The translations under genes and the position numbers were made by a program. Below are positions 1 through 64,000 of a DNA stretch of 64,000 nucleotides, one piece after another; positions within the stretch are counted from its first letter, which is position 1; every line of letters starts with the position of its first letter. The notes below the pieces were generated by a model. The model searched no databases. It was not told the origin of the DNA and saw only the letters and a program-made list of their open reading frames with translations. Where the stretch lies: assembly GCA_000002435.2 (NCBI GenBank), contig CM018791.1. The stretch is one strand, 5' to 3'. This DNA comes from Giardia intestinalis (lineage: Eukaryota).

Positions 1-633
1 CTGTCTGGGTGCCTTCGTCGGTTCAAAACTGCCACAAATCCACCTGAGAACATTTCAGAGGACACCTTTTCACACGCTGAGAACGCACGATTGGAGATTC
101 TTTTTCGCTATATAGAGCACGCCATGCAGCATCGTAGAGAGGCCAAAAAAGCCGCCGACAAGACCAGCGATAAGGCACCGCCCGACGCACTTTCAGACGC
201 TGTACGAGCGGTCGTCCAATCCCCTATTGCTCTATCTAGAATCATGCCCTTCCCTTCAGCTATCTCCGTGTACCATCCCACAACCATTTCGATACTGGAT
301 CCAGTCCAACCCTCCAACAATCTTGCCAAGGCCACCAGTGCAGCGTCGTTTGCTCGTCTGAAAGCAGCACTTAGAACAGGCTATTTTCAGTTGGGATCTC
401 TTATGATGATGCTCTGCGACAAGACTGCGCCCCTGAGCGTGATCCAGACTGAGTTCGACCTTCTCTTTTCCAACACTCTTGCTCACTTTGACGTGGAGCT
501 AGAGACGGTTCAGAGTCTTTCCACACCCCATAGTTTTGATTTCGCAAGCCCAAATGAGTATCTTCTTAATGTCAGTTCCGGGGCCATCTATCACGAGCTT
601 CTCAATGTCATGACTCTCTACCTCCTTGGTTAA
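1..633 (+). CDS. Hypothetical protein, 5'-truncated. The reading frame is open from base 1, and the track's start at 91 is a TTG codon, not ATG.
   Basis: Frame 1 has no stop from position 1 to 633. The translation is protein-like and not low-complexity. A 150 bp AT-rich spacer separates it from the next gene. Confidence 0.35.
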   Translation: MSGCLRRFKTATNPPENISEDTFSHAENARLEILFRYIEHAMQHRREAKKAADKTSDKAPPDALSDAVRAVVQSPIALSRIMPFPSAISVYHPTTISILDPVQPSNNLAKATSAASFARLKAALRTGYFQLGSLMMMLCDKTAPLSVIQTEFDLLFSNTLAHFDVELETVQSLSTPHSFDFASPNEYLLNVSSGAIYHELLNVMTLYLLG

Positions 634-785
634 GATCACCCCTTGATAGAGACGAATGGAAGCATAACCGTGTGCTGCGTCTCCATTTTATCTTGTATTA
701 TCTATAAATGTAAATTATAGTGCGTTTCAATCCACAGAGCCCTGTCCCCCAAAATTCCGTTAATCTCAAAAAAAGCTGAACATTG

Positions 786-2189
786 ATGCAGAAGCAAAAG
801 AAGTTTCAAGTGGATGTGGAGGACCCATATACGCTCCAATCTGAGCTGCAGTTTCCAGGCTTGGTTGTCCTAGAAATATTTGCCCACTGGTGCGACGTCT
901 GTAAGTCTATCGACCCTATTTTTCGGAATCACTTCGTCGACCTTGCTACGCGGAAGCTGAAGTTTGTCCGGGTGCAGCACGCGTTTGTCCCCTGGCTGCG
1001 TAGGTACCACGGCCGCTGTCGACCAACCTTTTTATTCTTCGTCGGCGGCTCTTTAAAGGAGATTGTTGAGGGCATTGATACTCCTAGACTGGATACACTG
1101 ATCCCTCAGCTTGCGCCTGAAAACGAGGTTCCTTTGGAAAAGTTTGTTCCTGAAGAGCGTTTCCCAGAGCTCAACACCGATGAGGTGTACCTGCAGTACC
1201 TTACCCGTGTCGAGGAGCTGGAGCGTGAACGCACGATCGCTATTGAGGCAGGCACAGACACAGACATAGATCCCCGTGGGGAGTACAACTCTCTAGTTAA
1301 GGAGTTTGAGAGTAAGTTCCAATTGCCGATGTCAGCATACTCTCCTGGGTCATTTAGCGGCGAAAGGCCTCCACCAGTAGTAGCGAAGAAGAGTACAGAG
1401 AGCACGACTTTACAAGCAACCGAATTCGTTATGCAGCAATCTACAGAAGAACAGAAAGAGGTCATTCCTCCTGAAGCAGAGCCCGATACTAGCACTGTTC
1501 AACCAACGCAAGTAGAACTGGACGACAAGCCCGCTGAACAAGCTAAGGACGCTGAGGATGTCGCAGATAGTGCCGACGCTAATGCTGAGGCAGAGGAAGA
1601 GGGACAAAAGCCATTGTCCGATGTCGATGAAGAGCGTCTACGCACACCCGAGTCCAGAAACAGCACAGAAGACGACCAGCACAGATCTGCAGAGAAGAAC
1701 GAAGATGGGTCTGCGCTGGATCATCCAGATGTTGAGGGCCACGGAGATGCTGTGCGTCTAGATCGAGAGCCGCTTAAAGAGGGGCAGGAAGACTCAGAAG
1801 GCGCCTTTCACTATGAAACAGGCGCCAGTACAGAAGATGACCAGGATCATCAGCAAGGCTTGGATAGTCAGCGCTCCTATGAGCATCCCGCAGAGGAGAC
1901 ACCCGTAGACCAACCTGGGACAGAACAGGGGCAACCCGATGCTGAACAACACCAAGAAGAGGGGACATATGAGACAGAGGGAAATACTGGATTGCCAGAG
2001 GTTGATAACCCCCCTGAGGATGCTCCTGAGAACGAGGGCCTAGAAGAAAAGGAGGAACCAGCACGAAATATAGAGTCTGCTGGGACGAACGGGACAACCG
2101 ATGTGCTCGATTTTGCCTACACGCCCGAGAATGTGGACGGAGACATAGTGGACCTGCTGGAAACAGAGGAGGCCAACCAGGGGCAATGA
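786..2189 (+). CDS. Thioredoxin-fold domain protein with a long acidic, low-complexity C-terminal tail.
   Basis: N-terminal domain contains an AHWCDVCK motif (thioredoxin-like WCxxCK). The C-terminal 300 aa are E/D/Q/T-rich. The first true ATG is at 786 (783 is TTG), preceded by an A-rich stretch (tctcaaaaaaagctgaacattg). Confidence 0.6.
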   Translation: MQKQKKFQVDVEDPYTLQSELQFPGLVVLEIFAHWCDVCKSIDPIFRNHFVDLATRKLKFVRVQHAFVPWLRRYHGRCRPTFLFFVGGSLKEIVEGIDTPRLDTLIPQLAPENEVPLEKFVPEERFPELNTDEVYLQYLTRVEELERERTIAIEAGTDTDIDPRGEYNSLVKEFESKFQLPMSAYSPGSFSGERPPPVVAKKSTESTTLQATEFVMQQSTEEQKEVIPPEAEPDTSTVQPTQVELDDKPAEQAKDAEDVADSADANAEAEEEGQKPLSDVDEERLRTPESRNSTEDDQHRSAEKNEDGSALDHPDVEGHGDAVRLDREPLKEGQEDSEGAFHYETGASTEDDQDHQQGLDSQRSYEHPAEETPVDQPGTEQGQPDAEQHQEEGTYETEGNTGLPEVDNPPEDAPENEGLEEKEEPARNIESAGTNGTTDVLDFAYTPENVDGDIVDLLETEEANQGQ

Positions 2190-2211
2190 ACTCTGTGTAA
2201 AGGAGCATTTA

Positions 2212-2499
2212 CTAAGAACCCACAAACCTTGGATAGTGGGGAGACAATTTTGGAGACAACGATCGCGTGCTTTCCTTCCGCAACCCTGCCTCTTCTAGGT
2301 TGCTGACTATTGCCTCCAGACGATCCAGTTTTTGTGTGACCATCAAGAGGTCTTCTGTAAATCGATTCAGGCTTTTGCTTTGCATATCAATTACAGAGGA
2401 AACGGAGTCAGCAATGAGGCGTAAGTGGGCGACAGTCTCTTTGGCAAAGACCTCCTGTTGTCGTGTCATCTTGGTCAGTTGATCCTGCAGACCAGCCAT
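2212..2499 (-). CDS. Possible small coiled-coil protein (95 aa from the first ATG). The ORF continues upstream to 3072 and overlaps the flippase 3' end in another frame.
   Basis: The open frame 2212..3072 has a non-repetitive, helical-looking translation (LQDQLTKMTRQQEVFAKETVAHLRLIADSV...). Without it, a 700 bp gap would sit between two convergent genes in an otherwise compact region. The only in-frame ATG downstream of the ATPase stop is at 2499. Confidence 0.3.
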   Translation of the reverse strand: MAGLQDQLTKMTRQQEVFAKETVAHLRLIADSVSSVIDMQSKSLNRFTEDLLMVTQKLDRLEAIVSNLEEAGLRKESTRSLSPKLSPHYPRFVGS

Positions 2500-2888
2500 C
2501 CCTGCGCTAAGTCTTTGAATAAGCTGTGCAGACACCACCGAGGAGGAGCTTAGAGACCCGCTCGGGACAGGGTCGTGACCATAATGCTCATCTCGCTTCA
2601 AATAACTTGCAGTCTTACGATTGTATGAGCTACGATTGCGTGATATCGGGTCAGCGCAGGGCGTAGCTGTGTAGCTTTGGAGCACAGAGAAGGGGTCGTC
2701 TTTTTGAAGTGAGTTCACAGACAGGTGAGCGTCAACGGGTCTAGCGAAACGCTGAGAGCTACACGGTACGCTCGCAGTACGCCTTGTCCCTGCGACGGTG
2801 ACTCCGCCTGTCAGACGAGTAGGGCGAATACTCGAGGGCCTTGTATCGAGCGATATCTTGTTCACTTTATCAAAGAGACGATTCTCTC

Positions 2889-5800
2889 CTAAGAATTTAT
2901 TCTGACGCAACGACGACACATCCTGAGCGTGAGGATGTTGAAAACACTCTCCGGCATATTGAAGAAGTGTCTCCCAGTGGAGCTTAGAATGTAAATGCCT
3001 CGAAGACGGACATAGCTCGATGAAGAGGGTCGCCTGTGGGATTTGCTCGTCACTACCATACCAGAGGGCCACCCCGAGCCAGATTCGGATTCCGTTTTTA
3101 TCCCAGAGCCTGCTCTATACATGGGCTTACTTCGATCTCGTAAGACGCTGCGAGATAGGCCAGGATGGTCTTGGTTGAAAGAAGGCTTGCCTATGACAGC
3201 CACATTCTGTTGCGACTCACGCGTGCAACACCGTGGAACTTTGCATGTAGCACAATAAACTGGCTTTCTCATTGATCTGAGAATACGGACCACGTTTGGT
3301 TTAGAGAACCGGCGAACGATGCGTTCACCGACAAAAAGCAGTACAGTCGATATTGCGTTTGTTACGCATAAGCGCCAAAACATATCTAGAGAAAACACTT
3401 CGCTACGAGTCAAGGAGCCCGGATAAATGGCAACAACCAAGAATAGCATCAAGTAGCTGAGAAGCAAGGCAACGAGGAGCATAAGGGAAAAGCGATGGGT
3501 AGTCACAAGGATCAGGCAGAGCTCGCTCCACAGCAGTATGGCGAAGCTGAAAAACGTAAATCTGCTGACAGAAATGGGAAACGACGAGAAGATGTATGCA
3601 AGAAGAAACACTACCACTGCTATAATAAAGCCACTAAATGTCCAGAGAAAAAATGTCTTAAGGTTCAGAATAGATCCACGCGACGTAATCCGATAGATTT
3701 CTGGGTATTTTAGTACTAGTTGGTAGTCCACATCTTCGTTAATATAATAGTTGAACGGTGGAAACATTGTGAATAGCGTCACGTATCCCAAGAGGAGTAC
3801 CCCGGTGTGAAGAACGAGAGACGTGAAAAAGTAAAGGCAGGTGAAACAAATCTGGAGCAAGCATAGCGCAACCCCGCGCTGGACGATAAACTGGCATATC
3901 TGTGCACTACCCACGTAGCTACACTTGCCATACCATAACAGAAGCTTCTTCAGTCCTCGGAATTCTGTCATCACATAGTCTGCTGCGTTGGCCGCCTGGT
4001 TGCCCTCCTTGCCCCGCAGTCCTATGCCGACAGAGCAAGTTTCGATCAGGGGAACATCATTTGCCCCATCGCCTATCCCTAGGGATTTGCTGCCTGTGTA
4101 TACCGAAATGAGGCCTGCAACAAGGGCCTTCTGCGTTGGTGTGCAGCGGCAGCAGAGGACCGTTTCTGCCTTGCTAGCAATATTTGCAAAAAGCTCGCGC
4201 GTCTCTGCATCTGGTCCAAGACTCCCCTTACCGCGTCTGGGGTGTCCTGTAAGGTAGATAAGTAACCAGCGGGTGAATCTCCTCCAGATCCTTACACACG
4301 AGTGCAAAGGAAGAAGGTTCCCAGTGATGGGATGGATTGCATGTGTGTAGAAGTAGTCCACGGGGTAGTTACCGAGGAGTTTCTCCAGCGCTGATCCGTC
4401 TATGACGATGGTAACCTCATGTGTGAAGCTAACCATTTGAGAGAGCTCTTTCAGAACGGAGACTATTTCAACAGGGGTGAGCTCCTCCGTCAAGAAGTAG
4501 ATATGCTCACTCAAGCGCCCATAGCACGTGCTTGCTAAAACAAGAGACCCTGGGCGTTTCTTTCTATTGAGCCGCTTTTCTCTTCTGGAGGTGACACTCA
4601 TAAAGGAATTGGGATCATCTCGAATGGCTCTGCGGAGGATTGCCATGGGTGTCTTATCCTCTTGGCCCACTTCTATCTCAGATCTTGTAGGAATAGATAC
4701 AGCATCTAGAGATGGAGTAGTTGGATACTTACATGCCTCAGGATGCAGCGACTGAGTAGTCAAAGGCGCGGTATTCTCGGATGCACGAAGCTTGCTGGTA
4801 TGCTTCTTGACTGCTGTATTTGGGAGCAACCCGCACGACTGGGCTATGCTCAAGCATGTCACAACCTTGTCTCCGGTCAACATCCAGAACTTAATTCCTG
4901 CTCTTTTCAGATCCTGGATCGTTGCCTTCACATTGAGCTGGAGCTGATCTTCGATTCCTGTTACACACAAGACCTCCACCCCTGTCAGCAGAGTCTCTTC
5001 GCATTTCACGAGTATGGAATCTCGGTTTGCCAGATCTGCAGACGCAGCAGTAATGGATGAATGAAAATTACTAAGGTCGTCATCATCGAGCATGCGGTAC
5101 GCATACACGAGGGTCCTCCGCCCCAGCCCTGCCAAAGCATCGACGGTGTTTCGAAGCCATGGACAGTACTTGGCAAACACCTCAATAGTTGTGTCTGCTC
5201 CCTTAACGAAAATAAACGTGGTTCCGGTAGCAATGTGGTGAGTGACGACAGACATGCGCTTGGTCTCTGATGTAAATGGAAAGGTATGAAGAAGCTCAAA
5301 CTCTTGAGATCCTGTACTAGCAGTGTAGCGTACAAGATTATGTGACTTTTCTTCCAGTATATAGCCCCGCGCATGCATGCTTCTTATTATTGCAACCTCG
5401 TCGGGAGATGAGCCAATATATCGATTAAGGATCAGATTTTCGTCAATCTCGCGGCGCGTAAAGAGCAATTCTGTTGGTGAATCGGAAAGTGAGAGCGTCT
5501 GCACAGGCTGAGATCGATCTTCGAGCCCGATGGCCTCAGAGATGCTCGCGTCGAGAAAGCTAGTTGGCTCCTGAGACGTTCTCTGTTCAGATGATTGACT
5601 AGTGCTTGCTGAGCAAGTTCTTGGCTGCCTCCTCCTTCTTGGCCTAAGGGCGGTATCTTGCTCTGGTGAATCCTGATCCTCGCGGAACAACTCGACGTTG
5701 TGACATGTCATGATTGCAAAGAGGACGATGCGCTGCAATTCGCTAGCGTAATTATCAAATACGTGGACAGACAAGCTGGGCTTTTTTTCTCCAACAACCT

Positions 5801-6914
5801 CATGGAGCCACATCTCGTTCCGTGTCAGAGTCCCTGTTTTGTCGCTGAAGACATGGCTAATGCGGCCCAGCTCTTCAGCTAGATCGGTTGATCTGACCTC
5901 AATCCCACTTATGGTGTCGTCCCGCTTAATACTTCCGGCCATGACGAGCTTGCCGAAGTCATAGGAAACCTGCATGGCCAATGGAATAATCGAGCTGAGG
6001 ATTATGATCCAGCGAACGAAGACGATAATACTTCTGGTTGTGGTGGCAAATGTAACCAGCGCTGACAGGAGCAGACAGAAAATGAACATGCCCTTGACAA
6101 ACATGTTCAGCTCAACATCGAGAGACCCTTGTTTAACCCGTCGCCGTCCAAGGTTCTGCATAATGCGTGTGCTCTTCCCTGTGTAGACAACCAATCCCGT
6201 TGCGTATCCGCGCGCAAGACTGCAATTCATCCAGATTGCATTAGAAACTGTAATGGGTCCAATTACAGCGTCAGTTTGTGCGTTTTGAAGAACCCCGGAA
6301 AAGTGATAGAGATTATCCGATGGCTTGGCATAGGTAACGTGGATGGAATCAAGGACTGCAGAGAGCAGGTCCGGTGCTGCCAGTGTTTCTGGGCTATCGA
6401 CAGTACCAAGCAAAGGCATCTTGACCTTTAGATCTGTTTCCCCATCCAGATTGACTGTCTTGACATACAAATGATCCACGGCTTGGAGGATAACGATGTC
6501 CGCGGGAACCCTCTGATTTGGCTCTAGAAGCACGATGCTTCCAACCTTAATGTCTTCGGACTTGGTAGGAACGAGTCCATAGGGGCCAATGATATTGTAC
6601 TTGCCACTATTGACTAACTTGTCACGTCTTGCTCGATTCAGCTCATCATACAATTCGCGCCCAACACTGACTAGGACAATGAAACATAGAGGAAGGTAGT
6701 ATGTAAAGGCGAGGCCAACTTGAAGAGGGCGATAGAGCTGGAGAAAGGCTAGAACCAAGAAAAACTGGTTGAAGAAAAGCCGGAACTGTTTGAGGACAGC
6801 AACAAAGGGAAAAACAATCCAATTGTACTTCCGGGTCTTAATCTTGTTGGTGGGCATGGGTGCTTCCGTGGTGTCTGCGCAGACACCACGGAACCTGATG
6901 GATAGATGTTCCAT
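2889..6914 (-). CDS. P4-type phospholipid-transporting ATPase (flippase).
   Basis: Contains a P-type phosphorylation motif (DKTGTLT in SDKTGTLTRNEM), the P4-specific NLDGETDLK motif, a TGDK motif (TGDKVVTCLSIAQSCG) and the GDGANDV hinge. Ten predicted TM segments and the N-terminal KTRKYNWIVFPFVAVLKQF motif are typical of flippases. The track's start at 6968 is a TTG codon; the first ATG (MEHLS) is at 6914. Confidence 0.85.
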   Translation of the reverse strand: MEHLSIRFRGVCADTTEAPMPTNKIKTRKYNWIVFPFVAVLKQFRLFFNQFFLVLAFLQLYRPLQVGLAFTYYLPLCFIVLVSVGRELYDELNRARRDKLVNSGKYNIIGPYGLVPTKSEDIKVGSIVLLEPNQRVPADIVILQAVDHLYVKTVNLDGETDLKVKMPLLGTVDSPETLAAPDLLSAVLDSIHVTYAKPSDNLYHFSGVLQNAQTDAVIGPITVSNAIWMNCSLARGYATGLVVYTGKSTRIMQNLGRRRVKQGSLDVELNMFVKGMFIFCLLLSALVTFATTTRSIIVFVRWIIILSSIIPLAMQVSYDFGKLVMAGSIKRDDTISGIEVRSTDLAEELGRISHVFSDKTGTLTRNEMWLHEVVGEKKPSLSVHVFDNYASELQRIVLFAIMTCHNVELFREDQDSPEQDTALRPRRRRQPRTCSASTSQSSEQRTSQEPTSFLDASISEAIGLEDRSQPVQTLSLSDSPTELLFTRREIDENLILNRYIGSSPDEVAIIRSMHARGYILEEKSHNLVRYTASTGSQEFELLHTFPFTSETKRMSVVTHHIATGTTFIFVKGADTTIEVFAKYCPWLRNTVDALAGLGRRTLVYAYRMLDDDDLSNFHSSITAASADLANRDSILVKCEETLLTGVEVLCVTGIEDQLQLNVKATIQDLKRAGIKFWMLTGDKVVTCLSIAQSCGLLPNTAVKKHTSKLRASENTAPLTTQSLHPEACKYPTTPSLDAVSIPTRSEIEVGQEDKTPMAILRRAIRDDPNSFMSVTSRREKRLNRKKRPGSLVLASTCYGRLSEHIYFLTEELTPVEIVSVLKELSQMVSFTHEVTIVIDGSALEKLLGNYPVDYFYTHAIHPITGNLLPLHSCVRIWRRFTRWLLIYLTGHPRRGKGSLGPDAETRELFANIASKAETVLCCRCTPTQKALVAGLISVYTGSKSLGIGDGANDVPLIETCSVGIGLRGKEGNQAANAADYVMTEFRGLKKLLLWYGKCSYVGSAQICQFIVQRGVALCLLQICFTCLYFFTSLVLHTGVLLLGYVTLFTMFPPFNYYINEDVDYQLVLKYPEIYRITSRGSILNLKTFFLWTFSGFIIAVVVFLLAYIFSSFPISVSRFTFFSFAILLWSELCLILVTTHRFSLMLLVALLLSYLMLFLVVAIYPGSLTRSEVFSLDMFWRLCVTNAISTVLLFVGERIVRRFSKPNVVRILRSMRKPVYCATCKVPRCCTRESQQNVAVIGKPSFNQDHPGLSRSVLRDRSKPMYRAGSGIKTESESGSGWPSGMVVTSKSHRRPSSSSYVRLRGIYILSSTGRHFFNMPESVFNILTLRMCRRCVRINS

Positions 6915-6968
6915 TCCACACCTTTGTCCAATTTTACTGACGAACTTATTAAAAAACAGGGTTGTCAA

Positions 6969-9380
6969 ATGTCTGGAGAGGGGTTCAGCTATAAAGCCGG
7001 TAAGTACCCTAGCACCTCTTTGCTCGAGACCAACTGTGCATACTTATGTCCTAGTGACTATGCTGCAGTTCTTGGCAACGAGAAGTCTGATAACGTCTAC
7101 CTCGAGAGGAACGGCCACGTCGTCCTACTGAGACCGGGAAGGGGCAGCGGGTCAGTTGCAGCCCACCACGACCCCATGCCCGAGGTTCCTCAGGGCGTGA
7201 TCCTCCTGTCAACGTTTCATAGAACAAAGTGGGCAGCGCCTTTGGACAATACTCCCATCACTGTGTCACGGTCCAAGTTTGACGCCACTGCCAGAGCCAC
7301 CACTGTGGTATTCATGATCAAGCCAATGGCTAAGCAACAAAAGCCAGTGACCATAGACACGGCAAAGCTCAAGGTCCGTATTACAGAGAAATTTGTCCAC
7401 CTCCCTCTTGCTATCGGTCAGGACCTTGCCATTAGTGACGGTTCTGACTTCTTCATCTTGGGGGTTGTTGGCATGTCTGGCAAGAACAAGGAGATAGTGA
7501 GCGACGAGACCACACTTGCTTTCTATAGGGATACTGAAGCAATCTTCCAGACTCAAACAAAGGAAATAAAGCTCACCGGGGAGTACGCAGTCGCAGAAGT
7601 CTCTGCGGTGGCTAAGGCGCTGATGAATCTCATCAACGACACGCCTGAGAAGAACGAGCAGGGGGGCATAACTAACGCAGAAAGCTTAGGAATAGGGGGC
7701 CTCAATAAGCAGTTTAAGGACATATTTAGGCGCGCATTCATGTCACGAATATTTCCACCGGACAAGTTGGCAGAGCTTGGCCAGACACACGTTAAGGGTC
7801 TCCTTTTGTACGGACCACCTGGCACGGGAAAAACGTTGACAGCCAGGAAGATTGGCGAGTTGCTGAACGCGCGGCCTCCAAAGATGGTTTCCGGTCCAGA
7901 GCTTCTGGATAAGTACGTTGGCGGGTCGGAGCAGAAGGTGCGCGATCTGTTCAGTGACGCGTTTGAGGAGTGGAAAGAGCGCGAGAATGCATCTGAGCTT
8001 CACATAATCATTATCGACGAGCTTGATGCGGTATGCAAACAACGAGGCAGCAAGTCGGACAACACTGGAACAATGGACAGCCTGGTTAATCAGCTACTTG
8101 CGATGATGGACGGGCCCGACGCGCTTGGTAACGTGCTTGTGGTTGGTATGACCAACAGGAAAGAGCTTCTGGACGAGGCTCTGATGCGTCCCGGCCGCTT
8201 TGAAGTGCACCTGGAGATTGGTCTTCCCGACTGCAGAGGAAGAGAGCAGATTCTGAGGATCCACACTAAAAACCTGGTTGCTGCCAAGTCTCTTGCAAGC
8301 GATGTCGATATCGCACATCTCGCTGAGCGCACTCCTAATTTCTCTGGCGCTGAACTAGCAGGTCTTGTTAGGTCTGCTACATCCTTTGCCATGGAGCGTG
8401 CTATTGAGAAAACAAAGTCGGTGGGTCCTAACAAGTTACCCAATTTGAACAAGGTTGACGTCCTGGTGGTGGCAGAGGACTTTGAAAGGGCCCTGGGGGA
8501 GGTTACAGCAGGATACGGCCAGGCAGACCGCACGCTACTAGATGCTGCAGCGCCTTTAAGTATCCTCAAGGCTACCGGCTACGAGTCTGTCGTCCAGCAG
8601 GCTGTGTCTTTTGGAGAGGCAGTCCTAAACAGCAGTATTACTACCGGCGCTATGCTGCTTGCAGCGCCTGCAGCTGGAACTGGTTGCACAGCTCTATGCT
8701 CTGTCATTGCGAAGAGGCTTGGATGTGAGTTTGTTCGAATTATCTCTGCAGAGCAGCTTGTTATGAGGACCTCGACAGAGTATGGGCGTGCAGACCTTAT
8801 ATGTCAAATCTTTGAGGCAGCCTACAGGGTCCCGCGCGCTCTAATAATTCTGGATGGCATAGAGTCCATCATACAGTATACGCCCATTGGCTTCCGATTC
8901 TCCAGTAATGTCCTCCAGACCCTCAACGCTCTCATTTGTAGACCAGCTCCGCCTGATCATAAACTTATTGTTCTCGGCACCACTACGTGCTTGACAGCAA
9001 TGAGCGACGTTGGGCTTGCAAGTGTCTTCGGTCAGGTTTGCAACATTCCATCCCTCACCCCCGACCAAGCCCTCTGCGCGCTCTGCGAATATGCCGCTGT
9101 TGCCCCCAATCTAGAGGAAAAACGCAACGCTACCCACCAAGTTAGCGTGAAATACTATCTCCAACCAAATCCCGTCAAGTATGAGGCGTATGCTGAATAC
9201 AAGCTCTTTTTGGAGAGGCAAAAGCAGGGTATTCCCATCACGATCCGCAATGTGCTACTTGCTTATGAAATGGCAAAGGTCACTGTCCGAAAGGATGCGC
9301 TCTCTCGTAACCCCAATGCGCAACAGGCCGTGATCACCGACTCCGTAATGGCCAGGACATTGAATGCAACGCTATCCTGA
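6969..9380 (+). CDS. NSF: N-ethylmaleimide-sensitive factor (NSF), an AAA+ ATPase.
   Basis: D1 Walker A region GLLLYGPPGTGKTL. NSF-specific stretches: IIIIDELDAVCKQRGS, VNQLLAMMDG, VLVVGMTNRKELLDEALMRPGRFEVHLEIGLPD. A second, degenerate D2 AAA domain is present. The N domain begins with ETNCAYL, as other NSFs begin with LTNCAVV. I place the start at ATG 6969 (MSGEGF), which has an A/T-rich initiator (ttattaaaaaac) 15-25 nt upstream. ATG 6906 would overlap the divergent flippase start. Confidence 0.85.
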   Translation: MSGEGFSYKAGKYPSTSLLETNCAYLCPSDYAAVLGNEKSDNVYLERNGHVVLLRPGRGSGSVAAHHDPMPEVPQGVILLSTFHRTKWAAPLDNTPITVSRSKFDATARATTVVFMIKPMAKQQKPVTIDTAKLKVRITEKFVHLPLAIGQDLAISDGSDFFILGVVGMSGKNKEIVSDETTLAFYRDTEAIFQTQTKEIKLTGEYAVAEVSAVAKALMNLINDTPEKNEQGGITNAESLGIGGLNKQFKDIFRRAFMSRIFPPDKLAELGQTHVKGLLLYGPPGTGKTLTARKIGELLNARPPKMVSGPELLDKYVGGSEQKVRDLFSDAFEEWKERENASELHIIIIDELDAVCKQRGSKSDNTGTMDSLVNQLLAMMDGPDALGNVLVVGMTNRKELLDEALMRPGRFEVHLEIGLPDCRGREQILRIHTKNLVAAKSLASDVDIAHLAERTPNFSGAELAGLVRSATSFAMERAIEKTKSVGPNKLPNLNKVDVLVVAEDFERALGEVTAGYGQADRTLLDAAAPLSILKATGYESVVQQAVSFGEAVLNSSITTGAMLLAAPAAGTGCTALCSVIAKRLGCEFVRIISAEQLVMRTSTEYGRADLICQIFEAAYRVPRALIILDGIESIIQYTPIGFRFSSNVLQTLNALICRPAPPDHKLIVLGTTTCLTAMSDVGLASVFGQVCNIPSLTPDQALCALCEYAAVAPNLEEKRNATHQVSVKYYLQPNPVKYEAYAEYKLFLERQKQGIPITIRNVLLAYEMAKVTVRKDALSRNPNAQQAVITDSVMARTLNATLS

Positions 9381-10312
9381 AGGGCTAGCGCTGTTTTAAT
9401 AGTTGAACACAAACCCTGAGCATCCATATTGCTGTTAGACTCTGTAAATTTTGAAGCTAAGCAGCCACAAGAGTCTGCTGAACTGGTAACTGCCAACGAT
9501 GGGGTTGGATAGGCTCGGCACTGCCTGGCTACAACTATTCATGTGTGGCATTGTGGTGCAGGGAATCTCTTTATGAATTCAAGAATATAAATCCACGGAT
9601 TGAAGCAATAAGGCACGCCCTGCTTGAGTCACAATTAGGCCAGTTGTCAAGCAAGAACATAGTACAATCTGATCTGGTGCACAAATTGGCATTGTCAACC
9701 TTTAAGCCCAGCAATTAACTTGCAGCCCAAAAGTATGTCTAGCGTATGAAAAAGCACGCTATAGTCTAGTATGCAATTGGTCCAAGACTACTGATGCTGT
9801 AATAAGCTGCTGCTTTATGCAAAAGTAAAAAGTAATGGCATAAAAACTAATGTGGACGGAAAACTACAAGCCAATCACGGCTGGCACAACATATCAGCCG
9901 CACATTTTGCTCCCAAGCAGCGCCTCTCCGGCCGGAGAGGACCTGTTTGTGCACGAAGATTACTTATGGTGCCTAGAAGACCACATCTGCTTCGACAGCG
10001 TCATAGAGACAGCCTTGACCCCGGGACAGGAGCTACGAGGCACAGCCCCCACTGAGAAAGAAAGCCAACGCAATCTAGACCTTCTCCTGGCAGTAATTTG
10101 ATTCTATGCACACCGTAAGATATGGGCGGTGGAGCAGCGAAGCAACGGAGCGACGCTTTCTGATCGTAACCTGTGTTCACCTTTTCGACCTATGCACAGA
10201 TAATTACGACTTTCGCGCTCATAACGCCCGCTTTAAAATCCTTTTGTGAACCCTTTTCATTAAATCAAAGTGAAACAGTCAAAAATTCACTCTAGGCTCG
10301 ATTCTAGACCTG

Positions 10313-11218
10313 ATGTCCCTCACTGTATCCGACCTCACCACGGAGCTGAAGAAGATTATAGATAGCAAAAACGAGTCCGCTCTTGTCCAGTTGACTTCGC
10401 AGTATGCGTCGAAGCACCGAGATAAGGTTGTAATTAACTACAAGTCCATCTATGGGATGTACCCTGCCGATGCAATCAAGAAAGCTCTAAAGTCAGGGCC
10501 TGCTGAAACGCTTCTGATGTATGCGTGGACAGATGCACAGGAGGTGCGTGCACGCCTACTCAACCAGGCCCTCAGTGGCAAGAACAACAAGTCTGCACTG
10601 ATAGACGTCGTCCTCTTTTGCGGCCCAGAAGACTGGTACGAGATGGGAGCACACTACACGCGCATATTTCAGAAAGTGGCCAACGACACCCTGCTCAGTG
10701 ATATCGGCAGCTCTGAGCCGTGGTCGCAACTCATCAAGGGGTGGATCAAACACGACAGATACGAGCGCAAGGCTATTAGTGAGGATGCCGCGGCGCTCAT
10801 GGGCTACTTGGAATCTGGCAACCCCGATGGCCTGATCGATCTCCTGTGCAACACCACAGAGGGAGAGTGGAAAAAGATAAATAAGGTGTTCACAGAGAAG
10901 TACGGCGTCGAGGTGGAGACCCTTATTGCGTCCAACTACGTGAAGACAGACATGGAGGCCCTGCTTACCGCCCACTTCTACCTGCTACAGCCCGGCTATG
11001 CCGCTGCCTACCTATGCTCCCTCGCCAACTCTGGCAAAAAGGGCGATAGTGACCGGATGGTTCGCATCACCTCTCTTATGTTCGACAAGGCATTAAAGTG
11101 TAAGTTTGCGTATGAAAAGTACGGCAAGCTCGGCTCAGACTTTAAGCGCCTCTACGACGCCCGTCTCGGGCGAGCTCTTTGTGCACTTTGGCGTGTTGAC
11201 ACCGAAGGCGCAAACTAA
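10313..11218 (+). CDS. Alpha-giardin (annexin-like cytoskeletal protein).
   Basis: 301 aa with four annexin-like repeats. The C-terminal signature [21 protein letters not shown]...LWRV is shared with the alpha-giardin array at 55-59 kb, and the protein has strong overall similarity to the gene at 56227. Confidence 0.8.
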
Positions 11219-11269
11219 AGCGTGCATTTAACAGGTGTGAATTAATAATCGGCTTTTCACTGTCCGTCA

Positions 11270-12307
11270 ATGCCTGTTCTGACCCCCATAGGCGAGCTGG
11301 CAGAGAGTCTCTACAATGCGCTTAACCTCGTAGATTTTCAGGGAGCCGTAGCACTGGGATCAAGGTATCCGGCAGACCAAAGGGACAAGGTCCTTCCGCT
11401 GTTCATCACGAGGTATGGCGAGCTGCCCTCTGATATGATAGATAGGCTTTTTAAGCCACCGCAGAGAACAATCCTTGCTTATCTGTGGTCTCAGAAGCAC
11501 GAGGTGCGGGCGGCAATCCTTCTAAATGCAATCCGCACTTCGGATTATTCTACCATGATAGATCTGATTTTTCTTTCGTCGCACTCTGACTGGGAGTCTA
11601 TCCGCACACACTACACCAAAATGTGCGGTAGACAACTTGATGCCGATATCATCGGCAGCGTCAAGCCGAGTAAAAAGGAGGCTGCCCCAATATGGCCAGC
11701 TCTTGCCGAGGCCTGGCTACGTGGGACGCGTTCTGAGCGATACAATCCAGCAAACGAATCAGTACAGCTGGTGAATGCCATCAAACGGAAGGATTTCTCT
11801 GCCATAATATGGCTGATTGCCAATACGGTGTCCAGCGAGTGGGAAAAGATCGTTGCCATTACAGAGGAGGCCCTTGGGAGTACCCTTGAGGAGTTCTTTC
11901 TATGCAATCTTTCGTACGCAGATTGTGCGGCTTTCAGCATGGGTACAGGCGCTTTGATTAATCCCGGCCTTGGGGCAGCATTCGCCATATCCCGGGCCTG
12001 CTTTACGAATTACGAAGGAAAAGGGAAAGACACCCCCAAGGTGGAAAGGTCGGCCTCCAGACAGATGAAGGGATCAAAAAAGTTGAAAACTGGTACAATA
12101 AAGTTCGAGGAGACCCGCTCTTCCAAGAAGGGTGCAGAGTACAAGGGAGATGTGTCCCGACTAATCCGTGTATCGTCTCTCTTCTTCGACTCTTGTAATA
12201 AATGTAAGTTCTTCTATCGCAAGTACGGATCACTAGCAGCAGATCTGCGCTCTGGATTCGCGCCACCTTTATGCGAGGCCTTCATGCGGCTCTGGGATGT
12301 GGATTAG
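11270..12307 (+). CDS. Alpha-giardin-like annexin homologue with an internal lysine-rich insertion.
   Basis: The C-terminus (IRVSSLFFDSCNKCKFFYRKYGSLAADL...LWDVD) matches the alpha-giardin signature. A roughly 50-aa K/G-rich insertion (NYEGKGKDTPKVERSASRQMKGSKKLKTGTIKFEETRSSKKGAEYKG) lies before the last repeat. It sits in tandem with the gene at 10313. Confidence 0.65.
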   Translation: MPVLTPIGELAESLYNALNLVDFQGAVALGSRYPADQRDKVLPLFITRYGELPSDMIDRLFKPPQRTILAYLWSQKHEVRAAILLNAIRTSDYSTMIDLIFLSSHSDWESIRTHYTKMCGRQLDADIIGSVKPSKKEAAPIWPALAEAWLRGTRSERYNPANESVQLVNAIKRKDFSAIIWLIANTVSSEWEKIVAITEEALGSTLEEFFLCNLSYADCAAFSMGTGALINPGLGAAFAISRACFTNYEGKGKDTPKVERSASRQMKGSKKLKTGTIKFEETRSSKKGAEYKGDVSRLIRVSSLFFDSCNKCKFFYRKYGSLAADLRSGFAPPLCEAFMRLWDVD

Positions 12308-12353
12308 TGCTTCGCTGTTAAACAGGGTAAACTGACGGACTTTAAAATTTTGG

Positions 12354-15300
12354 ATGCCCGCTCCGGTCTACTCTCACCAGCTAGACCGTGCACAGCCAGC
12401 GCAAAATGGAACACACTATCATCCATATGCAAAAGATGATAACATTCGCATTGAAGATCTCCAACAGCCGTCTGTTCAACTTCAGGGCAGAGATAACTAT
12501 GCAAATTTGCAGTCCATGAATGATGATCTAATGGCTTGCATATCAAACTCAGAATACACTCTAAGCAGTATTAGGCGTGACATGCAGAATCAAGCAAGGG
12601 CTTTGGGTACTAAGGCCAGCGTAAATCCAGAACTCAACGGTACTTCAAGTCCACAACAGCTAGGCCTTTCTAGGGGAGCGTCTCGCGGCGTCTCAGCAAC
12701 AACACCATCTAGACGCTACCATGACCAGGCCGACCCTCGTCCCATAGTTAGAGAGCGGCCCATGTCAGCTGACTCTGTGCGGTCTAACCTGGGCATCGCA
12801 ACCACAGAGAGCAGTGATCTCGAGGATCTGTTCATGCTTACCCCTCGATCATATGGTGTACTGGCCTCACAGCAGCCGGATTTTGCGTCATCACAGCACA
12901 TTCAGCAACGCGGGCATCGAGTTGCCAACAACAAGGATCTGTCACAGTACTATGAGGAGATAGACGCCGTAACAGCATTCAACGAGGGAATCATGCGTGA
13001 GAAGGCAGTTACAATAGATGCGTTAGAAAGGAACCTCAAGACTCTGAAGGTGGAACTAAACATAAAGGACAGGGAGATGGCTGCTGCAAGAGAACGGATA
13101 GCAGAGCTTGTTAAGGAGGTTACAGAGCGTGACAGCGAGATAAAAGGCCTCAAACATAAATTAGAAAATGTTAAACACAACGCAGAGCGGTTTATTCTGG
13201 CACGCGATGAGGAGATCGCACGTTTGGCTGAGGAGCTGGAGCAGATGGATGAGCACTATCAGCAGAAGATGAAATTGAAAGACTCTAAGCTCCACGCACA
13301 GCACGAAGAGCTAGTTCTTTTAACTGCTAAGGATGATGAAATAGCAGGACTTAGAAGCAAGCTATCGGTCCTTACAGAGCAGCTAGAGCACACAGAAAAC
13401 ACGTTTAAGGCAATAGTCAAGAGCAAAGATGAGCAGATAGAGACGCTGAAGGCCGATGTTCATGCTAAGCGTGACTATAGCCTTGAGCTCCAGCGCATCC
13501 ACGAAAGTCTATCTCAAGTTCGCAAGGACTGTGAGGAGCAGTTGCATCAGAAAGATGCCGAACTTTCCAAGCAGCGGGAGCAAGTGGAGACTGCTGAGAA
13601 GGAAAGGAGTTTGCTAGAAAATGAAGTTACTTCACTAAAGGCCATTGTAGAAAAGCAGGAGGATCTGGTTATCAAGCTCAAGGGGCAATTGGAGCGCAGT
13701 AATCCAGACGTTGAGCGACTGCAGCAGGAGCTCGATACTCTTCGAATAGAGTCACAGAAGGCTATTTCGGCCAAGGTCATAGAAGCTGAAGAGTTGAAGA
13801 GCAAGATTCACACATTAACGACTGAAATGCTCATGCTACCGACGCAGGAAGATATCCTTGAGGCACGAAACGAGGTTTCCAAGGTCACTGCATCTATGGC
13901 TGCCATGATTAAGACAAAAGATGCAGAGATCCTCAGTCTGAGGAGAAAGCTTGAAGACTATGTTGAACTATCGGAAGTTCAGCGACTGAAGGGAGAGCTT
14001 ACTCTTTCTAAGGCAGCGCTGGCAGATACCATTGTACAGAAGACGGCAGAAATCAGAGACTTGAAAGAGGAGATGGCAATTCTTCAAATCGATGAACATG
14101 CATCTGGAGCTCCTTCTGATGGTGGCAGCTTTGATGACAAGTTAAAGGACTTGGAGTCTAGTCAGAATGCGCTCGAAGTATCACTAGGCACGCAAGTTGA
14201 ACTAGGAGCGCTAAAGCGAATTTATAAGGAGGCGATGCTCGCCAGGGACCACCAGATTAAAACTCTTTCCCAGAGGATCAATGACGCAGACGCAGAGCTT
14301 GCCACTTATCGTGAGCGCATTGCTCATCTTGAAAGCACCTCGAAGGAAGCGCCCCATATGCAAGAACGTCCTGCTACAGATTCTGCTTCACCAGCCATCC
14401 ACGACCTGAGAAGCGAACTACAAAGCGTTAAGGACGCCATGGCTGCTGCAATGGTCCGTAATATGCGAGAAGTGGCTACCCTAGAACACCAAATAAACCA
14501 ACTGAAAGGTGAGAATGAGTCACTAAGGATAAAGAGGGACGATACCGTGGAGACTGTATCAATAGGCATCTGTTGTGAGCCTGAGGAGCAGAACGGTCGC
14601 GTGTCCTTTGAAGCGAGATATGCAAAATGTAGTCAGGAAAATGAGCGCCTCTCCAATGAGCTTCAGCTTATTGCACAGGAGCTGGCTAAGACACGGACGG
14701 CGTATTCAGACGTCATGAAGCAACTCAGCGGTCTGAACACAGAGCTGCTAATCACAAGAAACCAGGCTAGCGACGCGCTCAACACTCAGGCCCTTCTGGA
14801 GTCTACTCTGCAGGAGTATGAAAGGGAGGTAAGGACGCTGCGCGGTAGTCTTGAGAGCTCACTCCAGCAAAACAGAGAAGCCGATAGTGTCAACACTAAG
14901 TTGCAGGAGAGCCTCTCAGAGTCCCAGCTCTACGATCTTCAGCAAAAACTAGAGAAGTCACAGGCAGATTTAGAGCGACTGCGGGACGACTATAGCACCA
15001 TGCAAGCAACTAAGGATATGGTCATTCACAAGATCTCATCAGAGGTTATCCATCAACGCGAAATGGTTGACTTAGCCGGAGAAGACATGAACAGAAGGCT
15101 AAAGGAGGCCGAGGAAACAGTAGAAAGGCTCAATAACGAGCTTCTGACACAAAAAGAGGAGTTTGTGACGGTCGTGACAGATCTAGAACAGCAAGTGGAG
15201 AAGCTAAGCGCAGAATTACAAGGATCTCGTGAGTCTAATGAAGCCCTGATTGCACGGATGATGCGTGACATTACAGGCCTAGAAAAGGAGCGTAGCGATT

Positions 15301-17567
15301 TGGAGTCACAGCTGGAGACGGCGAAAGCCACATCCACGACTATTATAAAGGGCCTAGAAGATCAGGTGGCACAGTATGAGCAGAGGATTACAGACTCTCA
15401 ACAGGCTACCATGACCTCACAGAGCTCTGATAGACAACTTATCGAGGCCCTCACTGCTGAGCTATTCACAAACAAAGAGAAGGCCAATAAGACCATAAGT
15501 GATCTTACGGACAAGCTGAATGAGTTGCAAGAGAGGCTGAACGAGGAGAAAGAGGCAAGTGTGATCACTGTAACGCGCCTAACCAGCCAAAATAGCAATC
15601 TCATGTCTGCGACATCTAATCTTACCAAAGAATTGGAAATAACAAAAGAGTCTCTCCGCACAGTTACAGAAGAGTTGACCGGACAGATGTCAAAGATACA
15701 GCTTGATGCCAAGGAGCGAGAGCAGCTGCTTCAAAGCAAGCTTGACGAGGTTACAGCTGAAGCCGAAGCAGCTGCTATGCGCCTTCACGAGCAAGTGACT
15801 CAAAAGGACAGCGAGATAAGACAGCTTACCGATGCGCTAGCTGAGTCTGCTCTACATTTGGAGAAATTAGACACAGAGAGCAAGCAAACGATATCACAAC
15901 TAGTCAGCGAGCTGGCGGAGGCACGGGAAACCATCCAGTTCATTGAGCAAAAAAACCAGCGGGATATGTCCGAAATCAGAAACAGCATTGCTACCTTCAA
16001 GGAGACAACTATAGAGTCTCAAAGGCAACACGCTTTAGATCTAGAGCATAAGGACGCAACGATCGCGCAGTTATCCAATGAACTAGAAAGCATCAAGCAA
16101 GCCATGGAATCTGCTAATTCAGCGCATCAAGCAGTGCTTGAAAAGGTAATGAAAGAGTCTGGCGAGTTAGCTCTTCAAAACAGCAAGTTGAAGACTGAAA
16201 TCCGAGAGCTACATGAACAGTTTGCCAAGACTAATGAAGAGGCTCAGCTGGCCTTTCGTGATCAAATGGAAGGAGCTGATGTGAGAATAGGAGAGCTTCG
16301 GGCACAGGTGGAAGCACTTCAAAAGGATCTGGAGAAGATGACGGTTTCGCGAGACGTCCTCTTAGATAAGCTTTCAGCAACGCATACGAAGAACGAGACG
16401 GATTCGGTAAAGCAAGGAGTTCCTGACTACGATGCCCTATTGAGCATGAGCCAAAGTATTCTCAGCAAAGACGAAGAGATCACGACCCTACGCTCACAAG
16501 TAGAGCTCATGAATAGTAAGCTTATAGCCGAAGAGGAAAATAACAAAAGGGTTGTTGACCACCTGCAAGGAGCAATAGAAGTCATGAACACTCAATACGA
16601 GGAGCTCAGAAGCATGAAGGACTCTGTTATAGAACGGTTGACCCGCCAGGTGAGGAGCACCAGCTCACGAATGCCATCCAGACCAGATTCTGCTGCATCC
16701 TCGAGGCGGGGGTCCTCTGTTGTCAACGAAGCAGATCACAATAAGAAAATTCACGCTTTAACAAAGGAATTGAAGGAGGCCAAGGAGATCTTTATGTACA
16801 CTGTTAGTATGAAAAATGATGAGATAGAACGCCTGAAGGAACAGCTAAAAGAAAAGGAGGAATTCATAATGAGCTTGTCTGTGGGCAGTGTGCTTGCAGA
16901 AAGCTCAAGAAGGCCAACCGAGGAGCTTCTAGAGATCAAGCGTGGGATAAAAGAAAGCGCTTTTCACGCAGAGGATATTTCATGGGAACTTGAGGATTTG
17001 CAGCGGCAAAACTTAGAATTACGCGCCGAGATAGCAGCGCTTACAGAGAAGCAGGCCCTTGTTCCCGAAGCGTCAACACCACGAGGAATCACCGATATAA
17101 CTGGGTCCGCTCAGTCTGCTATGTGTAGCGCCTCCATGGTTGACTCGCTTGCAGCGCTTCACGCGGACCTGAAAGCAAAGGATGAAACAATCCTCAGTCT
17201 ACAAGGTAAGCTCGCGATGGCGCAAGAGGAGCGAGAGGCGAAGCTTACCCAATTGTCGAGAGAACTGGAGCAAACAAAAAGAGCTTTGAGGGACAAGGTT
17301 GATGAGATTGTTAACCTATTAGCTATCATAGACCGTGTGAAAACAGAGTATGAGAATTACCGGGCAAGTACCGCCGTTGAGCTTTCCGGGCTCCGAACTG
17401 CGTTAGAAAAGTATCGAGGAAGTAAAGAAATAGATGCTTCTGATGTACGGATAGCTGAGCTGGAGGCAGCACTGGAAGCAGCTAAAGAGCAACTTAGCGA
17501 GGTTCTAAAGACTAAAAATGAAGAAATCGAACAACTAAGCATTCGGCTCGCAGCTAGAAGTATTTAG
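12354..17567 (+). CDS. Giant coiled-coil protein (1737 aa), likely cytoskeletal.
   Basis: An uninterrupted 5.2 kb ORF with heptad-like E/K/L/Q-rich sequence throughout, after a 200-aa N-terminal Ser-rich head. ATG 12354 has A/T-rich upstream sequence (ctttaaaattttgg). Confidence 0.75.
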   Translation: MPAPVYSHQLDRAQPAQNGTHYHPYAKDDNIRIEDLQQPSVQLQGRDNYANLQSMNDDLMACISNSEYTLSSIRRDMQNQARALGTKASVNPELNGTSSPQQLGLSRGASRGVSATTPSRRYHDQADPRPIVRERPMSADSVRSNLGIATTESSDLEDLFMLTPRSYGVLASQQPDFASSQHIQQRGHRVANNKDLSQYYEEIDAVTAFNEGIMREKAVTIDALERNLKTLKVELNIKDREMAAARERIAELVKEVTERDSEIKGLKHKLENVKHNAERFILARDEEIARLAEELEQMDEHYQQKMKLKDSKLHAQHEELVLLTAKDDEIAGLRSKLSVLTEQLEHTENTFKAIVKSKDEQIETLKADVHAKRDYSLELQRIHESLSQVRKDCEEQLHQKDAELSKQREQVETAEKERSLLENEVTSLKAIVEKQEDLVIKLKGQLERSNPDVERLQQELDTLRIESQKAISAKVIEAEELKSKIHTLTTEMLMLPTQEDILEARNEVSKVTASMAAMIKTKDAEILSLRRKLEDYVELSEVQRLKGELTLSKAALADTIVQKTAEIRDLKEEMAILQIDEHASGAPSDGGSFDDKLKDLESSQNALEVSLGTQVELGALKRIYKEAMLARDHQIKTLSQRINDADAELATYRERIAHLESTSKEAPHMQERPATDSASPAIHDLRSELQSVKDAMAAAMVRNMREVATLEHQINQLKGENESLRIKRDDTVETVSIGICCEPEEQNGRVSFEARYAKCSQENERLSNELQLIAQELAKTRTAYSDVMKQLSGLNTELLITRNQASDALNTQALLESTLQEYEREVRTLRGSLESSLQQNREADSVNTKLQESLSESQLYDLQQKLEKSQADLERLRDDYSTMQATKDMVIHKISSEVIHQREMVDLAGEDMNRRLKEAEETVERLNNELLTQKEEFVTVVTDLEQQVEKLSAELQGSRESNEALIARMMRDITGLEKERSDLESQLETAKATSTTIIKGLEDQVAQYEQRITDSQQATMTSQSSDRQLIEALTAELFTNKEKANKTISDLTDKLNELQERLNEEKEASVITVTRLTSQNSNLMSATSNLTKELEITKESLRTVTEELTGQMSKIQLDAKEREQLLQSKLDEVTAEAEAAAMRLHEQVTQKDSEIRQLTDALAESALHLEKLDTESKQTISQLVSELAEARETIQFIEQKNQRDMSEIRNSIATFKETTIESQRQHALDLEHKDATIAQLSNELESIKQAMESANSAHQAVLEKVMKESGELALQNSKLKTEIRELHEQFAKTNEEAQLAFRDQMEGADVRIGELRAQVEALQKDLEKMTVSRDVLLDKLSATHTKNETDSVKQGVPDYDALLSMSQSILSKDEEITTLRSQVELMNSKLIAEEENNKRVVDHLQGAIEVMNTQYEELRSMKDSVIERLTRQVRSTSSRMPSRPDSAASSRRGSSVVNEADHNKKIHALTKELKEAKEIFMYTVSMKNDEIERLKEQLKEKEEFIMSLSVGSVLAESSRRPTEELLEIKRGIKESAFHAEDISWELEDLQRQNLELRAEIAALTEKQALVPEASTPRGITDITGSAQSAMCSASMVDSLAALHADLKAKDETILSLQGKLAMAQEEREAKLTQLSRELEQTKRALRDKVDEIVNLLAIIDRVKTEYENYRASTAVELSGLRTALEKYRGSKEIDASDVRIAELEAALEAAKEQLSEVLKTKNEEIEQLSIRLAARSI

Positions 17568-17572
17568 ACCAC

Positions 17573-18535
17573 TTAAGATATTCCTTCAACCTTATGAGAG
17601 ATGAATCCAGACTTGCAGCATGGACAGACTGCACGATCGGTAACTGATTCATAGACATCTAAGCAGTTACTATGGAATAAGGCACTACAACAAGAAACAG
17701 TTGAGACTGTGCAAGAGTCTTTCTCGGAGTCTGATGCTAGACTGATGAACGGTCCCTTGTATTCAAAGCTTTCAAAGCAGATGGGACATGCCATACTTTG
17801 ACGTTGACGTGTCTTCTCAATAACAGAGATCCAGTTGACTGCACGTGTGGCCATGAATGCTTCGAAGAGATCGTTAGTCTCATCTATTTCCTTTTGCAAG
17901 CGCCCTAACTCGCTGTCTAGCTTAACTCTTTGAGTAAGCAAGTAAGAATTCATATTATCTGCAGCGTGCTCTAGCTCTGCAACCAGAGCCCCTGTACTGC
18001 GCTTGCGAAGGGCTCTGTAACAGCGGCGTCCAAAATATCCCCGTATTGCTGCCTGGATGTCTCTGGCTGCTGAGATGCACATGTATGATTTCAAAAAGGA
18101 AGATTCGCGCATATTAGCAGGTGTCATACAAACTGGGCAACACCACCGAGCCTTCGACTGGGTCATCCAATTTACGAAGCACTCCTTATGAACTGCATGG
18201 CTGCAAGAAGAACATAGCATTTCAGAAGAGCCGAAGCGCTGAAGACATATAGGACAATGCCGTTCTTCCCGGACGATCCACTTTAATTCAGCTCTCCTCC
18301 ACTCTTCATCGGTCAATGGGGGAGGAAGAGTAGACGGCACAAGCTTCATGCGCTCTGCCCGCGTGCTTGGAGCTTGGCTATCGGTTGTAAACCTTGCTTT
18401 TTGGACAACACTGAAGCCTGGCTTCAGACCCATCTTGTGGAGATTATGAGACATCAGCGCTGATGATGCAGTGGCGACAGACCCTGACAAGCTTTTCAGG
18501 AGTTTCTGGGTAGAGAAGGATAAAGTAGGCCGCAT
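17573..18535 (-). CDS. Protein with two RING-type zinc fingers and an IQ motif.
   Basis: Cys/His spacing CPICLQRF...CSHAVHKEC...CPVC and a second CPICFESF...CCSALFHSNC...CPCC, plus an IQ motif IQAAIRGYFGRRCYRALRK. Real ATG at 18535. Convergent with the coiled-coil gene, 5 bp apart. Confidence 0.65.
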   Translation of the reverse strand: MRPTLSFSTQKLLKSLSGSVATASSALMSHNLHKMGLKPGFSVVQKARFTTDSQAPSTRAERMKLVPSTLPPPLTDEEWRRAELKWIVREERHCPICLQRFGSSEMLCSSCSHAVHKECFVNWMTQSKARWCCPVCMTPANMRESSFLKSYMCISAARDIQAAIRGYFGRRCYRALRKRSTGALVAELEHAADNMNSYLLTQRVKLDSELGRLQKEIDETNDLFEAFMATRAVNWISVIEKTRQRQSMACPICFESFEYKGPFISLASDSEKDSCTVSTVSCCSALFHSNCLDVYESVTDRAVCPCCKSGFISHKVEGIS

Positions 18536-18856
18536 GAAATGCCCGATTTGTTAATATTTACTATTACGCAAAATATACAGGAACAAAGATGGTCCCCTTG
18601 AAGAGGCCAGTGAAGAAGATAGTTCCCTCCCTGCCCACAGAGTCTACGTGACGCTACGGGCTCTTATTGCTGAAGTACTTGCTGACTAATTAAACTAAGC
18701 TCTTTGATAGAAAATAGATCATCGCACTACATAGGAGAATTGCATGCACAATAGCCTTACCGGCAGATAGGTAAAAAGCGAATGAAAAATTGTATTGTAC
18801 TATGAGCCAAACTTTATCTTATAAAGATTGAGGAATCCCAGGTAATATATAACGGT

Positions 18857-21800
18857 TTGAATGCCAGCAAGATTCGCGACCGCAGAGCACACTGCAATCT
18901 GGCGACTGGTTTGGCCATGCCGCTTCTTTATCCGTTAGAAACTCGGCTGGGAGCGACAAAGAGCACGTCGGGAGAACCCGGTGGGAGGGGACAGGCGGGG
19001 CTTTCTGCGCCACGGGGGGAACCACCGCAGGAGGACGTGCAGGCACGCAAGCCAGGCCACAGTAGACACGCGGGCGCCCCTGTAGACCGGGCCGGCAGCA
19101 GGCGTCCGTAGAATCCGCGCCAGAGCCAGCTGCTCAAAAAACTGGGCAGCCCCTGGTCGTGTGCAAGCCTTGCAGAGCACTGCGGCCCCCGACACTCGGC
19201 GACCCCTCTCAGAGCGGAAGACCCCGCGGGCCGCAGGCAGCAGCTCGTCGTCGGCGATGCCCCGAACGAGGGGGACGGCCCCAGCCTGCCCGCCTCCGCA
19301 GAGCTCCGGGTATCTGTAGACAAACCGGGGCTGCGCAGGGTGCGGCTCTCCCTGGCGGCCGAGGGCAGGGGTCCCCGGCAATACCAAAAAACTCCGATCA
19401 ATACATCAGCCCCGGCGCCGCCGTGTGCAAAGCAGTCTGTTCTGTGTGGCGGCCCAAGCCAGCTCGTACTGCGGCGATGGCCCGGGTGAGGGCGCCCTGC
19501 TCGCCCGACGGACCGGGGCAGGCAGGCAACAAACACCCGCTAAAGCTTTTATGCAAGGCCTGTACATATTTAATTTCACATTATTCGTTGGTCTGTTTTT
19601 AGTTTTATCGCTGCTTCTATCGGATGGGCTCTGGGGCAATGACGGCGGAGACGCGCGCCTCCGTTCTGCTCGAGCTCGCGAAGCAGGTCGTCGCTGCCCG
19701 GCGGCTGGGAGAGACGGCCGAGAGCCTCGCGCGGCGGCCGCTGCTCCTCCACCGGCACGTGCTCCGGACGGCCATCGACTGGAAGAAGATCGCCCGCGCC
19801 CTGTCCGAGGACCGGAGCAGGATCTACCACTGGTACCGCGAGACGCACTCGCGGAGCATCCTCAACGTGAAGATGACCGGCGAGGACCGCAGGGCCATCA
19901 AGGCGATGATCATCGCCGGGGTCAGGGACCGGAGCGTCCTGGGCCCGGACTTCTACCGCAGGGTCCACGAGCGCTTCGGGGCGAAGTATCCGCGCCAGGA
20001 GCTGCGGATGACGTACAACAACGCGCTCCGCACCCAGGACGTCCGCGCCGCCCTGGAGGAGCACGGGGTGGTGCTGCCGCGCCGCACATACGGCCCGAGG
20101 GCGGCCAGGCAGGAGGAGGAGGCATCTCCTGTGGCGGCCACTCCCCCGCCCCCCTGCGTTTTTGGTTGCGCCGCGCCTCCGCTGGTGCCGCCCGTCGGGG
20201 GGCCGGTCTTTGTGGTCCCGGGCGCGGTCTCTGCGCTTCTGCCCCCGCACGCGCCGGGGTGCCTCGTCCTCGCCCTCCCACCCGGGGTCGTTCCTGGGCC
20301 CGGCGTCCTCCCGCTCCAGACGGGCCAGGGCCTCCTTGGGCCGCCCGTTGCCTTCGCGTGCGTGCCATGCTTCCCCCCTGCGGGCTACGGGGGCGTCCCT
20401 GGGTGCGCTGATGCGAGCCCCAGTAAGGGTTGAGGACTGGAGAACCCGGCTTGCTTGACGATTGTCGAAGAGTGGCCGGCAGGAACAGCCGATGGTTGGA
20501 TCCCTGATCAGTGACGAGACAGTTATATCTAGAGCGTGTAGCATGCTCAACCACGGCACAGCGCAGGGCCCACCAGACACAGGCTACGACGGTCTGGATG
20601 TCGCGCAACCCGCATTCTGCGCATTGCTGAAGAGACCACACACAGCAGACGAAGGCAGGGCTCTCCCATGTGCCCAGACGACTCGAACACCGCGGTCTGG
20701 GCCAACGATCTACCAGACAGGCCCGTCCGGTAACAGGCGACTGAATGCTCTCTGGGCCGTGAGCTAAAGCTGATGTGCAGCTGGCCGGCCACGACATTCA
20801 CCCTGGCTGGCCCTCTGTCTTCACGCGCCGACACGCCAAGGAGCTGTAGGGAAGTCGTGTGCTGTCTTGGCAGGTATATTATTACCTCCATGTATGCACC
20901 CTGGATGCGGCCACCATAGCACAGCTGCATCTCTGATCGTCCTGTACACGCCTCCTGGCACGAGTAGGTGCGCAGGAGGGGGTGCACTGCCCACCGCCGA
21001 GAAATGGATGAGCTCCCCTGCTCAGGAGCCGACGACCGCCAGCCATGCCCAACGAGGTCCCCTGCAAGGAGGCCTGCTGAGCCAGCTCTTCCAGCGAGCC
21101 GTGTATCTGGAAGAGCTCCGCGTTGAATGGCTCCTTGATTAAGGAAGCCGGAGTCCAGCGCGATGTGACGCCTGTCCGTCTAAGGCTGAGACTTCGGTCT
21201 GGTGCTTGCTGCTGAGCGAGCATTAAATGAGGCTGGCCAAAGAAGCGGCTCAGGGCTTTCATAGCTCTGTGTCTTCTTGTTCTGTTCGACTGAAACACCT
21301 GATCTCAGTGCTGACTGTTGGGTCTCCTCCTGTGGACGTGGTCCGGAAGTCTCACAGAGGACCTGTTTTTTTGTAATTTCTTCTAAGACGAAGGTAAGTC
21401 GTTCTATAGGATTAGGACTACATCTGTAGAAGCACAGCCCCGGTTAAAGCAGTAACATACAATTCGCAGATGCGTAGAATGCTTGCAGGAGAAAGCAGTA
21501 AGGAAAGATATCTCGATCATGACATAGACGTGAGACAGCACCACAGGCTGCCCAAGCAACCGGTCTGGATACGAGGTGCGGCATGATTACCCTTATCTAT
21601 CCTTTGCCAGGTGAGGGAATTCGACATAGAGCCTAGTCACCCTAACGGTCAGAACCAAAGGCAAAAGCTAGACCTGTGGTGTGTTGGCAAGTGATGGACA
21701 CAAGGGCATCCCTGGATGGACTGTTGCATGAGAGGGCGAAGGCCCATAGAGATGGGTTGCTCTCAGCACCTGCAGTGGGCAGCTTGCTCCGCGGCCAACA

Positions 21801-22770
21801 AGTTGTTGGGTCAGAAACAAGCACGGACGATGCCTGTCAGATGGGTCCGAGCCAGTCACCCGATGCCCCCTACGGGCCTCGTCCAACCGACACTCTTGAT
21901 TCTTGTCGAATAGCTCAGACAGACTGGGGAGAGGAAGGACTACCAGTCACCAGAGCTTGCTGCAGTGGGAGAGCCGGGCTTGGCTCGTCCCCGTCTTCAC
22001 ACAAGAGCGGGGAAGTGGGTTTACTTGCGGGACCCTTGGGCCGCGGCTGCAGGGGGGCTCAGTACTAGAGCGCTAGAAATAGCTGGCTGTCGAAGTAAAT
22101 CGTCGCTTTCCGGGGATGACATCTTCCTCGACCAGGGCAGCAGAAGAGACCCTCAATGCATCTGCCGGTGCTGGGGTGCGTCCTACCCGTCAGCGGGGCT
22201 TCATGGCTCCACTGGAAAGCCCAATCGTCCGCTTCTTGCTGTGCTCAGAGGACAGAGAACTAGGCAGGCGTAGTCCCATCCGCCCACCGGAGGGCTATGA
22301 GCGCCCCCGTCGTCCCATTGAGCAGCACCAGGCGCAGAAGAGGTCTGCCGGAAATGCGCCAGATGCAGTCAACGCTTTTCTGGGTGTAGTGTTAACAGAA
22401 TCACACGCTACGACGCGTCCCAGACAGGCTCCACCTGGCAGCGGCGCCCCAGAGGCGGGCCCCGAGGGACAAAACATTTCTGGCCCTGCCCCTGCTCCAA
22501 TGCGAGCGGCCCGCGGACAGAGCCGAGGACGGGGGCCAGTGCTCGGCCTCCTGCTGGTGCGGTGGCGCCGGGAGACCACCGGACCATCGACTCGGCAGCG
22601 GCAACCGGTGGAACGCCCTGGGCTGCTGCTGTGCCCATGCGCCTGGAGCGCGCCGCAGCAGCCCGGGATGGGTCCGCAGACAGGCGTGCCGCCCCAGCCG
22701 TCCCGGGGGCCGGCTCCTCGTGGCGGGCGCTCCTGCTCCCTTTGACTTTTCAAATGGAGAACGCAGTTAT
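18857..22770. repeat. Inverted-repeat arm A (about 3.9 kb); mirror image of 26330-30215.
   Basis: Every ORF in this arm recurs on the opposite strand in arm B with identical translation. Examples: 334-aa 19576..20580(-) equals 28505..29509(+); 328-aa 19425..20411(+) equals 28674..29660(-). One SNP seen (c at about 21673 versus t at about 27413). Outer edge degenerates over about 30 bp near 18857-18886; inner edge is sharp at about 22770. Confidence 0.9.
19624..20433 (+). CDS. Myb/SANT-like helix-turn-helix protein with a Pro/Gly/Ala-rich C-terminal tail (copy 1, in arm A).
   Basis: ATG preceded by a strongly A/T-rich initiator (tacatatttaatttcacattattcgttggtctgtttttagttttatc). The N-terminal 170 aa align with a paralog at 53268 (W..IA..L..R......HWY.E.H...MTgEDR.A....I.G..DRS.L.P.F.......YP.....MTYNN.LR...VR.AL). 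The W-x2-IA-x2-L-x2-R-x7-W spacing resembles a Myb repeat. Confidence 0.6.
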   Translation: MGSGAMTAETRASVLLELAKQVVAARRLGETAESLARRPLLLHRHVLRTAIDWKKIARALSEDRSRIYHWYRETHSRSILNVKMTGEDRRAIKAMIIAGVRDRSVLGPDFYRRVHERFGAKYPRQELRMTYNNALRTQDVRAALEEHGVVLPRRTYGPRAARQEEEASPVAATPPPPCVFGCAAPPLVPPVGGPVFVVPGAVSALLPPHAPGCLVLALPPGVVPGPGVLPLQTGQGLLGPPVAFACVPCFPPAGYGGVPGCADASPSKG

Positions 22771-23314
22771 GGATCCTAGTTCTGCTGCAGAAGGTGCCTT
22801 ATGAGACGCAGCACAGCCACACCAAGCGGTATCGGGGCTGAACACTCCTTGGGACGGGCTCCTGGCGCATCTGAGAGACGCTCGTTGCTGTGCACTGCCT
22901 CTCGGGCCTTGGATGCACGTTGTGCAGAGCTGCAGGAGTCGCCCTTGCAGTTGTCAGTGGGCCGTTGATGGAGCCATTGAAAGCTCTGGACCGCTACTGG
23001 GCAGTACTGTCCCAGTGCACGTGTGGCAGCTTTGGCTCGCACTGGATGGTCCGTACAGATTGCAACGGAGCCACGAGGTGCATTAGTATGACATACACAT
23101 TGAGACAGTTGCAGTTCTATTCGGTCCAATCCACCTCCTTCTGGCCCTGTGCCGAGATTGCAGATTGCAAGTAGTGTTCGCGATAGACCCGGTGAGTGTT
23201 GATTCCATCAGCGCCTGTGGTCAACGTGTGCCAGAAGGATCAATCAACTGCATCAATCGACGCGGATTGACTGATGTACCGCGAGTATGTTCCTACCAAT
23301 CTATCAATCGGGCA

Positions 23315-25534
23315 ATGTTTGGCAGTTTTGTTCTCGCGGGGGTACTCGTCCAGATTGCATGGGCAGGAAAAGCAACAGAGCGCGCGCAAGAAGCTCAATG
23401 CGCAGATAACACTAATTGCGCAGCAGAAGCATGCAACGTTCTGATCGGTGGTAAATTGTATTGCTCTCGATGTAACACAGGATTTGTTCCTATCAATGGA
23501 CAATGTGCAGACAAAGAAGGTGCAACAGATAAGTGCAAAGATGGCTCCGGAGGCGATACAGCTGATCAGACCTGTGGACAGTGCGCCGAGCAGACTTTCA
23601 TGTACAAGGGCGGCTGTTACGAAGCAGCCCAGCAGCCCGGACAGACCATGTGTCAGGCGGCAGATGCTGGAGTATGCACACAAGCCGCGCAAGGATACTT
23701 CGTGCCGCCGGGCGCAGACGCCTCTCACCAATCGGTTATACCATGTGGAGACGAAGAGGAAATAACGGTTAAAAACGATAAAAAGTACAAGGGCGTGCTG
23801 CACTGCACTCGGTGTAACGCTCCCACAGAAGCAGCAGATGCTAACGCCAAGGCCGCCACATGCACTGCGTGCCAGGCAGATAGGTATCTGAAGACAGCCA
23901 AGGACCAAGCCACCTCCTGCGTGACAGAGCAAGAGTGCACCGGCACCGAAGGGTTCTTCGCGAAAAATGGCGGCACCAAAACCTGTGAGGCGTGCGCTGA
24001 AACATGCAAGACCTGTAAGACCGAGGCTGCGAAGTGCACCTCTTGCAAGGACGACAAGCCGTACCTGAAGAAGGATAATGGCAGCGACACTGGCACGTGC
24101 GTCACCGAAGCTGAGTGCAAGACTGGAAACACCCACTACCCCGACGACACTGAGCCGAAGACGTGCAAGACGTGCGCCGAGGGGACCTCCGACGGGTGTG
24201 CGACGTGCGAGAAGGGCGCCGATGGAGCAGTCGCCTGCAAGACGTGCGGAAACCAGAAGAAGGTCCAGCCAAACAAGAAGGGGTGCGTTGAGAACTGCCC
24301 CTCGAACTCCAACGATAAGAAGACCCCTGGCACCTGTGAGTGCGTTGAGGGCTACGTTCCCGAGGAGGCCGGCACCGGGTGCACGAAGAAGCCCGACCCC
24401 CCTGCGGCGCCGTGCAACACCCCCGGCTGCAAGACGTGCAGTGAGCCGAAGACAAGCAAGGAGGTGTGCACAGAGTGCGAAGACCCCAAGGCCCTCACGC
24501 CCACGGGCCAGTGCATCTACGGTTGTGAGCACCTGGAAGGCTACTACGAGGGCACCAGCGAGGGGGGCAAGAAGGCCTGCAAGAAGTGCGAGGTCGAGAA
24601 CTGCCTCCTGTGCAACGAAAACGGACAGTGCGAGACCTGCAAGGACGGATACTACAAGAAAGAAACCGCCTGTGCCAAGTGCGATACCTCGTGCAAGACG
24701 TGCGCGAACGGGGAGCCCAACGGGTGCACGAGCTGCGAGGCTAAGAAGGCCCTCAGCTACGAAGGAGAGGGCAACACGGGGACGTGCAAATCAGAATGCA
24801 AACCGGGTACTAACAACTGCGAGAAGTGCGAGCTGACAGTCGATGGCACGGCCTACTGCTCCAAGTGCAAGGACGCCAACCAGTTCCCGCAGAACGGAGT
24901 CTGCTCGGCGGCGGCCGGAAAGGCTATTACGTGCACTACCAAAGGGACTGGTGTCTGTGACAAATGCGCCAACGGGCTTCTTCGGATGAACGGAGGCTGC
25001 TATGAGACGACCAAGTTCCCTGGAAAGAGCGTCTGTGAGGAAGCAGCATCGGCTGGGGATACCTGCCAAGTAGAGGCTCCAGGCTATCATCTTAATAACA
25101 ATGACCTTGTGACTTGCTCGGCCGGATGTAAGACGTGCACTAGTAACACCGTGTGTACTGAATGCATGGATGGGTATGCAAAGACTGATAATAAGTGCAC
25201 AAAGTGTGCCACTGGCTGTGCTACTTGTGCAGGATCCGCCTCAAATTGCGACACTTGCAGCACTGGGTACTACAAGTATAAGAACGCCTGTGTGTCTTGC
25301 ACGGAAAGCAACAGTGATAAGACTATCACCGGCGTCGCCAACTGCGCCAACTGCGCTCCTCCACTCAACAATAAAGGGTCTGTCCTCTGCTACCTCGTGC
25401 AGAGTGGCGAGAACACTAACAAAAGTGGTCTCAGCGCAGGCGCCATCGCGGGCATCGCTGTTGCTGTCATCATTGTTGTCGGCGGCCTCGTCGGTTTCCT
25501 TTGCTGGTGGTTTATGTGCAGAGGCAAGGCGTAG
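23315..25534 (+). CDS. vsp: Variant-specific surface protein (VSP).
   Basis: Signal peptide MFGSFVLAGVLVQIAWA. Dozens of CXXC motifs. A GGCY motif (MNGGCYE). C-terminal TM segment followed by the invariant cytoplasmic tail CRGKA and stop. The track ORF starts 150 nt upstream (23165), but the signal peptide begins at ATG 23315. Confidence 0.9.
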   Translation: MFGSFVLAGVLVQIAWAGKATERAQEAQCADNTNCAAEACNVLIGGKLYCSRCNTGFVPINGQCADKEGATDKCKDGSGGDTADQTCGQCAEQTFMYKGGCYEAAQQPGQTMCQAADAGVCTQAAQGYFVPPGADASHQSVIPCGDEEEITVKNDKKYKGVLHCTRCNAPTEAADANAKAATCTACQADRYLKTAKDQATSCVTEQECTGTEGFFAKNGGTKTCEACAETCKTCKTEAAKCTSCKDDKPYLKKDNGSDTGTCVTEAECKTGNTHYPDDTEPKTCKTCAEGTSDGCATCEKGADGAVACKTCGNQKKVQPNKKGCVENCPSNSNDKKTPGTCECVEGYVPEEAGTGCTKKPDPPAAPCNTPGCKTCSEPKTSKEVCTECEDPKALTPTGQCIYGCEHLEGYYEGTSEGGKKACKKCEVENCLLCNENGQCETCKDGYYKKETACAKCDTSCKTCANGEPNGCTSCEAKKALSYEGEGNTGTCKSECKPGTNNCEKCELTVDGTAYCSKCKDANQFPQNGVCSAAAGKAITCTTKGTGVCDKCANGLLRMNGGCYETTKFPGKSVCEEAASAGDTCQVEAPGYHLNNNDLVTCSAGCKTCTSNTVCTECMDGYAKTDNKCTKCATGCATCAGSASNCDTCSTGYYKYKNACVSCTESNSDKTITGVANCANCAPPLNNKGSVLCYLVQSGENTNKSGLSAGAIAGIAVAVIIVVGGLVGFLCWWFMCRGKA

Positions 25535-25542
25535 ACTTAGAT

Positions 25543-25549
25543 AGTAAAT
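25543..25549 (+). terminator. Giardia-type polyadenylation signal AGTAAAT (AGTRAAY) 9 nt after the VSP stop.
   Basis: The sequence gtag acttagat AGTAAAT lies immediately 3' of the CRGKA stop, matching the known Giardia poly(A) signal position. Confidence 0.6.
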
Positions 25550-26329
25550 GCGTCGATTCGCCTTCTTAAGGCGTGGAACTCTCGTTACGTCCACACTGCA
25601 AATGTGCTTGACGATTTCTAACATCTGGATTTTGTATAGCAGTCTGGAGTCGTGTGTGTGACTTTACTTTTATTCCACACTTCCAATAGTTTGCCACTGG
25701 ACTTCGCCTGCAAATGCAGCCTAGGAGTGCATGAATAAATAAACTTACATGTCTTCTTGGTAGAGCAAAGCAGACCCCTACTTGAGGACTTGGACCCGCT
25801 ACTCTATGCTTGTATCTGACGTAGTCGCACTTAGCCAAGGTGCACACCCTACTATCACTCGATAGCTCACCCTCTCGTTGTCTTAAAGGAGCAGCTCTTA
25901 GACTGCTGCCCAGTTGACTTTACCAAGTACTTGCTTATTTAAGCGAACTGTGAACGAACTTTCTGAATACCAGGTGAACCCTTATATCTAAAGACTACGA
26001 CACGTTCCTCATGTTCCAGTTCTACTGTAGTGACCTGTGAGGATGGTTGTATCCAATCTCAGTCCTCCAGCATATAGAGTATACACTAGTAACCATTTGT
26101 ACTTCATAACCTGTCTTTGTCTTCGAACGTGACTGAGCGACCGGATTATTCGCATGGGTTTAGCCCATATCTAAATAAGATCGAGAAGAGGCCACAAGAA
26201 TACTTTCTATAGCAAAGCTGGAGCTGCTAGCTACATATGCAACAGTTAGCCCCGCACCAGCAATCGATGCAACGGGGATGTGTGCCCACCCGAGCAGTAC
26301 ACAGCTGGCTACCCGTAATTATGCTCTCC

Positions 26330-29300
26330 ATTTGAAAAGTCAAAGGGAGCAGGAGCGCCCGCCACGAGGAGCCGGCCCCCGGGACGGCTGGGGCGGCACG
26401 CCTGTCTGCGGACCCATCCCGGGCTGCTGCGGCGCGCTCCAGGCGCATGGGCACAGCAGCAGCCCAGGGCGTTCCACCGGTTGCCGCTGCCGAGTCGATG
26501 GTCCGGTGGTCTCCCGGCGCCACCGCACCAGCAGGAGGCCGAGCACTGGCCCCCGTCCTCGGCTCTGTCCGCGGGCCGCTCGCATTGGAGCAGGGGCAGG
26601 GCCAGAAATGTTTTGTCCCTCGGGGCCCGCCTCTGGGGCGCCGCTGCCAGGTGGAGCCTGTCTGGGACGCGTCGTAGCGTGTGATTCTGTTAACACTACA
26701 CCCAGAAAAGCGTTGACTGCATCTGGCGCATTTCCGGCAGACCTCTTCTGCGCCTGGTGCTGCTCAATGGGACGACGGGGGCGCTCATAGCCCTCCGGTG
26801 GGCGGATGGGACTACGCCTGCCTAGTTCTCTGTCCTCTGAGCACAGCAAGAAGCGGACGATTGGGCTTTCCAGTGGAGCCATGAAGCCCCGCTGACGGGT
26901 AGGACGCACCCCAGCACCGGCAGATGCATTGAGGGTCTCTTCTGCTGCCCTGGTCGAGGAAGATGTCATCCCCGGAAAGCGACGATTTACTTCGACAGCC
27001 AGCTATTTCTAGCGCTCTAGTACTGAGCCCCCCTGCAGCCGCGGCCCAAGGGTCCCGCAAGTAAACCCACTTCCCCGCTCTTGTGTGAAGACGGGGACGA
27101 GCCAAGCCCGGCTCTCCCACTGCAGCAAGCTCTGGTGACTGGTAGTCCTTCCTCTCCCCAGTCTGTCTGAGCTATTCGACAAGAATCAAGAGTGTCGGTT
27201 GGACGAGGCCCGTAGGGGGCATCGGGTGACTGGCTCGGACCCATCTGACAGGCATCGTCCGTGCTTGTTTCTGACCCAACAACTTGTTGGCCGCGGAGCA
27301 AGCTGCCCACTGCAGGTGCTGAGAGCAACCCATCTCTATGGGCCTTCGCCCTCTCATGCAACAGTCCATCCAGGGATGCCCTTGTGTCCATCACTTGCCA
27401 ACACACCACAGATCTAGCTTTTGCCTTTGGTTCTGACCGTTAGGGTGACTAGGCTCTATGTCGAATTCCCTCACCTGGCAAAGGATAGATAAGGGTAATC
27501 ATGCCGCACCTCGTATCCAGACCGGTTGCTTGGGCAGCCTGTGGTGCTGTCTCACGTCTATGTCATGATCGAGATATCTTTCCTTACTGCTTTCTCCTGC
27601 AAGCATTCTACGCATCTGCGAATTGTATGTTACTGCTTTAACCGGGGCTGTGCTTCTACAGATGTAGTCCTAATCCTATAGAACGACTTACCTTCGTCTT
27701 AGAAGAAATTACAAAAAAACAGGTCCTCTGTGAGACTTCCGGACCACGTCCACAGGAGGAGACCCAACAGTCAGCACTGAGATCAGGTGTTTCAGTCGAA
27801 CAGAACAAGAAGACACAGAGCTATGAAAGCCCTGAGCCGCTTCTTTGGCCAGCCTCATTTAATGCTCGCTCAGCAGCAAGCACCAGACCGAAGTCTCAGC
27901 CTTAGACGGACAGGCGTCACATCGCGCTGGACTCCGGCTTCCTTAATCAAGGAGCCATTCAACGCGGAGCTCTTCCAGATACACGGCTCGCTGGAAGAGC
28001 TGGCTCAGCAGGCCTCCTTGCAGGGGACCTCGTTGGGCATGGCTGGCGGTCGTCGGCTCCTGAGCAGGGGAGCTCATCCATTTCTCGGCGGTGGGCAGTG
28101 CACCCCCTCCTGCGCACCTACTCGTGCCAGGAGGCGTGTACAGGACGATCAGAGATGCAGCTGTGCTATGGTGGCCGCATCCAGGGTGCATACATGGAGG
28201 TAATAATATACCTGCCAAGACAGCACACGACTTCCCTACAGCTCCTTGGCGTGTCGGCGCGTGAAGACAGAGGGCCAGCCAGGGTGAATGTCGTGGCCGG
28301 CCAGCTGCACATCAGCTTTAGCTCACGGCCCAGAGAGCATTCAGTCGCCTGTTACCGGACGGGCCTGTCTGGTAGATCGTTGGCCCAGACCGCGGTGTTC
28401 GAGTCGTCTGGGCACATGGGAGAGCCCTGCCTTCGTCTGCTGTGTGTGGTCTCTTCAGCAATGCGCAGAATGCGGGTTGCGCGACATCCAGACCGTCGTA
28501 GCCTGTGTCTGGTGGGCCCTGCGCTGTGCCGTGGTTGAGCATGCTACACGCTCTAGATATAACTGTCTCGTCACTGATCAGGGATCCAACCATCGGCTGT
28601 TCCTGCCGGCCACTCTTCGACAATCGTCAAGCAAGCCGGGTTCTCCAGTCCTCAACCCTTACTGGGGCTCGCATCAGCGCACCCAGGGACGCCCCCGTAG
28701 CCCGCAGGGGGGAAGCATGGCACGCACGCGAAGGCAACGGGCGGCCCAAGGAGGCCCTGGCCCGTCTGGAGCGGGAGGACGCCGGGCCCAGGAACGACCC
28801 CGGGTGGGAGGGCGAGGACGAGGCACCCCGGCGCGTGCGGGGGCAGAAGCGCAGAGACCGCGCCCGGGACCACAAAGACCGGCCCCCCGACGGGCGGCAC
28901 CAGCGGAGGCGCGGCGCAACCAAAAACGCAGGGGGGCGGGGGAGTGGCCGCCACAGGAGATGCCTCCTCCTCCTGCCTGGCCGCCCTCGGGCCGTATGTG
29001 CGGCGCGGCAGCACCACCCCGTGCTCCTCCAGGGCGGCGCGGACGTCCTGGGTGCGGAGCGCGTTGTTGTACGTCATCCGCAGCTCCTGGCGCGGATACT
29101 TCGCCCCGAAGCGCTCGTGGACCCTGCGGTAGAAGTCCGGGCCCAGGACGCTCCGGTCCCTGACCCCGGCGATGATCATCGCCTTGATGGCCCTGCGGTC
29201 CTCGCCGGTCATCTTCACGTTGAGGATGCTCCGCGAGTGCGTCTCGCGGTACCAGTGGTAGATCCTGCTCCGGTCCTCGGACAGGGCGCGGGCGATCTTC

Positions 29301-30215
29301 TTCCAGTCGATGGCCGTCCGGAGCACGTGCCGGTGGAGGAGCAGCGGCCGCCGCGCGAGGCTCTCGGCCGTCTCTCCCAGCCGCCGGGCAGCGACGACCT
29401 GCTTCGCGAGCTCGAGCAGAACGGAGGCGCGCGTCTCCGCCGTCATTGCCCCAGAGCCCATCCGATAGAAGCAGCGATAAAACTAAAAACAGACCAACGA
29501 ATAATGTGAAATTAAATATGTACAGGCCTTGCATAAAAGCTTTAGCGGGTGTTTGTTGCCTGCCTGCCCCGGTCCGTCGGGCGAGCAGGGCGCCCTCACC
29601 CGGGCCATCGCCGCAGTACGAGCTGGCTTGGGCCGCCACACAGAACAGACTGCTTTGCACACGGCGGCGCCGGGGCTGATGTATTGATCGGAGTTTTTTG
29701 GTATTGCCGGGGACCCCTGCCCTCGGCCGCCAGGGAGAGCCGCACCCTGCGCAGCCCCGGTTTGTCTACAGATACCCGGAGCTCTGCGGAGGCGGGCAGG
29801 CTGGGGCCGTCCCCCTCGTTCGGGGCATCGCCGACGACGAGCTGCTGCCTGCGGCCCGCGGGGTCTTCCGCTCTGAGAGGGGTCGCCGAGTGTCGGGGGC
29901 CGCAGTGCTCTGCAAGGCTTGCACACGACCAGGGGCTGCCCAGTTTTTTGAGCAGCTGGCTCTGGCGCGGATTCTACGGACGCCTGCTGCCGGCCCGGTC
30001 TACAGGGGCGCCCGCGTGTCTACTGTGGCCTGGCTTGCGTGCCTGCACGTCCTCCTGCGGTGGTTCCCCCCGTGGCGCAGAAAGCCCCGCCTGTCCCCTC
30101 CCACCGGGTTCTCCCGACGTGCTCTTTGTCGCTCCCAGCCGAGTTTCTAACGGATAAAGAAGCGGCATGGCCAAACCAGTCGCCAGATTGCAGTGTGCTC
30201 TGCAGCCGGGGATCT
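26330..30215. repeat. Inverted-repeat arm B (about 3.9 kb); mirror image of 18857-22770.
   Basis: See arm A. Identical ORF translations on the opposite strand throughout. The inner edge diverges right after caaatggaga (26330 versus 22770). Confidence 0.9.
28652..29461 (-). CDS. Myb/SANT-like helix-turn-helix protein with Pro-rich tail (copy 2, in arm B).
   Basis: 269-aa translation identical to 19624..20433. ATG (cat on the + strand) at 29459-29461 with the same A/T-rich upstream context. Confidence 0.6.
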   Translation of the reverse strand: MGSGAMTAETRASVLLELAKQVVAARRLGETAESLARRPLLLHRHVLRTAIDWKKIARALSEDRSRIYHWYRETHSRSILNVKMTGEDRRAIKAMIIAGVRDRSVLGPDFYRRVHERFGAKYPRQELRMTYNNALRTQDVRAALEEHGVVLPRRTYGPRAARQEEEASPVAATPPPPCVFGCAAPPLVPPVGGPVFVVPGAVSALLPPHAPGCLVLALPPGVVPGPGVLPLQTGQGLLGPPVAFACVPCFPPAGYGGVPGCADASPSKG

Positions 30216-30913
30216 TGCTGGCATCTCACGCGACCGGGCTCTGGGTGTGCCTGCTCAACAGTAGCTACCTCATCCACAGAGTGCTGATGCAGATATTATG
30301 CGCTACGTATCAGTGACCACAGGGGCACCGATAGACAGGGTCTCAGCCTCAGTGCACAACGAAGGTTATCAAGCATAGCGAGGCTTACATACTGAGCATG
30401 GGTCCGTGCCCCGCGTGGTCTTCTTAAGAACTAGTGCATGAGTGTTTGTGAGACGATGCTATCCGTATGAGGCGGGCTATCCGTCGTACGCGAAGTGCAG
30501 TACGGCAGAAGTGGGTGATGCAGGAACCAGAGGGGGTGCTTCAGCACATCAGTCGTCGGCCCCTCTGCCTTCTGTCACGCCTGATGGACTCTCCTCTACT
30601 ATCGCAACTCAGTCGTGGTTGTCTGAGGAGAGGACTAGGTATTCAGTAGACAATGGAATCGCGTGGCCTGGACGCGATTTCGTGATGGCCAACACGGGTT
30701 ATCAGGCTGGCTGTGGTCTGGATATGTGGTACAGCTTCCTTCACTCAAGCAGGGGTTAACACCTGCACTAATACAGATCTACAATAAGACATACACCATG
30801 CCCAGTACAGTTGAAAGATAAAACAGAAAGATATTATATTAAACGATAGTTATATTTGCCGTCAATTGTTATTAATAGAGCTAACACCCCTGGTCAAAAA
30901 AACGTTCGCTGTG

Positions 30914-31702
30914 ATGTCCCGGCATTGGGTCCACACCCCGTCAAACACGATAGTATGGGCTGCAAACAGCATGGTTCCTGGCGAAGAGCTGCCTGGAGTT
31001 CCGAATACCTCTCTTCCTGGCCAAGGAGTTGTTCGGGTGGACGAATCTTTCGTCGCGAGTGTCGTGGGAAACATGAAGCAGGTTGGCAAGATAGTGTCTG
31101 TTCAGCCATCGTGTTTACACATCTACGAACCTGTCACAGCAGATGTCGTCCTTGGGCGCGTCGTTCGTCTTCTGCCGAATAAGTGGGTCCTGGACATAGG
31201 TGCAATACAGCATGCTACTCTCCACATTGATAACTTGAACATACCGGGGATCCAGCGGGTAAGGGACACTGCAGATGAAAGCAATATGCGCCAGTGGCTT
31301 GACGTGGATCAGCTTATTTCGTGCGAGGTAAAGCAGGGCTATGCACTTCTTACTCGGAGTGCACAGTTCGGGGTGTTGAACCATGGCGTACTAGTGAAGG
31401 TGCCTCCTTGCGCAGTGGGCCCATCGACTACCGCGTTTGCAAACCTGGACTCTCTGAATGTGCATGTTATTCTCGGCAGGAATGGATGGATTTGGATTTC
31501 TGAGATGCGGAATCCCAGTGATACTAGAGAGACAGTTCGAGACAGTGCATCTCCGACTCCTTCCAAGGAGCAACTGCAAGCGATATCCCATGTAGCGCAA
31601 CTTTTACAGACCATGTGTGCCGCTGGAGAGCGTGTTACTCCTGCGTCCATCCTTTCAGCAAGCAAAAGGCATCTCGAACCCGGATGCTCTCCTAAGACTT
31701 AG
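30914..31702 (+). CDS. Exosome complex RNA-binding subunit, Rrp4/Rrp40-like (S1 plus KH domains).
   Basis: S1-domain-like YEPVTADVVLGRVVRLLPNKWVLDIGA, then MRQWLDVDQLISCEVKQ...ALLTRSAQFGVL and ILGRNGWIWISE. These match the conserved Rrp4/Rrp40 blocks (GDxVIGRV...W.VDI; EGDLISAEVQ; SLHTRS.KYGKL; ILGNNGYIW). The track start at 30866 is a TTG codon; the first ATG is at 30914 after caaaaaaacg. Confidence 0.6.
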   Translation: MSRHWVHTPSNTIVWAANSMVPGEELPGVPNTSLPGQGVVRVDESFVASVVGNMKQVGKIVSVQPSCLHIYEPVTADVVLGRVVRLLPNKWVLDIGAIQHATLHIDNLNIPGIQRVRDTADESNMRQWLDVDQLISCEVKQGYALLTRSAQFGVLNHGVLVKVPPCAVGPSTTAFANLDSLNVHVILGRNGWIWISEMRNPSDTRETVRDSASPTPSKEQLQAISHVAQLLQTMCAAGERVTPASILSASKRHLEPGCSPKT

Positions 31703-31832
31703 CACTGTGAATAGCCTATAGATAGCCACTATTTACTAGCGTTGACCAAGCGGTCAATAGCCTGCAGCAGACGGACTGGCTCATGATGCACAGCTCACCT
31801 GCATCATTGTGCTCGCATCCTGTAAACAAAAA

Positions 31833-32645
31833 ATGCCCAAAGCAGAGGCCGATATGATACGAAAGATTTATAAGCAGAACCTTGCAGACTACGTGCAGTT
31901 ACATGGACAGTTGGATGCATCACCATTAGGAATAACATCCGCGCAGGCATTGCTTCCAGGAAACTCTCGTACAAGGCAGGCGCCTGACCCATCATCTTCG
32001 GCTTCTGAAGCTCAGCCAGCCCTTGACTCTCCCACTGAGCAGCAGCTCTCCAATAGTGGATCATTAAGGCGTCATCCCCACGACGCGGAGAACATATTTC
32101 TCAGTGCACTCATTGAGGCAGGAAGCACTAGGGCTTACGTCAAAGACAAGTCAATAAGCACAAGCGTCCAGGCACAGGGGGATGAACACTTTGTTCCGCT
32201 TACCGAGGACTTCATCAAGCTTAACCGCATCTTGGCAGACTTTCCCTACAACGCAGCTCTAAATGCTAAGCTTTCTCCACGTACCGCGTCGCCCCTTTCT
32301 TCCATAGTTTACAATAAGGATATTAAAGGGCGGCAGGACGGTAGGTCAAGGGTTGCTCGACCGACTTCTGCACCATCGTTGAGAACACGCAGAGACGTGT
32401 ACATGGTGAATGCGCTCGTCGAGAAGCTTCATATGGCAACGAACGATCTCATGCACGAAAGGAGGCGTCGGATGGAACTGGAAACCCGGCTGCTGCAGAG
32501 CAACGAAGCCATCTTCCGGGCTGCATACTCTCAAGCGCGTGTCATGGTGCTTGTTGAGTTGAGAGAGGCACTACTAACAGCACTGACTGCTAGCACAGGA
32601 GAGCTGCCTGAAATCCTTTCTGATGCGCTCCGGAGCCTCTCCTGA
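31833..32645 (+). CDS. Hypothetical protein (270 aa).
   Basis: Clean ORF. The track start at 31809 is a GTG codon. The first ATG at 31833 is preceded by gtaaacaaaaa ATG. Translation is non-repetitive with a helical C-terminus. Confidence 0.45.
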   Translation: MPKAEADMIRKIYKQNLADYVQLHGQLDASPLGITSAQALLPGNSRTRQAPDPSSSASEAQPALDSPTEQQLSNSGSLRRHPHDAENIFLSALIEAGSTRAYVKDKSISTSVQAQGDEHFVPLTEDFIKLNRILADFPYNAALNAKLSPRTASPLSSIVYNKDIKGRQDGRSRVARPTSAPSLRTRRDVYMVNALVEKLHMATNDLMHERRRRMELETRLLQSNEAIFRAAYSQARVMVLVELREALLTALTASTGELPEILSDALRSLS

Positions 32646-32827
32646 GCTCTTCTGAATTTAGACTCGACACCGTCGGGATTCCAATTCTGTCACCAAAGGC
32701 AGAGGAGTAAATAGCTTATTTTCATGGATGGTCTAGCCTACTCTCTGACTGATTGCTTCTCGCTATATCTGCCATACGGAGTCTAGAGGCTGGTGAAGCT
32801 TAGATTTAGGATTCTTGTCGTTAAAAA

Positions 32828-35800
32828 ATGTCTAGGCCCTCCACCGCGCAAGGACGGCAAAGGAGCTTGGAGCAAGACAGCGTGAGTTCTCTCCTACTAA
32901 ATACCTCAAATAGGAGTCTTGTTGTCGATGACTTGGGCACTTTGGGGCTGATAGAAGAGAGAATTCAGCAGAACATTCTTCGGTCAGACGTTCTCTCTCG
33001 CTACTTTAGCAACGAAAAGATAAAAGAGCAGAATGAACTAATCAAGAGCAAATACCTCCAGAGCCTTGTTAAACTGTCGGAGACAGAGGTGATTGAGGAA
33101 TCTTATAAAGCCATCAATGATAAGTACATAAAACTTGAGGACGCATACACAGACATGCGGAAGATGAACGAGCAGCTTCTTGAGAGCCTTAAGGAAGCGA
33201 AGATCACAATTAATCAACTGAGCGGGGGATCTGGGAAGTCTGGCACGGCAGAGATCATTTCCGGGAATATTGCCCTTTCCACCGCGCAGAGCCGCACCAT
33301 CTCGACCCTTCATAAGTTATTTACTGACCTAGACATGATCCAGGTTCCGACTGAACAGGCCAATAACATGAGCGAGCCAGAGTTGGTGCAAATGGCCGCA
33401 ATCAACCTCGCAGTCCAATACAAAAGACTCAAGGTTGATGCCGACAGTCGTCGCTCCTTCTCCACAGAGAGTGAGGCGCAGATGGACAACCTCCAGCGCC
33501 AGATTGTCAAGATAGAGTTGGAGTTAGTGGAAAGCAGAAACATGGTTTCCTTCTTAGAAAAAGAGTGTGACAGGCTCAAGAATAGCAACCAGGAAGTGGT
33601 AAATCTACGTACACAGGTTTCTCAGCGTGATGAGATACTCCAAGACAAAAGCATGCTAATAAGCACTCTCCAGAACCAGATAAAGGTTATGCAGGCAGAA
33701 AAGGTCGATGCCGACCAAGCCACTTTTGTGGCCCGGAACGATTTGAGCCTAGCAGAAGAGACCATCAAGGAAAAGAGCGTAACGATCGAGAAGCTCATGG
33801 AGAAGCTGTCGAAACTCAAAAAGACATCACAGGTGGCGATAGAGCAGAGAGACCAGGACGCAGTTGAGCTAGCGAGGTCTGTTGCAGATATGCGTCAAAA
33901 ACTCAGCGATACCGTTGATGAGAAGCAGCGCATAGTCCATCAGCTACACATAGATATGGATAGTATGAAGAAGTCCCACGAGGAGAGCATTTCGCAGCAC
34001 AAAAGCGAAATCGAGGCAATCAAAAGTGCATTTGACGAGTCCACGTTTATTAAGAACGCTCGCATCAGCAAGCTCACAACCGAGTTGACAGAGACGCAGA
34101 CACAGTTAGCAAGCGCTTTGGAGAAAAATCAGGAGCTTCAGTCTGAGTCCAAAAAGGCTCAGCACGCAGCAGAAGTCCTGCTCGCGGAAAGAGAGATAGC
34201 AAATACAACTCTTACTCAAGAGCTACAAGCAACTAAGGGGGAGCTGGAAGCAGTAAGAAAGTCTAATCACGAGCAGGTCAATTCGTACGAATCTCTTCTT
34301 CAAAAGACGCAGCAGAGCTATGAGGCTCTCTTAAGGGAAAAAGAAGACACGATACTTAAGCTTAATCTAGAATGCGATAACGCTAAGAAGGCTTTTGATG
34401 ATCATTCTGAGCAGTCGACGGCCCATGTTCAAGCGTTACGCGAAGAGGTTGAGCGCGTCAGACACACCAGCGAAAACCTTCTTCAGGAAAAAATGGGGGT
34501 TATCAATCGGTTGACTGCAGAGATACAAGCCATCAAGCTTGACGGGGAGCGAGCCTTAGACAGCAAGGATACTCAGATAGCAGAGCTACAGAAGAACGTC
34601 AGTTCTTTGATGGAAGACTTAACCAAAACGTCCTCAAACTCATCTGCAGAGCTCAGCCGACTAACTAACTTGTTAGAAGCAACCAGGAAGGACTACGTGC
34701 AACGACTAGAATCAAAGGACGAGCAGCTGCGGATTGCTACTAACGAATACAAAGAGAATATGGAAAAGCTGGATGCAGTTTTTGCCAAAAAGGATGCAGA
34801 GCTTTCAAAGCAAACTGCCGCACTACACGCTCTCCGTGATGAGCTATCCCAAGTTAAGTCAAATCATCTTTTGGAAGTTGATAGGCTTCTGAAAGAAGTT
34901 AATTCTGCTCAGCAAAACACATCCATGACCTTGCTTTCTAACCAGGACGAAATTTCTCGCCTTGGAAGAGAACTAGACGTAGTCAAGAATTCGGCGTCCA
35001 TTAACGAAGTTGAGGCAAATAAAAAGATCCAGAGTCTAAATCTGAAGATCATCTCTTTACAACAAGAGCTGCAAGACTCCAAGAACGAGGCCGATGCTGC
35101 ACTCAAAGAAAAGGTACGTGAACTGGATACTCTCCGGCTTCTCATGGATGACAGCACATCCACTGCAGCAAAGGCTGCACAAAATCTTCAGAACACTGTC
35201 GACAAGCTCCAACAGGAACTCTCCTCTGTGTCATCGGACAAGCTTGCTATCTCGGCGGAAATGAATCGAGTGGTTTCAGAGCTAAAGCACGAGCTCTCAA
35301 CTGAGAAACAAATGCGAGAAGCAGAGAATTCTCGGGCACAGCTCCAGATATCCCATCTGGAGGCACAAGTCAAAGATGCAGCAAAGGCCAAGGACAGCGA
35401 AGTGACAAGGCTCCTCTCAGACCTAAAGACTGTAAAGGAGGAGCTTGCTATCGTAGTGGATCAGAAGGATGCCAAGATTGCAGAAATTTCCCGAAAATTA
35501 GAAGATACATTCCACAAACTGCAAAGGTCTGAGCAGACGGTTGAGGTCCTTCAGGCTGCAAAAGAGAAAGAGCTGTCTGTAGCCAAACTAAATACCGATC
35601 AAACAATTGCGCTGTTAAACGACCGCGTTGCTAATCTTGCCGCTGAATTGAACAAGCAGAAGAACGAGACTGAGGAGCTTCTGGCGTTTAAAGACTTACA
35701 ATACAAGCAATTACAGAAACAATTAGAGGACTCTAGGACTGAAGTCACTGAGGCAACCAGTTCTGGCAGGGCCGAGATCTCTAGGCTCCAGCTCCAGATA

Positions 35801-37690
35801 GATAATCTTGGCGAAGCGTTATTACAGGCCCAGATAGAGTATGCACAAAAAGAAGATGCACTCAAGGATGATCTAAATAGTGCCAAGGCTGTGCTTCTTG
35901 CCGAGTCAGCCGAGAAGGATGCCATCATTTCTACGTTGAAGAAAGATCTGACAAATCTGCGTGCTGAGCTGCTCTCGTCCGAAGAGGCCAAAGATGTGAC
36001 AATTGCACGGTACAAGCAGGATTGCGAAAACCTCCAAACATCCTTGACAAAGTCAATAGAGAAGAAGGAGGAGGCGTATAACATCCTCAAGCAAGAGTTT
36101 GCAGGTTATAAGAAGGACGTGAGCGCTGCAAAGCAAGCGTACGAGGCGCAGATAGCAAGCCTCACAGGAGACCTGGCAGCCGCCAAGAAGAAGTCAGAGC
36201 AGCTTGAGATGGAGATAGAGAGAGAAATGAAGCATGCTTCAGCATCGAGCAAGAAGGCGCAAGCAGAGTTGAAAGTGACAATCGATCAGAAGCAGCGCGA
36301 GTTGGAAGAACTTCAGAAAGAGTACCTTTCCTCACAGGCCGAGGCCTTGTCCACCAACAAGCGCCTACAAGATGAAATAGACAAGCTTATACAGGACAAG
36401 GGAGGTCTCATCAATCAAATATCGAGTCTGAAACAGGAGATATCGGTATCATCCGCTGACAGAGAGCATCAAGCTAAAAAAGCCGACAAAGATATCAAGA
36501 CACTTCAAGACGCTCTACGCATAGCAGAAGAGGATAAAAGAGTTTTGGAGTTGGAGGGAAACAGCAAGCTGGAGGAGATTAAACAGCAATATGAGTGCTT
36601 GATATCAGAGAAGAATAAGTCTATCACAGAACTCAATCAAAAGGTTCGAGACATGTACAATGAAGTCATCGAAGCCCAAGCAGCCAAAAACAATGAAATT
36701 GCCAGGGCTGCAGAGGAGCTTACTAAGAAGAGCCAGACACATCTCGATATCGTAAGTGAAAAGGACGAAAAACTCGCCAAAATGGAGGCGGATTTGGCCA
36801 GGGTCCAAAAGGAGCTTCGTGCGTTAGAGATCTCAAAGAAGGAAACAGAGGCACTCCTCAAGCGAGAACAGGGAGAGCTAACACTAAGATATAGCGCAGA
36901 GACCAACATGAAGGACGAGAGAATAGTAGCTCTGGAGAAGGAGCTTGGATCTTTTAAAGATAACTTAGCTAGAACGACAAAGCTCAAGGACGACGAGATA
37001 AGAGACCTGGAAGCACAGCTGCGTGATACGAAGAAGAAGTCGCAGACAGCACTAAATGAAAACACGCAGCTAATAGATTCCATTCAAGTGAAGATGGATA
37101 GCGTGAAGCAGGAGTCCGCAGAAGCTCTTAAGAAGAAGTCTGCAAAGATCGAGGAGCTAAAGGCAGAGCTGAGCCACACACTAGAAGAACACTCTACCTT
37201 TGCTATGAAGAAGGATGCAGAGATCCAAGAACTGACACGGAAACTAGGCACTCTGGAGGCCCAGCTTGGCCAGACTGTTTCCTCGGTAGTATATGATGCC
37301 GTCAAAGAGCAGTTGGATGAAAAGGAGCGGGACACAGTTGAACTTCGTGCGGAGATTGCGCGTCTCAAGGAGGCGTCACAGGCAACGTCCATGGTCAGTG
37401 GAGAGGAGAACACAAAACTTGCGCTGAAAGTTAAGCAGCTCGAAGCGGAGCTAGAGGAGCTACGCGCTTATCACGACTTTATTAAGCCCCAAGTGATGGA
37501 ACAGAAGCTTGAGGAGATGAATGCTGCACCGCCCACAGAGGAAGCGTCGTTTATGAAACAGTTAATCAAGGAGAATGGCTACCTCAAGCAGCGCCTGAAC
37601 CAGATCGCACTGGGTAGTGACGAATCTACATCTCGCAATTCTAGTATATCCGAAGGGCGGCGTCCAGGAGGCCGCTTACGAACCAAGTAA
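32828..37690 (+). CDS. Giant coiled-coil protein (1620 aa).
   Basis: 4.9 kb ORF with continuous heptad-like E/K/L/Q/A-rich sequence. ATG preceded by gtcgttaaaaa. Confidence 0.75.
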   Translation: MSRPSTAQGRQRSLEQDSVSSLLLNTSNRSLVVDDLGTLGLIEERIQQNILRSDVLSRYFSNEKIKEQNELIKSKYLQSLVKLSETEVIEESYKAINDKYIKLEDAYTDMRKMNEQLLESLKEAKITINQLSGGSGKSGTAEIISGNIALSTAQSRTISTLHKLFTDLDMIQVPTEQANNMSEPELVQMAAINLAVQYKRLKVDADSRRSFSTESEAQMDNLQRQIVKIELELVESRNMVSFLEKECDRLKNSNQEVVNLRTQVSQRDEILQDKSMLISTLQNQIKVMQAEKVDADQATFVARNDLSLAEETIKEKSVTIEKLMEKLSKLKKTSQVAIEQRDQDAVELARSVADMRQKLSDTVDEKQRIVHQLHIDMDSMKKSHEESISQHKSEIEAIKSAFDESTFIKNARISKLTTELTETQTQLASALEKNQELQSESKKAQHAAEVLLAEREIANTTLTQELQATKGELEAVRKSNHEQVNSYESLLQKTQQSYEALLREKEDTILKLNLECDNAKKAFDDHSEQSTAHVQALREEVERVRHTSENLLQEKMGVINRLTAEIQAIKLDGERALDSKDTQIAELQKNVSSLMEDLTKTSSNSSAELSRLTNLLEATRKDYVQRLESKDEQLRIATNEYKENMEKLDAVFAKKDAELSKQTAALHALRDELSQVKSNHLLEVDRLLKEVNSAQQNTSMTLLSNQDEISRLGRELDVVKNSASINEVEANKKIQSLNLKIISLQQELQDSKNEADAALKEKVRELDTLRLLMDDSTSTAAKAAQNLQNTVDKLQQELSSVSSDKLAISAEMNRVVSELKHELSTEKQMREAENSRAQLQISHLEAQVKDAAKAKDSEVTRLLSDLKTVKEELAIVVDQKDAKIAEISRKLEDTFHKLQRSEQTVEVLQAAKEKELSVAKLNTDQTIALLNDRVANLAAELNKQKNETEELLAFKDLQYKQLQKQLEDSRTEVTEATSSGRAEISRLQLQIDNLGEALLQAQIEYAQKEDALKDDLNSAKAVLLAESAEKDAIISTLKKDLTNLRAELLSSEEAKDVTIARYKQDCENLQTSLTKSIEKKEEAYNILKQEFAGYKKDVSAAKQAYEAQIASLTGDLAAAKKKSEQLEMEIEREMKHASASSKKAQAELKVTIDQKQRELEELQKEYLSSQAEALSTNKRLQDEIDKLIQDKGGLINQISSLKQEISVSSADREHQAKKADKDIKTLQDALRIAEEDKRVLELEGNSKLEEIKQQYECLISEKNKSITELNQKVRDMYNEVIEAQAAKNNEIARAAEELTKKSQTHLDIVSEKDEKLAKMEADLARVQKELRALEISKKETEALLKREQGELTLRYSAETNMKDERIVALEKELGSFKDNLARTTKLKDDEIRDLEAQLRDTKKKSQTALNENTQLIDSIQVKMDSVKQESAEALKKKSAKIEELKAELSHTLEEHSTFAMKKDAEIQELTRKLGTLEAQLGQTVSSVVYDAVKEQLDEKERDTVELRAEIARLKEASQATSMVSGEENTKLALKVKQLEAELEELRAYHDFIKPQVMEQKLEEMNAAPPTEEASFMKQLIKENGYLKQRLNQIALGSDESTSRNSSISEGRRPGGRLRTK

Positions 37691-37753
37691 TTCCTGGCTC
37701 TGCTCGTCCATAGCTTTGTCTTCCTTCCTCCTTCCCGCTAATAAATTAATTTT

Positions 37754-38794
37754 ATGCTGGATCTTCTTCGAAATCTATACAGGGCTATGGAAGGCGATAA
37801 CACGGAGCTTGCATGCACGTGTATTCCTTCAGATTCTCAAATTCCGGATCTCAAGTCTCTCTGCTCTTCGCTTTCATATAGCAACCTGGTTGATGGGCTT
37901 CTTGCAGTCACGTGGCTCTTGCAGCAGAGCATCGGAGAGGCCTACAATAAGTATGCCAGCTGTCTTGGAAACGCCATCATGCGGTGTTGCATTGACCAAG
38001 CCCGCGAGGTCACCCCGCTACAAACCTATAAACCAATTCCGATAAGCGACCACCCACGTAAGGCGGTCGCCAGTAAGCTCACAGATTGCATTAACTTATT
38101 ACGGATATTAAAGATAGACAGTGGCAGCGACGATCCATTCATCACGCGCCTCGAAAGCCTCTCAGACGCTGAGCTAACAACGTTTCGTACTGCAATTGCG
38201 CCACATATGAGGCGGCATTTTAGCGAGGTTGGAGACGAGGTCCGCGAGGAAGCTCAGATGGACAATCCCGCAACCGTATATGCCGTGTACCAGTCTGACT
38301 GTTCTCATCAGCCTTATGTATATTTCTATCTGCCCAAAAACCCTCTCTTCATTGCTGACCTGATAGAGTCATCCCTTTTCAATGCGTTCTCAGGCGGATA
38401 CACAAAAGAATATGAGGTCCTGGAGAGAAACAGACAGGGGCTAGCTCAATCATACGTCGACAAGTTTATCCTCATACACTCCGCCCTTACACATCCGGGA
38501 AACCTGGATCTTTGTGCATCAGTGTTTATGCAGGTAATAAAGCCACAGGAGCTTGTGCACATGAGCGTAATAGAATTAGAGCCAGCAGAATGCCGTGAGC
38601 TGAGAAATAAGGCGAGAGAGGAGATAATGGCTAGTGTAGATCTGAAGAGGTTTGTCCAGCATACAGGAATACAGTGCAAAAAGTGCAAGCAAGAGACCGT
38701 TGTTCGCTTGGAGAAGCAGACAAGAAGCGCTGACGAGGCTACGACAATAGAATACACGTGTTCCAGCTGCGGACACAGATGGAGAGTAAACTAG
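37754..38794 (+). CDS. TFIIS-type transcription elongation factor-like protein with a C-terminal C2C2 zinc ribbon.
   Basis: The C-terminus GIQCKKCKQETVVRLEKQTRSADEATTIEYTCSSCGHRWRV matches the TFIIS zinc-ribbon signature, including QTRSADE and the CxxC...CxxC spacing. Confidence 0.65.
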   Translation: MLDLLRNLYRAMEGDNTELACTCIPSDSQIPDLKSLCSSLSYSNLVDGLLAVTWLLQQSIGEAYNKYASCLGNAIMRCCIDQAREVTPLQTYKPIPISDHPRKAVASKLTDCINLLRILKIDSGSDDPFITRLESLSDAELTTFRTAIAPHMRRHFSEVGDEVREEAQMDNPATVYAVYQSDCSHQPYVYFYLPKNPLFIADLIESSLFNAFSGGYTKEYEVLERNRQGLAQSYVDKFILIHSALTHPGNLDLCASVFMQVIKPQELVHMSVIELEPAECRELRNKAREEIMASVDLKRFVQHTGIQCKKCKQETVVRLEKQTRSADEATTIEYTCSSCGHRWRVN

Positions 38795-38830
38795 TGCCCA
38801 CTAAGCTCCTCAAGTGTTACACCGCCACAA

Positions 38831-39544
38831 TCAGGTGGGCGAATCTTTAGCCCCCATCTGTTCCTCGAGCATCTCTTTCCTCTTTGCATTATATTCTGCA
38901 ATCTTCGCCCGCAGCTTGTCTTCCAGAGACCCGCAGAACGAAGAGAAGTTTGGAATTTCCATGGGATCAAAGGCACTGTCCGGAAGCCAGGGGACGGGCT
39001 CCACGGCGATATTTGCCATGTTGACGCAACTCTTTTCGTTGTTAATAAAGCCCTCCACATCCACGAGAAGTCCTCCAGTTGTACGAACCCTCGTATGGTT
39101 GACAGTTAAGATGTGCTCGTTTGTGCTCAAGATTGTACGCAGGAACTCCTTCTCGGAGACAACAGGATTCCCAGTAAGGTCAACATTAGTCAGATTAGCC
39201 ATCTTAGATAGATGCCGAAGCTCTTCCAGAGAAGATATTTTGCAGCCGACAAGGGAAATGGTCTCTGCTGTGCAGACAGATACCCCTTCATCAGTCAGTT
39301 CTCCTAGAAAACCCAACGAGGTAATCGGATTCCCGTCCAAAATAAGGATCTGCAAGGATGGCATCTTCTTCACAAAAGGGGCTGATCTAAGCTTATTATT
39401 GGAGAGGTTTAGATAAAAAACGGCTGTACAGAGCTCTAAAATGGTGGCGTCATCAACGTCCCGGTCTATCACGCTGAGCCGCGTGACGTTAGAAAGCGAA
39501 AATTCGCCGCTGAGCTGCTTAACCTCTACATCAGACAGCCGCAT
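38831..39544 (-). CDS. Leucine-rich-repeat protein.
   Basis: Several LxxLxLxxN repeats (LNLSNNKL, LQILILDGNPI, LTNVDLTGNPV). The track start at 39595 is a TTG codon; the first ATG is at 39544 (MRLSDVEV). Confidence 0.55.
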   Translation of the reverse strand: MRLSDVEVKQLSGEFSLSNVTRLSVIDRDVDDATILELCTAVFYLNLSNNKLRSAPFVKKMPSLQILILDGNPITSLGFLGELTDEGVSVCTAETISLVGCKISSLEELRHLSKMANLTNVDLTGNPVVSEKEFLRTILSTNEHILTVNHTRVRTTGGLLVDVEGFINNEKSCVNMANIAVEPVPWLPDSAFDPMEIPNFSSFCGSLEDKLRAKIAEYNAKRKEMLEEQMGAKDSPT

Positions 39545-39591
39545 GGTCGACAGCAGTGGCAGGTGCCAAGCGGCAAAGATCGGTACCAAAA

Positions 39592-41457
39592 TCAAATTTT
39601 AATTTTTGTTTTCCGATACCCTGACAGCATTTCGCTGAGGGTCTGGCAGACTTGTTCTGCGGTCATCCGCGCGTTCATATCCAGACAAAGTAAATTGGTG
39701 ATCAAATCCACCACCCTATCAGACGGATTGCACACATAACAGGTCCCTGAACACAGATCTGCCCGTGCCCTGTCCATCAGCGAACCTCTTCCCGGTATCT
39801 CTGCGAAGTTGTTGGGAGCCAGAAATAAATTAATGTTCCCGACAAAGCATGCAAATGCTACAACCCCATAGGAGTACATATCGCTTGCTGGGCCGAAAAC
39901 CCCCTGCAGAAGTTTTTCGGGAGCAGTAAAGGGCTTTGTCCCTGCTAGAGAGGTGACCATCTGAACTTCTTTCTTGTCCGCCAGCGGCTTCACAAGGGTA
40001 AAATCGCTCAGTTTCCAGACACCCCCCTCTGCGAGGAGAATATTGCGCAATGAAATGTCGTTATGTGTGATTGGAGAATCTAATGTATGCAAATATTTAA
40101 GGGCTTCTGCAATCTGGAGTAGTATTGTTAGGAGCTCATGCTCTGTTCGTGCCTGCTTGTCGCTGCGGCAAAGGAGGGCAAGAAAATCATGCAGATCACC
40201 ACCTTCGCACAGCTCCATGGAAAGTGCAATTTCATTGTATGGTTCGTAAGCCGGATTGAGAACGATGCGCCCAGTGGTTGAATTCACAAAGATCGGGTCA
40301 GAATTCAGCTGGACGATGTTAGGATGCTTCAAGTGATGATATATTGCCGCTTCTCTGTTAAGGAACAGCCACCGCTTGGTCTCTGCTATGTGTTCATCTC
40401 CTTCCAGTGAAGTCTCTTTACGGGATATCTTCAGTGCAACAATCTGTGCTGTGCTCAAATCCATTGCCTTATAAACGGTGGAAAACCCGCCAGACCCCAA
40501 TTTCTTCATCAATATATATCGGGGACGAACAGTGGATGCCACCGGCGGGAGCTTTACCGTCTGGTAGTTCCGCACAGTCACGTCTGCATTCATCGGAAAG
40601 AGTACTGGAAGAGATTCGTTGTTATAGTAGTTGCTTAGACAATACGTCGAAACCTGGCGCCTGATCACACCATCCTCTTCAGCTTGGAGGTTGATTACAT
40701 CCAACTCAGTCAGCAAGGACCTGCACTCTATGGCAGCAGCATTATACTGAGCCGTGTATGTAGCCCTATCCTTTGGACTTAGCCTTCCTTTGAGCCGCCC
40801 CTCCAAGTCTGCAATCCGCTCTTTTAGTTGCTTGAGCGCGTGCTGCTTCTCATAATGGGCGACGGAATACACAGCACTCGTTTGCTTCTGTAGCGCCCGT
40901 GGCGGGGCGAACATCCTATTAGCATCGTACCTAAGCATGAGATACTTACGCTCAAGACCAGCCAGTTCAAGACCCAGAGAAATATGATTGCGATACAGCC
41001 TATCATGCGAGTCTGCGGGATGTGGTGGAGGTGGTGTTTGGTTTGCTTGGAAGGACCCTGACGAATAAACAGGGTTGGCAGCAGAGGCTCCTCCCAAGAC
41101 GGGTAACTGAGCTGTCTTTGTGAAAGGAGCTTTTTGGGCAGTCTCTTGGTGAAAGATTTTACTTGGAGAGCTACGGCTTGCCTGTGGCGTCTTCTGGTCT
41201 AGCTGTCCTGACTGCACGGGTGTGCTAGTAAGGCTTGTAGGGACCTCTTCTGTCTCTGGAAGCTTGTTTTCCCTAGCATCTAGCATAAGCTGAACGATCT
41301 TCTCCTCTGTCCATAGATTTGGAAAGCGCTTGGCGATGTTCTTTGCCAACTCTTCAATGGTCGCGTTAGAAGCGGTAAGATCCATAGCTTTAATGGCTCT
41401 AATTGCCTGTATTTTTCGGTGTCTAACCGAGCCTGTCACCACTGCGCCGTCGGGCAT
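39592..41457 (-). CDS. Protein kinase-like, NEK-family-like; the catalytic motifs are degenerate, so it is possibly a pseudokinase.
   Basis: Gly-loop GSGGFSTVYKAMD, VALK, HNDISLRN in place of HRDLKPxN, DFT in place of DFG, and an APE motif (FTAPEKL). Kinase domain in the C-terminal half; the N-terminal 290 aa are of unknown function. The track start at 41517 is a TTG codon; the first ATG is at 41457 with cttaaaaatcagatt upstream. Confidence 0.65.
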   Translation of the reverse strand: MPDGAVVTGSVRHRKIQAIRAIKAMDLTASNATIEELAKNIAKRFPNLWTEEKIVQLMLDARENKLPETEEVPTSLTSTPVQSGQLDQKTPQASRSSPSKIFHQETAQKAPFTKTAQLPVLGGASAANPVYSSGSFQANQTPPPPHPADSHDRLYRNHISLGLELAGLERKYLMLRYDANRMFAPPRALQKQTSAVYSVAHYEKQHALKQLKERIADLEGRLKGRLSPKDRATYTAQYNAAAIECRSLLTELDVINLQAEEDGVIRRQVSTYCLSNYYNNESLPVLFPMNADVTVRNYQTVKLPPVASTVRPRYILMKKLGSGGFSTVYKAMDLSTAQIVALKISRKETSLEGDEHIAETKRWLFLNREAAIYHHLKHPNIVQLNSDPIFVNSTTGRIVLNPAYEPYNEIALSMELCEGGDLHDFLALLCRSDKQARTEHELLTILLQIAEALKYLHTLDSPITHNDISLRNILLAEGGVWKLSDFTLVKPLADKKEVQMVTSLAGTKPFTAPEKLLQGVFGPASDMYSYGVVAFACFVGNINLFLAPNNFAEIPGRGSLMDRARADLCSGTCYVCNPSDRVVDLITNLLCLDMNARMTAEQVCQTLSEMLSGYRKTKIKI

Positions 41458-41535
41458 GTGTGGCACCGGCTCTTGCTCTAATCTGATTTTTAAGAGCACG
41501 CCAGAGCATTTACACAACGCTTCCTGCGGGCCTAC

Positions 41536-42183
41536 TTAAGGAAGAAACGGGGGATAAAGGTGGATTCGTCTAAGTCTGTGACGGACCACAAAAAGGGCCG
41601 TCGCACAGAATGCCAGAAAGAGGCCCCTGACAATCCGTTTATCTCTTCGCTCGATTTTATCAATCTCCGAAATGCACCGACGGCCCTCTACAGTTGCCAT
41701 GGCAATGCTATCGTGGCTCTGTGAGACACTGCGAAGAACGTCCGTCGACGCCTGGAGCGCCCGCAGACAGTCCTCACTTCGCGTGGCCTCTTGGGAGAGA
41801 ATTCTATAGACGTTCTCCAGACGCGATATTACATCAACGTTTGTGCGCACCCGTTCGTTATCCTCTAGATTTGCTTGTCTCTTACTGTGCTTCATGGCCA
41901 TGTTCTGGGCCTTTACATCTGCCACAAACTTCGCTCTTAGAGCATCCAAGTCATTTTGAAGGGTGTCTGCACTGACTTGGTAGATCGAAATAGCTCTGCT
42001 CTCGGCCGGATACATTGCAGAGAAGTCAGCTATAAGCAGTCCTACCTGTTCCAGCTGCTGTCGCATGCGCTCTATGCGCGCAAGAACTTGTTGCTCTGGA
42101 AGATTAAGGATATCCATCGACTGCAGAGCCGCATACTCACAGGAGACATCGTCTAGAGCAGCCCGAATCAGCTGAGCATTCAT
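41536..42183 (-). CDS. Tail-anchored helical protein, possibly a SNARE-like protein.
   Basis: 215 aa, mostly helical, with a heptad-like segment (DVLRSVSQSHDSIAMATVEGRRCISEIDKIERRDKRI) directly before a single C-terminal TM segment (VRGLFLAFCATALFVV). Confidence 0.4.
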   Translation of the reverse strand: MNAQLIRAALDDVSCEYAALQSMDILNLPEQQVLARIERMRQQLEQVGLLIADFSAMYPAESRAISIYQVSADTLQNDLDALRAKFVADVKAQNMAMKHSKRQANLEDNERVRTNVDVISRLENVYRILSQEATRSEDCLRALQASTDVLRSVSQSHDSIAMATVEGRRCISEIDKIERRDKRIVRGLFLAFCATALFVVRHRLRRIHLYPPFLP

Positions 42184-42191
42184 AGTTCTTA

Positions 42192-43718
42192 TTAATTTAC
42201 AGATTGTACGTCAGACTTTCGACGCACAGTTTTCCCGGTGAGCGTGAATAGCTCAAACACGTACTCTGTGAGCACAGCCTTTTCAACCTCTTCAGGGGTC
42301 TTTTGCTTGAGCTCTGGAAGGGAGAACCAGCAAAGAACGGTGCTAACAAGACCCACGCAAAAATACAAGAAGAACGTGATGTAGAGGATGTCGAGGGTAT
42401 ACGGGAATGAAATCATGACCACTATGGATATGATGCGAAAGATGAGAAACGTGAAGCTCATGAGTCGTATCCGGATCCGCTGGGGAAAGCTCTCTCCGCA
42501 GACGGTGAAAATAAGGGGACCTATCGAGAAGTTGAAAGCAAGAAAATAGAGAAATATAGAGACTAGCAGTAATACAGTAGTAACTGTTTGATTGGTTATG
42601 AGGTAAGAGGTCATCAGGAGAATCAGAGAGAAGAGAATGATAGGCATCCCAATAAAGATCAGGTATCTGCGCCCTTTCTGCTCTACTAAAGGGATTGCGA
42701 TGATACCAGCTAACACGCACCACAAAGCAAGAAGGGCCGCGCCGACAACGTCGCTGTCAGGAAAGCTAAGCTGTTTGAAAATGGACCCAGCGTACAAGAG
42801 AATGGCATTAACGCCCACTCCTTGCTGCATGAGGGGCATGCACACAGAGATAAAAACGCAACGACGGTAGATACGGTTGCAGAATATCTCTTTTAAAGGG
42901 ACTGGAGAATCGCTACTCTGGCTTGATGGATTGGTCGCAGACCTAGCCCCATTCTCCACTACAGTCAGAATAGTAGCGCGGGACACTCCACTGATGTCTG
43001 TACACGACGATGACGCTGGGACAGTCGTCTGACTCATTTCTATGAAAGACGACTGTTGCGGATGCGGATGTGGATGTGGATGCTGTTGCTCGTGATCGGG
43101 CAATGCGCTCAGAGGAAGCTCCTTGATTGGGATGGCAAGTACGAACACAACGATGCAGCTGAGGATGGTGAAGCCAGTAGGAACTTGCCACGTAGATGGC
43201 CAATGCTTGACAATAATGACAAGCAGATAGACGAAAAACGTCCCCAAGGAGTTTCCTAGTTGGAGACAGGACGTAAGGCGACCACGAATTTCGCTAGGAG
43301 ATAGCTCAGATATCCACGCTGGAAAAACGATGAGGAACGAGGTCGACGGAACCCCAACAAGAAATCGCATGATTATGAGATACAAGTAGTTCACGGGGAT
43401 AAGTGTCAGCCCGAGAAGGCCGGCCACTAGCACAGCAAAAAGCATGCAAGCAGCCTTGCGCCCTATTCTGTTGACGATTGGGGCTGTAATGAAGATGCTT
43501 GCGAAAGATCCGATGACGATACTTGATGTAAGAAATGAAAAGATGGTCCGGTTACGCGCATCGGTCCCGTCAGGATCGAAGCCCCCAGTAATCTGCGCGT
43601 ATGCACGTAGGACTGTGAGAGGAACATTGGCCAGTACAGACCCGATGTTGAAGCCACCGGCCAATATGAGGAACACAAGAAGCACTATCTGTGTTCTATT
43701 TCGTGTTTGATGAGACAT
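42192..43718 (-). CDS. Major facilitator superfamily transporter (sugar-porter-like).
   Basis: Twelve predicted TM segments in a 6+6 arrangement. A PAWISELSPSEIRGRLTS motif resembles the sugar-porter PESPR/RG signature. The central loop is His/Pro-rich (HEQQHPHPHPHPQQSS). Confidence 0.7.
   Translation of the reverse strand: MSHQTRNRTQIVLLVFLILAGGFNIGSVLANVPLTVLRAYAQITGGFDPDGTDARNRTIFSFLTSSIVIGSFASIFITAPIVNRIGRKAACMLFAVLVAGLLGLTLIPVNYLYLIIMRFLVGVPSTSFLIVFPAWISELSPSEIRGRLTSCLQLGNSLGTFFVYLLVIIVKHWPSTWQVPTGFTILSCIVVFVLAIPIKELPLSALPDHEQQHPHPHPHPQQSSFIEMSQTTVPASSSCTDISGVSRATILTVVENGARSATNPSSQSSDSPVPLKEIFCNRIYRRCVFISVCMPLMQQGVGVNAILLYAGSIFKQLSFPDSDVVGAALLALWCVLAGIIAIPLVEQKGRRYLIFIGMPIILFSLILLMTSYLITNQTVTTVLLLVSIFLYFLAFNFSIGPLIFTVCGESFPQRIRIRLMSFTFLIFRIISIVVMISFPYTLDILYITFFLYFCVGLVSTVLCWFSLPELKQKTPEEVEKAVLTEYVFELFTLTGKTVRRKSDVQSVN
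43058..43084. repeat. Short GGATGY microsatellite encoding the (HP)n loop of the MFS transporter.
   Basis: gcggatgcggatgtggatgtggatgctg read directly from the sequence. Confidence 0.6.
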
Positions 43719-43952
43719 TTAGCCGGTGGAAGATAGACTACTGACAAGCTTTAGTCCGGAGACACTCTGGTTTGGGCAGCCAATAATTTTTTAGCTGAGG
43801 ACAGCTCTGCCAGACTCTGACCCGGCTGTGGAGCTAATTATACTGGACCTGGTCAGACTGGCTACAGAGGAGGGCGTGCCGTTCCCTGCTTTTTGTTCTT
43901 TTTGAACCGGCTCAGGGGTTTTTATCACATTTTAATCTAAAATTCCAGTGTT

Positions 43953-45428
43953 ATGGGATCGTCCTCTGGCGCTCAGGGAAAGACTAAGGGGTCGTCCATC
44001 CAGGCGTACAGGAGTATCAAGATTAAGGGTGTCGTGTACAATGTCTGGCTGCGCTTTAAAACGGGGGATTTCTCTGTCCATCTTGAGAATGATGAAACTG
44101 GAGAACACTGGTTCAACGCGTTCACGCCTGAATATATAGATGAAATGACACGCAAAACGGGAAACCAACGGCGCTATGACGTATTCACAAGTATGCTGAC
44201 CTCGGCTTTGGAGAAGACAAGCTCTCGTCGGCCGAACAGTCAAACTCCTTTGGACTTAAGTCTCGATTTGCTCTTTGTGGAGGATCTCGAGCGCATGAGG
44301 GATGCGAATGGTGGGGCACACAGCGACTCTGTTGATGCAACGATCCAATCGGCTGCCAACAAGTCGCGTTGCTTCCTCATCGTGGCATACGCAGTAGAGT
44401 TTGAGCGCACCTTCTACCCTCTTCCGCTCAACAAGTCCGGACCACCGAGCACAAACCTCGAGGAATGGCTCTTATTTGCATATCGGCATACGAAGGAGCA
44501 AGCAAGACGGATGATGGAGGAAAGCAGTCTGAACGAAGGGATAGTCAGCATGAGTGGGACAGATACCCAGAAGCTTCGGACAGAGCTTAAAAAGCAGAAG
44601 GAGATAATATTTTCTCTGGAAAAGGAGCGGAACAAGGCTTTGGAAGTTTCAAAGAAACTACTAACGGAAAACAACATACTAAAGGAGCAGCTAACTCACA
44701 TCAAGGATTCTATCGTGTCCAGAACCGCCAGCAATGGAAGATCGCTAAGCCGTGACCTATCAGGTAGAACGTTGAAATCTGAATCTGCCAACACGAGGTC
44801 AACTAGACCCTATGCGGAACAGTCACACAAGAGTAGGAGCCAACGATACTACAGAGAGGGAGAGACAAGTAGACCTCCCTCGCAAACTCATTCTCGTGCA
44901 TCGAGTCGGTCTGCGAGCAATACTGCCAAAAGATCAACATCTCGTCACGTCTCAGAACAGCCTTCCCCTGCTGTGGCATCTGGGTACCTCAACCTCTCCC
45001 ATGCACGGTCACGCAGTGCATCGATTGGCAACTCGCAAACATTACGTGGATCCTATACCAGCTCGATGAGCGCTTCGCTAAACCCATTCAAGCGTACCAC
45101 ATCCACAATCTATTCTAATAGTGCGTCAGAGTTTGATGAAGGCCTCTCACAGCAGCTTGTTGAGAAGGCTAGAAGGTCTAGCAGCCGGAGCTCTGAAGGC
45201 CGCCGAAGAAAGCGGTCGTCTTCGTCACACAGGAACAGAGATTCTGTGGTTCTAGACGATTACAATGATAGAGGAAGCGGGCATCACGGATCTAGCTCCA
45301 GCAGGACTCGAACACAGAGAAGCGCTCAATATGAGGAGCCTCAAGACGATAGACACAGATCCGGAAGTGGTAGGAGGAAACACAGGAAAGAGCACTCTGG
45401 TGCATCTAGATCTGAAAAATATTATTAG
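43953..45428 (+). CDS. CCDC61/VFL3-like protein: an N-terminal head domain, a short coiled coil and a Ser/Arg-rich tail.
   Basis: The N-terminal LENDETGEHWFNAFTPEYIDEMTRKTGNQRRYDVFTSMLTSAL matches the CCDC61 head-domain consensus (VED.LTGE.W...F....IEDLT.KTGNFK.F..F..ML..AL). A coiled coil follows (QKLRTELKKQKEIIFSLEKERNKALEV), then an RS-rich tail. Confidence 0.5.
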   Translation: MGSSSGAQGKTKGSSIQAYRSIKIKGVVYNVWLRFKTGDFSVHLENDETGEHWFNAFTPEYIDEMTRKTGNQRRYDVFTSMLTSALEKTSSRRPNSQTPLDLSLDLLFVEDLERMRDANGGAHSDSVDATIQSAANKSRCFLIVAYAVEFERTFYPLPLNKSGPPSTNLEEWLLFAYRHTKEQARRMMEESSLNEGIVSMSGTDTQKLRTELKKQKEIIFSLEKERNKALEVSKKLLTENNILKEQLTHIKDSIVSRTASNGRSLSRDLSGRTLKSESANTRSTRPYAEQSHKSRSQRYYREGETSRPPSQTHSRASSRSASNTAKRSTSRHVSEQPSPAVASGYLNLSHARSRSASIGNSQTLRGSYTSSMSASLNPFKRTTSTIYSNSASEFDEGLSQQLVEKARRSSSRSSEGRRRKRSSSSHRNRDSVVLDDYNDRGSGHHGSSSSRTRTQRSAQYEEPQDDRHRSGSGRRKHRKEHSGASRSEKYY

Positions 45429-45448
45429 ACCCTACCTTGTAAATCATC

Positions 45449-48400
45449 TCATCCGTTGGGGGGCGCTAACATGAGTATTTCGGTATTAGCCTTTCTTAGG
45501 TCTGAGATCATGCGATTGAGCTTGTGTACTTCAAGTTCCTTTGCGCGCAGATTGGCCTGCAGTATCTCTACCGTGGTCGTTGCAGCGATGTAGTTCTGAA
45601 CAGAGAGCCCCGATACGATTCTCGAATCTCTGCCCGAAAGGTCTCTAATAGTTTGGAATAATTGGCTAATAACTGTCTCATAAGCATCGCTTATTTCTCG
45701 ATGCTGCTCTACGCCGTTTAGAAAAGTTCCATTGACATCCCTGACGACAACTCGGATCTCTGGATGGCCTAGCATCTGCTCCAACTGTGCACAGGTCAGC
45801 AGATGGCGGTTTTTCATGTCCTCGTAACTCTGTTGCAGCCTCTCTAGGTCGTTAGTAAGCTCTCTGCATGTACTCTCCAAGCGGGTGACGTACAGTCCAG
45901 GGGAGCCGTTATATTCTGGCGGAACATGGATGCCCTCAATGATCTGCTTTAAGCGCGCAAGATCACGGGTAATGTTGGCACCATCAGAGTCACTGCAGTG
46001 ATCCTTGAGAGCCTTGATTTGCTGCTCTGACTTCGAGAGCTCCTGGCGCAGATGTGCATTCTCTAGCACAAGCTTCACATGAGCGTCATCAACTGCTTTA
46101 GATGTTGTGCCACGAGGTGCGAGAGCACCAAGAACGGCACACGGCGAGGTCTGCAACTGTTTGTTAGACTGATCTGTCTTCAGAGGGTGTGCAAGCATGA
46201 CAAGTCTCTCGTTATCTTCCTCGAGCTCTTTGATACGGGCCTGCAAGCCTAGCACTTCGTCATGGAGAGTCAGCTGGAGGCTTTGAAGTTCCTGCTGCTG
46301 ACCTGCAATTATAGCGGCTTGATCAGCACCTCTATTCTGTAATTCTGTACACATTTCTTGCAGTCTGCTGCAGTCGTCAGAAGCTCGCTGCATGCTCTCT
46401 AATGTCTCCCTGAGTCGCAGCTCGGCTACCTCGGCACGAGTCGTTATTGCCTTATTCTCCTCTAGACTCGCTTTGTGCTCCGATTCCAAACATTGAAGAC
46501 GCTTCTCGAGATTCAGCGCATTACACACGAGTGCGTTTTCATCATCTGTCTTAAGTGTACGAAGCTGTGTAATGATGGCTTCTAAATCCTTCTTCTCAGC
46601 GTACATAGCCTGGAATTGCTTATCAGATGAATCTTTGAGCTTTTCAAGTGCAGCCCTAAGAGATGCTGCTTCCTCCTCAAGGAGACGATGCTCTTCCAGG
46701 CTAACTGTTGTCTTGAGATGCTCCTTAAGCGCCTCGCTTGTCTTTCGTTTGAAGTCGCGAAGTTCGTCTGTGAGCTTTGTGTTGGCTCTTGAAAGCCTTT
46801 CATTCTCAGCTCGCATCCTCCAAACCTCTTGAGTAAGGGCCACGTGGGCCTGCTGTATTTCGTTTGCCTTCTGAAGTGTTACCTCTGACTCTCGTTGCTT
46901 TTCCTCTAAGGACAAGATTTTCTGTTGCATAGACACCGTGGAAAGCTGCTCGTCGCTTAGCTGCGTATACGTTGCATGCTGAGAGTAAGCATAGGCATGC
47001 AAAGTATCATACTTCTTCTGCAGTTCGACCGCCTCATTAACTGCCTTCTCCTTTTCTGCCGAGGTGTCAAGAAGCTCCTCGCTCAAAAGCCGAAGACGCT
47101 CCATCAGAGACACGTTTTCTGCTGCAAGATCTTGTGCCAAGTCATCCTTAACGACGGTCTCTCTTTCCAGGAAGTCGTGTTCCGTCTGAGTGGCTGACGA
47201 GACGGTCAGTGGCGGAGCTGGTGCTGTTTGTAATGCTTCAAGAGCGGTTTCCATAGACAGTAGCTCTCTGTTGAGACGTAAGTTTTCCTTTGTAAGTTCC
47301 TTAAGCTCATCGTTAGCCTTGGACAGCTCCTCTTTACATCTAGTGGTCTCCTGCAGGTAATCTAGGGCGTTATTTCGTGTGTCAACTAGTTGGTTCCGTA
47401 TTGCAAAGCAGTGCTCACGTTCCTGTGCAAGCTCTGCCTCTACTTTGGCAAGCGTCGCTTCTGTAGCTACAAGCTTGCTCATCGTAAGGTCGAGATCTCG
47501 AGCCGTAAGGGTTGACTGTATGTCGACGTTGGCAGCTGCTGTACATTGTGCGGCAGATTGCTGGATCTCAGTTTGAATTTCAGTTTGAATTGCCTTTTGG
47601 TCACATGCAGCCGCAACAGCCCTTGGAGTTTTTTCATTATAACCCAGATATGCATCAGTTTGTGTTGCACATTCTATACTAGCATGTGGAGCGGTTGTCT
47701 CTGTTGCAAGATGGGCCCGGGCTGCGGATGCTTCGTAGATAAAGAGCTTTCTCTCCAAGTCATTGACCTTTGCAACCAAAACATCGTTATCCTCTATAAT
47801 TGCCGAAATATTTCCTTGATTGAAAGACCGTTTAAGCTCTATGAGCATGCTTTTCAACTTCTTATTCTTTTCGCGAAGCTCACTATTCTGCTGCTCAAGC
47901 GCCTGCTGGTGGGATGCGTAATATATTTGCTGCAAATAGCTTGGTTGCGAAGAATGTGCTGATTCAACCGGTTCTCCTGTGTTCTGCTTTTTGGCTGGCA
48001 CCTGAAGATCTAAGGGGCATTCCATTAGCATATCTACCGAACCGCCTAGTGTAGTTGTCAAAGACTTGTCTTTGTCTCCATTACTACTGGCGTGGCGTGG
48101 GGGTATAATGAGGCTGTGCTGGCCGCTAACGGTGATGGTCGAAGAGCATGTCTTGCTAGCAGGCTTATGTAGTGCGGAGAGGACTGGGTTTATCGTGGAG
48201 CAATCTATAGACACTGTTTCCCCGCTATGCAATTCGTTTGCTGTGTCGATGGGCGCGGATACGGAAAGGTCTGGTAGTCGGTTAATGGGGATTGATTTCG
48301 AGCAGGGTACAACAACCGGCGAGCTCTGGCTTTCGTGTTGATCCGTTGACACACGGGTGAAGCTTTCCAATGCTGCTGTGACGTCTTCGAACCTCTCTCG

Positions 48401-49348
48401 CAGAGTGGCCATCTCTTGCTTCATGAGTTTATTGTCTCCAGTTATGGCCCAAAGAAGATTCTCAAGGGAGCTTTCGTTCTTTGTGTGGCGAAGTCGTCGC
48501 TTGATGGACGTAGCAGGCGAGGAAGAAGAGACAAAGCTGAGACGTCGGGGGCTGCATGCAGTAAGTGCCTTGGCCCGCCGCTTGCTACCAATTGTACTAC
48601 TCTTTACAAAGTGATACTTATGCTGCCGTCTGTAGAGATTGGTTAGTACACTTGCGTGGGCGGGATAGGGCCCCTTTGTGACAGATGCTATACTGGGTAT
48701 TCCGGCAACGGTGCTATTTAGGGCATGAGAGGAGGTAGACGCTGATCGCCCCTTGCAAGACGGTACCCTAGTCCCCGAAGGACCAGAGATAGATGCCCTC
48801 CTGCTGGAAGCAGAGTTGAGGGAGGTAGAGCGAGAGGAGACACTCTCTTGAATCTCTTCCAACATGGTGTAGGGCCTGTGCCGGAGTACATGCTTAGAGT
48901 CACGCTCTGCTGGCTTCTGCGAAGAAGGACGCTGGTGGCGGTCTGATGATCGAGGCCTTGCTATCTTCTTAGTATGGATAGTGAAAAGCTCCGGGGTGGC
49001 CTGCACACTCGTCAACGACGGCTGAACGGAAAAAGAAGACAGAGGGGGTGTCTGAAGACATGCCCTCAATCTGTCTATCTCTGCATTGGCAATCGCTAGC
49101 TTCTTTTCAAGGTCCACACTATGGACAAGAAGTGCCTGAGAGGCGCCCCGGAGGCACGAATATTTTGACAAAAGCATGGATACTGGAGCAGTGGATAAAT
49201 CCGAGTCGCTGTCCGAAAGAAGGGCCTGCATGTTCTTGATGGGATCCAATGTCATCTTAAAGAGAAACGAGTCTGCCGCGTCTCCAGCGCCCGTACTGCT
49301 GTCTGCAGCGCTAGGAACAGGATCTAACAAGACTCCAGAACCACACAT
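45449..49348 (-). CDS. Giant coiled-coil protein (1299 aa) with a Ser-rich N-terminal region.
   Basis: 3.9 kb ORF. The C-terminal about 900 aa are heptad-like. Real ATG at 49348. Convergent with the CCDC61-like gene, 20 bp apart. Confidence 0.7.
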   Translation of the reverse strand: MCGSGVLLDPVPSAADSSTGAGDAADSFLFKMTLDPIKNMQALLSDSDSDLSTAPVSMLLSKYSCLRGASQALLVHSVDLEKKLAIANAEIDRLRACLQTPPLSSFSVQPSLTSVQATPELFTIHTKKIARPRSSDRHQRPSSQKPAERDSKHVLRHRPYTMLEEIQESVSSRSTSLNSASSRRASISGPSGTRVPSCKGRSASTSSHALNSTVAGIPSIASVTKGPYPAHASVLTNLYRRQHKYHFVKSSTIGSKRRAKALTACSPRRLSFVSSSSPATSIKRRLRHTKNESSLENLLWAITGDNKLMKQEMATLRERFEDVTAALESFTRVSTDQHESQSSPVVVPCSKSIPINRLPDLSVSAPIDTANELHSGETVSIDCSTINPVLSALHKPASKTCSSTITVSGQHSLIIPPRHASSNGDKDKSLTTTLGGSVDMLMECPLDLQVPAKKQNTGEPVESAHSSQPSYLQQIYYASHQQALEQQNSELREKNKKLKSMLIELKRSFNQGNISAIIEDNDVLVAKVNDLERKLFIYEASAARAHLATETTAPHASIECATQTDAYLGYNEKTPRAVAAACDQKAIQTEIQTEIQQSAAQCTAAANVDIQSTLTARDLDLTMSKLVATEATLAKVEAELAQEREHCFAIRNQLVDTRNNALDYLQETTRCKEELSKANDELKELTKENLRLNRELLSMETALEALQTAPAPPLTVSSATQTEHDFLERETVVKDDLAQDLAAENVSLMERLRLLSEELLDTSAEKEKAVNEAVELQKKYDTLHAYAYSQHATYTQLSDEQLSTVSMQQKILSLEEKQRESEVTLQKANEIQQAHVALTQEVWRMRAENERLSRANTKLTDELRDFKRKTSEALKEHLKTTVSLEEHRLLEEEAASLRAALEKLKDSSDKQFQAMYAEKKDLEAIITQLRTLKTDDENALVCNALNLEKRLQCLESEHKASLEENKAITTRAEVAELRLRETLESMQRASDDCSRLQEMCTELQNRGADQAAIIAGQQQELQSLQLTLHDEVLGLQARIKELEEDNERLVMLAHPLKTDQSNKQLQTSPCAVLGALAPRGTTSKAVDDAHVKLVLENAHLRQELSKSEQQIKALKDHCSDSDGANITRDLARLKQIIEGIHVPPEYNGSPGLYVTRLESTCRELTNDLERLQQSYEDMKNRHLLTCAQLEQMLGHPEIRVVVRDVNGTFLNGVEQHREISDAYETVISQLFQTIRDLSGRDSRIVSGLSVQNYIAATTTVEILQANLRAKELEVHKLNRMISDLRKANTEILMLAPPNG

Positions 49349-49428
49349 CCAAGCGGAAGGCCGTATATGTAGAAGTTAGTGCAAGATGTTAGTACAAGAT
49401 TTTACTTAAAAAGCTAAGGTTTATTTCG

Positions 49429-49782
49429 TTGGCCTTAATGGAGTATGACAACACAGATTTCCTTATTGCGTTCATGGATACACACTCGAAGGACGCTGTA
49501 CGGCGACTACCAATTTCGCGTGTTCGCGCAATTTGCCGAACTGTCCCAACCATCACTCTCCTTTCTGCTGAGGCGCCCCTGCTGATCTCCAGACTTGCTG
49601 AGCTTTTTATTGCCGACGTTACAAATCAAAGCTACCAGATGGCTATTCGAAGTAACGCGACAACGGTCACAGAGGATGACGTCGCTCATGTTTTTAACGT
49701 CACCCCAGAGTACGACTTCCTAGCCATTCTTAGAGCGCTCCGGAAGAATACCAACGACTCTGCCTCTGAGAAAGAAGAGTGA
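49429..49782 (+). CDS. Histone-fold protein (NF-YC / DRAP1 / POLE4-like).
   Basis: LPISRVRAICRTVPTITLLSAEAPLLISRLAELFIADVTNQSYQMAIRSNATTVTEDDV matches the H2A-like histone-fold pattern (LP.ARVK.IMK...ISAEAP...+A.ELFI..L...). Confidence 0.55.
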   Translation: MALMEYDNTDFLIAFMDTHSKDAVRRLPISRVRAICRTVPTITLLSAEAPLLISRLAELFIADVTNQSYQMAIRSNATTVTEDDVAHVFNVTPEYDFLAILRALRKNTNDSASEKEE

Positions 49783-49865
49783 ACTCCCCTGTGTGGCTCG
49801 ATGCTCCTTGTTTACTGACTGCACAGGATGCCAAGGCCCCGAAAGGACGAGGCGGTCCTGTTACA

Positions 49866-51542
49866 TCATTTAGTGGGCTTCCTTACAGAGGTCTTTTGCT
49901 CCCCGTCTTTCTTGATCGGCGCCAGCGCCTGGGGCTTAACGCGAGAGCCAGAAAGTGGGGCCAGGGCACCAGCCGAGCCAGGAGCCTTTGCGCTTCCAAG
50001 GCGCTCCTGTGGCTTACTGCGCAGTCCCTTGTCTCCGGAAAGAGAAGACGTCGAGCTTGTCTGACTGTTTGCGGGGATGGTCATTTTGGTGAGGTTCTTT
50101 GCACTAGCACCTGTTCCAGTCTGGCCGTTCGGGAGCTCCGGCTTAGCCAAGCCAGCAGCAGCCTTGGGCTTATCTGGCATCGAATGCGTTGGTCGTCCCA
50201 CCGGCTGTTTTTCAGGAGCAGGGCGGATCGTGTTCTTTAAGGATGGTTTCGTGGCTTGCTTTGCCGATTGTGTAGTGGCAAGAGGAGCAGCTGGCTCTGG
50301 TGCCTCGGTTGGGTCAGGTATGTTGGCCATCCAAATGCCATATCCGGCGCCGCCATATGCAACGTAGCGCGTGTCAGGAGACATCGCGGTGGCAAACCCG
50401 CTCTTTGGAAGGCGCACACCCCCTAAGACTTCACCTGTTTTATAATCCAGCACCTTTGCCTCGTTCGCCCCACTGCCACATGCAGATACCAGAGGGATAG
50501 CAGGGTTTTTGGACACACTAACAGAGTAGATAAGGGTGGTCTCTAAGGTGTTGGCTACTAGTTTGGACTTCCACGGCGCTTCAGTGCCGCTAGTGTCTAA
50601 CATAAGCTCCATGCCAATCTTTGCAGCTTTTCGCTCTAGCTCCCTATCTGCATCACTGTCGCTGCCCGATTGCTCATCTTCTAGTGCAGCAACTTGATCT
50701 GTATATGCTGCAATGCGCTCTGCCCGGAGCTTGTTCTTTGCTTCCTCTTTGCAGTCGTCCAGGTAAGCGTCGATTGCAACCTGGTACTCCTCTACACTAG
50801 CAGCAGGAGGAACGTGCTTTGACCAGTCATAGATTGCAAGGGTATCACGAGTGCGCAGATCGTAGACATGAATTTGATCTGTCCCCTTCCATGACCCCAC
50901 AACTAAGTAGCTCCCCACGGTGTCCAGAGACTCCCCGCACACATTGGGGCCATAGTAGGACCAAACAGAGTGGCCAACGCGGATGTCCCAGATCTGAATA
51001 GTGTTGTCCCAGCCACCAGATGCGATTATATTGGCATCGTCTGCTCTATAACGGGCTGAAAATATCCGGTTCGCATGACCAGAAGTCGTCTCCTCATTTC
51101 CATGTCGCAAGGAGCACAAGAGCTGGTTGGTACTCTCGTCGTAACAGCGGATCACCATGTCCTTGCCGGCCGTCAGAAAGGACGTTCCATCAGGACTAAA
51201 TGTACAGGTGTATAGCTCATTGTTGTCCTCGGTGAACGTATGTAACATTGACCCTCGGGAGACGTGCCAATGACACACTTGACCAACTGACGACACGCTC
51301 AACAGAAGAGGAACGGAGCCTGCGCTAGTGACGTTGCAGAACGAGAGAGATGGAATGGGGTGCTGGCTGCTGTGCTGCAGCTTGTGAAGTCTCCGCCCGG
51401 AGGCCGGGTTGTAGAGACGAGCAGTCCCATCGCCGTACCCAGCTGCGAGAACAGCGCCGTCAGCAGAGAACTCTAGCTTGTAAATATCCAGGGGGTCGTC
51501 ACGGATCTCCGGCCGGAGCTTGAAAGGAGGACAGGCTTTCAT
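49866..51542 (-). CDS. WD40-repeat protein with a basic Pro/Ala/Lys-rich C-terminal tail.
   Basis: Multiple WD-like repeats (GDGTARLYN, GQVCHWHV, GKDMVIRCYD, GGWDNTIQIWDIR, GSWKGTDQIHVYDLR). A short acidic coiled-coil linker follows, then the K/P/A-rich tail. Real ATG at 51542. Confidence 0.65.
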   Translation of the reverse strand: MKACPPFKLRPEIRDDPLDIYKLEFSADGAVLAAGYGDGTARLYNPASGRRLHKLQHSSQHPIPSLSFCNVTSAGSVPLLLSVSSVGQVCHWHVSRGSMLHTFTEDNNELYTCTFSPDGTSFLTAGKDMVIRCYDESTNQLLCSLRHGNEETTSGHANRIFSARYRADDANIIASGGWDNTIQIWDIRVGHSVWSYYGPNVCGESLDTVGSYLVVGSWKGTDQIHVYDLRTRDTLAIYDWSKHVPPAASVEEYQVAIDAYLDDCKEEAKNKLRAERIAAYTDQVAALEDEQSGSDSDADRELERKAAKIGMELMLDTSGTEAPWKSKLVANTLETTLIYSVSVSKNPAIPLVSACGSGANEAKVLDYKTGEVLGGVRLPKSGFATAMSPDTRYVAYGGAGYGIWMANIPDPTEAPEPAAPLATTQSAKQATKPSLKNTIRPAPEKQPVGRPTHSMPDKPKAAAGLAKPELPNGQTGTGASAKNLTKMTIPANSQTSSTSSLSGDKGLRSKPQERLGSAKAPGSAGALAPLSGSRVKPQALAPIKKDGEQKTSVRKPTK

Positions 51543-53267
51543 TAGAAGTGCTTCGCCTGACGGTTATAATAGCAATTTCCATTAAAATATATGGTTAACA
51601 TGTACACTACTTCCTCTGCCAAGGTAGCCCTTCCCAATGGCAACACACCCCAGCAAATGGGCAGTCTGACTGTTCAACAAACATTGCTGTAAGAACACTA
51701 CGATCGTGTAATAACTGTCAATCCTACTGTAACTTTTGATATGTACTAGATTGGTCTCGCATAAATTAAAATTTACTAGCCCGTGATAGGATGAAACCGG
51801 TGCTAGCATATGCACCCACGTAGAGTCGTAAGCAAGCAATCTTGAAGGAAATCCATTCTATGGCCATCAGAGAACGCTGCTCCAGAAAGCAAAGCAGGGG
51901 CGAGACAACTGATCTTTGAGTGGAAACAATGCATCAATTGAAGAGACCGTGAAGCAGGCATTCAGTGCTAGGGACATGTTAGTCAATTCTGGTCTGATGA
52001 CACAAAGTCTGCTACCGATCGAGTGAGATAGCCCTTCCTCGGCCAAAACGATGCATATAGCAGTAACCCTTGCTTTGTCTGCCATAAGAAACTCGCCTCT
52101 ATAAGATGTGGCGCACAAGGAAGGCAAGTTGCCTCCAAAAACTTGTTCCATAGTCATCGAGCCACGTACCCCCTAGCTGAACGGCAATTCATGGGAATGT
52201 CCGGCAAAAGAGCCCCATATATCGCCGAAAGCGTAGAGAAACAGCGTGTAGTACTCCAAAAGATAAAACAGATCCGTCGCGTCTCGTAGGCGTGGCACAG
52301 AATAAAAGCGTGCAGCCAGGGAACAAGTGCAGAGCGAAATAAGCATTGCTAAGCGTTTAGAGCTGCAATGCAGTGAAACAAAAGCATAGAATCGTGGAGC
52401 TGTAGTGAGAAGTGGGCAGTCGCATCCTTGTGGAAGACGCCGAGCCACACAAGCCCCACGCCATGTAGCAGTGCATCAAAGGGGGTGCAGTATGTGCTAA
52501 TTTTCAAAGAAGGACATGTAAACACTCCTCCACCACAATTATAATAAAAAGCGAGCTACTTGGAGTCGTGTCGTCACTCACTTGTACCTGGAACCTGCAC
52601 GCCTGCTCATAACTGTGCCGCGCACACTCAGCTGGGCAATCTGTGCACTGTCTGGAGCTATTGTGATAGGTGACAGCCCCTTCTCAAGTCCGCTTGGGGC
52701 CATGGGTGGACGCCAACCGAAAGATCCTGGGCTGTAGAGCCCCGGGCTGCGAGATACCATTCCTATATGCTGGAAATACGTACGTACAGCTGCTCTGCCT
52801 CAGAGTAGCCTCGGAAACGGCCGATTTGTGCAACTTGCCATGAAAACTGGATTTCAGGTCAAACGCAAATCAATTTCGAAAGAGCCATCACTTTTACCAA
52901 AAGAAATAAGACGGCGGTACACATGCCACAGCATGGTGCCAGGTGCCATCAACCCTCAATAGAACCTTACTGTAAGCCCCCGCTATTTTACTGTAAGCTG
53001 GACAAATGATTTTGACAAGGACAATTATCGCGAACCGCAGGATATGGGCCGCTGCAGATGGCAATGAATGTAAACTAACAGAGTTGTAAACAGTGTTTGG
53101 TCCCGCCTAGGTCATGGGATGAAAGGGCGGTCAACTTTGTCTCTGCAGGACAGAGGCGCTCCGCAAGAAGCCATGTGACACATACTAAAGAACAACACGA
53201 TCATGTTAGAAAGCTAATAATACAGGTGAGTTACATGAAAATTAAATGTCCAGTAAGCTGTAAAAAA

Positions 53268-54242
53268 ATGGATCTGCTCAATACGTATAGCCCGAAGCAT
53301 CTCTCTATCTTGTCGGCCGTCGCCGCGCACGTAAAAGAGGTTCTGTTTCTTCCGTCTACAGTGGAAGAGCTGCTTGAAAACCTAGAGTACCTGCACAAGT
53401 GTGTCAGCAAGGTTCGGGTCAAGTGGCAGGCAATATCAAAGGACATCGGTATCACAGGACGGGAAGCATATAGATGGTATAACGAGGTGCACGTCCGTAA
53501 GCTGTTTCGCGGTATCATGACCCCCGAGGACCGCCAAGCCCTCCAAGGGATTATTCTACAAGGAATTTATGACAGAAGCATCCTTCTGCCTAACTTTCGG
53601 AAGGTTGCTCGGTCTAAGCTGTGTGCTGATTACCCTCTCCAGATCTTCACAATGACATACAATAACCTTTTGCGGTCGAAGACTGTGCGAGAGGCTCTGA
53701 TCTACGAGAGGGTGCTGCTCCCGATGCGCTCGGCTCCCTCCAGGCCGTCCAGGCAGCCCGCCCCCGAGGTGTCTGGGCCCGCTCCGGTTAGCCAGGTCGC
53801 CATGGAACCCCCTCCGTATTTTCCACGATTTCCCTCTGTGGCTCCCCCGCCCCAGATGGTTCCACCTTACATGGCTCCTCCACCCCACATGCGCCATCCA
53901 TTTTTCGGTATAGAGTCCCACCAGGCCCAAAGCTGGCCAAATCCTTTTGCTTGTAGCGTTCCACTGGATAGAGTTTATCCCTACTCCTATCCCTATCCAT
54001 ACTCGGGTGAGTACGCGCACAATTTCGCTCCCGATGCGCCTCTCCCTGGTATGAGAGACGCCCCCATGGGCAACTCGGGATTGTACCTGAGTACTGCCCC
54101 GGACATGAATTCGTCTTGTTCTGGTCACTCGTTTTTCGACGAGATAGCCAATAAAAGTGATAGCAATCAGGTTCTATTGGCTTCTAGCGTGGCCCAAGGA
54201 GACTATTCTTCTGGTTCGAGCTACGATCATATGCATGTATAG
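53268..54242 (+). CDS. Diverged paralog of the inverted-repeat-borne Myb/SANT-like protein, with a Pro-rich tail.
   Basis: Aligns with the 269-aa arm protein over about 170 aa (VKWQAISKDIGITGREAYRWYNEVH...MTPEDRQALQGIILQGIYDRSILLPNF...YPLQIFTMTYNNLLRSKTVREALIYERVLLP). The C-terminus is P-rich (PPYFPRFPSVAPPPQMVPPYMAPPPHM). The track ORF starts further upstream at 53097; ATG 53268 has gtaagctgtaaaaaa upstream. ATG 53235 is an alternative. Confidence 0.55.
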   Translation: MDLLNTYSPKHLSILSAVAAHVKEVLFLPSTVEELLENLEYLHKCVSKVRVKWQAISKDIGITGREAYRWYNEVHVRKLFRGIMTPEDRQALQGIILQGIYDRSILLPNFRKVARSKLCADYPLQIFTMTYNNLLRSKTVREALIYERVLLPMRSAPSRPSRQPAPEVSGPAPVSQVAMEPPPYFPRFPSVAPPPQMVPPYMAPPPHMRHPFFGIESHQAQSWPNPFACSVPLDRVYPYSYPYPYSGEYAHNFAPDAPLPGMRDAPMGNSGLYLSTAPDMNSSCSGHSFFDEIANKSDSNQVLLASSVAQGDYSSGSSYDHMHV

Positions 54243-54278
54243 GTTAGATTATAAATTCTTCAAGAGTAAATAGTCGTT

Positions 54279-55229
54279 ATGGACTCGCTTCTGGCGGCAA
54301 TAGCAAGCCTGCGCGAGAACCCGGGAGCGAGGGGGGTGCAGACCGATAACGTTATCCTACAGGACCGGGCTCAGGGGCTGACCACGGTTGTCCTGCGGCG
54401 CAGAGAGGCCTTAGAGTCGAAGGTTAAGAGTCTCAAGTCTCAGACACCAGATGCACTGGGATCGCCAGACCCAGCTGACCAGCTTGTGATGGCGCCACAC
54501 AATGGCCTTATACTCATCAGGAACAGATTCAACATTATGGATGTACATCTACTCCTCTGCGCTGCAGAATTCGTCCATCAACTACAGCCTCTGGTGCTGA
54601 GTGACATGGAAGTAGTGCAGCCTCTTCTAGGGCGCGGAATTTTGGCTGCGTACAATGCCGGCAAGCTATCAGGGGCCAGTCAGCCCCGCAAACACATCCA
54701 ATTGATAGGGCTTCCTTTCCTCTCCAAGAATGAGTGGAATGTCTTTCCACTGAGGGCCCTTGTAGAACGTGAGCTTTCAGACCCAGATAGATGTGATGAA
54801 CCAGCTCAACTTTCCGTGTTTGCTGGGCGGAACCACGGGGTGATTCGCTTCAAAAGACCTCCATCACCAGCGAAGCTATATGCGCATTACACCAAGCTCC
54901 TAGAATATTGCAATGCTGGTGATCTTATCACCGTCAACAAGCACGAACTCGGCCTAGGCTTCGACAGGCCCTCGGCCAGTGCGCCTGAAGATGCTAGTGA
55001 TGAGTGCATGGTACAGGTTTATCGCCGCGATTTTTCATTGCTCATTGCTGAGGAGTTCATCTTCATAGGTGTGCGCGAAACTGAAAAGCCCTTTGAAATA
55101 GGGTGTAACAGCATAAGCTACACAGGAAACCTGTTTGTTAGCAGTGATGATCAGGAGCGGACAGTCGCTGAGGTGGGGCCGTTTGCTGTGCTGGCTGCGG
55201 GTCTGGAAGAACTTCCGCCTAAAAAATAA
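54279..55229 (+). CDS. Hypothetical protein (316 aa).
   Basis: Clean ORF with a real ATG. Its TAA stop overlaps the ATG of the next alpha-giardin by one base (taATG). Confidence 0.45.
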   Translation: MDSLLAAIASLRENPGARGVQTDNVILQDRAQGLTTVVLRRREALESKVKSLKSQTPDALGSPDPADQLVMAPHNGLILIRNRFNIMDVHLLLCAAEFVHQLQPLVLSDMEVVQPLLGRGILAAYNAGKLSGASQPRKHIQLIGLPFLSKNEWNVFPLRALVERELSDPDRCDEPAQLSVFAGRNHGVIRFKRPPSPAKLYAHYTKLLEYCNAGDLITVNKHELGLGFDRPSASAPEDASDECMVQVYRRDFSLLIAEEFIFIGVRETEKPFEIGCNSISYTGNLFVSSDDQERTVAEVGPFAVLAAGLEELPPKK

Positions 55230-56119
55230 TGTCTGCCACGGTATCCACAGTGTCCGCGGATCTTCACAAAGCAATAGATGCTGGAGACGAGGACAAGATA
55301 ACCAAGATTACTGCGTCGTATGGATCTGAGCAGCGCGATAAGATCATTCCAGCCTATCACGCAAACTATGGCATCCCTCCCTCGGAAGCCATCCGCAAAG
55401 CGTTTAAGACAGGCTTCTATGAAACAATGATTGTGCACGCGTGGACTTCACGCTTTGAGCTCCGGGCGAAATTGATTCACGAGTCTATTAAAGGGAAGAT
55501 AGATGTGATAACACTACTGGATCTGGTTATAGCTTGCATGCCTGACGACTGGTACGGCACGAAGGTCTGTTACACAAAGCTCTATGGACGCGAACTTGTT
55601 AGAGAAATAGACGAAGTGATAGGGGTGGGTACTCCTTGGCAGAGTCTTGTTTCTGGCTGGGTCAAGCATGATAGAAAGTATCGCAAGTCAATAAAGAGTG
55701 ATGCGGAGGCGTTTCGAATGGCGCTAGACAGTGACAACTACGAAGTCCTCGGAAGTATGCTTGCGACAAGTGTCCCAGATGAATGGATGCGGATTGCCGC
55801 TGCATACGAAGAGACCACTGGGATGCCTATTGACCAGGCGATTGCATCCCGGTACGTGAAGGTGGACCAGACGGCCTTAATTCTAGCACACCACTGGCTT
55901 TGCGACCCGGGCCAGGCGGCTGCGTATATCTGCTCTCAGTGTTGCGCTGAGCGCAAAGGCAACTACGCACGGATTTGTCGCTTCACCTCCATGATGTACG
56001 ACCATTGCCTGAAGTGCAAGTACGCCTACAGGGCGTATGGGTCCCTCGCAATGGATATTCGGAAATGCTTCGAGCCTAAGCTAGCAAAGCATCTGCTAGT
56101 CTTTTGGCGCGTGGAGTAG
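55229..56119 (+). CDS. Alpha-giardin (annexin-like), first gene of the tandem array.
   Basis: 296 aa. Annexin-like repeats. C-terminal signature ICRFTSMMYDHCLKCKYAYRAYGSLAMDI...VFWRVE. ATG in the aaaaaataATG context. Confidence 0.8.
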   Translation: MSATVSTVSADLHKAIDAGDEDKITKITASYGSEQRDKIIPAYHANYGIPPSEAIRKAFKTGFYETMIVHAWTSRFELRAKLIHESIKGKIDVITLLDLVIACMPDDWYGTKVCYTKLYGRELVREIDEVIGVGTPWQSLVSGWVKHDRKYRKSIKSDAEAFRMALDSDNYEVLGSMLATSVPDEWMRIAAAYEETTGMPIDQAIASRYVKVDQTALILAHHWLCDPGQAAAYICSQCCAERKGNYARICRFTSMMYDHCLKCKYAYRAYGSLAMDIRKCFEPKLAKHLLVFWRVE

Positions 56120-56226
56120 TCTAGAGTTTGCGCATCTCATGAGTAAAGGCATGGTCTACTTGCAGTTTGAAACACGGTCATAATACTTTGGATAATTTGG
56201 CAGGCATCCAAAAAATAAAACCGCAA

Positions 56227-57120
56227 ATGGTCACCACGGTCCAAGATCTTGCAGAGCAGCTGAGGCAGGCTGTCGAAAGTTCCAATGAGCAGATGATAGC
56301 AGGACTGGCTAGCGCATACAGCGGTAAAGAACGAGAGAAGGTTCTGAGGGCGTATCTGAGCGCAACAGGTACCACTGCTGCCGACGCTATTCGTAAGGCC
56401 CTCAAGAACGGCCCCACCGAGAACTTGCTCGCCTATCTTTGGGATAAGCCCGGAGATGTGCGTGCCAAACTTATCCGCAACGCGCTTTCGGGGAAGAACG
56501 ACGAAGCTGCCCTTATTGACCTTGTTATCCACTGCAGTTCTGAGGATTGGTACAATACATGCACGGAGTATACAACAGATTACAAAAGGGTTCTCAACGA
56601 CGACCTTCTTTCAGACATAGGGACAAAGGAGCAGTGGACAAAGGTTTTCAAGCACTGGATCCTCCACAAGAGGTCTGACCGCTTCGACATCGATGGAGAT
56701 GAGAAGCGCCTGGTCACAGCCATCGGCAAGAAGGACTACGACACCATTGCAGAGATGCTAGGAACCACATCGGTCAGCGAGTACGCAAACATAGTCAGGA
56801 GAGCTGAGGTAACCTTGGGCAAAACCATAGACCAGGCCCTCTCTGCGGTCTGGTCTAAGCAAGACTTGGCAGTGCTTCTAGCCGCGCACTACGAGCTCCT
56901 CCACCCGGCGCGTCTAGCCTTCCACTTGCTTAAGCAGGCGCTCGACGGCAAAAAGCCCGATGAGGCGCGCATCATACGCATCACGGCCCTTACTTTCGAC
57001 ACCTGCCTTGCGGTGAAGTATGCAGCATCCGAGGCTGGCTACGACATTGGTTCTGCATTCGCTAAGGCCCTAGATAAGCGTCTCGCTCCCCTGATTAAAA
57101 TCCTCTGGCGTGTTATGTAA
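56227..57120 (+). CDS. Alpha-giardin, second gene of the array.
   Basis: 297 aa from the first ATG (the track start at 56167 is a TTG codon). C-terminal signature IRITALTFDTCLAVKYAASEAGYDI...LWRVM. Upstream ccaaaaaataaaaccgcaa ATG. Confidence 0.8.
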   Translation: MVTTVQDLAEQLRQAVESSNEQMIAGLASAYSGKEREKVLRAYLSATGTTAADAIRKALKNGPTENLLAYLWDKPGDVRAKLIRNALSGKNDEAALIDLVIHCSSEDWYNTCTEYTTDYKRVLNDDLLSDIGTKEQWTKVFKHWILHKRSDRFDIDGDEKRLVTAIGKKDYDTIAEMLGTTSVSEYANIVRRAEVTLGKTIDQALSAVWSKQDLAVLLAAHYELLHPARLAFHLLKQALDGKKPDEARIIRITALTFDTCLAVKYAASEAGYDIGSAFAKALDKRLAPLIKILWRVM

Positions 57121-57318
57121 AGGCGGCTATTACGCTTTCGAGTAAACGATCTCCAGTTGTGTGAGCCAAAGGAGAAACAGTGGCCGGCTCCCTCTTTTTG
57201 TTTTCTGGCCCAGGTTCTCTAGGAGCCCATCTACGGTTTACCTGGGCTCGTATGAAGCCCTGTAAACCTTCGAACCCTTCGCATCAGTTGGTAGAGGTCT
57301 CAGGGGCAGGAAAAAATA

Positions 57319-58227
57319 ATGACGTCCACTGTTGCTCAGATATGCTCGGATCTCAAGGGGGCTATCGACAAAAAAGACGAGCTTCGAATTGCCTTCATTG
57401 CCTCTGAATATTCGTCGCCGAGTCGTCTTAAAATCGCGCAGAGCTATGAAGCAACCTACAAAACCCCGATCACTGAAGCCATCAAAAAGTCCCTGAAAGG
57501 AGGAACTGCCGAGGATTTACTGGTGAATATGTGGGTCAGTAGACATGAGCATCGCGCAGAGCTGATAAATAAAGCCCTAGGCGGTTCCAGCGACGAAGAG
57601 GCGATTCGCGAACTGGTGTTTCTCTGCAATCCTGAAGATTGGCACGAGACCGCGTCTGTTTATAACCAAAAGTATCAGAAGATCATGCAGGACGCCGTCA
57701 CAAAGGCGATTGGAAGCAAAAGTCATTGGGCAAAGCTTGTGGCAGGTTGGATGGAACACAAACGTGAAGATAGGGGGTCGGTTGAAAACGATGTCAAGTA
57801 TTTGAAGGAGCTCATAGACGCACCCGTGACGGACGGAAATGCGTTAGCGCAATTCTTTGCCAGCACAACCCCTGATGAGTACACTCAGATAGCAGACAAG
57901 TTTTGCGAAGAATATAATTTAAGCATTGATCAGGCTCTTGTGAGGCCGCTAAAGGAGAACGAAGACGATCTGGAGGCATATGCTGCTGCCCACTTTGCGC
58001 TCCACGGGCTTCCCGTCTTGGCGGCCCAACTCATCAACAAAGCATGCAGACCCAAGAACGGAAACGAGCGAAGTATCTGCAGAATAACAACCCTCATGGT
58101 TGATCAGTGCTTGGCGGCAAAGTATGCGTATAAACTCTATGGAGACATGGGGGCAGACCTGTCTCGCTGCTTTGACGAGCGAATGGCCCCTATTTTGCGC
58201 ACGCTATGGCGCGTCACAGATGCATAG
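57319..58227 (+). CDS. Alpha-giardin, third gene of the array.
   Basis: 302 aa. Signature CRITTLMVDQCLAAKYAYKLYGDMGADL...LWRVTDA. ATG in the ggaaaaaataATG context. Confidence 0.8.
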   Translation: MTSTVAQICSDLKGAIDKKDELRIAFIASEYSSPSRLKIAQSYEATYKTPITEAIKKSLKGGTAEDLLVNMWVSRHEHRAELINKALGGSSDEEAIRELVFLCNPEDWHETASVYNQKYQKIMQDAVTKAIGSKSHWAKLVAGWMEHKREDRGSVENDVKYLKELIDAPVTDGNALAQFFASTTPDEYTQIADKFCEEYNLSIDQALVRPLKENEDDLEAYAAAHFALHGLPVLAAQLINKACRPKNGNERSICRITTLMVDQCLAAKYAYKLYGDMGADLSRCFDERMAPILRTLWRVTDA

Positions 58228-58296
58228 GATAAGCGAACTCATGATGGAAATTCAAATTACCTTAAAATATATTTTCTGAGCGCTTACATTTAGAAA

Positions 58297-59187
58297 ATGC
58301 CGAAGCTATCCCAGATCGTCGCTGACATGAAGCAGGCCATCGATGCCAAGGACGAGGCCCAGATCGCGTTCATAGCGTCGGAATACTCTGCAGATGCGCG
58401 TCAGAGGATTGCGCAGGGGTACAGGGACCAATACGGCAAGGAGCTCCCCGACGACATCAAGAAGGCGCTCAAGGGCGGCTCCGAGGAGAGCCTCCTGATG
58501 GATCTCTTCAGCGATCGTCACGAGGTCCGCGCCCAGCACATCCGCGACGCGCTTTCCGGCAAGAACGACCACATGGCCTTCTTCGACACAGTCATTCTGT
58601 GCACCCCCGAAGACTGGCACGAGACCGTCGCCGCCTACACGAGGATGTTCAAGAAGCCCCTCGTCGAGGACTTCATGAAGGATGTCGGCCGCAAGGAGAA
58701 TTGGTGTCTTTTCATGGAGAAGTGGATGGCTCACGAGCGCACTAGCCGTGAAGGCAGCCCTGACGAGGAAGCAGAGAAACTGAACAAGGCGTTCAGTGAG
58801 AGCGACCACGACTACATTTCCAGCTTCATGGCTGGGGTGCCTCCCGAAGAATACAAGTCCATCAACACCAGCTTCAAGAGCCTTACAGGAAAGGGCATCG
58901 ACCAGGCCTTCGCCACCATCTATACGGGGACTGACTACTACTCCCTGTACTGCGCCCACTTTGCTCTTCTTGGCATGCACAAGCTTGCCGCCTACCTGGT
59001 CAACTGCGCCTGCAACGATAAGGGCGACGAGAAGCGCATGAGGAGGATCACGGGCATGATGGTCGACAAGTGCTTGGCTGCAAAGTATGCCTACAAGACC
59101 TACGGGAGTATGAAAGCCGACGTCGAAAGGTGCTTTGATAAGCGCATGGCTCCGATCCTCTGTACCCTCTGGCGCCTAAGGGAGTGA
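58297..59187 (+). CDS. Alpha-1-giardin-like, fourth gene of the array.
   Basis: 296 aa. The N-terminus (QIAFIASEYS...ELPDDIKKALKGGSEESLLMDLFSDRHEVRAQHIRDALSG) and C-terminus (RRITGMMVDKCLAAKYAYKTYG) match what I remember of alpha-1/alpha-2 giardin. The alpha-1 assignment rests on memory, not on a search. Confidence 0.8.
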   Translation: MPKLSQIVADMKQAIDAKDEAQIAFIASEYSADARQRIAQGYRDQYGKELPDDIKKALKGGSEESLLMDLFSDRHEVRAQHIRDALSGKNDHMAFFDTVILCTPEDWHETVAAYTRMFKKPLVEDFMKDVGRKENWCLFMEKWMAHERTSREGSPDEEAEKLNKAFSESDHDYISSFMAGVPPEEYKSINTSFKSLTGKGIDQAFATIYTGTDYYSLYCAHFALLGMHKLAAYLVNCACNDKGDEKRMRRITGMMVDKCLAAKYAYKTYGSMKADVERCFDKRMAPILCTLWRLRE

Positions 59188-59216
59188 GCGCCTTTACTGC
59201 GGGGTTTCCTTTCGCT

Positions 59217-59223
59217 AGTGAAT
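59217..59223 (+). terminator. AGTGAAT (AGTRAAY) polyadenylation signal about 30 nt after the alpha-1-giardin stop.
   Basis: tga gcgcctttactgcggggtttcctttcgct AGTGAAT. Confidence 0.5.
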
Positions 59224-59237
59224 TGCCTAGCGGGTGT

Positions 59238-62198
59238 TTACTGCCTTCTGTTTCTTTTTGCCCTGTCCTGGCGGTCCAAGATGCTATCCTGCGATGAGAG
59301 GTCTTTCGAGAACGGATGCGAGAAGTCTGGGATTGCTACATGCCGTCCACCTGACTGTGAGGGTGAGTAGGACTGGAGTAGCGGCAAGGAGTGGGAGCTC
59401 ATGTTGTCCATAGAGCTGTATGCCTGATCAATCTGCCCATTTCCTGCTTGTCCTCTGCGGGTTTTTTGTTTCAGATCTGAGCTGCCTAACCGAGAGGGGC
59501 CGTACTCTATGCTTAGTTCTCTATTAACCAACTGAACAGCCTTTGCTCGCTTGCTTGCCAGTGTATATTTATATCTATATTTCAAGAACAGAGAGAGGAC
59601 CGTGATGAAGAGGAGCAGGATGAGTGTCGCAACGGACCAGAACACGACAATAAGGGCTATAGACATCTTAGAATGATAACCAACAAAGCTTATGAACTCC
59701 TCTCCACTGAAAGAAGAGGAAAGATACCGAGTCTCGTAAAACTGAATGGTAGTCCTATCGATGGTGTGCCCCCAGATAGGGTCTACTATCGGCTGGTTGG
59801 TAAGATTGCTTGCAGCGGTATCGACAGCTGCCACAACCACTAAGTAGTAAGGCTCGTGCTTGTACGAAGGAAGGTCAACGGGAATGCGAAGCATGGACCA
59901 GGTGTTATTTGCTTGCTCGATAAACTCAGGAGTATATATTTCAGTATTGTCTGCAGCGGGTGCAACGACCCACTCGCTTACTCTATAAACAACATTAGAT
60001 GTATCCATATCTTGTACACTAGGTGTATGCTCTAGTGCCCCCTCTAGCCCACATCTGGAAATAGGGACCATCGGATAGGCCTGTCTAACCTCAGCCACGG
60101 ATGCACACGGGACCAAGTAAACGGCGTATGCAATATGAATGCCGGCCTCTCCGGTGTAAGCGGTGTACCTTTGTGCCGGTGCCTTGGCGCTATCCACCTC
60201 AATTATGTCAGACATAAGTCCCGTATGGATTCTAACTCGCGAATCGCCAATGATGATCCCCGCAAACCTTGTTAAATACCCAATTTTATAAGAGATTGCT
60301 GAGGGAGAGACATATTCTGTATCAAGGATCCTAACAAATGTAGCGTATGACGAGTACACAGGGGCATACACCATTGCCTCTGTGATAGGAACAAGCATGT
60401 CCAGGAAATTGATTCCCGAATGATCCATGTTGTCGGTCAGGCGGAGCTTAATTGGTTTTTTGTTGCTTTGATTTGAAAGGAACAGAGACGTATTACAAAC
60501 ATCAAAATAGATGTACCCACTGAGAGTGCTGACTCCCGTAGTGTGGCCAGAGTCTATGTAATATAGGTTCAAGGCCGATAGTGGATTGCTCTCTGTTCCA
60601 TAGAGCAATCCTGGTCTCAACGGAGCTGGCTTGGCCGCGTTTAGAATCAGGAGATCCAAATCAACAGAATGTTCAAGCTTTATATAGATTGAGCCGGTAT
60701 CTGGCTGTACTGAGAAGTCTTCTGGGCGAATCCGGAGGACAGCAGATTTATTTGTTATTGCCTCGAGATAGGTTGGTATGACAGAGCTCCCTGCATAGTT
60801 AACTCCACTAAGGTGGGGGAAGTTCATAACGTAAGCAAGAGAGTTATGAGTTTCGTTCGGATAGACAAGCGTAGTACTTAAGAAGAACTGCACATACGGG
60901 TGAAAGTTGGGAATAGAGACTTCGTAGAACGGGCGGAGCGTGATAACAACAACGAGCTCATCATCTATCCAGCCAGGATTCTCTATGATGAGAAGGGTTG
61001 CCTTGTTGCGATTATTTTTATTCACGAAGGATAGTGTCTCTGTGGCGCCGGTTATGAAGTTAACGTTAGTAAGGAATATCTTGCAGCTCCCGGCACTCTT
61101 TAAATTATATATCTCTGCTGACGTTGAGGCCTGGTACCCGGCAAACGAGGATAAGTCGGAGACATAGATAGAGGAAAGGTATCCTGGCGGAGTTACCTCC
61201 TGTACGGTCATCCACGCGTACCGAAGAGTGTTCTGCAGTATTAGGGAGCAGGCTACACTAAGGATATTATATCTAAGACAGATCCTGATGGAGGAATAAG
61301 GAATGCGCTCGGCGTCGAGACAGGTCGAGCCTATTAGTATTTGTGTTCCTGCTCGATAGTCAGATATGTCAACGGTATAGTGTATGGGTACATTATAATA
61401 GTCTATCTGCAAGTCAGGAGTAAAGCGCTGGTAGCGCTCAACATACGATATTGTCAAAGAGGAGAGTTCGTCGTGGAGATTGACAGTAAGGTAGTAGAAG
61501 CTTGACTCCATAAAGAGGCGCTTTGGGAGCGTTAAGTGGTCCTCTTGGTCGTTGGTAGCAGCAACGTACTGATACGTGTTACCAACAGAGCGAATGAGTA
61601 GGGTGGTAGGGTTGGCCAGCGACTCTCTTTTTGTAGCGAACGGTTGAGAATGAAGATCGATGAAGCAAGTAGGAGGAGCGTTCGCAGGTGTTTTATCGCC
61701 ATCAGAGAATGTGAGGAGGATGTCATGGAGTCCATCGTTTGCTAAGGCGAGAACACGCTCGCTTGCACGTGCATTGCCAGCAATAGTTATACTTTTTCCA
61801 TATATCAACTGCCTAAAGAGCCCGGCTGTGAAGTTTATGGTCGTAGGCATGGTAGCCTGGACTGTGAAATCGATGACAGATGGTGTAGAGCTTTCAGATA
61901 GCTGAATCAAGGAGGCTACTGTTTCCAACGGAATGGCAGTCATGTTGCTTCCCGTCGTTAACAAAAGCGGTATCCTCCCTACAGATACGCTCACAGTCGA
62001 CGTCTTTGCATAGGAAGTAAGGTTGACGCATAGGAGAGGCGAACTATTATGAACTGGCGTATATGTATACCTTATAGTGGCTGTGGAGTCTATGTCTAGA
62101 GAGATTGGTTCCATGTCCTTTATATTATAGACTCCTTCAGTGCTATGGGACGCTAGTATCATGGAAAGAAGAGCGAGTTGCAGTGTTCCCGGCCCCAT
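59238..62198 (-). CDS. Large type-I membrane protein: signal peptide, roughly 900-aa ectodomain, one TM segment and a short cytoplasmic tail.
   Basis: N-terminal MGPGTLQLALLSMILASHS is signal-peptide-like. The C-terminal TM is IALIVVFWSVATLILLLFITVLSLFL, followed by a basic tail. Many N-x-S/T sites. The track start at 62207 is a TTG codon; the first ATG is at 62198. Confidence 0.6.
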   Translation of the reverse strand: MGPGTLQLALLSMILASHSTEGVYNIKDMEPISLDIDSTATIRYTYTPVHNSSPLLCVNLTSYAKTSTVSVSVGRIPLLLTTGSNMTAIPLETVASLIQLSESSTPSVIDFTVQATMPTTINFTAGLFRQLIYGKSITIAGNARASERVLALANDGLHDILLTFSDGDKTPANAPPTCFIDLHSQPFATKRESLANPTTLLIRSVGNTYQYVAATNDQEDHLTLPKRLFMESSFYYLTVNLHDELSSLTISYVERYQRFTPDLQIDYYNVPIHYTVDISDYRAGTQILIGSTCLDAERIPYSSIRICLRYNILSVACSLILQNTLRYAWMTVQEVTPPGYLSSIYVSDLSSFAGYQASTSAEIYNLKSAGSCKIFLTNVNFITGATETLSFVNKNNRNKATLLIIENPGWIDDELVVVITLRPFYEVSIPNFHPYVQFFLSTTLVYPNETHNSLAYVMNFPHLSGVNYAGSSVIPTYLEAITNKSAVLRIRPEDFSVQPDTGSIYIKLEHSVDLDLLILNAAKPAPLRPGLLYGTESNPLSALNLYYIDSGHTTGVSTLSGYIYFDVCNTSLFLSNQSNKKPIKLRLTDNMDHSGINFLDMLVPITEAMVYAPVYSSYATFVRILDTEYVSPSAISYKIGYLTRFAGIIIGDSRVRIHTGLMSDIIEVDSAKAPAQRYTAYTGEAGIHIAYAVYLVPCASVAEVRQAYPMVPISRCGLEGALEHTPSVQDMDTSNVVYRVSEWVVAPAADNTEIYTPEFIEQANNTWSMLRIPVDLPSYKHEPYYLVVVAAVDTAASNLTNQPIVDPIWGHTIDRTTIQFYETRYLSSSFSGEEFISFVGYHSKMSIALIVVFWSVATLILLLFITVLSLFLKYRYKYTLASKRAKAVQLVNRELSIEYGPSRLGSSDLKQKTRRGQAGNGQIDQAYSSMDNMSSHSLPLLQSYSPSQSGGRHVAIPDFSHPFSKDLSSQDSILDRQDRAKRNRRQ

Positions 62199-62270
62199 TA
62201 TGGGCAAAACTGTTTGTAGAGATGAGGATGGGTTTGCTTTTTATTTTTCTCTGAGTATTTCTACTCTACC

Positions 62271-64000
62271 ATGCCTCCTCTGGCCCGTAGAGACCTTACC
62301 ATTCCTGCAGCCCTGCGCGCTATCTCTCGACAAACAGGGCACCGCATCTCATGTGATGAGAAGCGTGCGAAGTCAAGCATCTCTCAGTTTCGCAGCCACT
62401 CCCCTCAACCGTCATACCTTGCATCGGAAGCCCGTCTCAGTGGATACAAAAGTATATTTAAGGCGCAAAATCCACCGAAAGTCCTTTCCAGTATTGATGC
62501 TTTTCTTCGTCCGAACGAAGAAAAGAAAGAACCCATCTCCCCGCCATCAGAGGCGGTCATAGGCTCGCCAAGGATGTTTACCATGAGCCCAAAGTTTGCC
62601 AGAAGTAAGGCACTTGGCATAGATCCCCGCTCTCTAGCGCCCTCAGACAATATTTACTATAAAGCAGCCGAGTTTCCCAGTCAAAATGCAGAGTTCTACA
62701 GCAATCAGCCACCACCCATCACAAGCAGCCTCCCAGATACAGCATACAGCAAGGCGGTTCATCCTCCGACAACCGAGGACGGAATCCGACGTGTGGGCAG
62801 CGTCATGTCTGTGTTGCGGCCAACAGATGCGGCTCCCCGACTAGAAAAGGCGCAAGCAGCAGACTTCCTTTTAGAACAACTCATAGAGAACTCGGTTCAG
62901 ATCCTGCACGGGCTCGGACTCAGTAGGATTTATGAAGCAAACCAGACCCAAAATTGGTATGAATGTGAGGTAATTGCAAAAATGGGTGATAAGTTTGAAG
63001 TGTACTTTCCTGCTATCAACCATAAGAAGATAGTAACATTGAAGAACCTAATATTAAAGCAAATTACGATCACACAGGCCTCTGATGTTACTCTTCCTAT
63101 GTTGCCAAACTACAGTTCGCAGAACACCAACTCAATGGCTGCAATCACTAATGCAATACCCACAGTTCCTGAGGCACAGAGTTTAGCACACGCTCCTTTC
63201 TCACCTCCCTCTGAACAGAGAGACAAGGGCACAGTTGCAGACTCCGCACACATGGCCTCATTCAGTACACTTGCTGATAAGCCAGCGGTTGTTCTTCCTC
63301 CAAGAAAAAAATCCAGACCAGCTCCTCACACCGCTAGTTCTGACTCACATTACCAGTCAGTGCCCATTACCTTAGATGATATAGCAGAAGCAACAGACTC
63401 TCAGCAGATCAATCTGTTTGATGAATCTTTTGATAACTCATCTTTTACCCACGTAATCACACAACCCTATGTTCATGTAACGGTATCTCCCTGTATGCCC
63501 TGCATCTCTCTGGAGCCACCTAGCAGTATGAGCGCATCGGAATGCACAGTAAGAAGTGATATTCAACCCGCACCAGAGCTTGAGGAGCCCGGCTGTGCTA
63601 ACCTTTCCGTCATGGCAGATATGCTCAGTGATCTTATTAATGAAATCACACCAGCGTATAACACGTCACTATTTGGGAAGCGCCCCTCCTCCTGTCGACT
63701 GAATATCACGGACGCTCAATCTGATCCCGATGCAGTCCCTTCAAATATGTACAGGGGACATGCAAATCATACTGGTGCTCCATTTGATTGCGTAGAGTTG
63801 TATGAGGCCACTGAGCAGCCAAACAACGCTAACACTACTTTTGAGTGTACAGATTTCCTTGAGCAGGTGCTGAATAGCGCTAGTCCAGAGGTAAACAATG
63901 ACCCCAAGGAGTCATCTCTTACGGCGAACATTGTTCTCACCGATGCTAAAGGCCCACCAGATATATTCCTTTCCAACGACACAACGACTAGCAAGACCGA
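62271..64000 (+). CDS. Hypothetical protein, 3'-truncated by the window end; at least 576 aa. It is not in the ORF track because it has no stop within the window.
   Basis: I translated the frame by hand: it has no stop from ATG 62271 to the window end. The upstream sequence is A/T-rich (ctttttatttttctctgagtatttctactctacc ATG). It contains NWYECEVIAKMGDKFEVYFPAINHKKIV, which faintly resembles a Tudor-knot/chromo-barrel motif. Divergent from the membrane-protein gene, 72 bp apart. Confidence 0.5.
   Translation, partial: MPPLARRDLTIPAALRAISRQTGHRISCDEKRAKSSISQFRSHSPQPSYLASEARLSGYKSIFKAQNPPKVLSSIDAFLRPNEEKKEPISPPSEAVIGSPRMFTMSPKFARSKALGIDPRSLAPSDNIYYKAAEFPSQNAEFYSNQPPPITSSLPDTAYSKAVHPPTTEDGIRRVGSVMSVLRPTDAAPRLEKAQAADFLLEQLIENSVQILHGLGLSRIYEANQTQNWYECEVIAKMGDKFEVYFPAINHKKIVTLKNLILKQITITQASDVTLPMLPNYSSQNTNSMAAITNAIPTVPEAQSLAHAPFSPPSEQRDKGTVADSAHMASFSTLADKPAVVLPPRKKSRPAPHTASSDSHYQSVPITLDDIAEATDSQQINLFDESFDNSSFTHVITQPYVHVTVSPCMPCISLEPPSSMSASECTVRSDIQPAPELEEPGCANLSVMADMLSDLINEITPAYNTSLFGKRPSSCRLNITDAQSDPDAVPSNMYRGHANHTGAPFDCVELYEATEQPNNANTTFECTDFLEQVLNSASPEVNNDPKESSLTANIVLTDAKGPPDIFLSNDTTTSKT

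Follow-up and report, generated by a model that had tools for sequence, protein, structure and literature searches.

A 64,000-nucleotide stretch of the Giardia intestinalis genome (the window) raises the question of how a single VSP gene came to lie between two almost perfect mirror-image arms, and whether this arrangement could invert the gene and so affect its expression. A repeat search of the window, which contains zero N, detected a single inverted repeat across the whole 64 kb, and base-by-base comparison confirmed that its arms are reverse complements of each other, with position i pairing with position 49085-i. The core (18882-22760 versus 26325-30203) has 1 mismatch in 3,879 nt. The original prediction had read this identity off the translations and had noticed a single C/T difference in about 3.9 kb; both held at the nucleotide level, and the difference was found at 21673 versus 27412. 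Its coordinates were right for the first arm and were 9 to 17 nt too narrow for the second, which it had placed at 26330-30215. A near-perfect inverted repeat of 3.9 kb cannot have arisen by chance.

The arms end abruptly, with similarity lost outside 18861 and 30224 and inside 22772 and 26313 (Table 1). At these limits the outermost 21 nt and the innermost 12 nt are homologous yet diverged, with 4 and 5 mismatches, respectively, and of six differences counted along the inner edge, five are transitions. Arm GC content is 0.60 to 0.66, versus 0.49 in the flanks. Beyond its outer end, arm B has 46 nt of extra homology to other copies of a dispersed element and arm A has none, so that the copy on the RRP4 side looks like the more complete and older of the two. 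The RING and exosome-subunit neighbors that had been predicted are present as a RING-finger gene and an RRP4 gene, and the proteins of the window are exact matches to the WB-C6 reference proteins KAE8302585-88. The structure is already annotated in the published WB-C6 2020 reference genome.

Table 1. Features of the inverted repeat, its loop, and its flanks (window coordinates)
Feature	Position	Strand	Description
Left flank, RING-finger gene (KAE8302585.1)	17573..18535	-	Single-copy; 5' end towards module
Arm A, RING side	18861..22772	+	3,912 nt; core 18882-22760
Arm segment from dispersed multicopy element	18861..20395	+	94-95% identical to kinesin-locus copy, isolate DH
Arm gene copy 1 (GL50803_0060974 / 00d60974)	19624..20433	+	269 aa; Giardia-restricted family
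Inner arm part	20903..22772	+	Noncoding; P15 orthologue adjoins RING gene
Sole core arm-to-arm difference	21673		C, versus complement of 27412 = T
Loop (spacer)	22773..26312		Unique, 3,540 nt; VSP is the only gene
vsp9B10A (GL50803_101074; KAE8302587.1 / XP_001706983.1 / AAG16629.1)	23315..25534	+	Pfam VSP E=5e-153; exact protein match
Arm B, RRP4 side	26313..30224	-	3,912 nt; reverse complement of arm A
Arm gene copy 2	28652..29461	-	Translation identical to copy 1
Homologous stretch beyond arm B	30225..30270	-	46 nt matching other dispersed-element copies; missing from arm A
Right flank, RRP4 exosome-subunit gene	30914..31702	+	Single-copy

The arm gene, whose two copies converge on the VSP, is a genuine, conserved, annotated gene. 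Its family is GC-rich, multicopy, and confined to Giardia, and at least 7 copies of the protein fall in one 90%-identity cluster spread over four WB chromosome-scale sequences. A helical, conserved N-terminal domain of ~150 aa is followed by a Pro-rich tail; the predicted fold points weakly to a Myb/homeodomain-like structure, and the protein may possibly bind DNA. Pfam Myb/SANT gave no match to the arm protein and 15 homologues, a PDB sequence search with the arm protein gave no match, and the family is without any domain in Pfam. Translation of 18800-23320 (the arm plus the 5' end of the loop) in six frames revealed no Pfam domain, recombinases included. Farther in, positions 20903-21858 are 68% identical to the kinesin-locus copy in DH.

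Between the arms lies the single VSP gene that had been predicted, supported by its Pfam match and the CRGKA end of its product and identified as vsp9B10A. The product of 739 aa contains 88 Cys and 28 CXXC motifs, features that agree with entry 88 of the Adam 2010 supplement, and published vsp9B10A primers match the loop VSP exactly. This gene is switched on and off and is induced by histone deacetylase inhibitors (PMC7066823). Within the loop it is accompanied by its own upstream (542 nt) and downstream (778 nt) sequences.

An orthologous inverted repeat is present in P15 (assemblage E), where arms of 1,173 nt each on contig ACVC01000215 (2778-3950 and 7279-8451; 97% complementary, 97.2% identical) enclose a loop of 3,328 nt, versus 3,540 nt in WB. 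The two loops are colinear at ~70% identity, the P15 loop VSP is colinear with vsp9B10A and 62% identical to it, and the P15 repeat adjoins the orthologous RING flank. The 33 arm-to-arm differences in P15 are at most ~200 nt apart, so a 454 assembly could phase the arms. At the level of sequence comparison, this orthologous repeat indicates that the inverted repeat is old rather than recent, and it would be less parsimonious for assemblages A and E to have formed inverted repeats independently at one site. The P15 repeat takes in only the innermost ~1.17 kb of the inner arm (~21750-22900 in WB coordinates). In P15 the arm gene and 20903-21990, which make up the outer ~2 kb of each WB arm, are not duplicated, so this part was either duplicated after the A/E split or lost in P15. 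RING and RRP4 are not neighbors in P15, so the difference between WB and P15 comes partly from other rearrangements; the dispersed-element end matching 30225-30270 adjoins RRP4 in P15, as it does in WB.

The near-identity of the arms had been put down to either a recent origin or ongoing homogenization. The orthologous repeat in P15 speaks against the former, and the latter gains support from comparing identity within and between genomes. WB arms are 61 to 64% identical to P15 arms in global alignment (72% by BLAST), 94.5% identical to the arm on an assemblage A metagenome contig, and 91.3% identical to a DH arm fragment; genes next to the arms are 98.8% identical in the same assemblage A comparison. 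WB arms differ by 5 to 9% from other assemblage A arms and by 0.03% from each other. The junction between arm A and RING is identical in WB (AI), DH (AII), and the assemblage A metagenome contig, so the RING-side copy is older than their split. Identity between arms of one genome (99.97% in WB, 97.2% in P15) far exceeds that between genomes, as in concerted evolution. This pattern indicates that the arms are kept identical, presumably by ongoing gene conversion, and arm edges that are diverged yet homologous are what conversion tracts would leave at their limits. GC-biased conversion could also explain the GC-richness of the arms.

Loop orientation differs among lineages. In the WB reference the VSP points away from the RING gene, with its 5' end RING-proximal. 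In P15 and in the assemblage A metagenome contig it is instead the VSP 3' end that lies towards the RING gene; the contig orientation comes from a short-read SPAdes assembly through the repeat and is reliable only with distinguishable arms or a single arm. In GS the VSP 3' end also faces the RING gene, in a match that spans only the conserved VSP 3' end, so that this VSP is a putative orthologue of vsp9B10A; the GS loop is probably in the orientation opposite to that of WB. These observations agree with the predicted possibility of loop inversion, and they fit an inversion between lineages by recombination, probably crossing over, between the arms. With mirror-image arms, and with a VSP that keeps its own flanks, inversion leaves the local cis-context unchanged, as the original prediction had reasoned. 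Inversion of the loop is most likely neutral, and no effect on expression would be expected. No evidence was found for palindrome-driven amplification, which had also been suggested.

The module is probably a long-lived chromosomal palindrome with vsp9B10A in its loop, the arms being converted and the loop inverted as a by-product and not as a switch. Each arm consists of an outer, GC-rich copy of the dispersed element, carrying the 269-aa gene, and an inner ~1.9 kb of noncoding DNA; the general homologous-recombination machinery would work on both arms. Non-crossover events (gene conversion) would leave the arms near-identical to each other and drifting fast relative to other isolates, and crossover events would invert the loop, giving opposite VSP orientations among lineages. 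The entire module could then be a structural by-product of a tendency in Giardia to form and keep inverted duplications with 2- to 4-kb spacers.

Arms that are almost perfectly identical could also mean an artifact of long-read assembly or of polishing, in either the second arm or the loop orientation. The short-read assemblies of many isolates, which stop at the arm edge, cannot confirm two arms. Such an artifact is very unlikely. The arms have differing unique outer neighbors and a unique 3.5-kb loop between them, in contrast to the spacer-less palindrome of a chimeric long read, and copying one arm would not give the diverged homologous edge bases or the one internal SNP. The orthologous site in P15, assembled independently from 454 reads, holds an inverted repeat with a same-size loop, and the reference authors annotated the duplicate on purpose (the “d” prefix) in an assembly that, by their account, resolved duplications of up to 20 kb (PMC7000408). 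It is also unlikely that the repeat arose in a single recent event of inverted duplication within the WB lineage, with no ongoing gene conversion. Such an event would accommodate the outer ~2 kb of each WB arm, which is not duplicated in P15 and thus younger than the A/E split or lost there, but the arm A/RING junction is common to WB, DH, and the metagenome contig, whose arms have since diverged from those of WB by 5 to 9%, and without homogenization two equally old arms in WB should differ to a similar degree instead of by 0.03%. P15 is independently alike, with 97% identity within its genome versus ~61 to 72% between genomes.

That the loop VSP is known to turn on and off (PMC7066823), and that lineages differ in loop orientation, might suggest a programmed invertible switch in which vsp9B10A expression depends on, or goes along with, orientation. 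If the WB loop flipped measurably in clonal populations, with its orientation coupled to expression through the direction of replication or transcription or through long-range chromatin, antigenic variation in Giardia would include a component based on DNA rearrangement, and one easily overlooked, since neither short reads nor most restriction mapping would reveal an inversion between perfect 3.9-kb mirrored arms. Both the switch and such expression-coupled flipping are highly improbable. No promoter-gene junction is altered by inversion, since the 542 nt upstream and 778 nt downstream stay with the VSP and the next 3.9 kb is identical on both sides; the arm and loop 5' end contain no domain of a recombinase or other enzyme; most VSPs lie outside such loops; and VSP switching is ascribed in publications to epigenetic or RNA-based control. 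Least credible is a unit resembling a composite transposon, in which a mobile element present as an inverted pair could move the VSP between its copies. The outer arm half does belong to a dispersed family, its protein is a putative DNA-binding protein, and the element has a sharp 5' boundary common to different loci. However, transposase, integrase, and reverse-transcriptase domains are absent in every frame, the outer module ends are asymmetric by 46 nt, and there is no target-site duplication, as the left flank (...AACGGTTTGA) and the right flank (CTCACGCGACC...) form no direct repeat. Between assemblages A and E, the positions of the element copies at the kinesin and RRP4 loci are orthologous, and these copies have thus been immobile since the split; the P15 inverted repeat around the orthologous VSP excludes the element's gene.

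A long-lived palindrome subject to conversion and inversion would have counterparts in other genomes. The primate Y ampliconic palindromes P1-P8 reportedly undergo arm-to-arm gene conversion (Rozen et al. 2003, Nature). They resemble the Giardia module in having kilobase-scale arms more than 99.9% identical around a unique spacer that can invert, in having an orthologous palindrome in a diverged lineage with arms closer within than between lineages, and in their raised arm GC, expected from GC-biased conversion. They differ in scale (9 kb to 1.45 Mb, versus 3.9 kb here) and in the host, Giardia being an asexual or rarely sexual tetraploid protist, and the cargo of interest is here in the spacer and not in the arms. 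Large inverted repeats in plastid genomes, the yeast 2-micron plasmid, and herpes simplex virus undergo flip-flop isomerization, in which, as proposed here, recombination between the repeats reverses a unique segment and leaves the local context unchanged; unlike these, the Giardia locus is chromosomal and without a dedicated recombinase such as FLP, and its two orientations were seen in different lineages. Bacterial switches (hin, fimS, and shufflons) likewise have a surface-antigen gene between inverted repeats and are found in both orientations, but they use short repeats (tens of base pairs) and a site-specific recombinase, neither of which is present here, and their inversion repositions a promoter or coding end against a fixed partner, which does not happen here.

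The closest relatives of the module are in Giardia itself. WB has 14 (Adam et al. 2010, PMC2996952) or 19 (Xu et al. 2020, PMC7000408) identical inverted VSP pairs, with an inter-ORF distance of 2,190 to 3,847 bp (PMC2996952), and G. muris has 7 (PMC7641422). Pairs of this kind (the vsp1267 type) share with the module near-identical inverted copies around a unique spacer of ~2.2 to 3.8 kb (here 3.54 kb), identity that runs past the ORF and then gives way to abrupt divergence, a repeat that ends short-read contigs, and a gene-poor, VSP-associated region in the same organism. In contrast to them, the duplicated gene here is the 269-aa hypothetical 60974/d60974, the VSP is single and in the spacer, and the arms are 3.9 kb long versus roughly the ORF plus 0.1 to 0.7 kb. 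The module is a variant of the Giardia identical inverted pairs with 2- to 4-kb spacers, with the VSP placed in the loop. The 60974/d60974 pair is missing from the published pair tables, which cover VSP pairs only.

Four features of the locus lay outside the original prediction: the conserved arm gene, the derivation of the outer arm from a dispersed family, the prior annotation of the structure, and its membership in a known class of inverted duplications.

The only inverted repeat that the repeat finder returned in the 64 kb window consists of two arms, arm A on the RING side and arm B on the RRP4 side, surrounding a loop with a single VSP gene (see the table). In a base-by-base comparison, 18882 to 22760 pairs with 26325 to 30203, a 3879-nt core with one mismatch (C at 21673, T-equivalent at 27412). 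This bears out the original prediction of a real inverted repeat with a single c/t difference between its arms, a VSP as the only loop gene, and RING and exosome-subunit genes as flanks. The ends of the arms have diverged yet are recognisably homologous, with 4 mismatches in the outermost 21 nt and 5 in the innermost 12 nt; five of the six inner-edge differences counted are transitions. Similarity between the two sides is lost abruptly past both edges, and these diverged but still homologous edges look like conversion-tract limits. In the WB loop just inside the arms, where the repeat of the assemblage E isolate P15 extends ~130 nt further, leftover inverted similarity was not above the shuffled background.

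Coordinates of the inverted repeat, its genes and its counterpart in P15 (window positions unless a contig is named)
Feature	Position	Strand	Length	Basis or match
RING-finger gene, left flank	17573-18535	minus		exact protein match KAE8302585.1
Arm A	18861-22772		3912 nt	repeat finder
Arm gene, copy 1	19624-20433	plus	269 aa	KAE8302586.1, GL50803_0060974, exact match
Loop between arms	22773-26312		3540 nt	
VSP, sole loop gene	23315-25534	plus		Pfam VSP 5e-153; CRGKA tail
Arm B	26313-30224		3912 nt	repeat finder
Arm gene, copy 2 (mirror)	28652-29461	minus	269 aa	KAE8302588.1, GL50803_00d60974, exact match
RRP4 exosome-subunit gene, right flank	30914-31702	plus		
P15 inverted repeat, arm nearer contig start	L015 (RING-flank contig) 2778-3950		1173 nt	97% complementary to other arm
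P15 inverted repeat, other arm	L015 7279-8451		1173 nt	97% complementary to other arm

The loop VSP is vsp9B10A (GL50803_101074, GenBank AY007596). An exact-sequence look-up found it identical to KAE8302587.1, XP_001706983.1 and AAG16629.1, and it agrees with entry 88 in the supplement of Adam et al. 2010 in size (739 aa, 76.8 kDa), number of cysteines (88) and CXXC motifs (28), and start context (CAATGTT). The window also contains exact matches to published vsp9B10A primers, at 23374 to 23396 and 25510 to 25531. The RING protein, the two arm ORFs, and the VSP are four consecutive proteins of the chromosome-scale Giardia intestinalis WB clone C6 reference (2020). Because the letter “d” denotes a duplicated gene in the reference annotation (PMC7000408), the name GL50803_00d60974 indicates that the module is already in the public reference.

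The 269-aa arm ORF is a genuine gene. A search of 5.8 billion proteins yielded 19 homologues, with every source-named match from Giardia and the rest from Giardia sequencing runs or metagenomes. Among these homologues are proteins from P15 (92%) and the assemblage B isolate GS (63%), as well as paralogues at 40 to 45%. A profile search gave 65 cluster representatives. Across 16 sequences, the N-terminal ~150 aa contain 41 invariant positions, and the C-terminal tail is variable and proline-rich. Compared with an assemblage A contig (L001), the conserved domain has 4 substitutions in 477 nt, versus 49 in 763 nt upstream; compared with P15, the respective counts are 23 and 173. GC3 in the segment encoding the N-terminal domain (19624 to 20103) is 0.96, versus 0.46 in the adjacent RING gene, a value that could reflect either GC-biased gene conversion in an often-converting family or strong codon bias.

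Judged from sequence, nothing else in the arm looks coding. Arm GC content is 0.60 to 0.66, versus 0.49 in surrounding DNA, and this richness explains the numerous overlapping spurious ORFs on both arm strands. An inner-arm ORF (22116 to 22745), also predicted in L001 by a gene finder, was rejected as a second gene on the basis of L001 substitutions spread evenly across codon positions (7/9/8). No Pfam domain was found in six frames of 18800 to 23320, and the lack of reverse transcriptase or any other domain there led to rejection of a retrotransposon remnant (GilM, GilT, or GilD, or the pseudo-RT between some head-to-head VSP pairs). Ribosomal DNA or structured RNA as the identity of the GC-rich arms was likewise rejected, as no Rfam family reached its gathering score in 14000 to 35000. 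Searches for tRNAs and tandem repeats found none, and the output of a scan of the loop for sigma-70 promoters and terminators was disregarded because Giardia is a eukaryote.

Each arm consists, in its outer half, of a copy of a dispersed element. WB encodes at least five more genes with products in the 90%-identity cluster of the arm protein (GL50803_0061066, 00103981, 00137682, 00114778, and 00112150), which, together with the two arm copies, are spread over four chromosome-scale sequences; genomic context for paralogues comes from isolate DH and P15 only. A copy at the DH kinesin locus (L013) is 94 to 95% identical to 18861 to 20395 and 68% identical to 20903 to 21858, with homology beginning precisely at the edge of arm A. 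Next to arm B, element homology runs 46 nt past the inverted repeat, to 30270, and P15 has the element's 5' ~950 nt adjoining RRP4 at the orthologous position. Of the two arm copies, the one beside RRP4 would therefore be older and more complete; the one beside RING is a duplicate, slightly truncated, with a junction common to WB, DH, and L001. When element copies were compared (18861 to 19815 and 29270 to 30224 in the window, L013 9238 to 10192, L014 9236 to 10192, and L019, the P15 RRP4 contig, 8358 to 9315), they grouped by genome rather than by locus. For example, identity is 98.0% between the P15 copies at the kinesin and RRP4 loci and 95% between the DH kinesin-locus copy and the WB arms, but just 79 to 80% between copies that P15 and A isolates carry at orthologous positions. 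This clustering suggests that copies at unlinked loci undergo ectopic gene conversion or are repeatedly replaced.

The P15 loop (3328 nt) is colinear in its entirety with the WB loop at ~70% identity, and its VSP is 62% identical to vsp9B10A and colinear over the full length. This orthologue (L015 4363 to 6597) has a CRRKA tail instead of the canonical CRGKA, and vsp9B10A is among the relatively few VSPs having a clear positional orthologue across assemblages. Arm-to-arm identity is 97.2% within P15, and only 61 to 64% between P15 and WB by global alignment (72% by BLAST). A 74-nt patch (L015 3411 to 3484) holds 14 of the 33 differences separating the P15 arms; it looks like a conversion-tract limit, and its mosaic would fit a tract converted from a third copy or a patch escaping homogenisation.

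That the repeat is an artefact of assembly is unlikely, given that the arms differ in their flanks, enclose a unique loop, and show diverged edges and an internal SNP, that P15 provides an independent counterpart, and that the reference authors deliberately annotated the duplicate. A one-off recent duplication would also yield near-identical arms, as in the original prediction of a recent origin or ongoing homogenisation, but the RING-side junction common to WB, DH, and L001 makes the duplication older than the divergence of these isolates. Between isolates, the WB arm shares 94.5% identity with its L001 counterpart and 91.3% with a DH arm fragment, versus 98.8% for neighbouring genes. The shared junction combined with this divergence contradicts a recent duplication, and the homogenisation half of the prediction stands: with a duplication predating divergence and only 1 of 3879 positions different in WB, continuing arm-to-arm gene conversion is required. 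The arms would thus be old duplicates kept identical by ongoing exchange. In the WB arms, the outer ~2 kb lies outside the P15 repeat, so the repeat either grew in the A lineage or shrank in the E lineage.

The original prediction also held that the arms could invert the spacer, and comparison of isolates agrees. In WB, the 5' end of vsp9B10A is the end nearer the RING gene, and its transcription runs away from that gene. In P15, RING-adjacent DNA is colinear with WB arm A from 20903 to 22754 and then continues into the loop from the VSP 3' side. This orientation is regarded as reliable because the 33 differences between P15 arms, spaced no more than about 200 nt apart, could have let the 454 assembly phase them (at estimated 454 read lengths). 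L001 (39 kb, ENA assembly) likewise runs from the RING flank through a whole arm and enters the loop at the VSP 3' side, and ~1 kb past the arm is 86 to 97% identical to a computationally flipped WB sequence, versus only 21 to 42% to the WB orientation; that this short-read contig crossed the arm suggests that the arms of that isolate are distinguishable, a caveat on its orientation. In GS, the 3' end of a VSP that is a putative vsp9B10A orthologue faces the RING gene with no arm between. On sequence grounds, the WB reference appears to be the odd one out, and a crossover between the arms, which would invert the loop, is the simplest explanation. In the GS RING contig (L017 1 to 2136), the VSP 3' end occupies 1 to 675, arm sequence is absent, and a short VSP-like fragment at 1597 to 1791 repeats the transmembrane-tail region.

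Such inversion probably serves nothing programmed, and the module is most likely without a regulatory role. Because vsp9B10A carries its own flanks inside the loop (542 nt upstream and 778 nt downstream) and the arms are mirror images, inversion alters no junction within about 4 kb, just as an unchanged local context had been predicted. An expression switch controlled by loop orientation fails on its defining features, as membership tests found no junction change and no recombinase; Pfam searches of six frames of 18800 to 23320 detected no recombinase gene encoded in the module. A composite transposon fails similarly, with neither a transposase-type enzyme nor a target-site duplication found.

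The module is not a new kind of system. WB contains 14 to 19 identical inverted pairs at 2.2- to 3.8-kb spacing (19 VSP pairs are tabulated in PMC7000408) and G. muris contains seven, in line with the predicted precedent of inverted VSP pairs. The module resembles these in its identical inverted copies and in a spacer within the published size habit, but here a non-VSP gene is duplicated and the VSP lies in the spacer; the module is absent from the 19 tabulated pairs because that table lists VSP pairs (PMC7000408). A literature search on Giardia vsp inverted repeats, gene conversion, and vsp9B10, incomplete in coverage, turned up no account of vsp9B10A lying between inverted repeats. Mechanistically, the module would behave by analogy like two known systems. 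Primate Y chromosomes carry palindromes maintained by gene conversion, and plastid genomes carry inverted repeats showing flip-flop.

With a model antigen gene at its centre, the module offers a clean, experimentally accessible case of concerted evolution and inversion. vsp9B10A is one of a small number of VSPs that have a monoclonal antibody and tagged lines and have long been studied experimentally. Knock-in, tagging, or PCR designs extending more than about 0.5 to 0.8 kb past it will run into a perfect 3.9 kb inverted repeat, the outer half of which recurs at five or more further loci. Giardia is tetraploid and binucleate, and its sexual cycle is still debated. The locus provides a clean natural setting in which to measure mitotic gene conversion and crossover in such an organism, and makes it cheaply testable whether DNA rearrangement accompanies VSP switching. 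In Giardia, inverted duplications with a 2- to 4-kb spacer also occur outside VSP coding regions; they can be retained across assemblages and undergo concerted evolution there. Nearly all short-read RING contigs (ends of L002 to L010, dozens of Giardia runs) stop at ~18877 to 19321, 20 to 460 nt from the arm A edge, a practical marker of the locus being unresolved in short-read assemblies.

In P15, RING and RRP4 are not adjacent, each lying mid-contig on separate contigs of >130 kb (135 kb and 153 kb), which places the module at an A/E synteny breakpoint (compared interval, 18536 to 30913). On L015, a further VSP and an unrelated gene follow beyond the P15 repeat; on L019, the region upstream of RRP4 holds a truncated copy of the element, a zinc-finger gene, and an 855-aa VSP. 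This agrees with published breaks in synteny at multigene-family regions (PMC7000408). Left of the RING gene are two tandem genes with Pfam annexin-family matches (Annexin and ANXE1_4th; 10313 to 12307) and, at 12354 to 17567, a gene of 1737 aa whose only Pfam matches are faint coiled-coil ones. All three are colinear in every RING-flank contig examined from assemblages A, B, and E, so the left flank is ordinary single-copy DNA.

Follow-up and report, generated by a model that had tools for sequence, protein, structure and literature searches.

The DNA analyzed here (hereafter, the window) is a 64,000-nt stretch of a 1.97-Mb chromosome of Giardia intestinalis, source strain WB. A single large repeat is present in the window, namely an inverted pair of arms at 18861-22772 and 26313-30224, which are 3,912 nt each, 100% complementary and 3,540 nt apart. 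The left arm has a GC content of 0.63 (versus 0.51 for the window), and the right arm is its mirror image. The unique spacer between them contains one VSP gene on the plus strand (23318-25534; Pfam PF03302, E 5e-153), running from a Met at 23318 to a stop at 25534 and encoding a protein whose C-terminus is CRGKA, directly followed by the stop; the upstream region of this gene also falls inside the unique spacer. Each arm carries a gene for a protein of 269 aa. Copy 1 (19624-20433, plus strand) exactly matches the WB record GL50803_0060974 / 00d60974, copy 2 (28652-29461, minus strand) is identical to it, and both point towards the spacer VSP at a distance of 2.3-3 kb. The original prediction, made from the letters of this DNA, that two identical copies mirror each other around one VSP gene was therefore confirmed by identical ORFs in fully complementary arms. 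A diverged paralogue of 324 aa, GL50803_0014552 (exact record match), lies on the plus strand at 53268-54242, with its N-terminal domain at 53268-53744. Clusters of alpha-giardin (annexin E1-like) genes are found one on each side of the region (10313-12307 and 55229-59187), the second of which adjoins the 14552 paralogue.

In copy 1, a conserved helical N-terminal domain (residues 1-159; 19624-20100, plus strand) is followed by a Pro/Gly/Ala/Val-rich linker and tail (20101-20430, plus strand) with a short conserved motif near its end, VAFACVPCFPP (20347-20379, plus strand). Directly 5' of the ATG is an AT-rich island (19534-19623, plus strand), and no other lies in this part of the arm: GC over positions -90 to -1 is 0.38, compared with 0.68 in the upstream part of the arm. 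Judged by composition and position, it is a candidate for a short Giardia-type promoter/initiator. Six ORFs longer than 200 aa overlap at the DNA of the 269-aa gene (the arm is GC-rich). GC3 is far above GC2 only in the 269-aa frame (0.89 versus 0.55), which marks the coding frame among the open ones, and in the N-domain (19624-20100 and 28985-29461) the two values are 0.95 and 0.48. For the gene, dN/dS was 0.36 in comparison with the P15 copy, 0.26-0.36 in comparison with paralogues and 0.58 relative to a 74%-identical copy from an ENA sample. When WB was compared with another assemblage-A assembly, the unique flanks were 98-99.8% identical and the arm 85-96%, with 98.8% in the bin of the N-domain; among the WB copies, only 1-3 of 160 domain residues and 5-8 of 109 tail residues differed. 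Judged from these sequence features, both arms carry a genuine gene in this frame. A possible second gene downstream in the arm was rejected, as tblastx similarity was observed in all frames, stop codons included. A partly conserved non-coding stretch detected by blastn downstream of the 269-aa gene (20903-22090) is 68-75% identical to, and colinear with, DNA downstream of a 292-aa paralogue (L001 12068-13353). An Rfam search of the arms, including this stretch, gave no match, and it is either a non-coding element that has been conserved or what is left of an old block duplication.

The diverged third copy at 53.3 kb was also confirmed: BLASTP of the 269-aa protein against 53268-54239 showed 36% identity over 192 aa (E 8e-30), every motif block listed in the original prediction was present in this alignment, and Pro-rich tails were found in all three window copies. 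A family HMM searched against the six frames of the window identified exactly these three copies (E 1e-45, 1e-45 and 2.5e-39; 130-151 bits) and nothing else below E 5. We defined the family by an N-domain of about 150 aa containing W..IA, YHWY.ET..R, (M)T.ED and (T/A)(Y/F)NN..R, all of which occur in the window copies, and named it by GL50803_60974 / 14552 / 38275, GMRT_12412, SS50377_22962 and others. HMMER over 1.84 billion representatives revealed 84 proteins at E < 1e-3, 43 of which had E < 1e-10. All named members came from diplomonads (G. intestinalis, G. muris, Spironucleus salmonicida, Trepomonas sp. PC1 and Hexamita inflata), all were labelled 'hypothetical' and none had a Pfam domain. 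No relatives were found in a metagenome scan for the family, and a literature search by gene ID returned no papers on its members. The family is thus an uncharacterised one, found so far only in diplomonads.

A distance tree contained four old Giardia lineages, represented by 14552, by 38275 (639 aa), by the GLP15_3061 type (320 aa) and by a fourth group comprising two branches, the 292-aa type and the amplified 269-aa type. The 90%-identity cluster of the latter includes at least seven WB genes on four chromosomes (60974, d60974, 61066, 103981, 137682, 114778 and 112150). With a diplomonad-wide distribution and at least five paralogue lineages in Giardia, the family is older and far larger than the small one originally assumed. 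At least one of the Giardia lineages is transcribed: for 38275, FPKM was about 52 in WB and ranged from 53 to 145 across three other isolates. The amplified member 137682 was close to the lowest values in one encystation RNA-seq table, a result that is subject to multi-mapping.

The AlphaFold2 model of residues 1-159 (pLDDT 87) is all-helical, with nine helices (8-26, 32-36, 39-46, 53-60, 64-83, 86-102, 110-118, 124-135 and 138-146). Two repeats could be distinguished. Repeat 1 (residues 36-84; 19729-19875, plus strand; mirror copy 29210-29356, minus strand) is modelled as a Myb/SANT-like three-helix bundle with a helix-turn-helix (HTH) formed by its helices 2 and 3 and includes W53, IA56-57 and W70. 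Repeat 2 (residues 85-150; 19876-20073, plus strand; mirror copy 29012-29209, minus strand) is a four-helix unit with an invariant MTYNN. A global Foldseek search of PDB with the domain model gave no match, so the nine-helix arrangement as a whole is without a solved counterpart. Modelled alone (pLDDT 93), repeat 2 matched ENT/EMSY (6.0), Rap1 (5.4), TGIF1 (5.2) and Reb1 (5.1). Such matches to helical bundles are unspecific, which leaves repeat 1 (residues ~36-84) as the source of the Myb-specific signal.

Profile support for Myb/SANT or another HTH family, which the original prediction had proposed to look for, was not obtained from Pfam: scans of the three window proteins and 61 family members yielded sub-threshold matches only. 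The best Myb matches were to Myb_DNA-bind_6 (16.7 bits; cut-off 22.9) and Myb_DNA-bind_8 (E 0.017-0.038; cut-off 27), and the recurrent weak ones were to HTH_23 in 14 of the 61 members (best E 6.7e-4, under the 24.6-bit cut-off), to Myb_DNA-bind_8 in 7 of 61 and to Myb_DNA-bind_6. Two family profiles searched against PDB sequences also gave nothing significant (best, Oskar LOTUS at E 0.04 and WER at E 0.21), and WER, an R2R3 Myb, ranked second among the sub-threshold matches in the second of these searches and aligned in register. We then used hhalign with a Myb R1R2R3 profile built from c-Myb relatives, the c-Myb query having been verified against 1H88. The whole domain reached a probability of 14% (P 0.002), and repeat 1 against Myb R1 reached 81% (P 1.2e-5; score 25.5 over 24-25 columns), exceeding all 40 of 40 column shuffles (maximum 11.2). 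Repeat 2 against Myb was not significant, and alignments to the single c-Myb sequence were too weak to use.

Myb repeats are recognized by three aromatic residues, usually Trp, about 18-19 residues apart. Repeat 1 contains only two conserved aromatic residues, W53 and W70, and none at the first position; repeat 2 has M84, F110 and Y131 at the corresponding positions. W53 and W70 are 17 residues apart, a spacing that equals the short-turn pattern of the HTH_23 consensus, versus 19 counted between the matching Trp residues of c-Myb R2. The residues of the proposed W-x2-IA-x2-L-x2-R-x7-W signature are present, with two small corrections: the Arg lies one residue later, and the second Trp follows the first by 17 residues. 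The proposal of tandem Myb/SANT repeats was half supported: a Myb/SANT-like (homeodomain-like) HTH in repeat 1 is supported by the modelled HTH and by the alignment to Myb R1, whereas repeat 2 showed no significant similarity. An HTH reading of repeat 2 is plausible, possibly as a degenerate unit of the Myb or homeodomain-like type. Assignment of the domain to the Myb sequence families is not established.

The strongly basic N-domain (pI 11.1) is followed by a further basic stretch (PRRTYGPR...) and by a Pro-rich region whose length varies. A 196/191-aa allele from other isolates (L015 891-1481; L016 2141-2716) has about 70 linker residues deleted in frame and keeps the C-terminal motif (SFACVPCFPPAGYGG). 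An alignment of the 269- and 292-aa proteins with their closest relatives shows this motif as hydrophobic-x-Y/C-I/V-P-hydrophobic x3. Coverage of the contig with the deletion allele was about 2.5x that of the syntenic contig in the same sample. Transcription factors usually combine a DNA-binding domain with a flexible linker and a short motif for interaction. The 269-aa protein appears to have a comparable organization, with a basic N-domain of about 150 aa, a variable Pro-rich linker taken as disordered and a short conserved C-terminal motif. Within the N-domain, an N-terminal helix precedes the Myb/SANT-like three-helix HTH and the second, more divergent helical repeat. DNA would most likely be bound through the third helix of repeat 1, with additional contacts probably provided by repeat 2 and the basic stretch, and the C-terminal motif would recruit a partner. 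The product is therefore likely to be a DNA-binding factor, acting presumably as a sequence-specific or chromatin-associated nuclear protein.

The N-domain might instead be a helical protein-protein or RNA/chromatin-interaction domain without sequence-specific DNA binding, such as a SANT-like histone-tail binder or a Cdc5-like or ENT/EMSY-like module. Histone-binding SANT domains are typically acidic, and the pI of 11.1 argues against such a role. In addition, on manual comparison, R/K/N/Y residues are conserved in the putative recognition helices (YHWYRETH.R and R.TYNN..R), much as in Myb. We consider this reading rather unlikely.

Structure at the locus differed between isolates. In an assemblage-A assembly (ENA ERZ28528424, NODE_591; L006 13070-14075), the corresponding left flank and arm lead into the VSP 3' end in reverse, indicating that the spacer (22773-26312) is flipped relative to WB. 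This could be a real arm-to-arm recombination or the assembler's choice; the two arms seem to differ from each other in a second contig of the same sample, which would favour a real inversion. Another contig from the other isolate (L016 838-1364) shares 530 bp of the unique right flank (window 30225-30753) and then diverges completely. With regard to base composition, GC3 was 0.89-0.95 in the amplified 269-aa subfamily versus 0.28-0.58 in single-copy relatives. GC3 values of at least 0.9 together with 100% identity of the arms suggest ongoing and frequent gene conversion; conversion among the amplified copies is probable and possibly GC-biased.

Alternatively, the gene could be a leftover from a mobile element or a DNA-binding module domesticated from one, and the arm a repeat unit spread through the genome; the two-HTH domain would then derive from the N-terminus of a paired-like (Tc1/mariner/IS630-type) transposase or from a Harbinger-type Myb-like accessory protein. 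The copy number of the gene, the breaking of assemblies at it and the outer edge of the left arm (18855-18861), which coincides with the start of homology in the P15 copy at a different locus, would agree with such an origin. However, terminal inverted repeats were looked for at the arm ends and none were found, and the arm has no transposase, integrase or reverse-transcriptase ORF, only GC-driven ORFs (one of 209 aa had no Pfam match). With the HTH_23 profile also below its cut-off, membership of the HTH_23 or paired-like transposase group did not hold. Moreover, the older paralogues are stable host genes, present as syntenic single copies and conserved across diplomonads. A mobile-element origin is thus improbable.

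The question remained why the gene flanks a VSP. The 14552 paralogue is surrounded by housekeeping genes, including an Ap4A phosphorylase-like gene, and by alpha-giardins; the 292-aa paralogue sits between a TOG-domain gene and an ankyrin gene; and other Giardia lineages carry the homologues of 52-57% identity as single copies, in a conserved neighbourhood whose assembly poses no problem. In isolate DHA2, the 292-aa paralogue is followed about 6 kb downstream by an RVT_1 reverse-transcriptase gene (L001 16554-18026). No CRGKA-ending ORF was detected within about 3-10 kb on each side of the 14552, 292-aa and 52-57%-identical loci; the original prediction had asked whether other family members sit next to VSPs, and within these limits none did at these loci. 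The suggestion that the protein acts locally on the VSP locus found no support there, either. An inverted duplication with a 3.5-kb spacer is a structure known for Giardia VSP pairs, which points to the gene being a passenger. On balance, we think it probable that the 269-aa gene is a real member of a diplomonad family that likely encodes a DNA-binding protein, and is a passenger of the duplication rather than a local VSP regulator. Its position beside the VSP would then reflect genome dynamics and not function, the amplified subfamily lying in GC-rich, fast-evolving and recombination-prone DNA.

A local regulator would bind its own arms or the VSP promoter, or convergent read-through, sense from the left copy and antisense from the right copy, would feed VSP silencing. 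Two identical copies that flank one VSP and both face it, together with a basic HTH-like domain, are in line with this proposal, as is a weak lead from WB gene numbers, those of other copies being close to those of VSP pairs on the same chromosomes. On the other hand, the paralogue loci examined have no VSP in the surrounding sequence, the VSP upstream region is in the unique spacer with the genes 2.3-3 kb away, the multi-copy member 137682 is near the expression floor, and no binding site or shared motif was identified. We regard such regulation as very unlikely. It is even harder to believe that the amplified subfamily forms part of a VSP-associated recombination or expression module, in which arms with a DNA-binding-protein gene bracket a VSP cassette that is flipped by arm-to-arm recombination or transcribed convergently; if true, a lineage-specific HTH protein would be linked to antigenic variation. 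Finally, a spurious ORF opened by GC-rich DNA, as the six overlapping ORFs and the low expression of 137682 might suggest, was ruled out by the dN/dS values below 1, the N-domain kept while the surrounding DNA diverges and the GC3/GC2 pattern seen in this frame only, as well as by diplomonad-wide homologues (E down to 1e-77) and a deletion allele that stays in frame.

Giardia has few recognized transcription factors, and a large share of its proteome carries the label 'hypothetical'. The family, with a predicted Myb-like HTH and at least five Giardia paralogue lineages, adds testable candidate DNA-binding or chromatin factors and is of moderate interest for gene regulation in this organism. 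The locus itself is a clean example of how inverted duplication and probable gene conversion reshape VSP-adjacent DNA, as reflected by the GC3 of 0.95, the 100% identical arms, the isolate-dependent structure and the flipped spacer. On present evidence, it has no bearing on the mechanism of antigenic variation. Preferring the passenger reading, we see here a lineage-restricted variant of a very common DNA-binding fold in a recombination-prone duplication, which is not surprising in kind.

Among known systems, the closest are Myb/SANT proteins (c-Myb R1-R3, WER, Cdc5/CEF1, SNAPc4 and TRF1; PF00249 / PF13921), along with paired-like / Tc3-type bipartite HTH and HTH_23 (homeodomain-like) domains. 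The present family differs from Myb/SANT in that it has no Pfam-threshold match, is restricted to diplomonads and contains an additional N-terminal helix (residues 8-26). Its repeat 1 lacks the first Trp and has a turn between helices 2 and 3 that is two residues shorter (W-W 17 versus 19), whereas repeat 2, with a first helix of 17 residues and a fourth helix in addition, was not recognizable as Myb by sequence or fold search. Within Giardia, Myb2, Pax1 (32686), Pax2 (16640), a GARP-like protein and MBF1 are small nuclear HTH proteins that bind to AT-rich initiators, and the Pax2 paired domain is at the C-terminus (PMC3280250). The family would resemble these proteins in its inferred role, although the genes and their layout are different; identity with Pax1/Pax2 was rejected, as these are different ORFs with a C-terminal domain. 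As for the locus, perfect inverted duplications with 2-4 kb spacers have been documented in Giardia in the form of 14 identical VSP pairs (Adam 2010, PMC2996952), and 6.9% of the WB genome is duplicated, with VSP regions being gene-poor and variable (Xu 2020, PMC7000408). The arrangement at 18861-30224 is absent from the table of VSP pairs in the latter paper on the WB assembly. It shares with the identical inverted VSP pairs the perfect or near-perfect arms 2-4 kb apart (here 3,540 nt), the abrupt divergence points and the tendency to break assemblies. However, a non-VSP gene occupies the arms at this locus, with the VSP in the spacer, which is the converse of the published pairs.

Follow-up and report, generated by a model that had tools for sequence, protein, structure and literature searches.

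An annotated alpha-giardin array in Giardia intestinalis: gene identities, start contexts, and conservation between lineages

Four annexin-like genes that lie head to tail on the plus strand at positions 55229–59187 of a 64,000-nt stretch of DNA (the window) correspond, with a probability of about 95%, to the annotated alpha-4/alpha-6/alpha-5/alpha-2 giardin locus of isolate WB (Giardia intestinalis assemblage A). Both this locus and its conservation across Giardia lineages have been described in print and appear in the reference annotation. Exact-sequence look-up excluded any mismatch between the window and the WB reference records, and six proteins encoded in the window each match a named WB entry exactly, on a chromosome record of 1,973,847 bp (table 1). 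A sequence-only reading of this DNA had proposed four alpha-giardin genes separated by 107, 198, and 69 bp. The look-up returned alpha-giardin names for all four, and the ORF positions reproduce their strand, their sizes (296, 297, 302, and 296 aa), and the three spacers exactly. The same reading had labeled the last gene alpha-1-like, a label that has to be replaced because the gene is alpha-2 giardin itself (P19389), which is 77% identical to alpha-1. We take the alpha-4 gene number to be GL50803_7799. The length of alpha-6 is counted from the first ATG, whereas the mechanically generated ORF list begins 20 codons earlier at a TTG.

Structure and domain comparisons agree with the names. All four array proteins span approximately residues 5–295 of the alpha-1 giardin structure 4EVF, with e values of 5.9e-55 for alpha-4 (residues 5–295), 4.2e-62 for alpha-6, 3.4e-79 for alpha-5, and 1.7e-159 (77% identity) for alpha-2, and alpha-11 (2II2) and alpha-14 (3CHJ) giardins were matched as well. 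They also score above the Pfam gathering thresholds of PF00191 Annexin (36.8–55.3 bits; cut-off 25) and PF22293 ANXE1_4th (82.9–110.2 bits; cut-off 27). The genes are adjacent paralogues on the same strand with no unrelated gene between them, and the other ORFs within the array (56137–56532 and 58306–58980) are exclusively antisense, lie inside genes, and are without support. The locus consists of four intronless head-to-tail paralogues for group E annexins, each coding for a protein of approximately 34 kDa with four annexin repeats of roughly 70 aa, the fourth of which fits the alpha-giardin-type model. Members of this family are expected to bind phospholipids in a Ca2+-dependent manner and to associate with membrane or cytoskeleton, and published work places these proteins at the flagella, the ventral disc, the plasma membrane, or in the cytoplasm (PMC5329650, PMC3243723). 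The array is identical to the published WB locus GL50803_7799/14551/7797/7796 (2005, cited in PMC2723961 and PMC4863580).

Together with alpha-9 and alpha-13, which were likewise named by exact look-up, the array brings the number of alpha-giardin genes in the window to six, as had been claimed. The alpha-13 gene carries the number GL50803_1076 (PMC5329650), and in an alignment its product has an insertion of about 45 aa ahead of the fourth repeat. The gathering score of ANXE1_4th is passed by six of the six proteins and that of Annexin by five, alpha-13 matching ANXE1_4th only. A tblastn search across the 64-kb window found no seventh annexin-like gene.

Table 1. Features of the alpha-giardin array and of related genes in the window
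Feature	Position	Strand	Details
Alpha-9 giardin gene	10313..11218	+	301 aa; exact match XP_001704289 / Q4VPP0; Pfam
Alpha-13 giardin gene	11270..12307	+	345 aa; exact match XP_001704288; Pfam ANXE1_4th
ATP adenylyltransferase (Ap4A phosphorylase) gene	54279..55229	+	exact match XP_001706963; Pfam Ap4A_phos_N, ATP_transf
AAAAAATAATG, initiator-type context of alpha-4	55221..55231	+	inside upstream coding end; identical in A, B, E
Alpha-4 giardin gene	55229..56119	+	296 aa; exact match XP_001706962 / KAE8302603 / Q4VPQ3
AGTAAAG, poly(A)-signal-like motif, alpha-4	56142..56148	+	23 nt after stop; AGTAAA core conserved
Alpha-6 predicted core promoter region	56176..56229	+	27-nt block (GGTCATAATACTTTGGATAATTTGGCA) invariant in A, B, E, then ATCCAAAAAATAAAACCGCAAATG
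Alpha-6 giardin gene	56227..57120	+	297 aa; GL50803_14551; exact match XP_001706961 / Q4VPP5
AGTAAAC, predicted poly(A) signal, alpha-6	57141..57147	+	21 nt after stop; fits AGTRAAY
AAAAAATAATG, initiator-type context of alpha-5	57311..57321	+	seen in sequence
Alpha-5 giardin gene	57319..58227	+	302 aa; GL50803_7797; exact match XP_001706959 / Q4VPQ4
Alpha-5/alpha-2 spacer, predicted alpha-2 promoter	58228..58296	+	69 bp; conserved GGAAATTCAAATTA, TAAAAT, ATTTAGnAAA(A)TG
Alpha-2 giardin gene	58297..59187	+	296 aa; GL50803_7796; exact match P19389 / XP_001706958
Alpha-2 tract evolving in concert with alpha-1	58432..58696	+	CDS nt 136–400
AGTGAAT, predicted poly(A) signal, alpha-2	59217..59223	+	30 nt after stop

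The arrangement is conserved between Giardia lineages. An Ap4A phosphorylase gene, genes for proteins of 296, 297, 302, and 296 aa, and a minus-strand gene for a protein of approximately 990 aa follow one another in P15 (assemblage E) and in assemblage B, for which two assemblies and one assemblage B-like contig were sampled. The synteny comparison between assemblages A and B that had been suggested finds the array in the same order, and this order also appears as consecutive accessions in WB, DH, GS, GS-B, and P15, matching the compared loci. Absence of alpha-2 from assemblage B, which the sequence-only reading had cited, is an outdated notion: an alpha-2 gene for 296 aa comes next after alpha-5 in two genomes of assemblage B and in the B-like contig, and an alpha-2-like gene has been described in the assemblage B isolate GS, in which the 21 alpha-giardin genes are syntenic (Franzén et al. 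2009; PMC2723961). The chromosomal loci of alpha-giardins are similar in G. muris (PMC4863580), which of this array retains just the alpha-5/alpha-2 pair, 43 bp apart.

By their divergence, the array genes are old paralogues and not assembly duplicates, since in pairwise comparisons they share 32–46% of their protein and 55–60% of their DNA sequence. The probability that one gene was duplicated in assembly to give all four, or that they are tandem duplicates of very recent date, is negligible. Similar lengths (296–302 aa) and adjacency on one strand are all that speaks for such an origin; against it stand the low identities between copies, the distinct name given to each gene in curated records, and the presence in assemblages B and E of a separate orthologue of each gene, with 93–98% protein identity and in the same order. 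Low pairwise identity and ordered orthologues in B and E together refute assembly duplication. Across all six giardins in the window, pairwise protein identity is 24–46%. Within this set, alpha-5 and alpha-2 match each other best (46%), and they are adjacent in G. muris too; the pair would be older than the split from that species. Alpha-4 and alpha-6 each have their best match, by a small margin, in alpha-9 (40%), at a distance of 44 kb, and not in the array (32–37%), which suggests that the array did not grow simply by stepwise duplication of neighbors. It probably arose by old duplications, with the order of the four genes, their spacers, and their initiators maintained by selection in assemblages A, B, and E. 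The annexin clusters on chromosomes 3, 4, and 6 of Spironucleus salmonicida are likewise made up of clustered paralogues and have been attributed to local duplication, although the Giardia and Spironucleus annexins are independent expansions without orthology (PMC4863580).

Separately, alpha-2 contains a tract of approximately 265 nt that, within any one assemblage, hardly differs from alpha-1, a gene located at a distance; this points to gene conversion between the two. In this tract, the paralogues are 99.2% (E) and 98.1% (B) identical, compared with about 92% between orthologues, and sixteen sites group by assemblage whereas none groups by paralogue.

The start contexts of the array genes are cctAAAAAATAATG at 55229 (alpha-4), atccAAAAAATAAaaccgcaaATG at 56227 (alpha-6), and ggcaggAAAAAATAATG at 57319 (alpha-5); that of alpha-2 differs (catttagaaaATG). 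The sharing of one context by two ATGs and a third that had been noticed earlier is real, but the base before the A-run is t or g and not, as had been stated, c or g. The window contains AAAAAATAATG twice, where 0.02 occurrences are expected, and AAAAAATAA three times, where 0.28 are expected, with all three copies of AAAAAATAA at the starts of alpha-4, alpha-6, and alpha-5. Among the 38 listed ORF starts in the window, these three adjacent genes are the only ones with AAAAAATAA, and it was not found elsewhere in the window or in roughly 120 kb of Giardia loci (about 186 kb altogether). At alpha-4 and alpha-5, the 9-mer does not vary among assemblages A, B, and E. At alpha-6, it is kept in four of five assemblies, the exception among the three B assemblies being the B-like contig, in which one A is missing; A, E, and the other two B assemblies show no change at any of the three starts. 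Given a third-codon-position identity of 0.56–0.68 between A and B, the initiators are conserved beyond neutral expectation.

Base 55229 is common to the stop codon TAA of the upstream gene and the ATG of alpha-4, as had been seen earlier, and B and E both retain this one-base overlap. The last codons of the Ap4A phosphorylase gene, AAA AAA TAA, make up the A-rich context in which alpha-4 starts; with spacing this tight, the alpha-4 initiator would be made of the upstream gene's last lysine codons and stop codon.

Giardia promoters are composed of an A/T-rich initiator and TATA-like elements, and UTRs and intergenic regions are very short (PMC1885649); the genome-wide initiation consensus takes in variants such as AAAATAAAATG (PMC3792122). 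In all four array genes, an A/T-rich element is found no more than about 20 nt ahead of the ATG, and A-runs stand in the same position at several unrelated genes in the window. The start context common to the three genes is best read as one form of the generic A/T-rich initiator of Giardia, and any family-specific role is putative. As in the Giardia core promoter (PMC1885649, PMC3792122), the A-rich element of the array genes lies 0–9 nt from the ATG, so that 5′ UTRs of a few nucleotides are predicted. The TATA-like A/T-rich element of that promoter, about 30 bp upstream, has a counterpart in a conserved A/T-rich block at −25 to −50 in alpha-6 and alpha-2, as revealed by an alignment of four assemblies that defined the blocks of the alpha-6 promoter and of the alpha-5/alpha-2 spacer; in alpha-4, nothing A/T-rich stands out near −30. 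The array departs from the generic promoter in that three adjacent paralogues use one 9-mer, AAAAAATAA, that is otherwise absent from the window, and in that alpha-4 has its element within coding sequence, that of the preceding gene. Published promoter studies suggest that each gene is most likely transcribed alone from a minimal Giardia promoter, in which an A/T-rich initiator 0–9 nt from the ATG would give a very short 5′ UTR.

A different reading of AAAAAATAA, as a dedicated cis-element, inherited or convergent, that couples expression of alpha-4, alpha-6, and alpha-5 in a co-regulated sub-module, appears unlikely. It draws on the occurrence of the 9-mer at these three adjacent genes alone in about 186 kb of Giardia sequence and on its near-invariance across assemblages even though synonymous sites are close to saturated. 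The variants in the TSS-seq table are also rare: because no 11-mer exceeds 21 of about 8000 start regions (PMC3792122), three neighbors with the same variant are unlikely to arise by chance. However, the motif can be counted among the degenerate A/T-rich initiators known in Giardia, its alpha-4 copy is also constrained by the upstream coding sequence, the alpha-2, alpha-9, alpha-13, and alpha-1 genes are without it, a plain A-run takes its place at the alpha-5 orthologue of G. muris, and the alpha-4, alpha-6, and alpha-5 proteins are reported to differ in localization (PMC5329650). We consider equally doubtful the composite scheme in which the AAAAAATAA genes would form a co-regulated unit and alpha-2, with another promoter and another codon bias (GC3 of 0.80 vs. 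0.55–0.63 in alpha-4, alpha-6, and alpha-5), would be regulated separately and homogenized with alpha-1 by gene conversion. The generic initiator remains our preferred reading of the shared context.

The Giardia polyadenylation signal has the consensus AGTRAAY and was first noted on giardin genes. Alpha-6 (AGTAAAC) and alpha-2 (AGTGAAT) have motifs that match this consensus 21–30 nt past the stop, and the AGTGAAT that had been reported after the last gene was located 30 nt past its stop codon. The alpha-6 motif is the same in A and B and is AGTAAAT in E. AGTGAAT is kept in all three assemblages, and the alpha-2 orthologue of G. muris is followed by it as well. The alpha-4 motif, AGTAAAG or AGTAAAA, is off consensus at its last base. 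Published 3′-end studies suggest that three of the four genes would thus end in an AGTRAA-type signal 21–30 nt past the stop. For alpha-5, no AGTRAA was found in the 120 nt after the stop, which reach across the 69-bp spacer and 51 nt into alpha-2.

This absence, together with the shortness of the spacer, raises the question of partial co-transcription, in which alpha-5 would be without a terminator of its own and its transcripts would run through alpha-2 to the AGTGAAT at 59217. A public contig that extends without a break from alpha-5 across the spacer into alpha-2 favors such an arrangement and derives from RNA, because a non-templated poly(A) tail stands at its end; since the contig spans both genes, some read-through from alpha-5 into alpha-2 is possible. 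The contig is, however, an assembly chimera in which the 5′ part of alpha-2 is joined to the 3′ part of alpha-1, and its continuity is therefore weak evidence. Alpha-2 also has its own conserved predicted promoter blocks in the spacer, its GC3 of 0.80 compared with 0.55 suggests a separate, higher expression level, and low-level and antisense transcription are known to be pervasive in Giardia (PMC1885649). Partial co-transcription thus seems improbable, somewhat more so than the dedicated element discussed above, and separate transcription of each gene is the reading we prefer.

The discovery value of these results is small, as gene names, clustering, and synteny over assemblages A, B, and E and G. 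muris have already been published. Their outcomes are that the names are fixed, the last gene being alpha-2 and not alpha-1, and that the outdated idea of an assemblage B without alpha-2 is removed. The concerted evolution of alpha-1 and alpha-2 may help explain chimeric gene models and may bear on conflicting reports of alpha-2 as assemblage A-specific. The comparison also shows that promoter-sized elements of 10–50 nt, among them an initiator overlapping the coding end of another gene, are clearly constrained in a very compact eukaryotic genome.

We looked up the predicted products of the giardin genes by exact sequence and found that all six are known Giardia intestinalis entries in NCBI and UniProt, with the genes lying on a single chromosome record of 1,973,847 bp; the locus is an annotated, published portion of the G. 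intestinalis reference genome and is already known. These matches place the window in isolate WB (assemblage A). Four of these genes form a head-to-tail array, and the ORF list and the raw sequence both bear out what a sequence-only reading had described, namely four + strand ORFs of 296-302 aa separated by spacers of 107, 198, and 69 bp. The ANXE1_4th gathering score in Pfam is passed by all six proteins and that of Annexin by five, alpha-13 matching ANXE1_4th only, and the four array proteins all align end to end with the crystal structure of alpha-1 giardin (4EVF). The last array gene, previously labeled alpha-1-like, is indeed an alpha-giardin gene but encodes alpha-2 itself, a protein that shares 77% identity with alpha-1. 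The count of six alpha-giardin genes, named by exact look-up, also holds; tblastn over the window with the six giardin proteins as queries detected no further gene of annexin type. Published work describes these annexins as associating with the flagella, the ventral disc, the plasma membrane, or the cytoplasm (PMC5329650; PMC3243723).

Features of the window discussed in the text
Feature	Position	Strand	Length	Match or remark
alpha-9 giardin	10313-11218			exact match XP_001704289
alpha-13 giardin	11270-12307			exact match XP_001704288
Inverted repeat, first arm	18861-22772		3,912 nt
VSP gene	23315-25534		739 aa	Pfam VSP, E = 5e-153
Inverted repeat, second arm	26313-30224		3,912 nt
ATP adenylyltransferase (Ap4A phosphorylase)	54279-55229			upstream neighbor of alpha-4
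alpha-4 giardin	55229-56119	+	296 aa	exact match XP_001706962, KAE8302603
Extension of alpha-6 ORF	56167-56226		20 codons	begins at TTG
alpha-6 giardin	56227-57120	+	297 aa from first ATG	exact match XP_001706961
alpha-5 giardin	57319-58227	+	302 aa	exact match XP_001706959
alpha-2 giardin	58297-59187	+	296 aa	exact match P19389, XP_001706958
Tract common to alpha-1 and alpha-2	58432-58696		~265 nt	alpha-2 CDS nt 136-400
AGTGAAT	59217-59223			30 nt past alpha-2 stop
Gene downstream of array	59238-62207	-	~990 aa	no Pfam match

The ORF upstream of alpha-4 terminates ...AAA AAA TAA and its stop-codon A doubles as the A of the alpha-4 ATG, so the one-base overlap noted earlier is real. The mechanical ORF of alpha-6 is 317 aa long, a model used in some automated annotations (DH ESU37091, GS-B ESU45128); because the conserved initiator AAAAAATAA falls within the extension, the 297-aa ATG start is supported. 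Alpha-5 is annotated in GS-B as 329 aa. A permissive Rfam scan of 54000-60000 gave one sub-threshold chance match, within the alpha-6 CDS, and no Rfam family in the spacers, and on this basis hidden RNA genes there are rejected.

Pairwise identity among the four array genes is 55-60% for DNA and 32-46% for protein. The DNA value excludes an assembly duplication of one gene, which had been named as the result that would overturn the reading, and by their divergence the array genes are old paralogues. The highest identity among the six is that between alpha-5 and alpha-2 (46%), and alpha-9, 44 kb upstream, is marginally nearer (40%) to alpha-4 and alpha-6 than their array neighbors are. GC3 is 0.80 in alpha-2 versus 0.55-0.63 in the other three array genes; high GC3 in Giardia usually accompanies high expression, and alpha-2 may accordingly be highly expressed. 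With 6 of 21 members within 49 kb, the family is strongly clustered in the window, in line with the large share that had been claimed for it, and clustering of the alpha-giardins has been described before. The neighborhood holds further members: the WB chromosome record with these genes also includes alpha-1 giardin (KAE8302566), 16 accession numbers ahead of alpha-9 (KAE8302582), and one 135-kb contig of P15 bears alpha-1, a further 311-aa annexin gene, alpha-9, and alpha-13.

The window also holds a VSP (variant-specific surface protein) gene between the arms of an inverted repeat. These arms lie 3,540 nt apart and are reported as 100% complementary, yet at least one mismatch is visible; the two arms have a set of five ORFs in common, and Pfam matched none of these.

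The assemblage B and E loci were reached via their alpha-4 orthologues, and we compared two B assemblies (GCA_000498735 and GCA_001543975), one B-like ENA sample contig, and P15 (GCA_000182665, assemblage E). The order in all four loci is Ap4A phosphorylase, giardin genes of 296, 297, 302, and 296 aa, and then the ~990-aa minus-strand gene; the A versus B synteny check proposed from the sequence thus found the array order unchanged, and the one-base stop/start overlap is retained in B as well as E. The reported absence of alpha-2 from assemblage B does not stand: an alpha-2 gene is at the syntenic place in the B loci, and assemblage B therefore does possess alpha-2. This had been reported already: according to Franzén et al. 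2009 (PMC2723961; repeated in PMC3206439), isolate GS of assemblage B retains all 21 WB alpha-giardin genes in synteny, among them an alpha-2-like gene with 92% identity.

A word-indexed homologue search with alpha-4 returned its own cluster only and no distant orthologues; the G. muris genes were found by a profile search of a 50%-identity library and a second search with alpha-2. In the G. muris assembly (GCA_006247105) only the orthologues of alpha-5 (44%) and alpha-2 (66%, named 'Alpha-2 giardin' by NCBI) adjoin each other, 43 bp apart, and the upstream neighbors of this pair differ from those of the G. intestinalis array. This agrees with the finding that the alpha-giardin genes of G. muris occupy similar loci, some of them being absent or rearranged (Einarsson et al. 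2016, PMC4863580). The ~990-aa gene is syntenic in A, B, and E; at the counterpart position in G. muris (L008:8898-11564) there is an 888-aa minus-strand gene for which tblastn found no similarity at a cut-off of E <= 1e-3; either the protein is fast evolving or the gene has been replaced. A candidate G. muris alpha-4 (P0100) turned out instead to be a single annexin gene in a lower-GC Giardia-like assembly, and because its gene context resembles the region beside alpha-1 in P15 it is not an alpha-4 orthologue. The Giardia-like assembly (Logan SRR21529633 and SRR21529632; locus GC 0.46) has an annexin gene of 313 aa, with 39% identity to alpha-4, among ankyrin-repeat and GAS-domain genes that mirror this P15 region; its source is probably a divergent Giardia species outside the named genomes.

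The start contexts were largely as described from the sequence, except that the base preceding the A-run is t or g rather than c or g. The 9-mer AAAAAATAA occurs three times in the 64 kb versus 0.28 expected, and AAAAAATAATG twice, counting both strands, versus 0.02 expected; every one of these sites is the start of one of the first three array genes. None of the 35 other listed ORF starts in the window has AAAAAATAA, several bearing other A-runs, and in ~186 kb of Giardia sequence it is found solely before orthologues of alpha-4, alpha-6, and alpha-5. Third codon positions of the array genes show an identity of only 0.56-0.81 between A, B, and E, and despite this the short elements at their starts are invariant or nearly so, revealing cross-lineage constraint on promoter-sized elements. 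AAAAAATAATG is kept at alpha-4 and alpha-5, and ATCCAAAAAATAAAACCGCAAATG at alpha-6 (with one A fewer in one B-like contig), where it is preceded by an invariant 27-nt block, GGTCATAATACTTTGGATAATTTGGCA. Before alpha-2, GGAAATTCAAATTA, TAAAAT, and ATTTAGnAAA(A)TG are kept, an assemblage B assembly departing from each by no more than one substitution. In G. muris the orthologues carry the plain A-runs gaagaaaaaaagcttgATG and gggcaaaaaaaaagATG in place of the 9-mer, which indicates that A-richness is old and that only G. intestinalis has the 9-mer in its exact form.

The conserved elements match the published layout of Giardia promoters (PMC1885649, PMC3792122), which are short and pair an A/T-rich initiator, positioned where transcription starts, with an A/T-rich element ~30 bp upstream; 5' UTRs are often a few nucleotides long and intergenic regions very short (PMC1885649). 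Each array gene would, by analogy with this promoter literature, be transcribed separately from its own initiator, that of alpha-4 lying within the final codons of its upstream neighbor. It is unlikely that AAAAAATAA is instead a dedicated shared element coupling alpha-4, alpha-6, and alpha-5. The genome-wide start-site consensus takes in variants such as AAAATAAAATG (PMC3792122). At the 3' ends, alpha-4 is followed by AGTAAAG in A and E and by AGTAAAA in B, alpha-6 by AGTAAAC, and alpha-2 by the AGTGAAT already seen in the initial reading, which is present after the G. muris gene too. Messages of three of the four genes would end at their own AGTRAA signal. Alpha-5 is the sole array gene with no AGTRAA motif within 120 nt past its stop, a stretch that reaches into alpha-2; an AGCGAAC after alpha-5 is present in A and E and is not conserved in B.

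Partial read-through of alpha-5 messages into alpha-2 is quite improbable. An RNA-derived contig with a non-templated poly(A) tail (L009; Logan SRR29338404, 1730 nt, corresponding to window 57500-58700) does span alpha-5, the spacer, and part of alpha-2, but it is itself an assembly chimera, in which alpha-5, the 69-bp spacer, and the 5' part of alpha-2 are joined to the 3' part of alpha-1, making this evidence weak. Separate transcription remains the reading we favor, and the earlier observation is correct and its interpretation essentially right. Protein libraries clustered at 90% and 50% identity use the 295-aa product of L009 as representative of the alpha-1 cluster, which can mislead homology searches.

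Because L009 joins alpha-2 to alpha-1, we compared the two genes, using the alpha-1 loci of P15 and GS-B (the window tract versus L010:10001-10888, which is the P15 alpha-1 region, L011:3001-3888, L004:9073-9963, and L001:9054-9944). Alpha-2 has a tract in common with the distant alpha-1 gene, 40 accession numbers away on the WB chromosome record. In P15 the two genes contain a perfectly identical run of 260 nt (CDS nt 139-398), and 108 of the 203 other codons differ. Within an assemblage the paralogues are 99.2% (E) and 98.1% (B) identical over CDS nt 136-400 and 66-73% identical in the flanking CDS, and the corresponding values for orthologues between assemblages are about 92% and 83-91%. 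Sites within the tract group by assemblage in 16 cases and by paralogue in none; outside it, the corresponding counts are 19 and 104, the flanks behaving as old paralogues. There is possibly a second small tract at CDS nt 660-735. These site patterns are decisive, and the tract bears the mark of recurrent gene conversion between alpha-1 and alpha-2. It is not mentioned in the literature searched, which did not extend to the early alpha-giardin papers, and it may have been reported. Such conversion may explain the odd 'alpha-2' gene models of GS, which comprise a 295-aa entry in the alpha-1 cluster and a 204-aa fragment.
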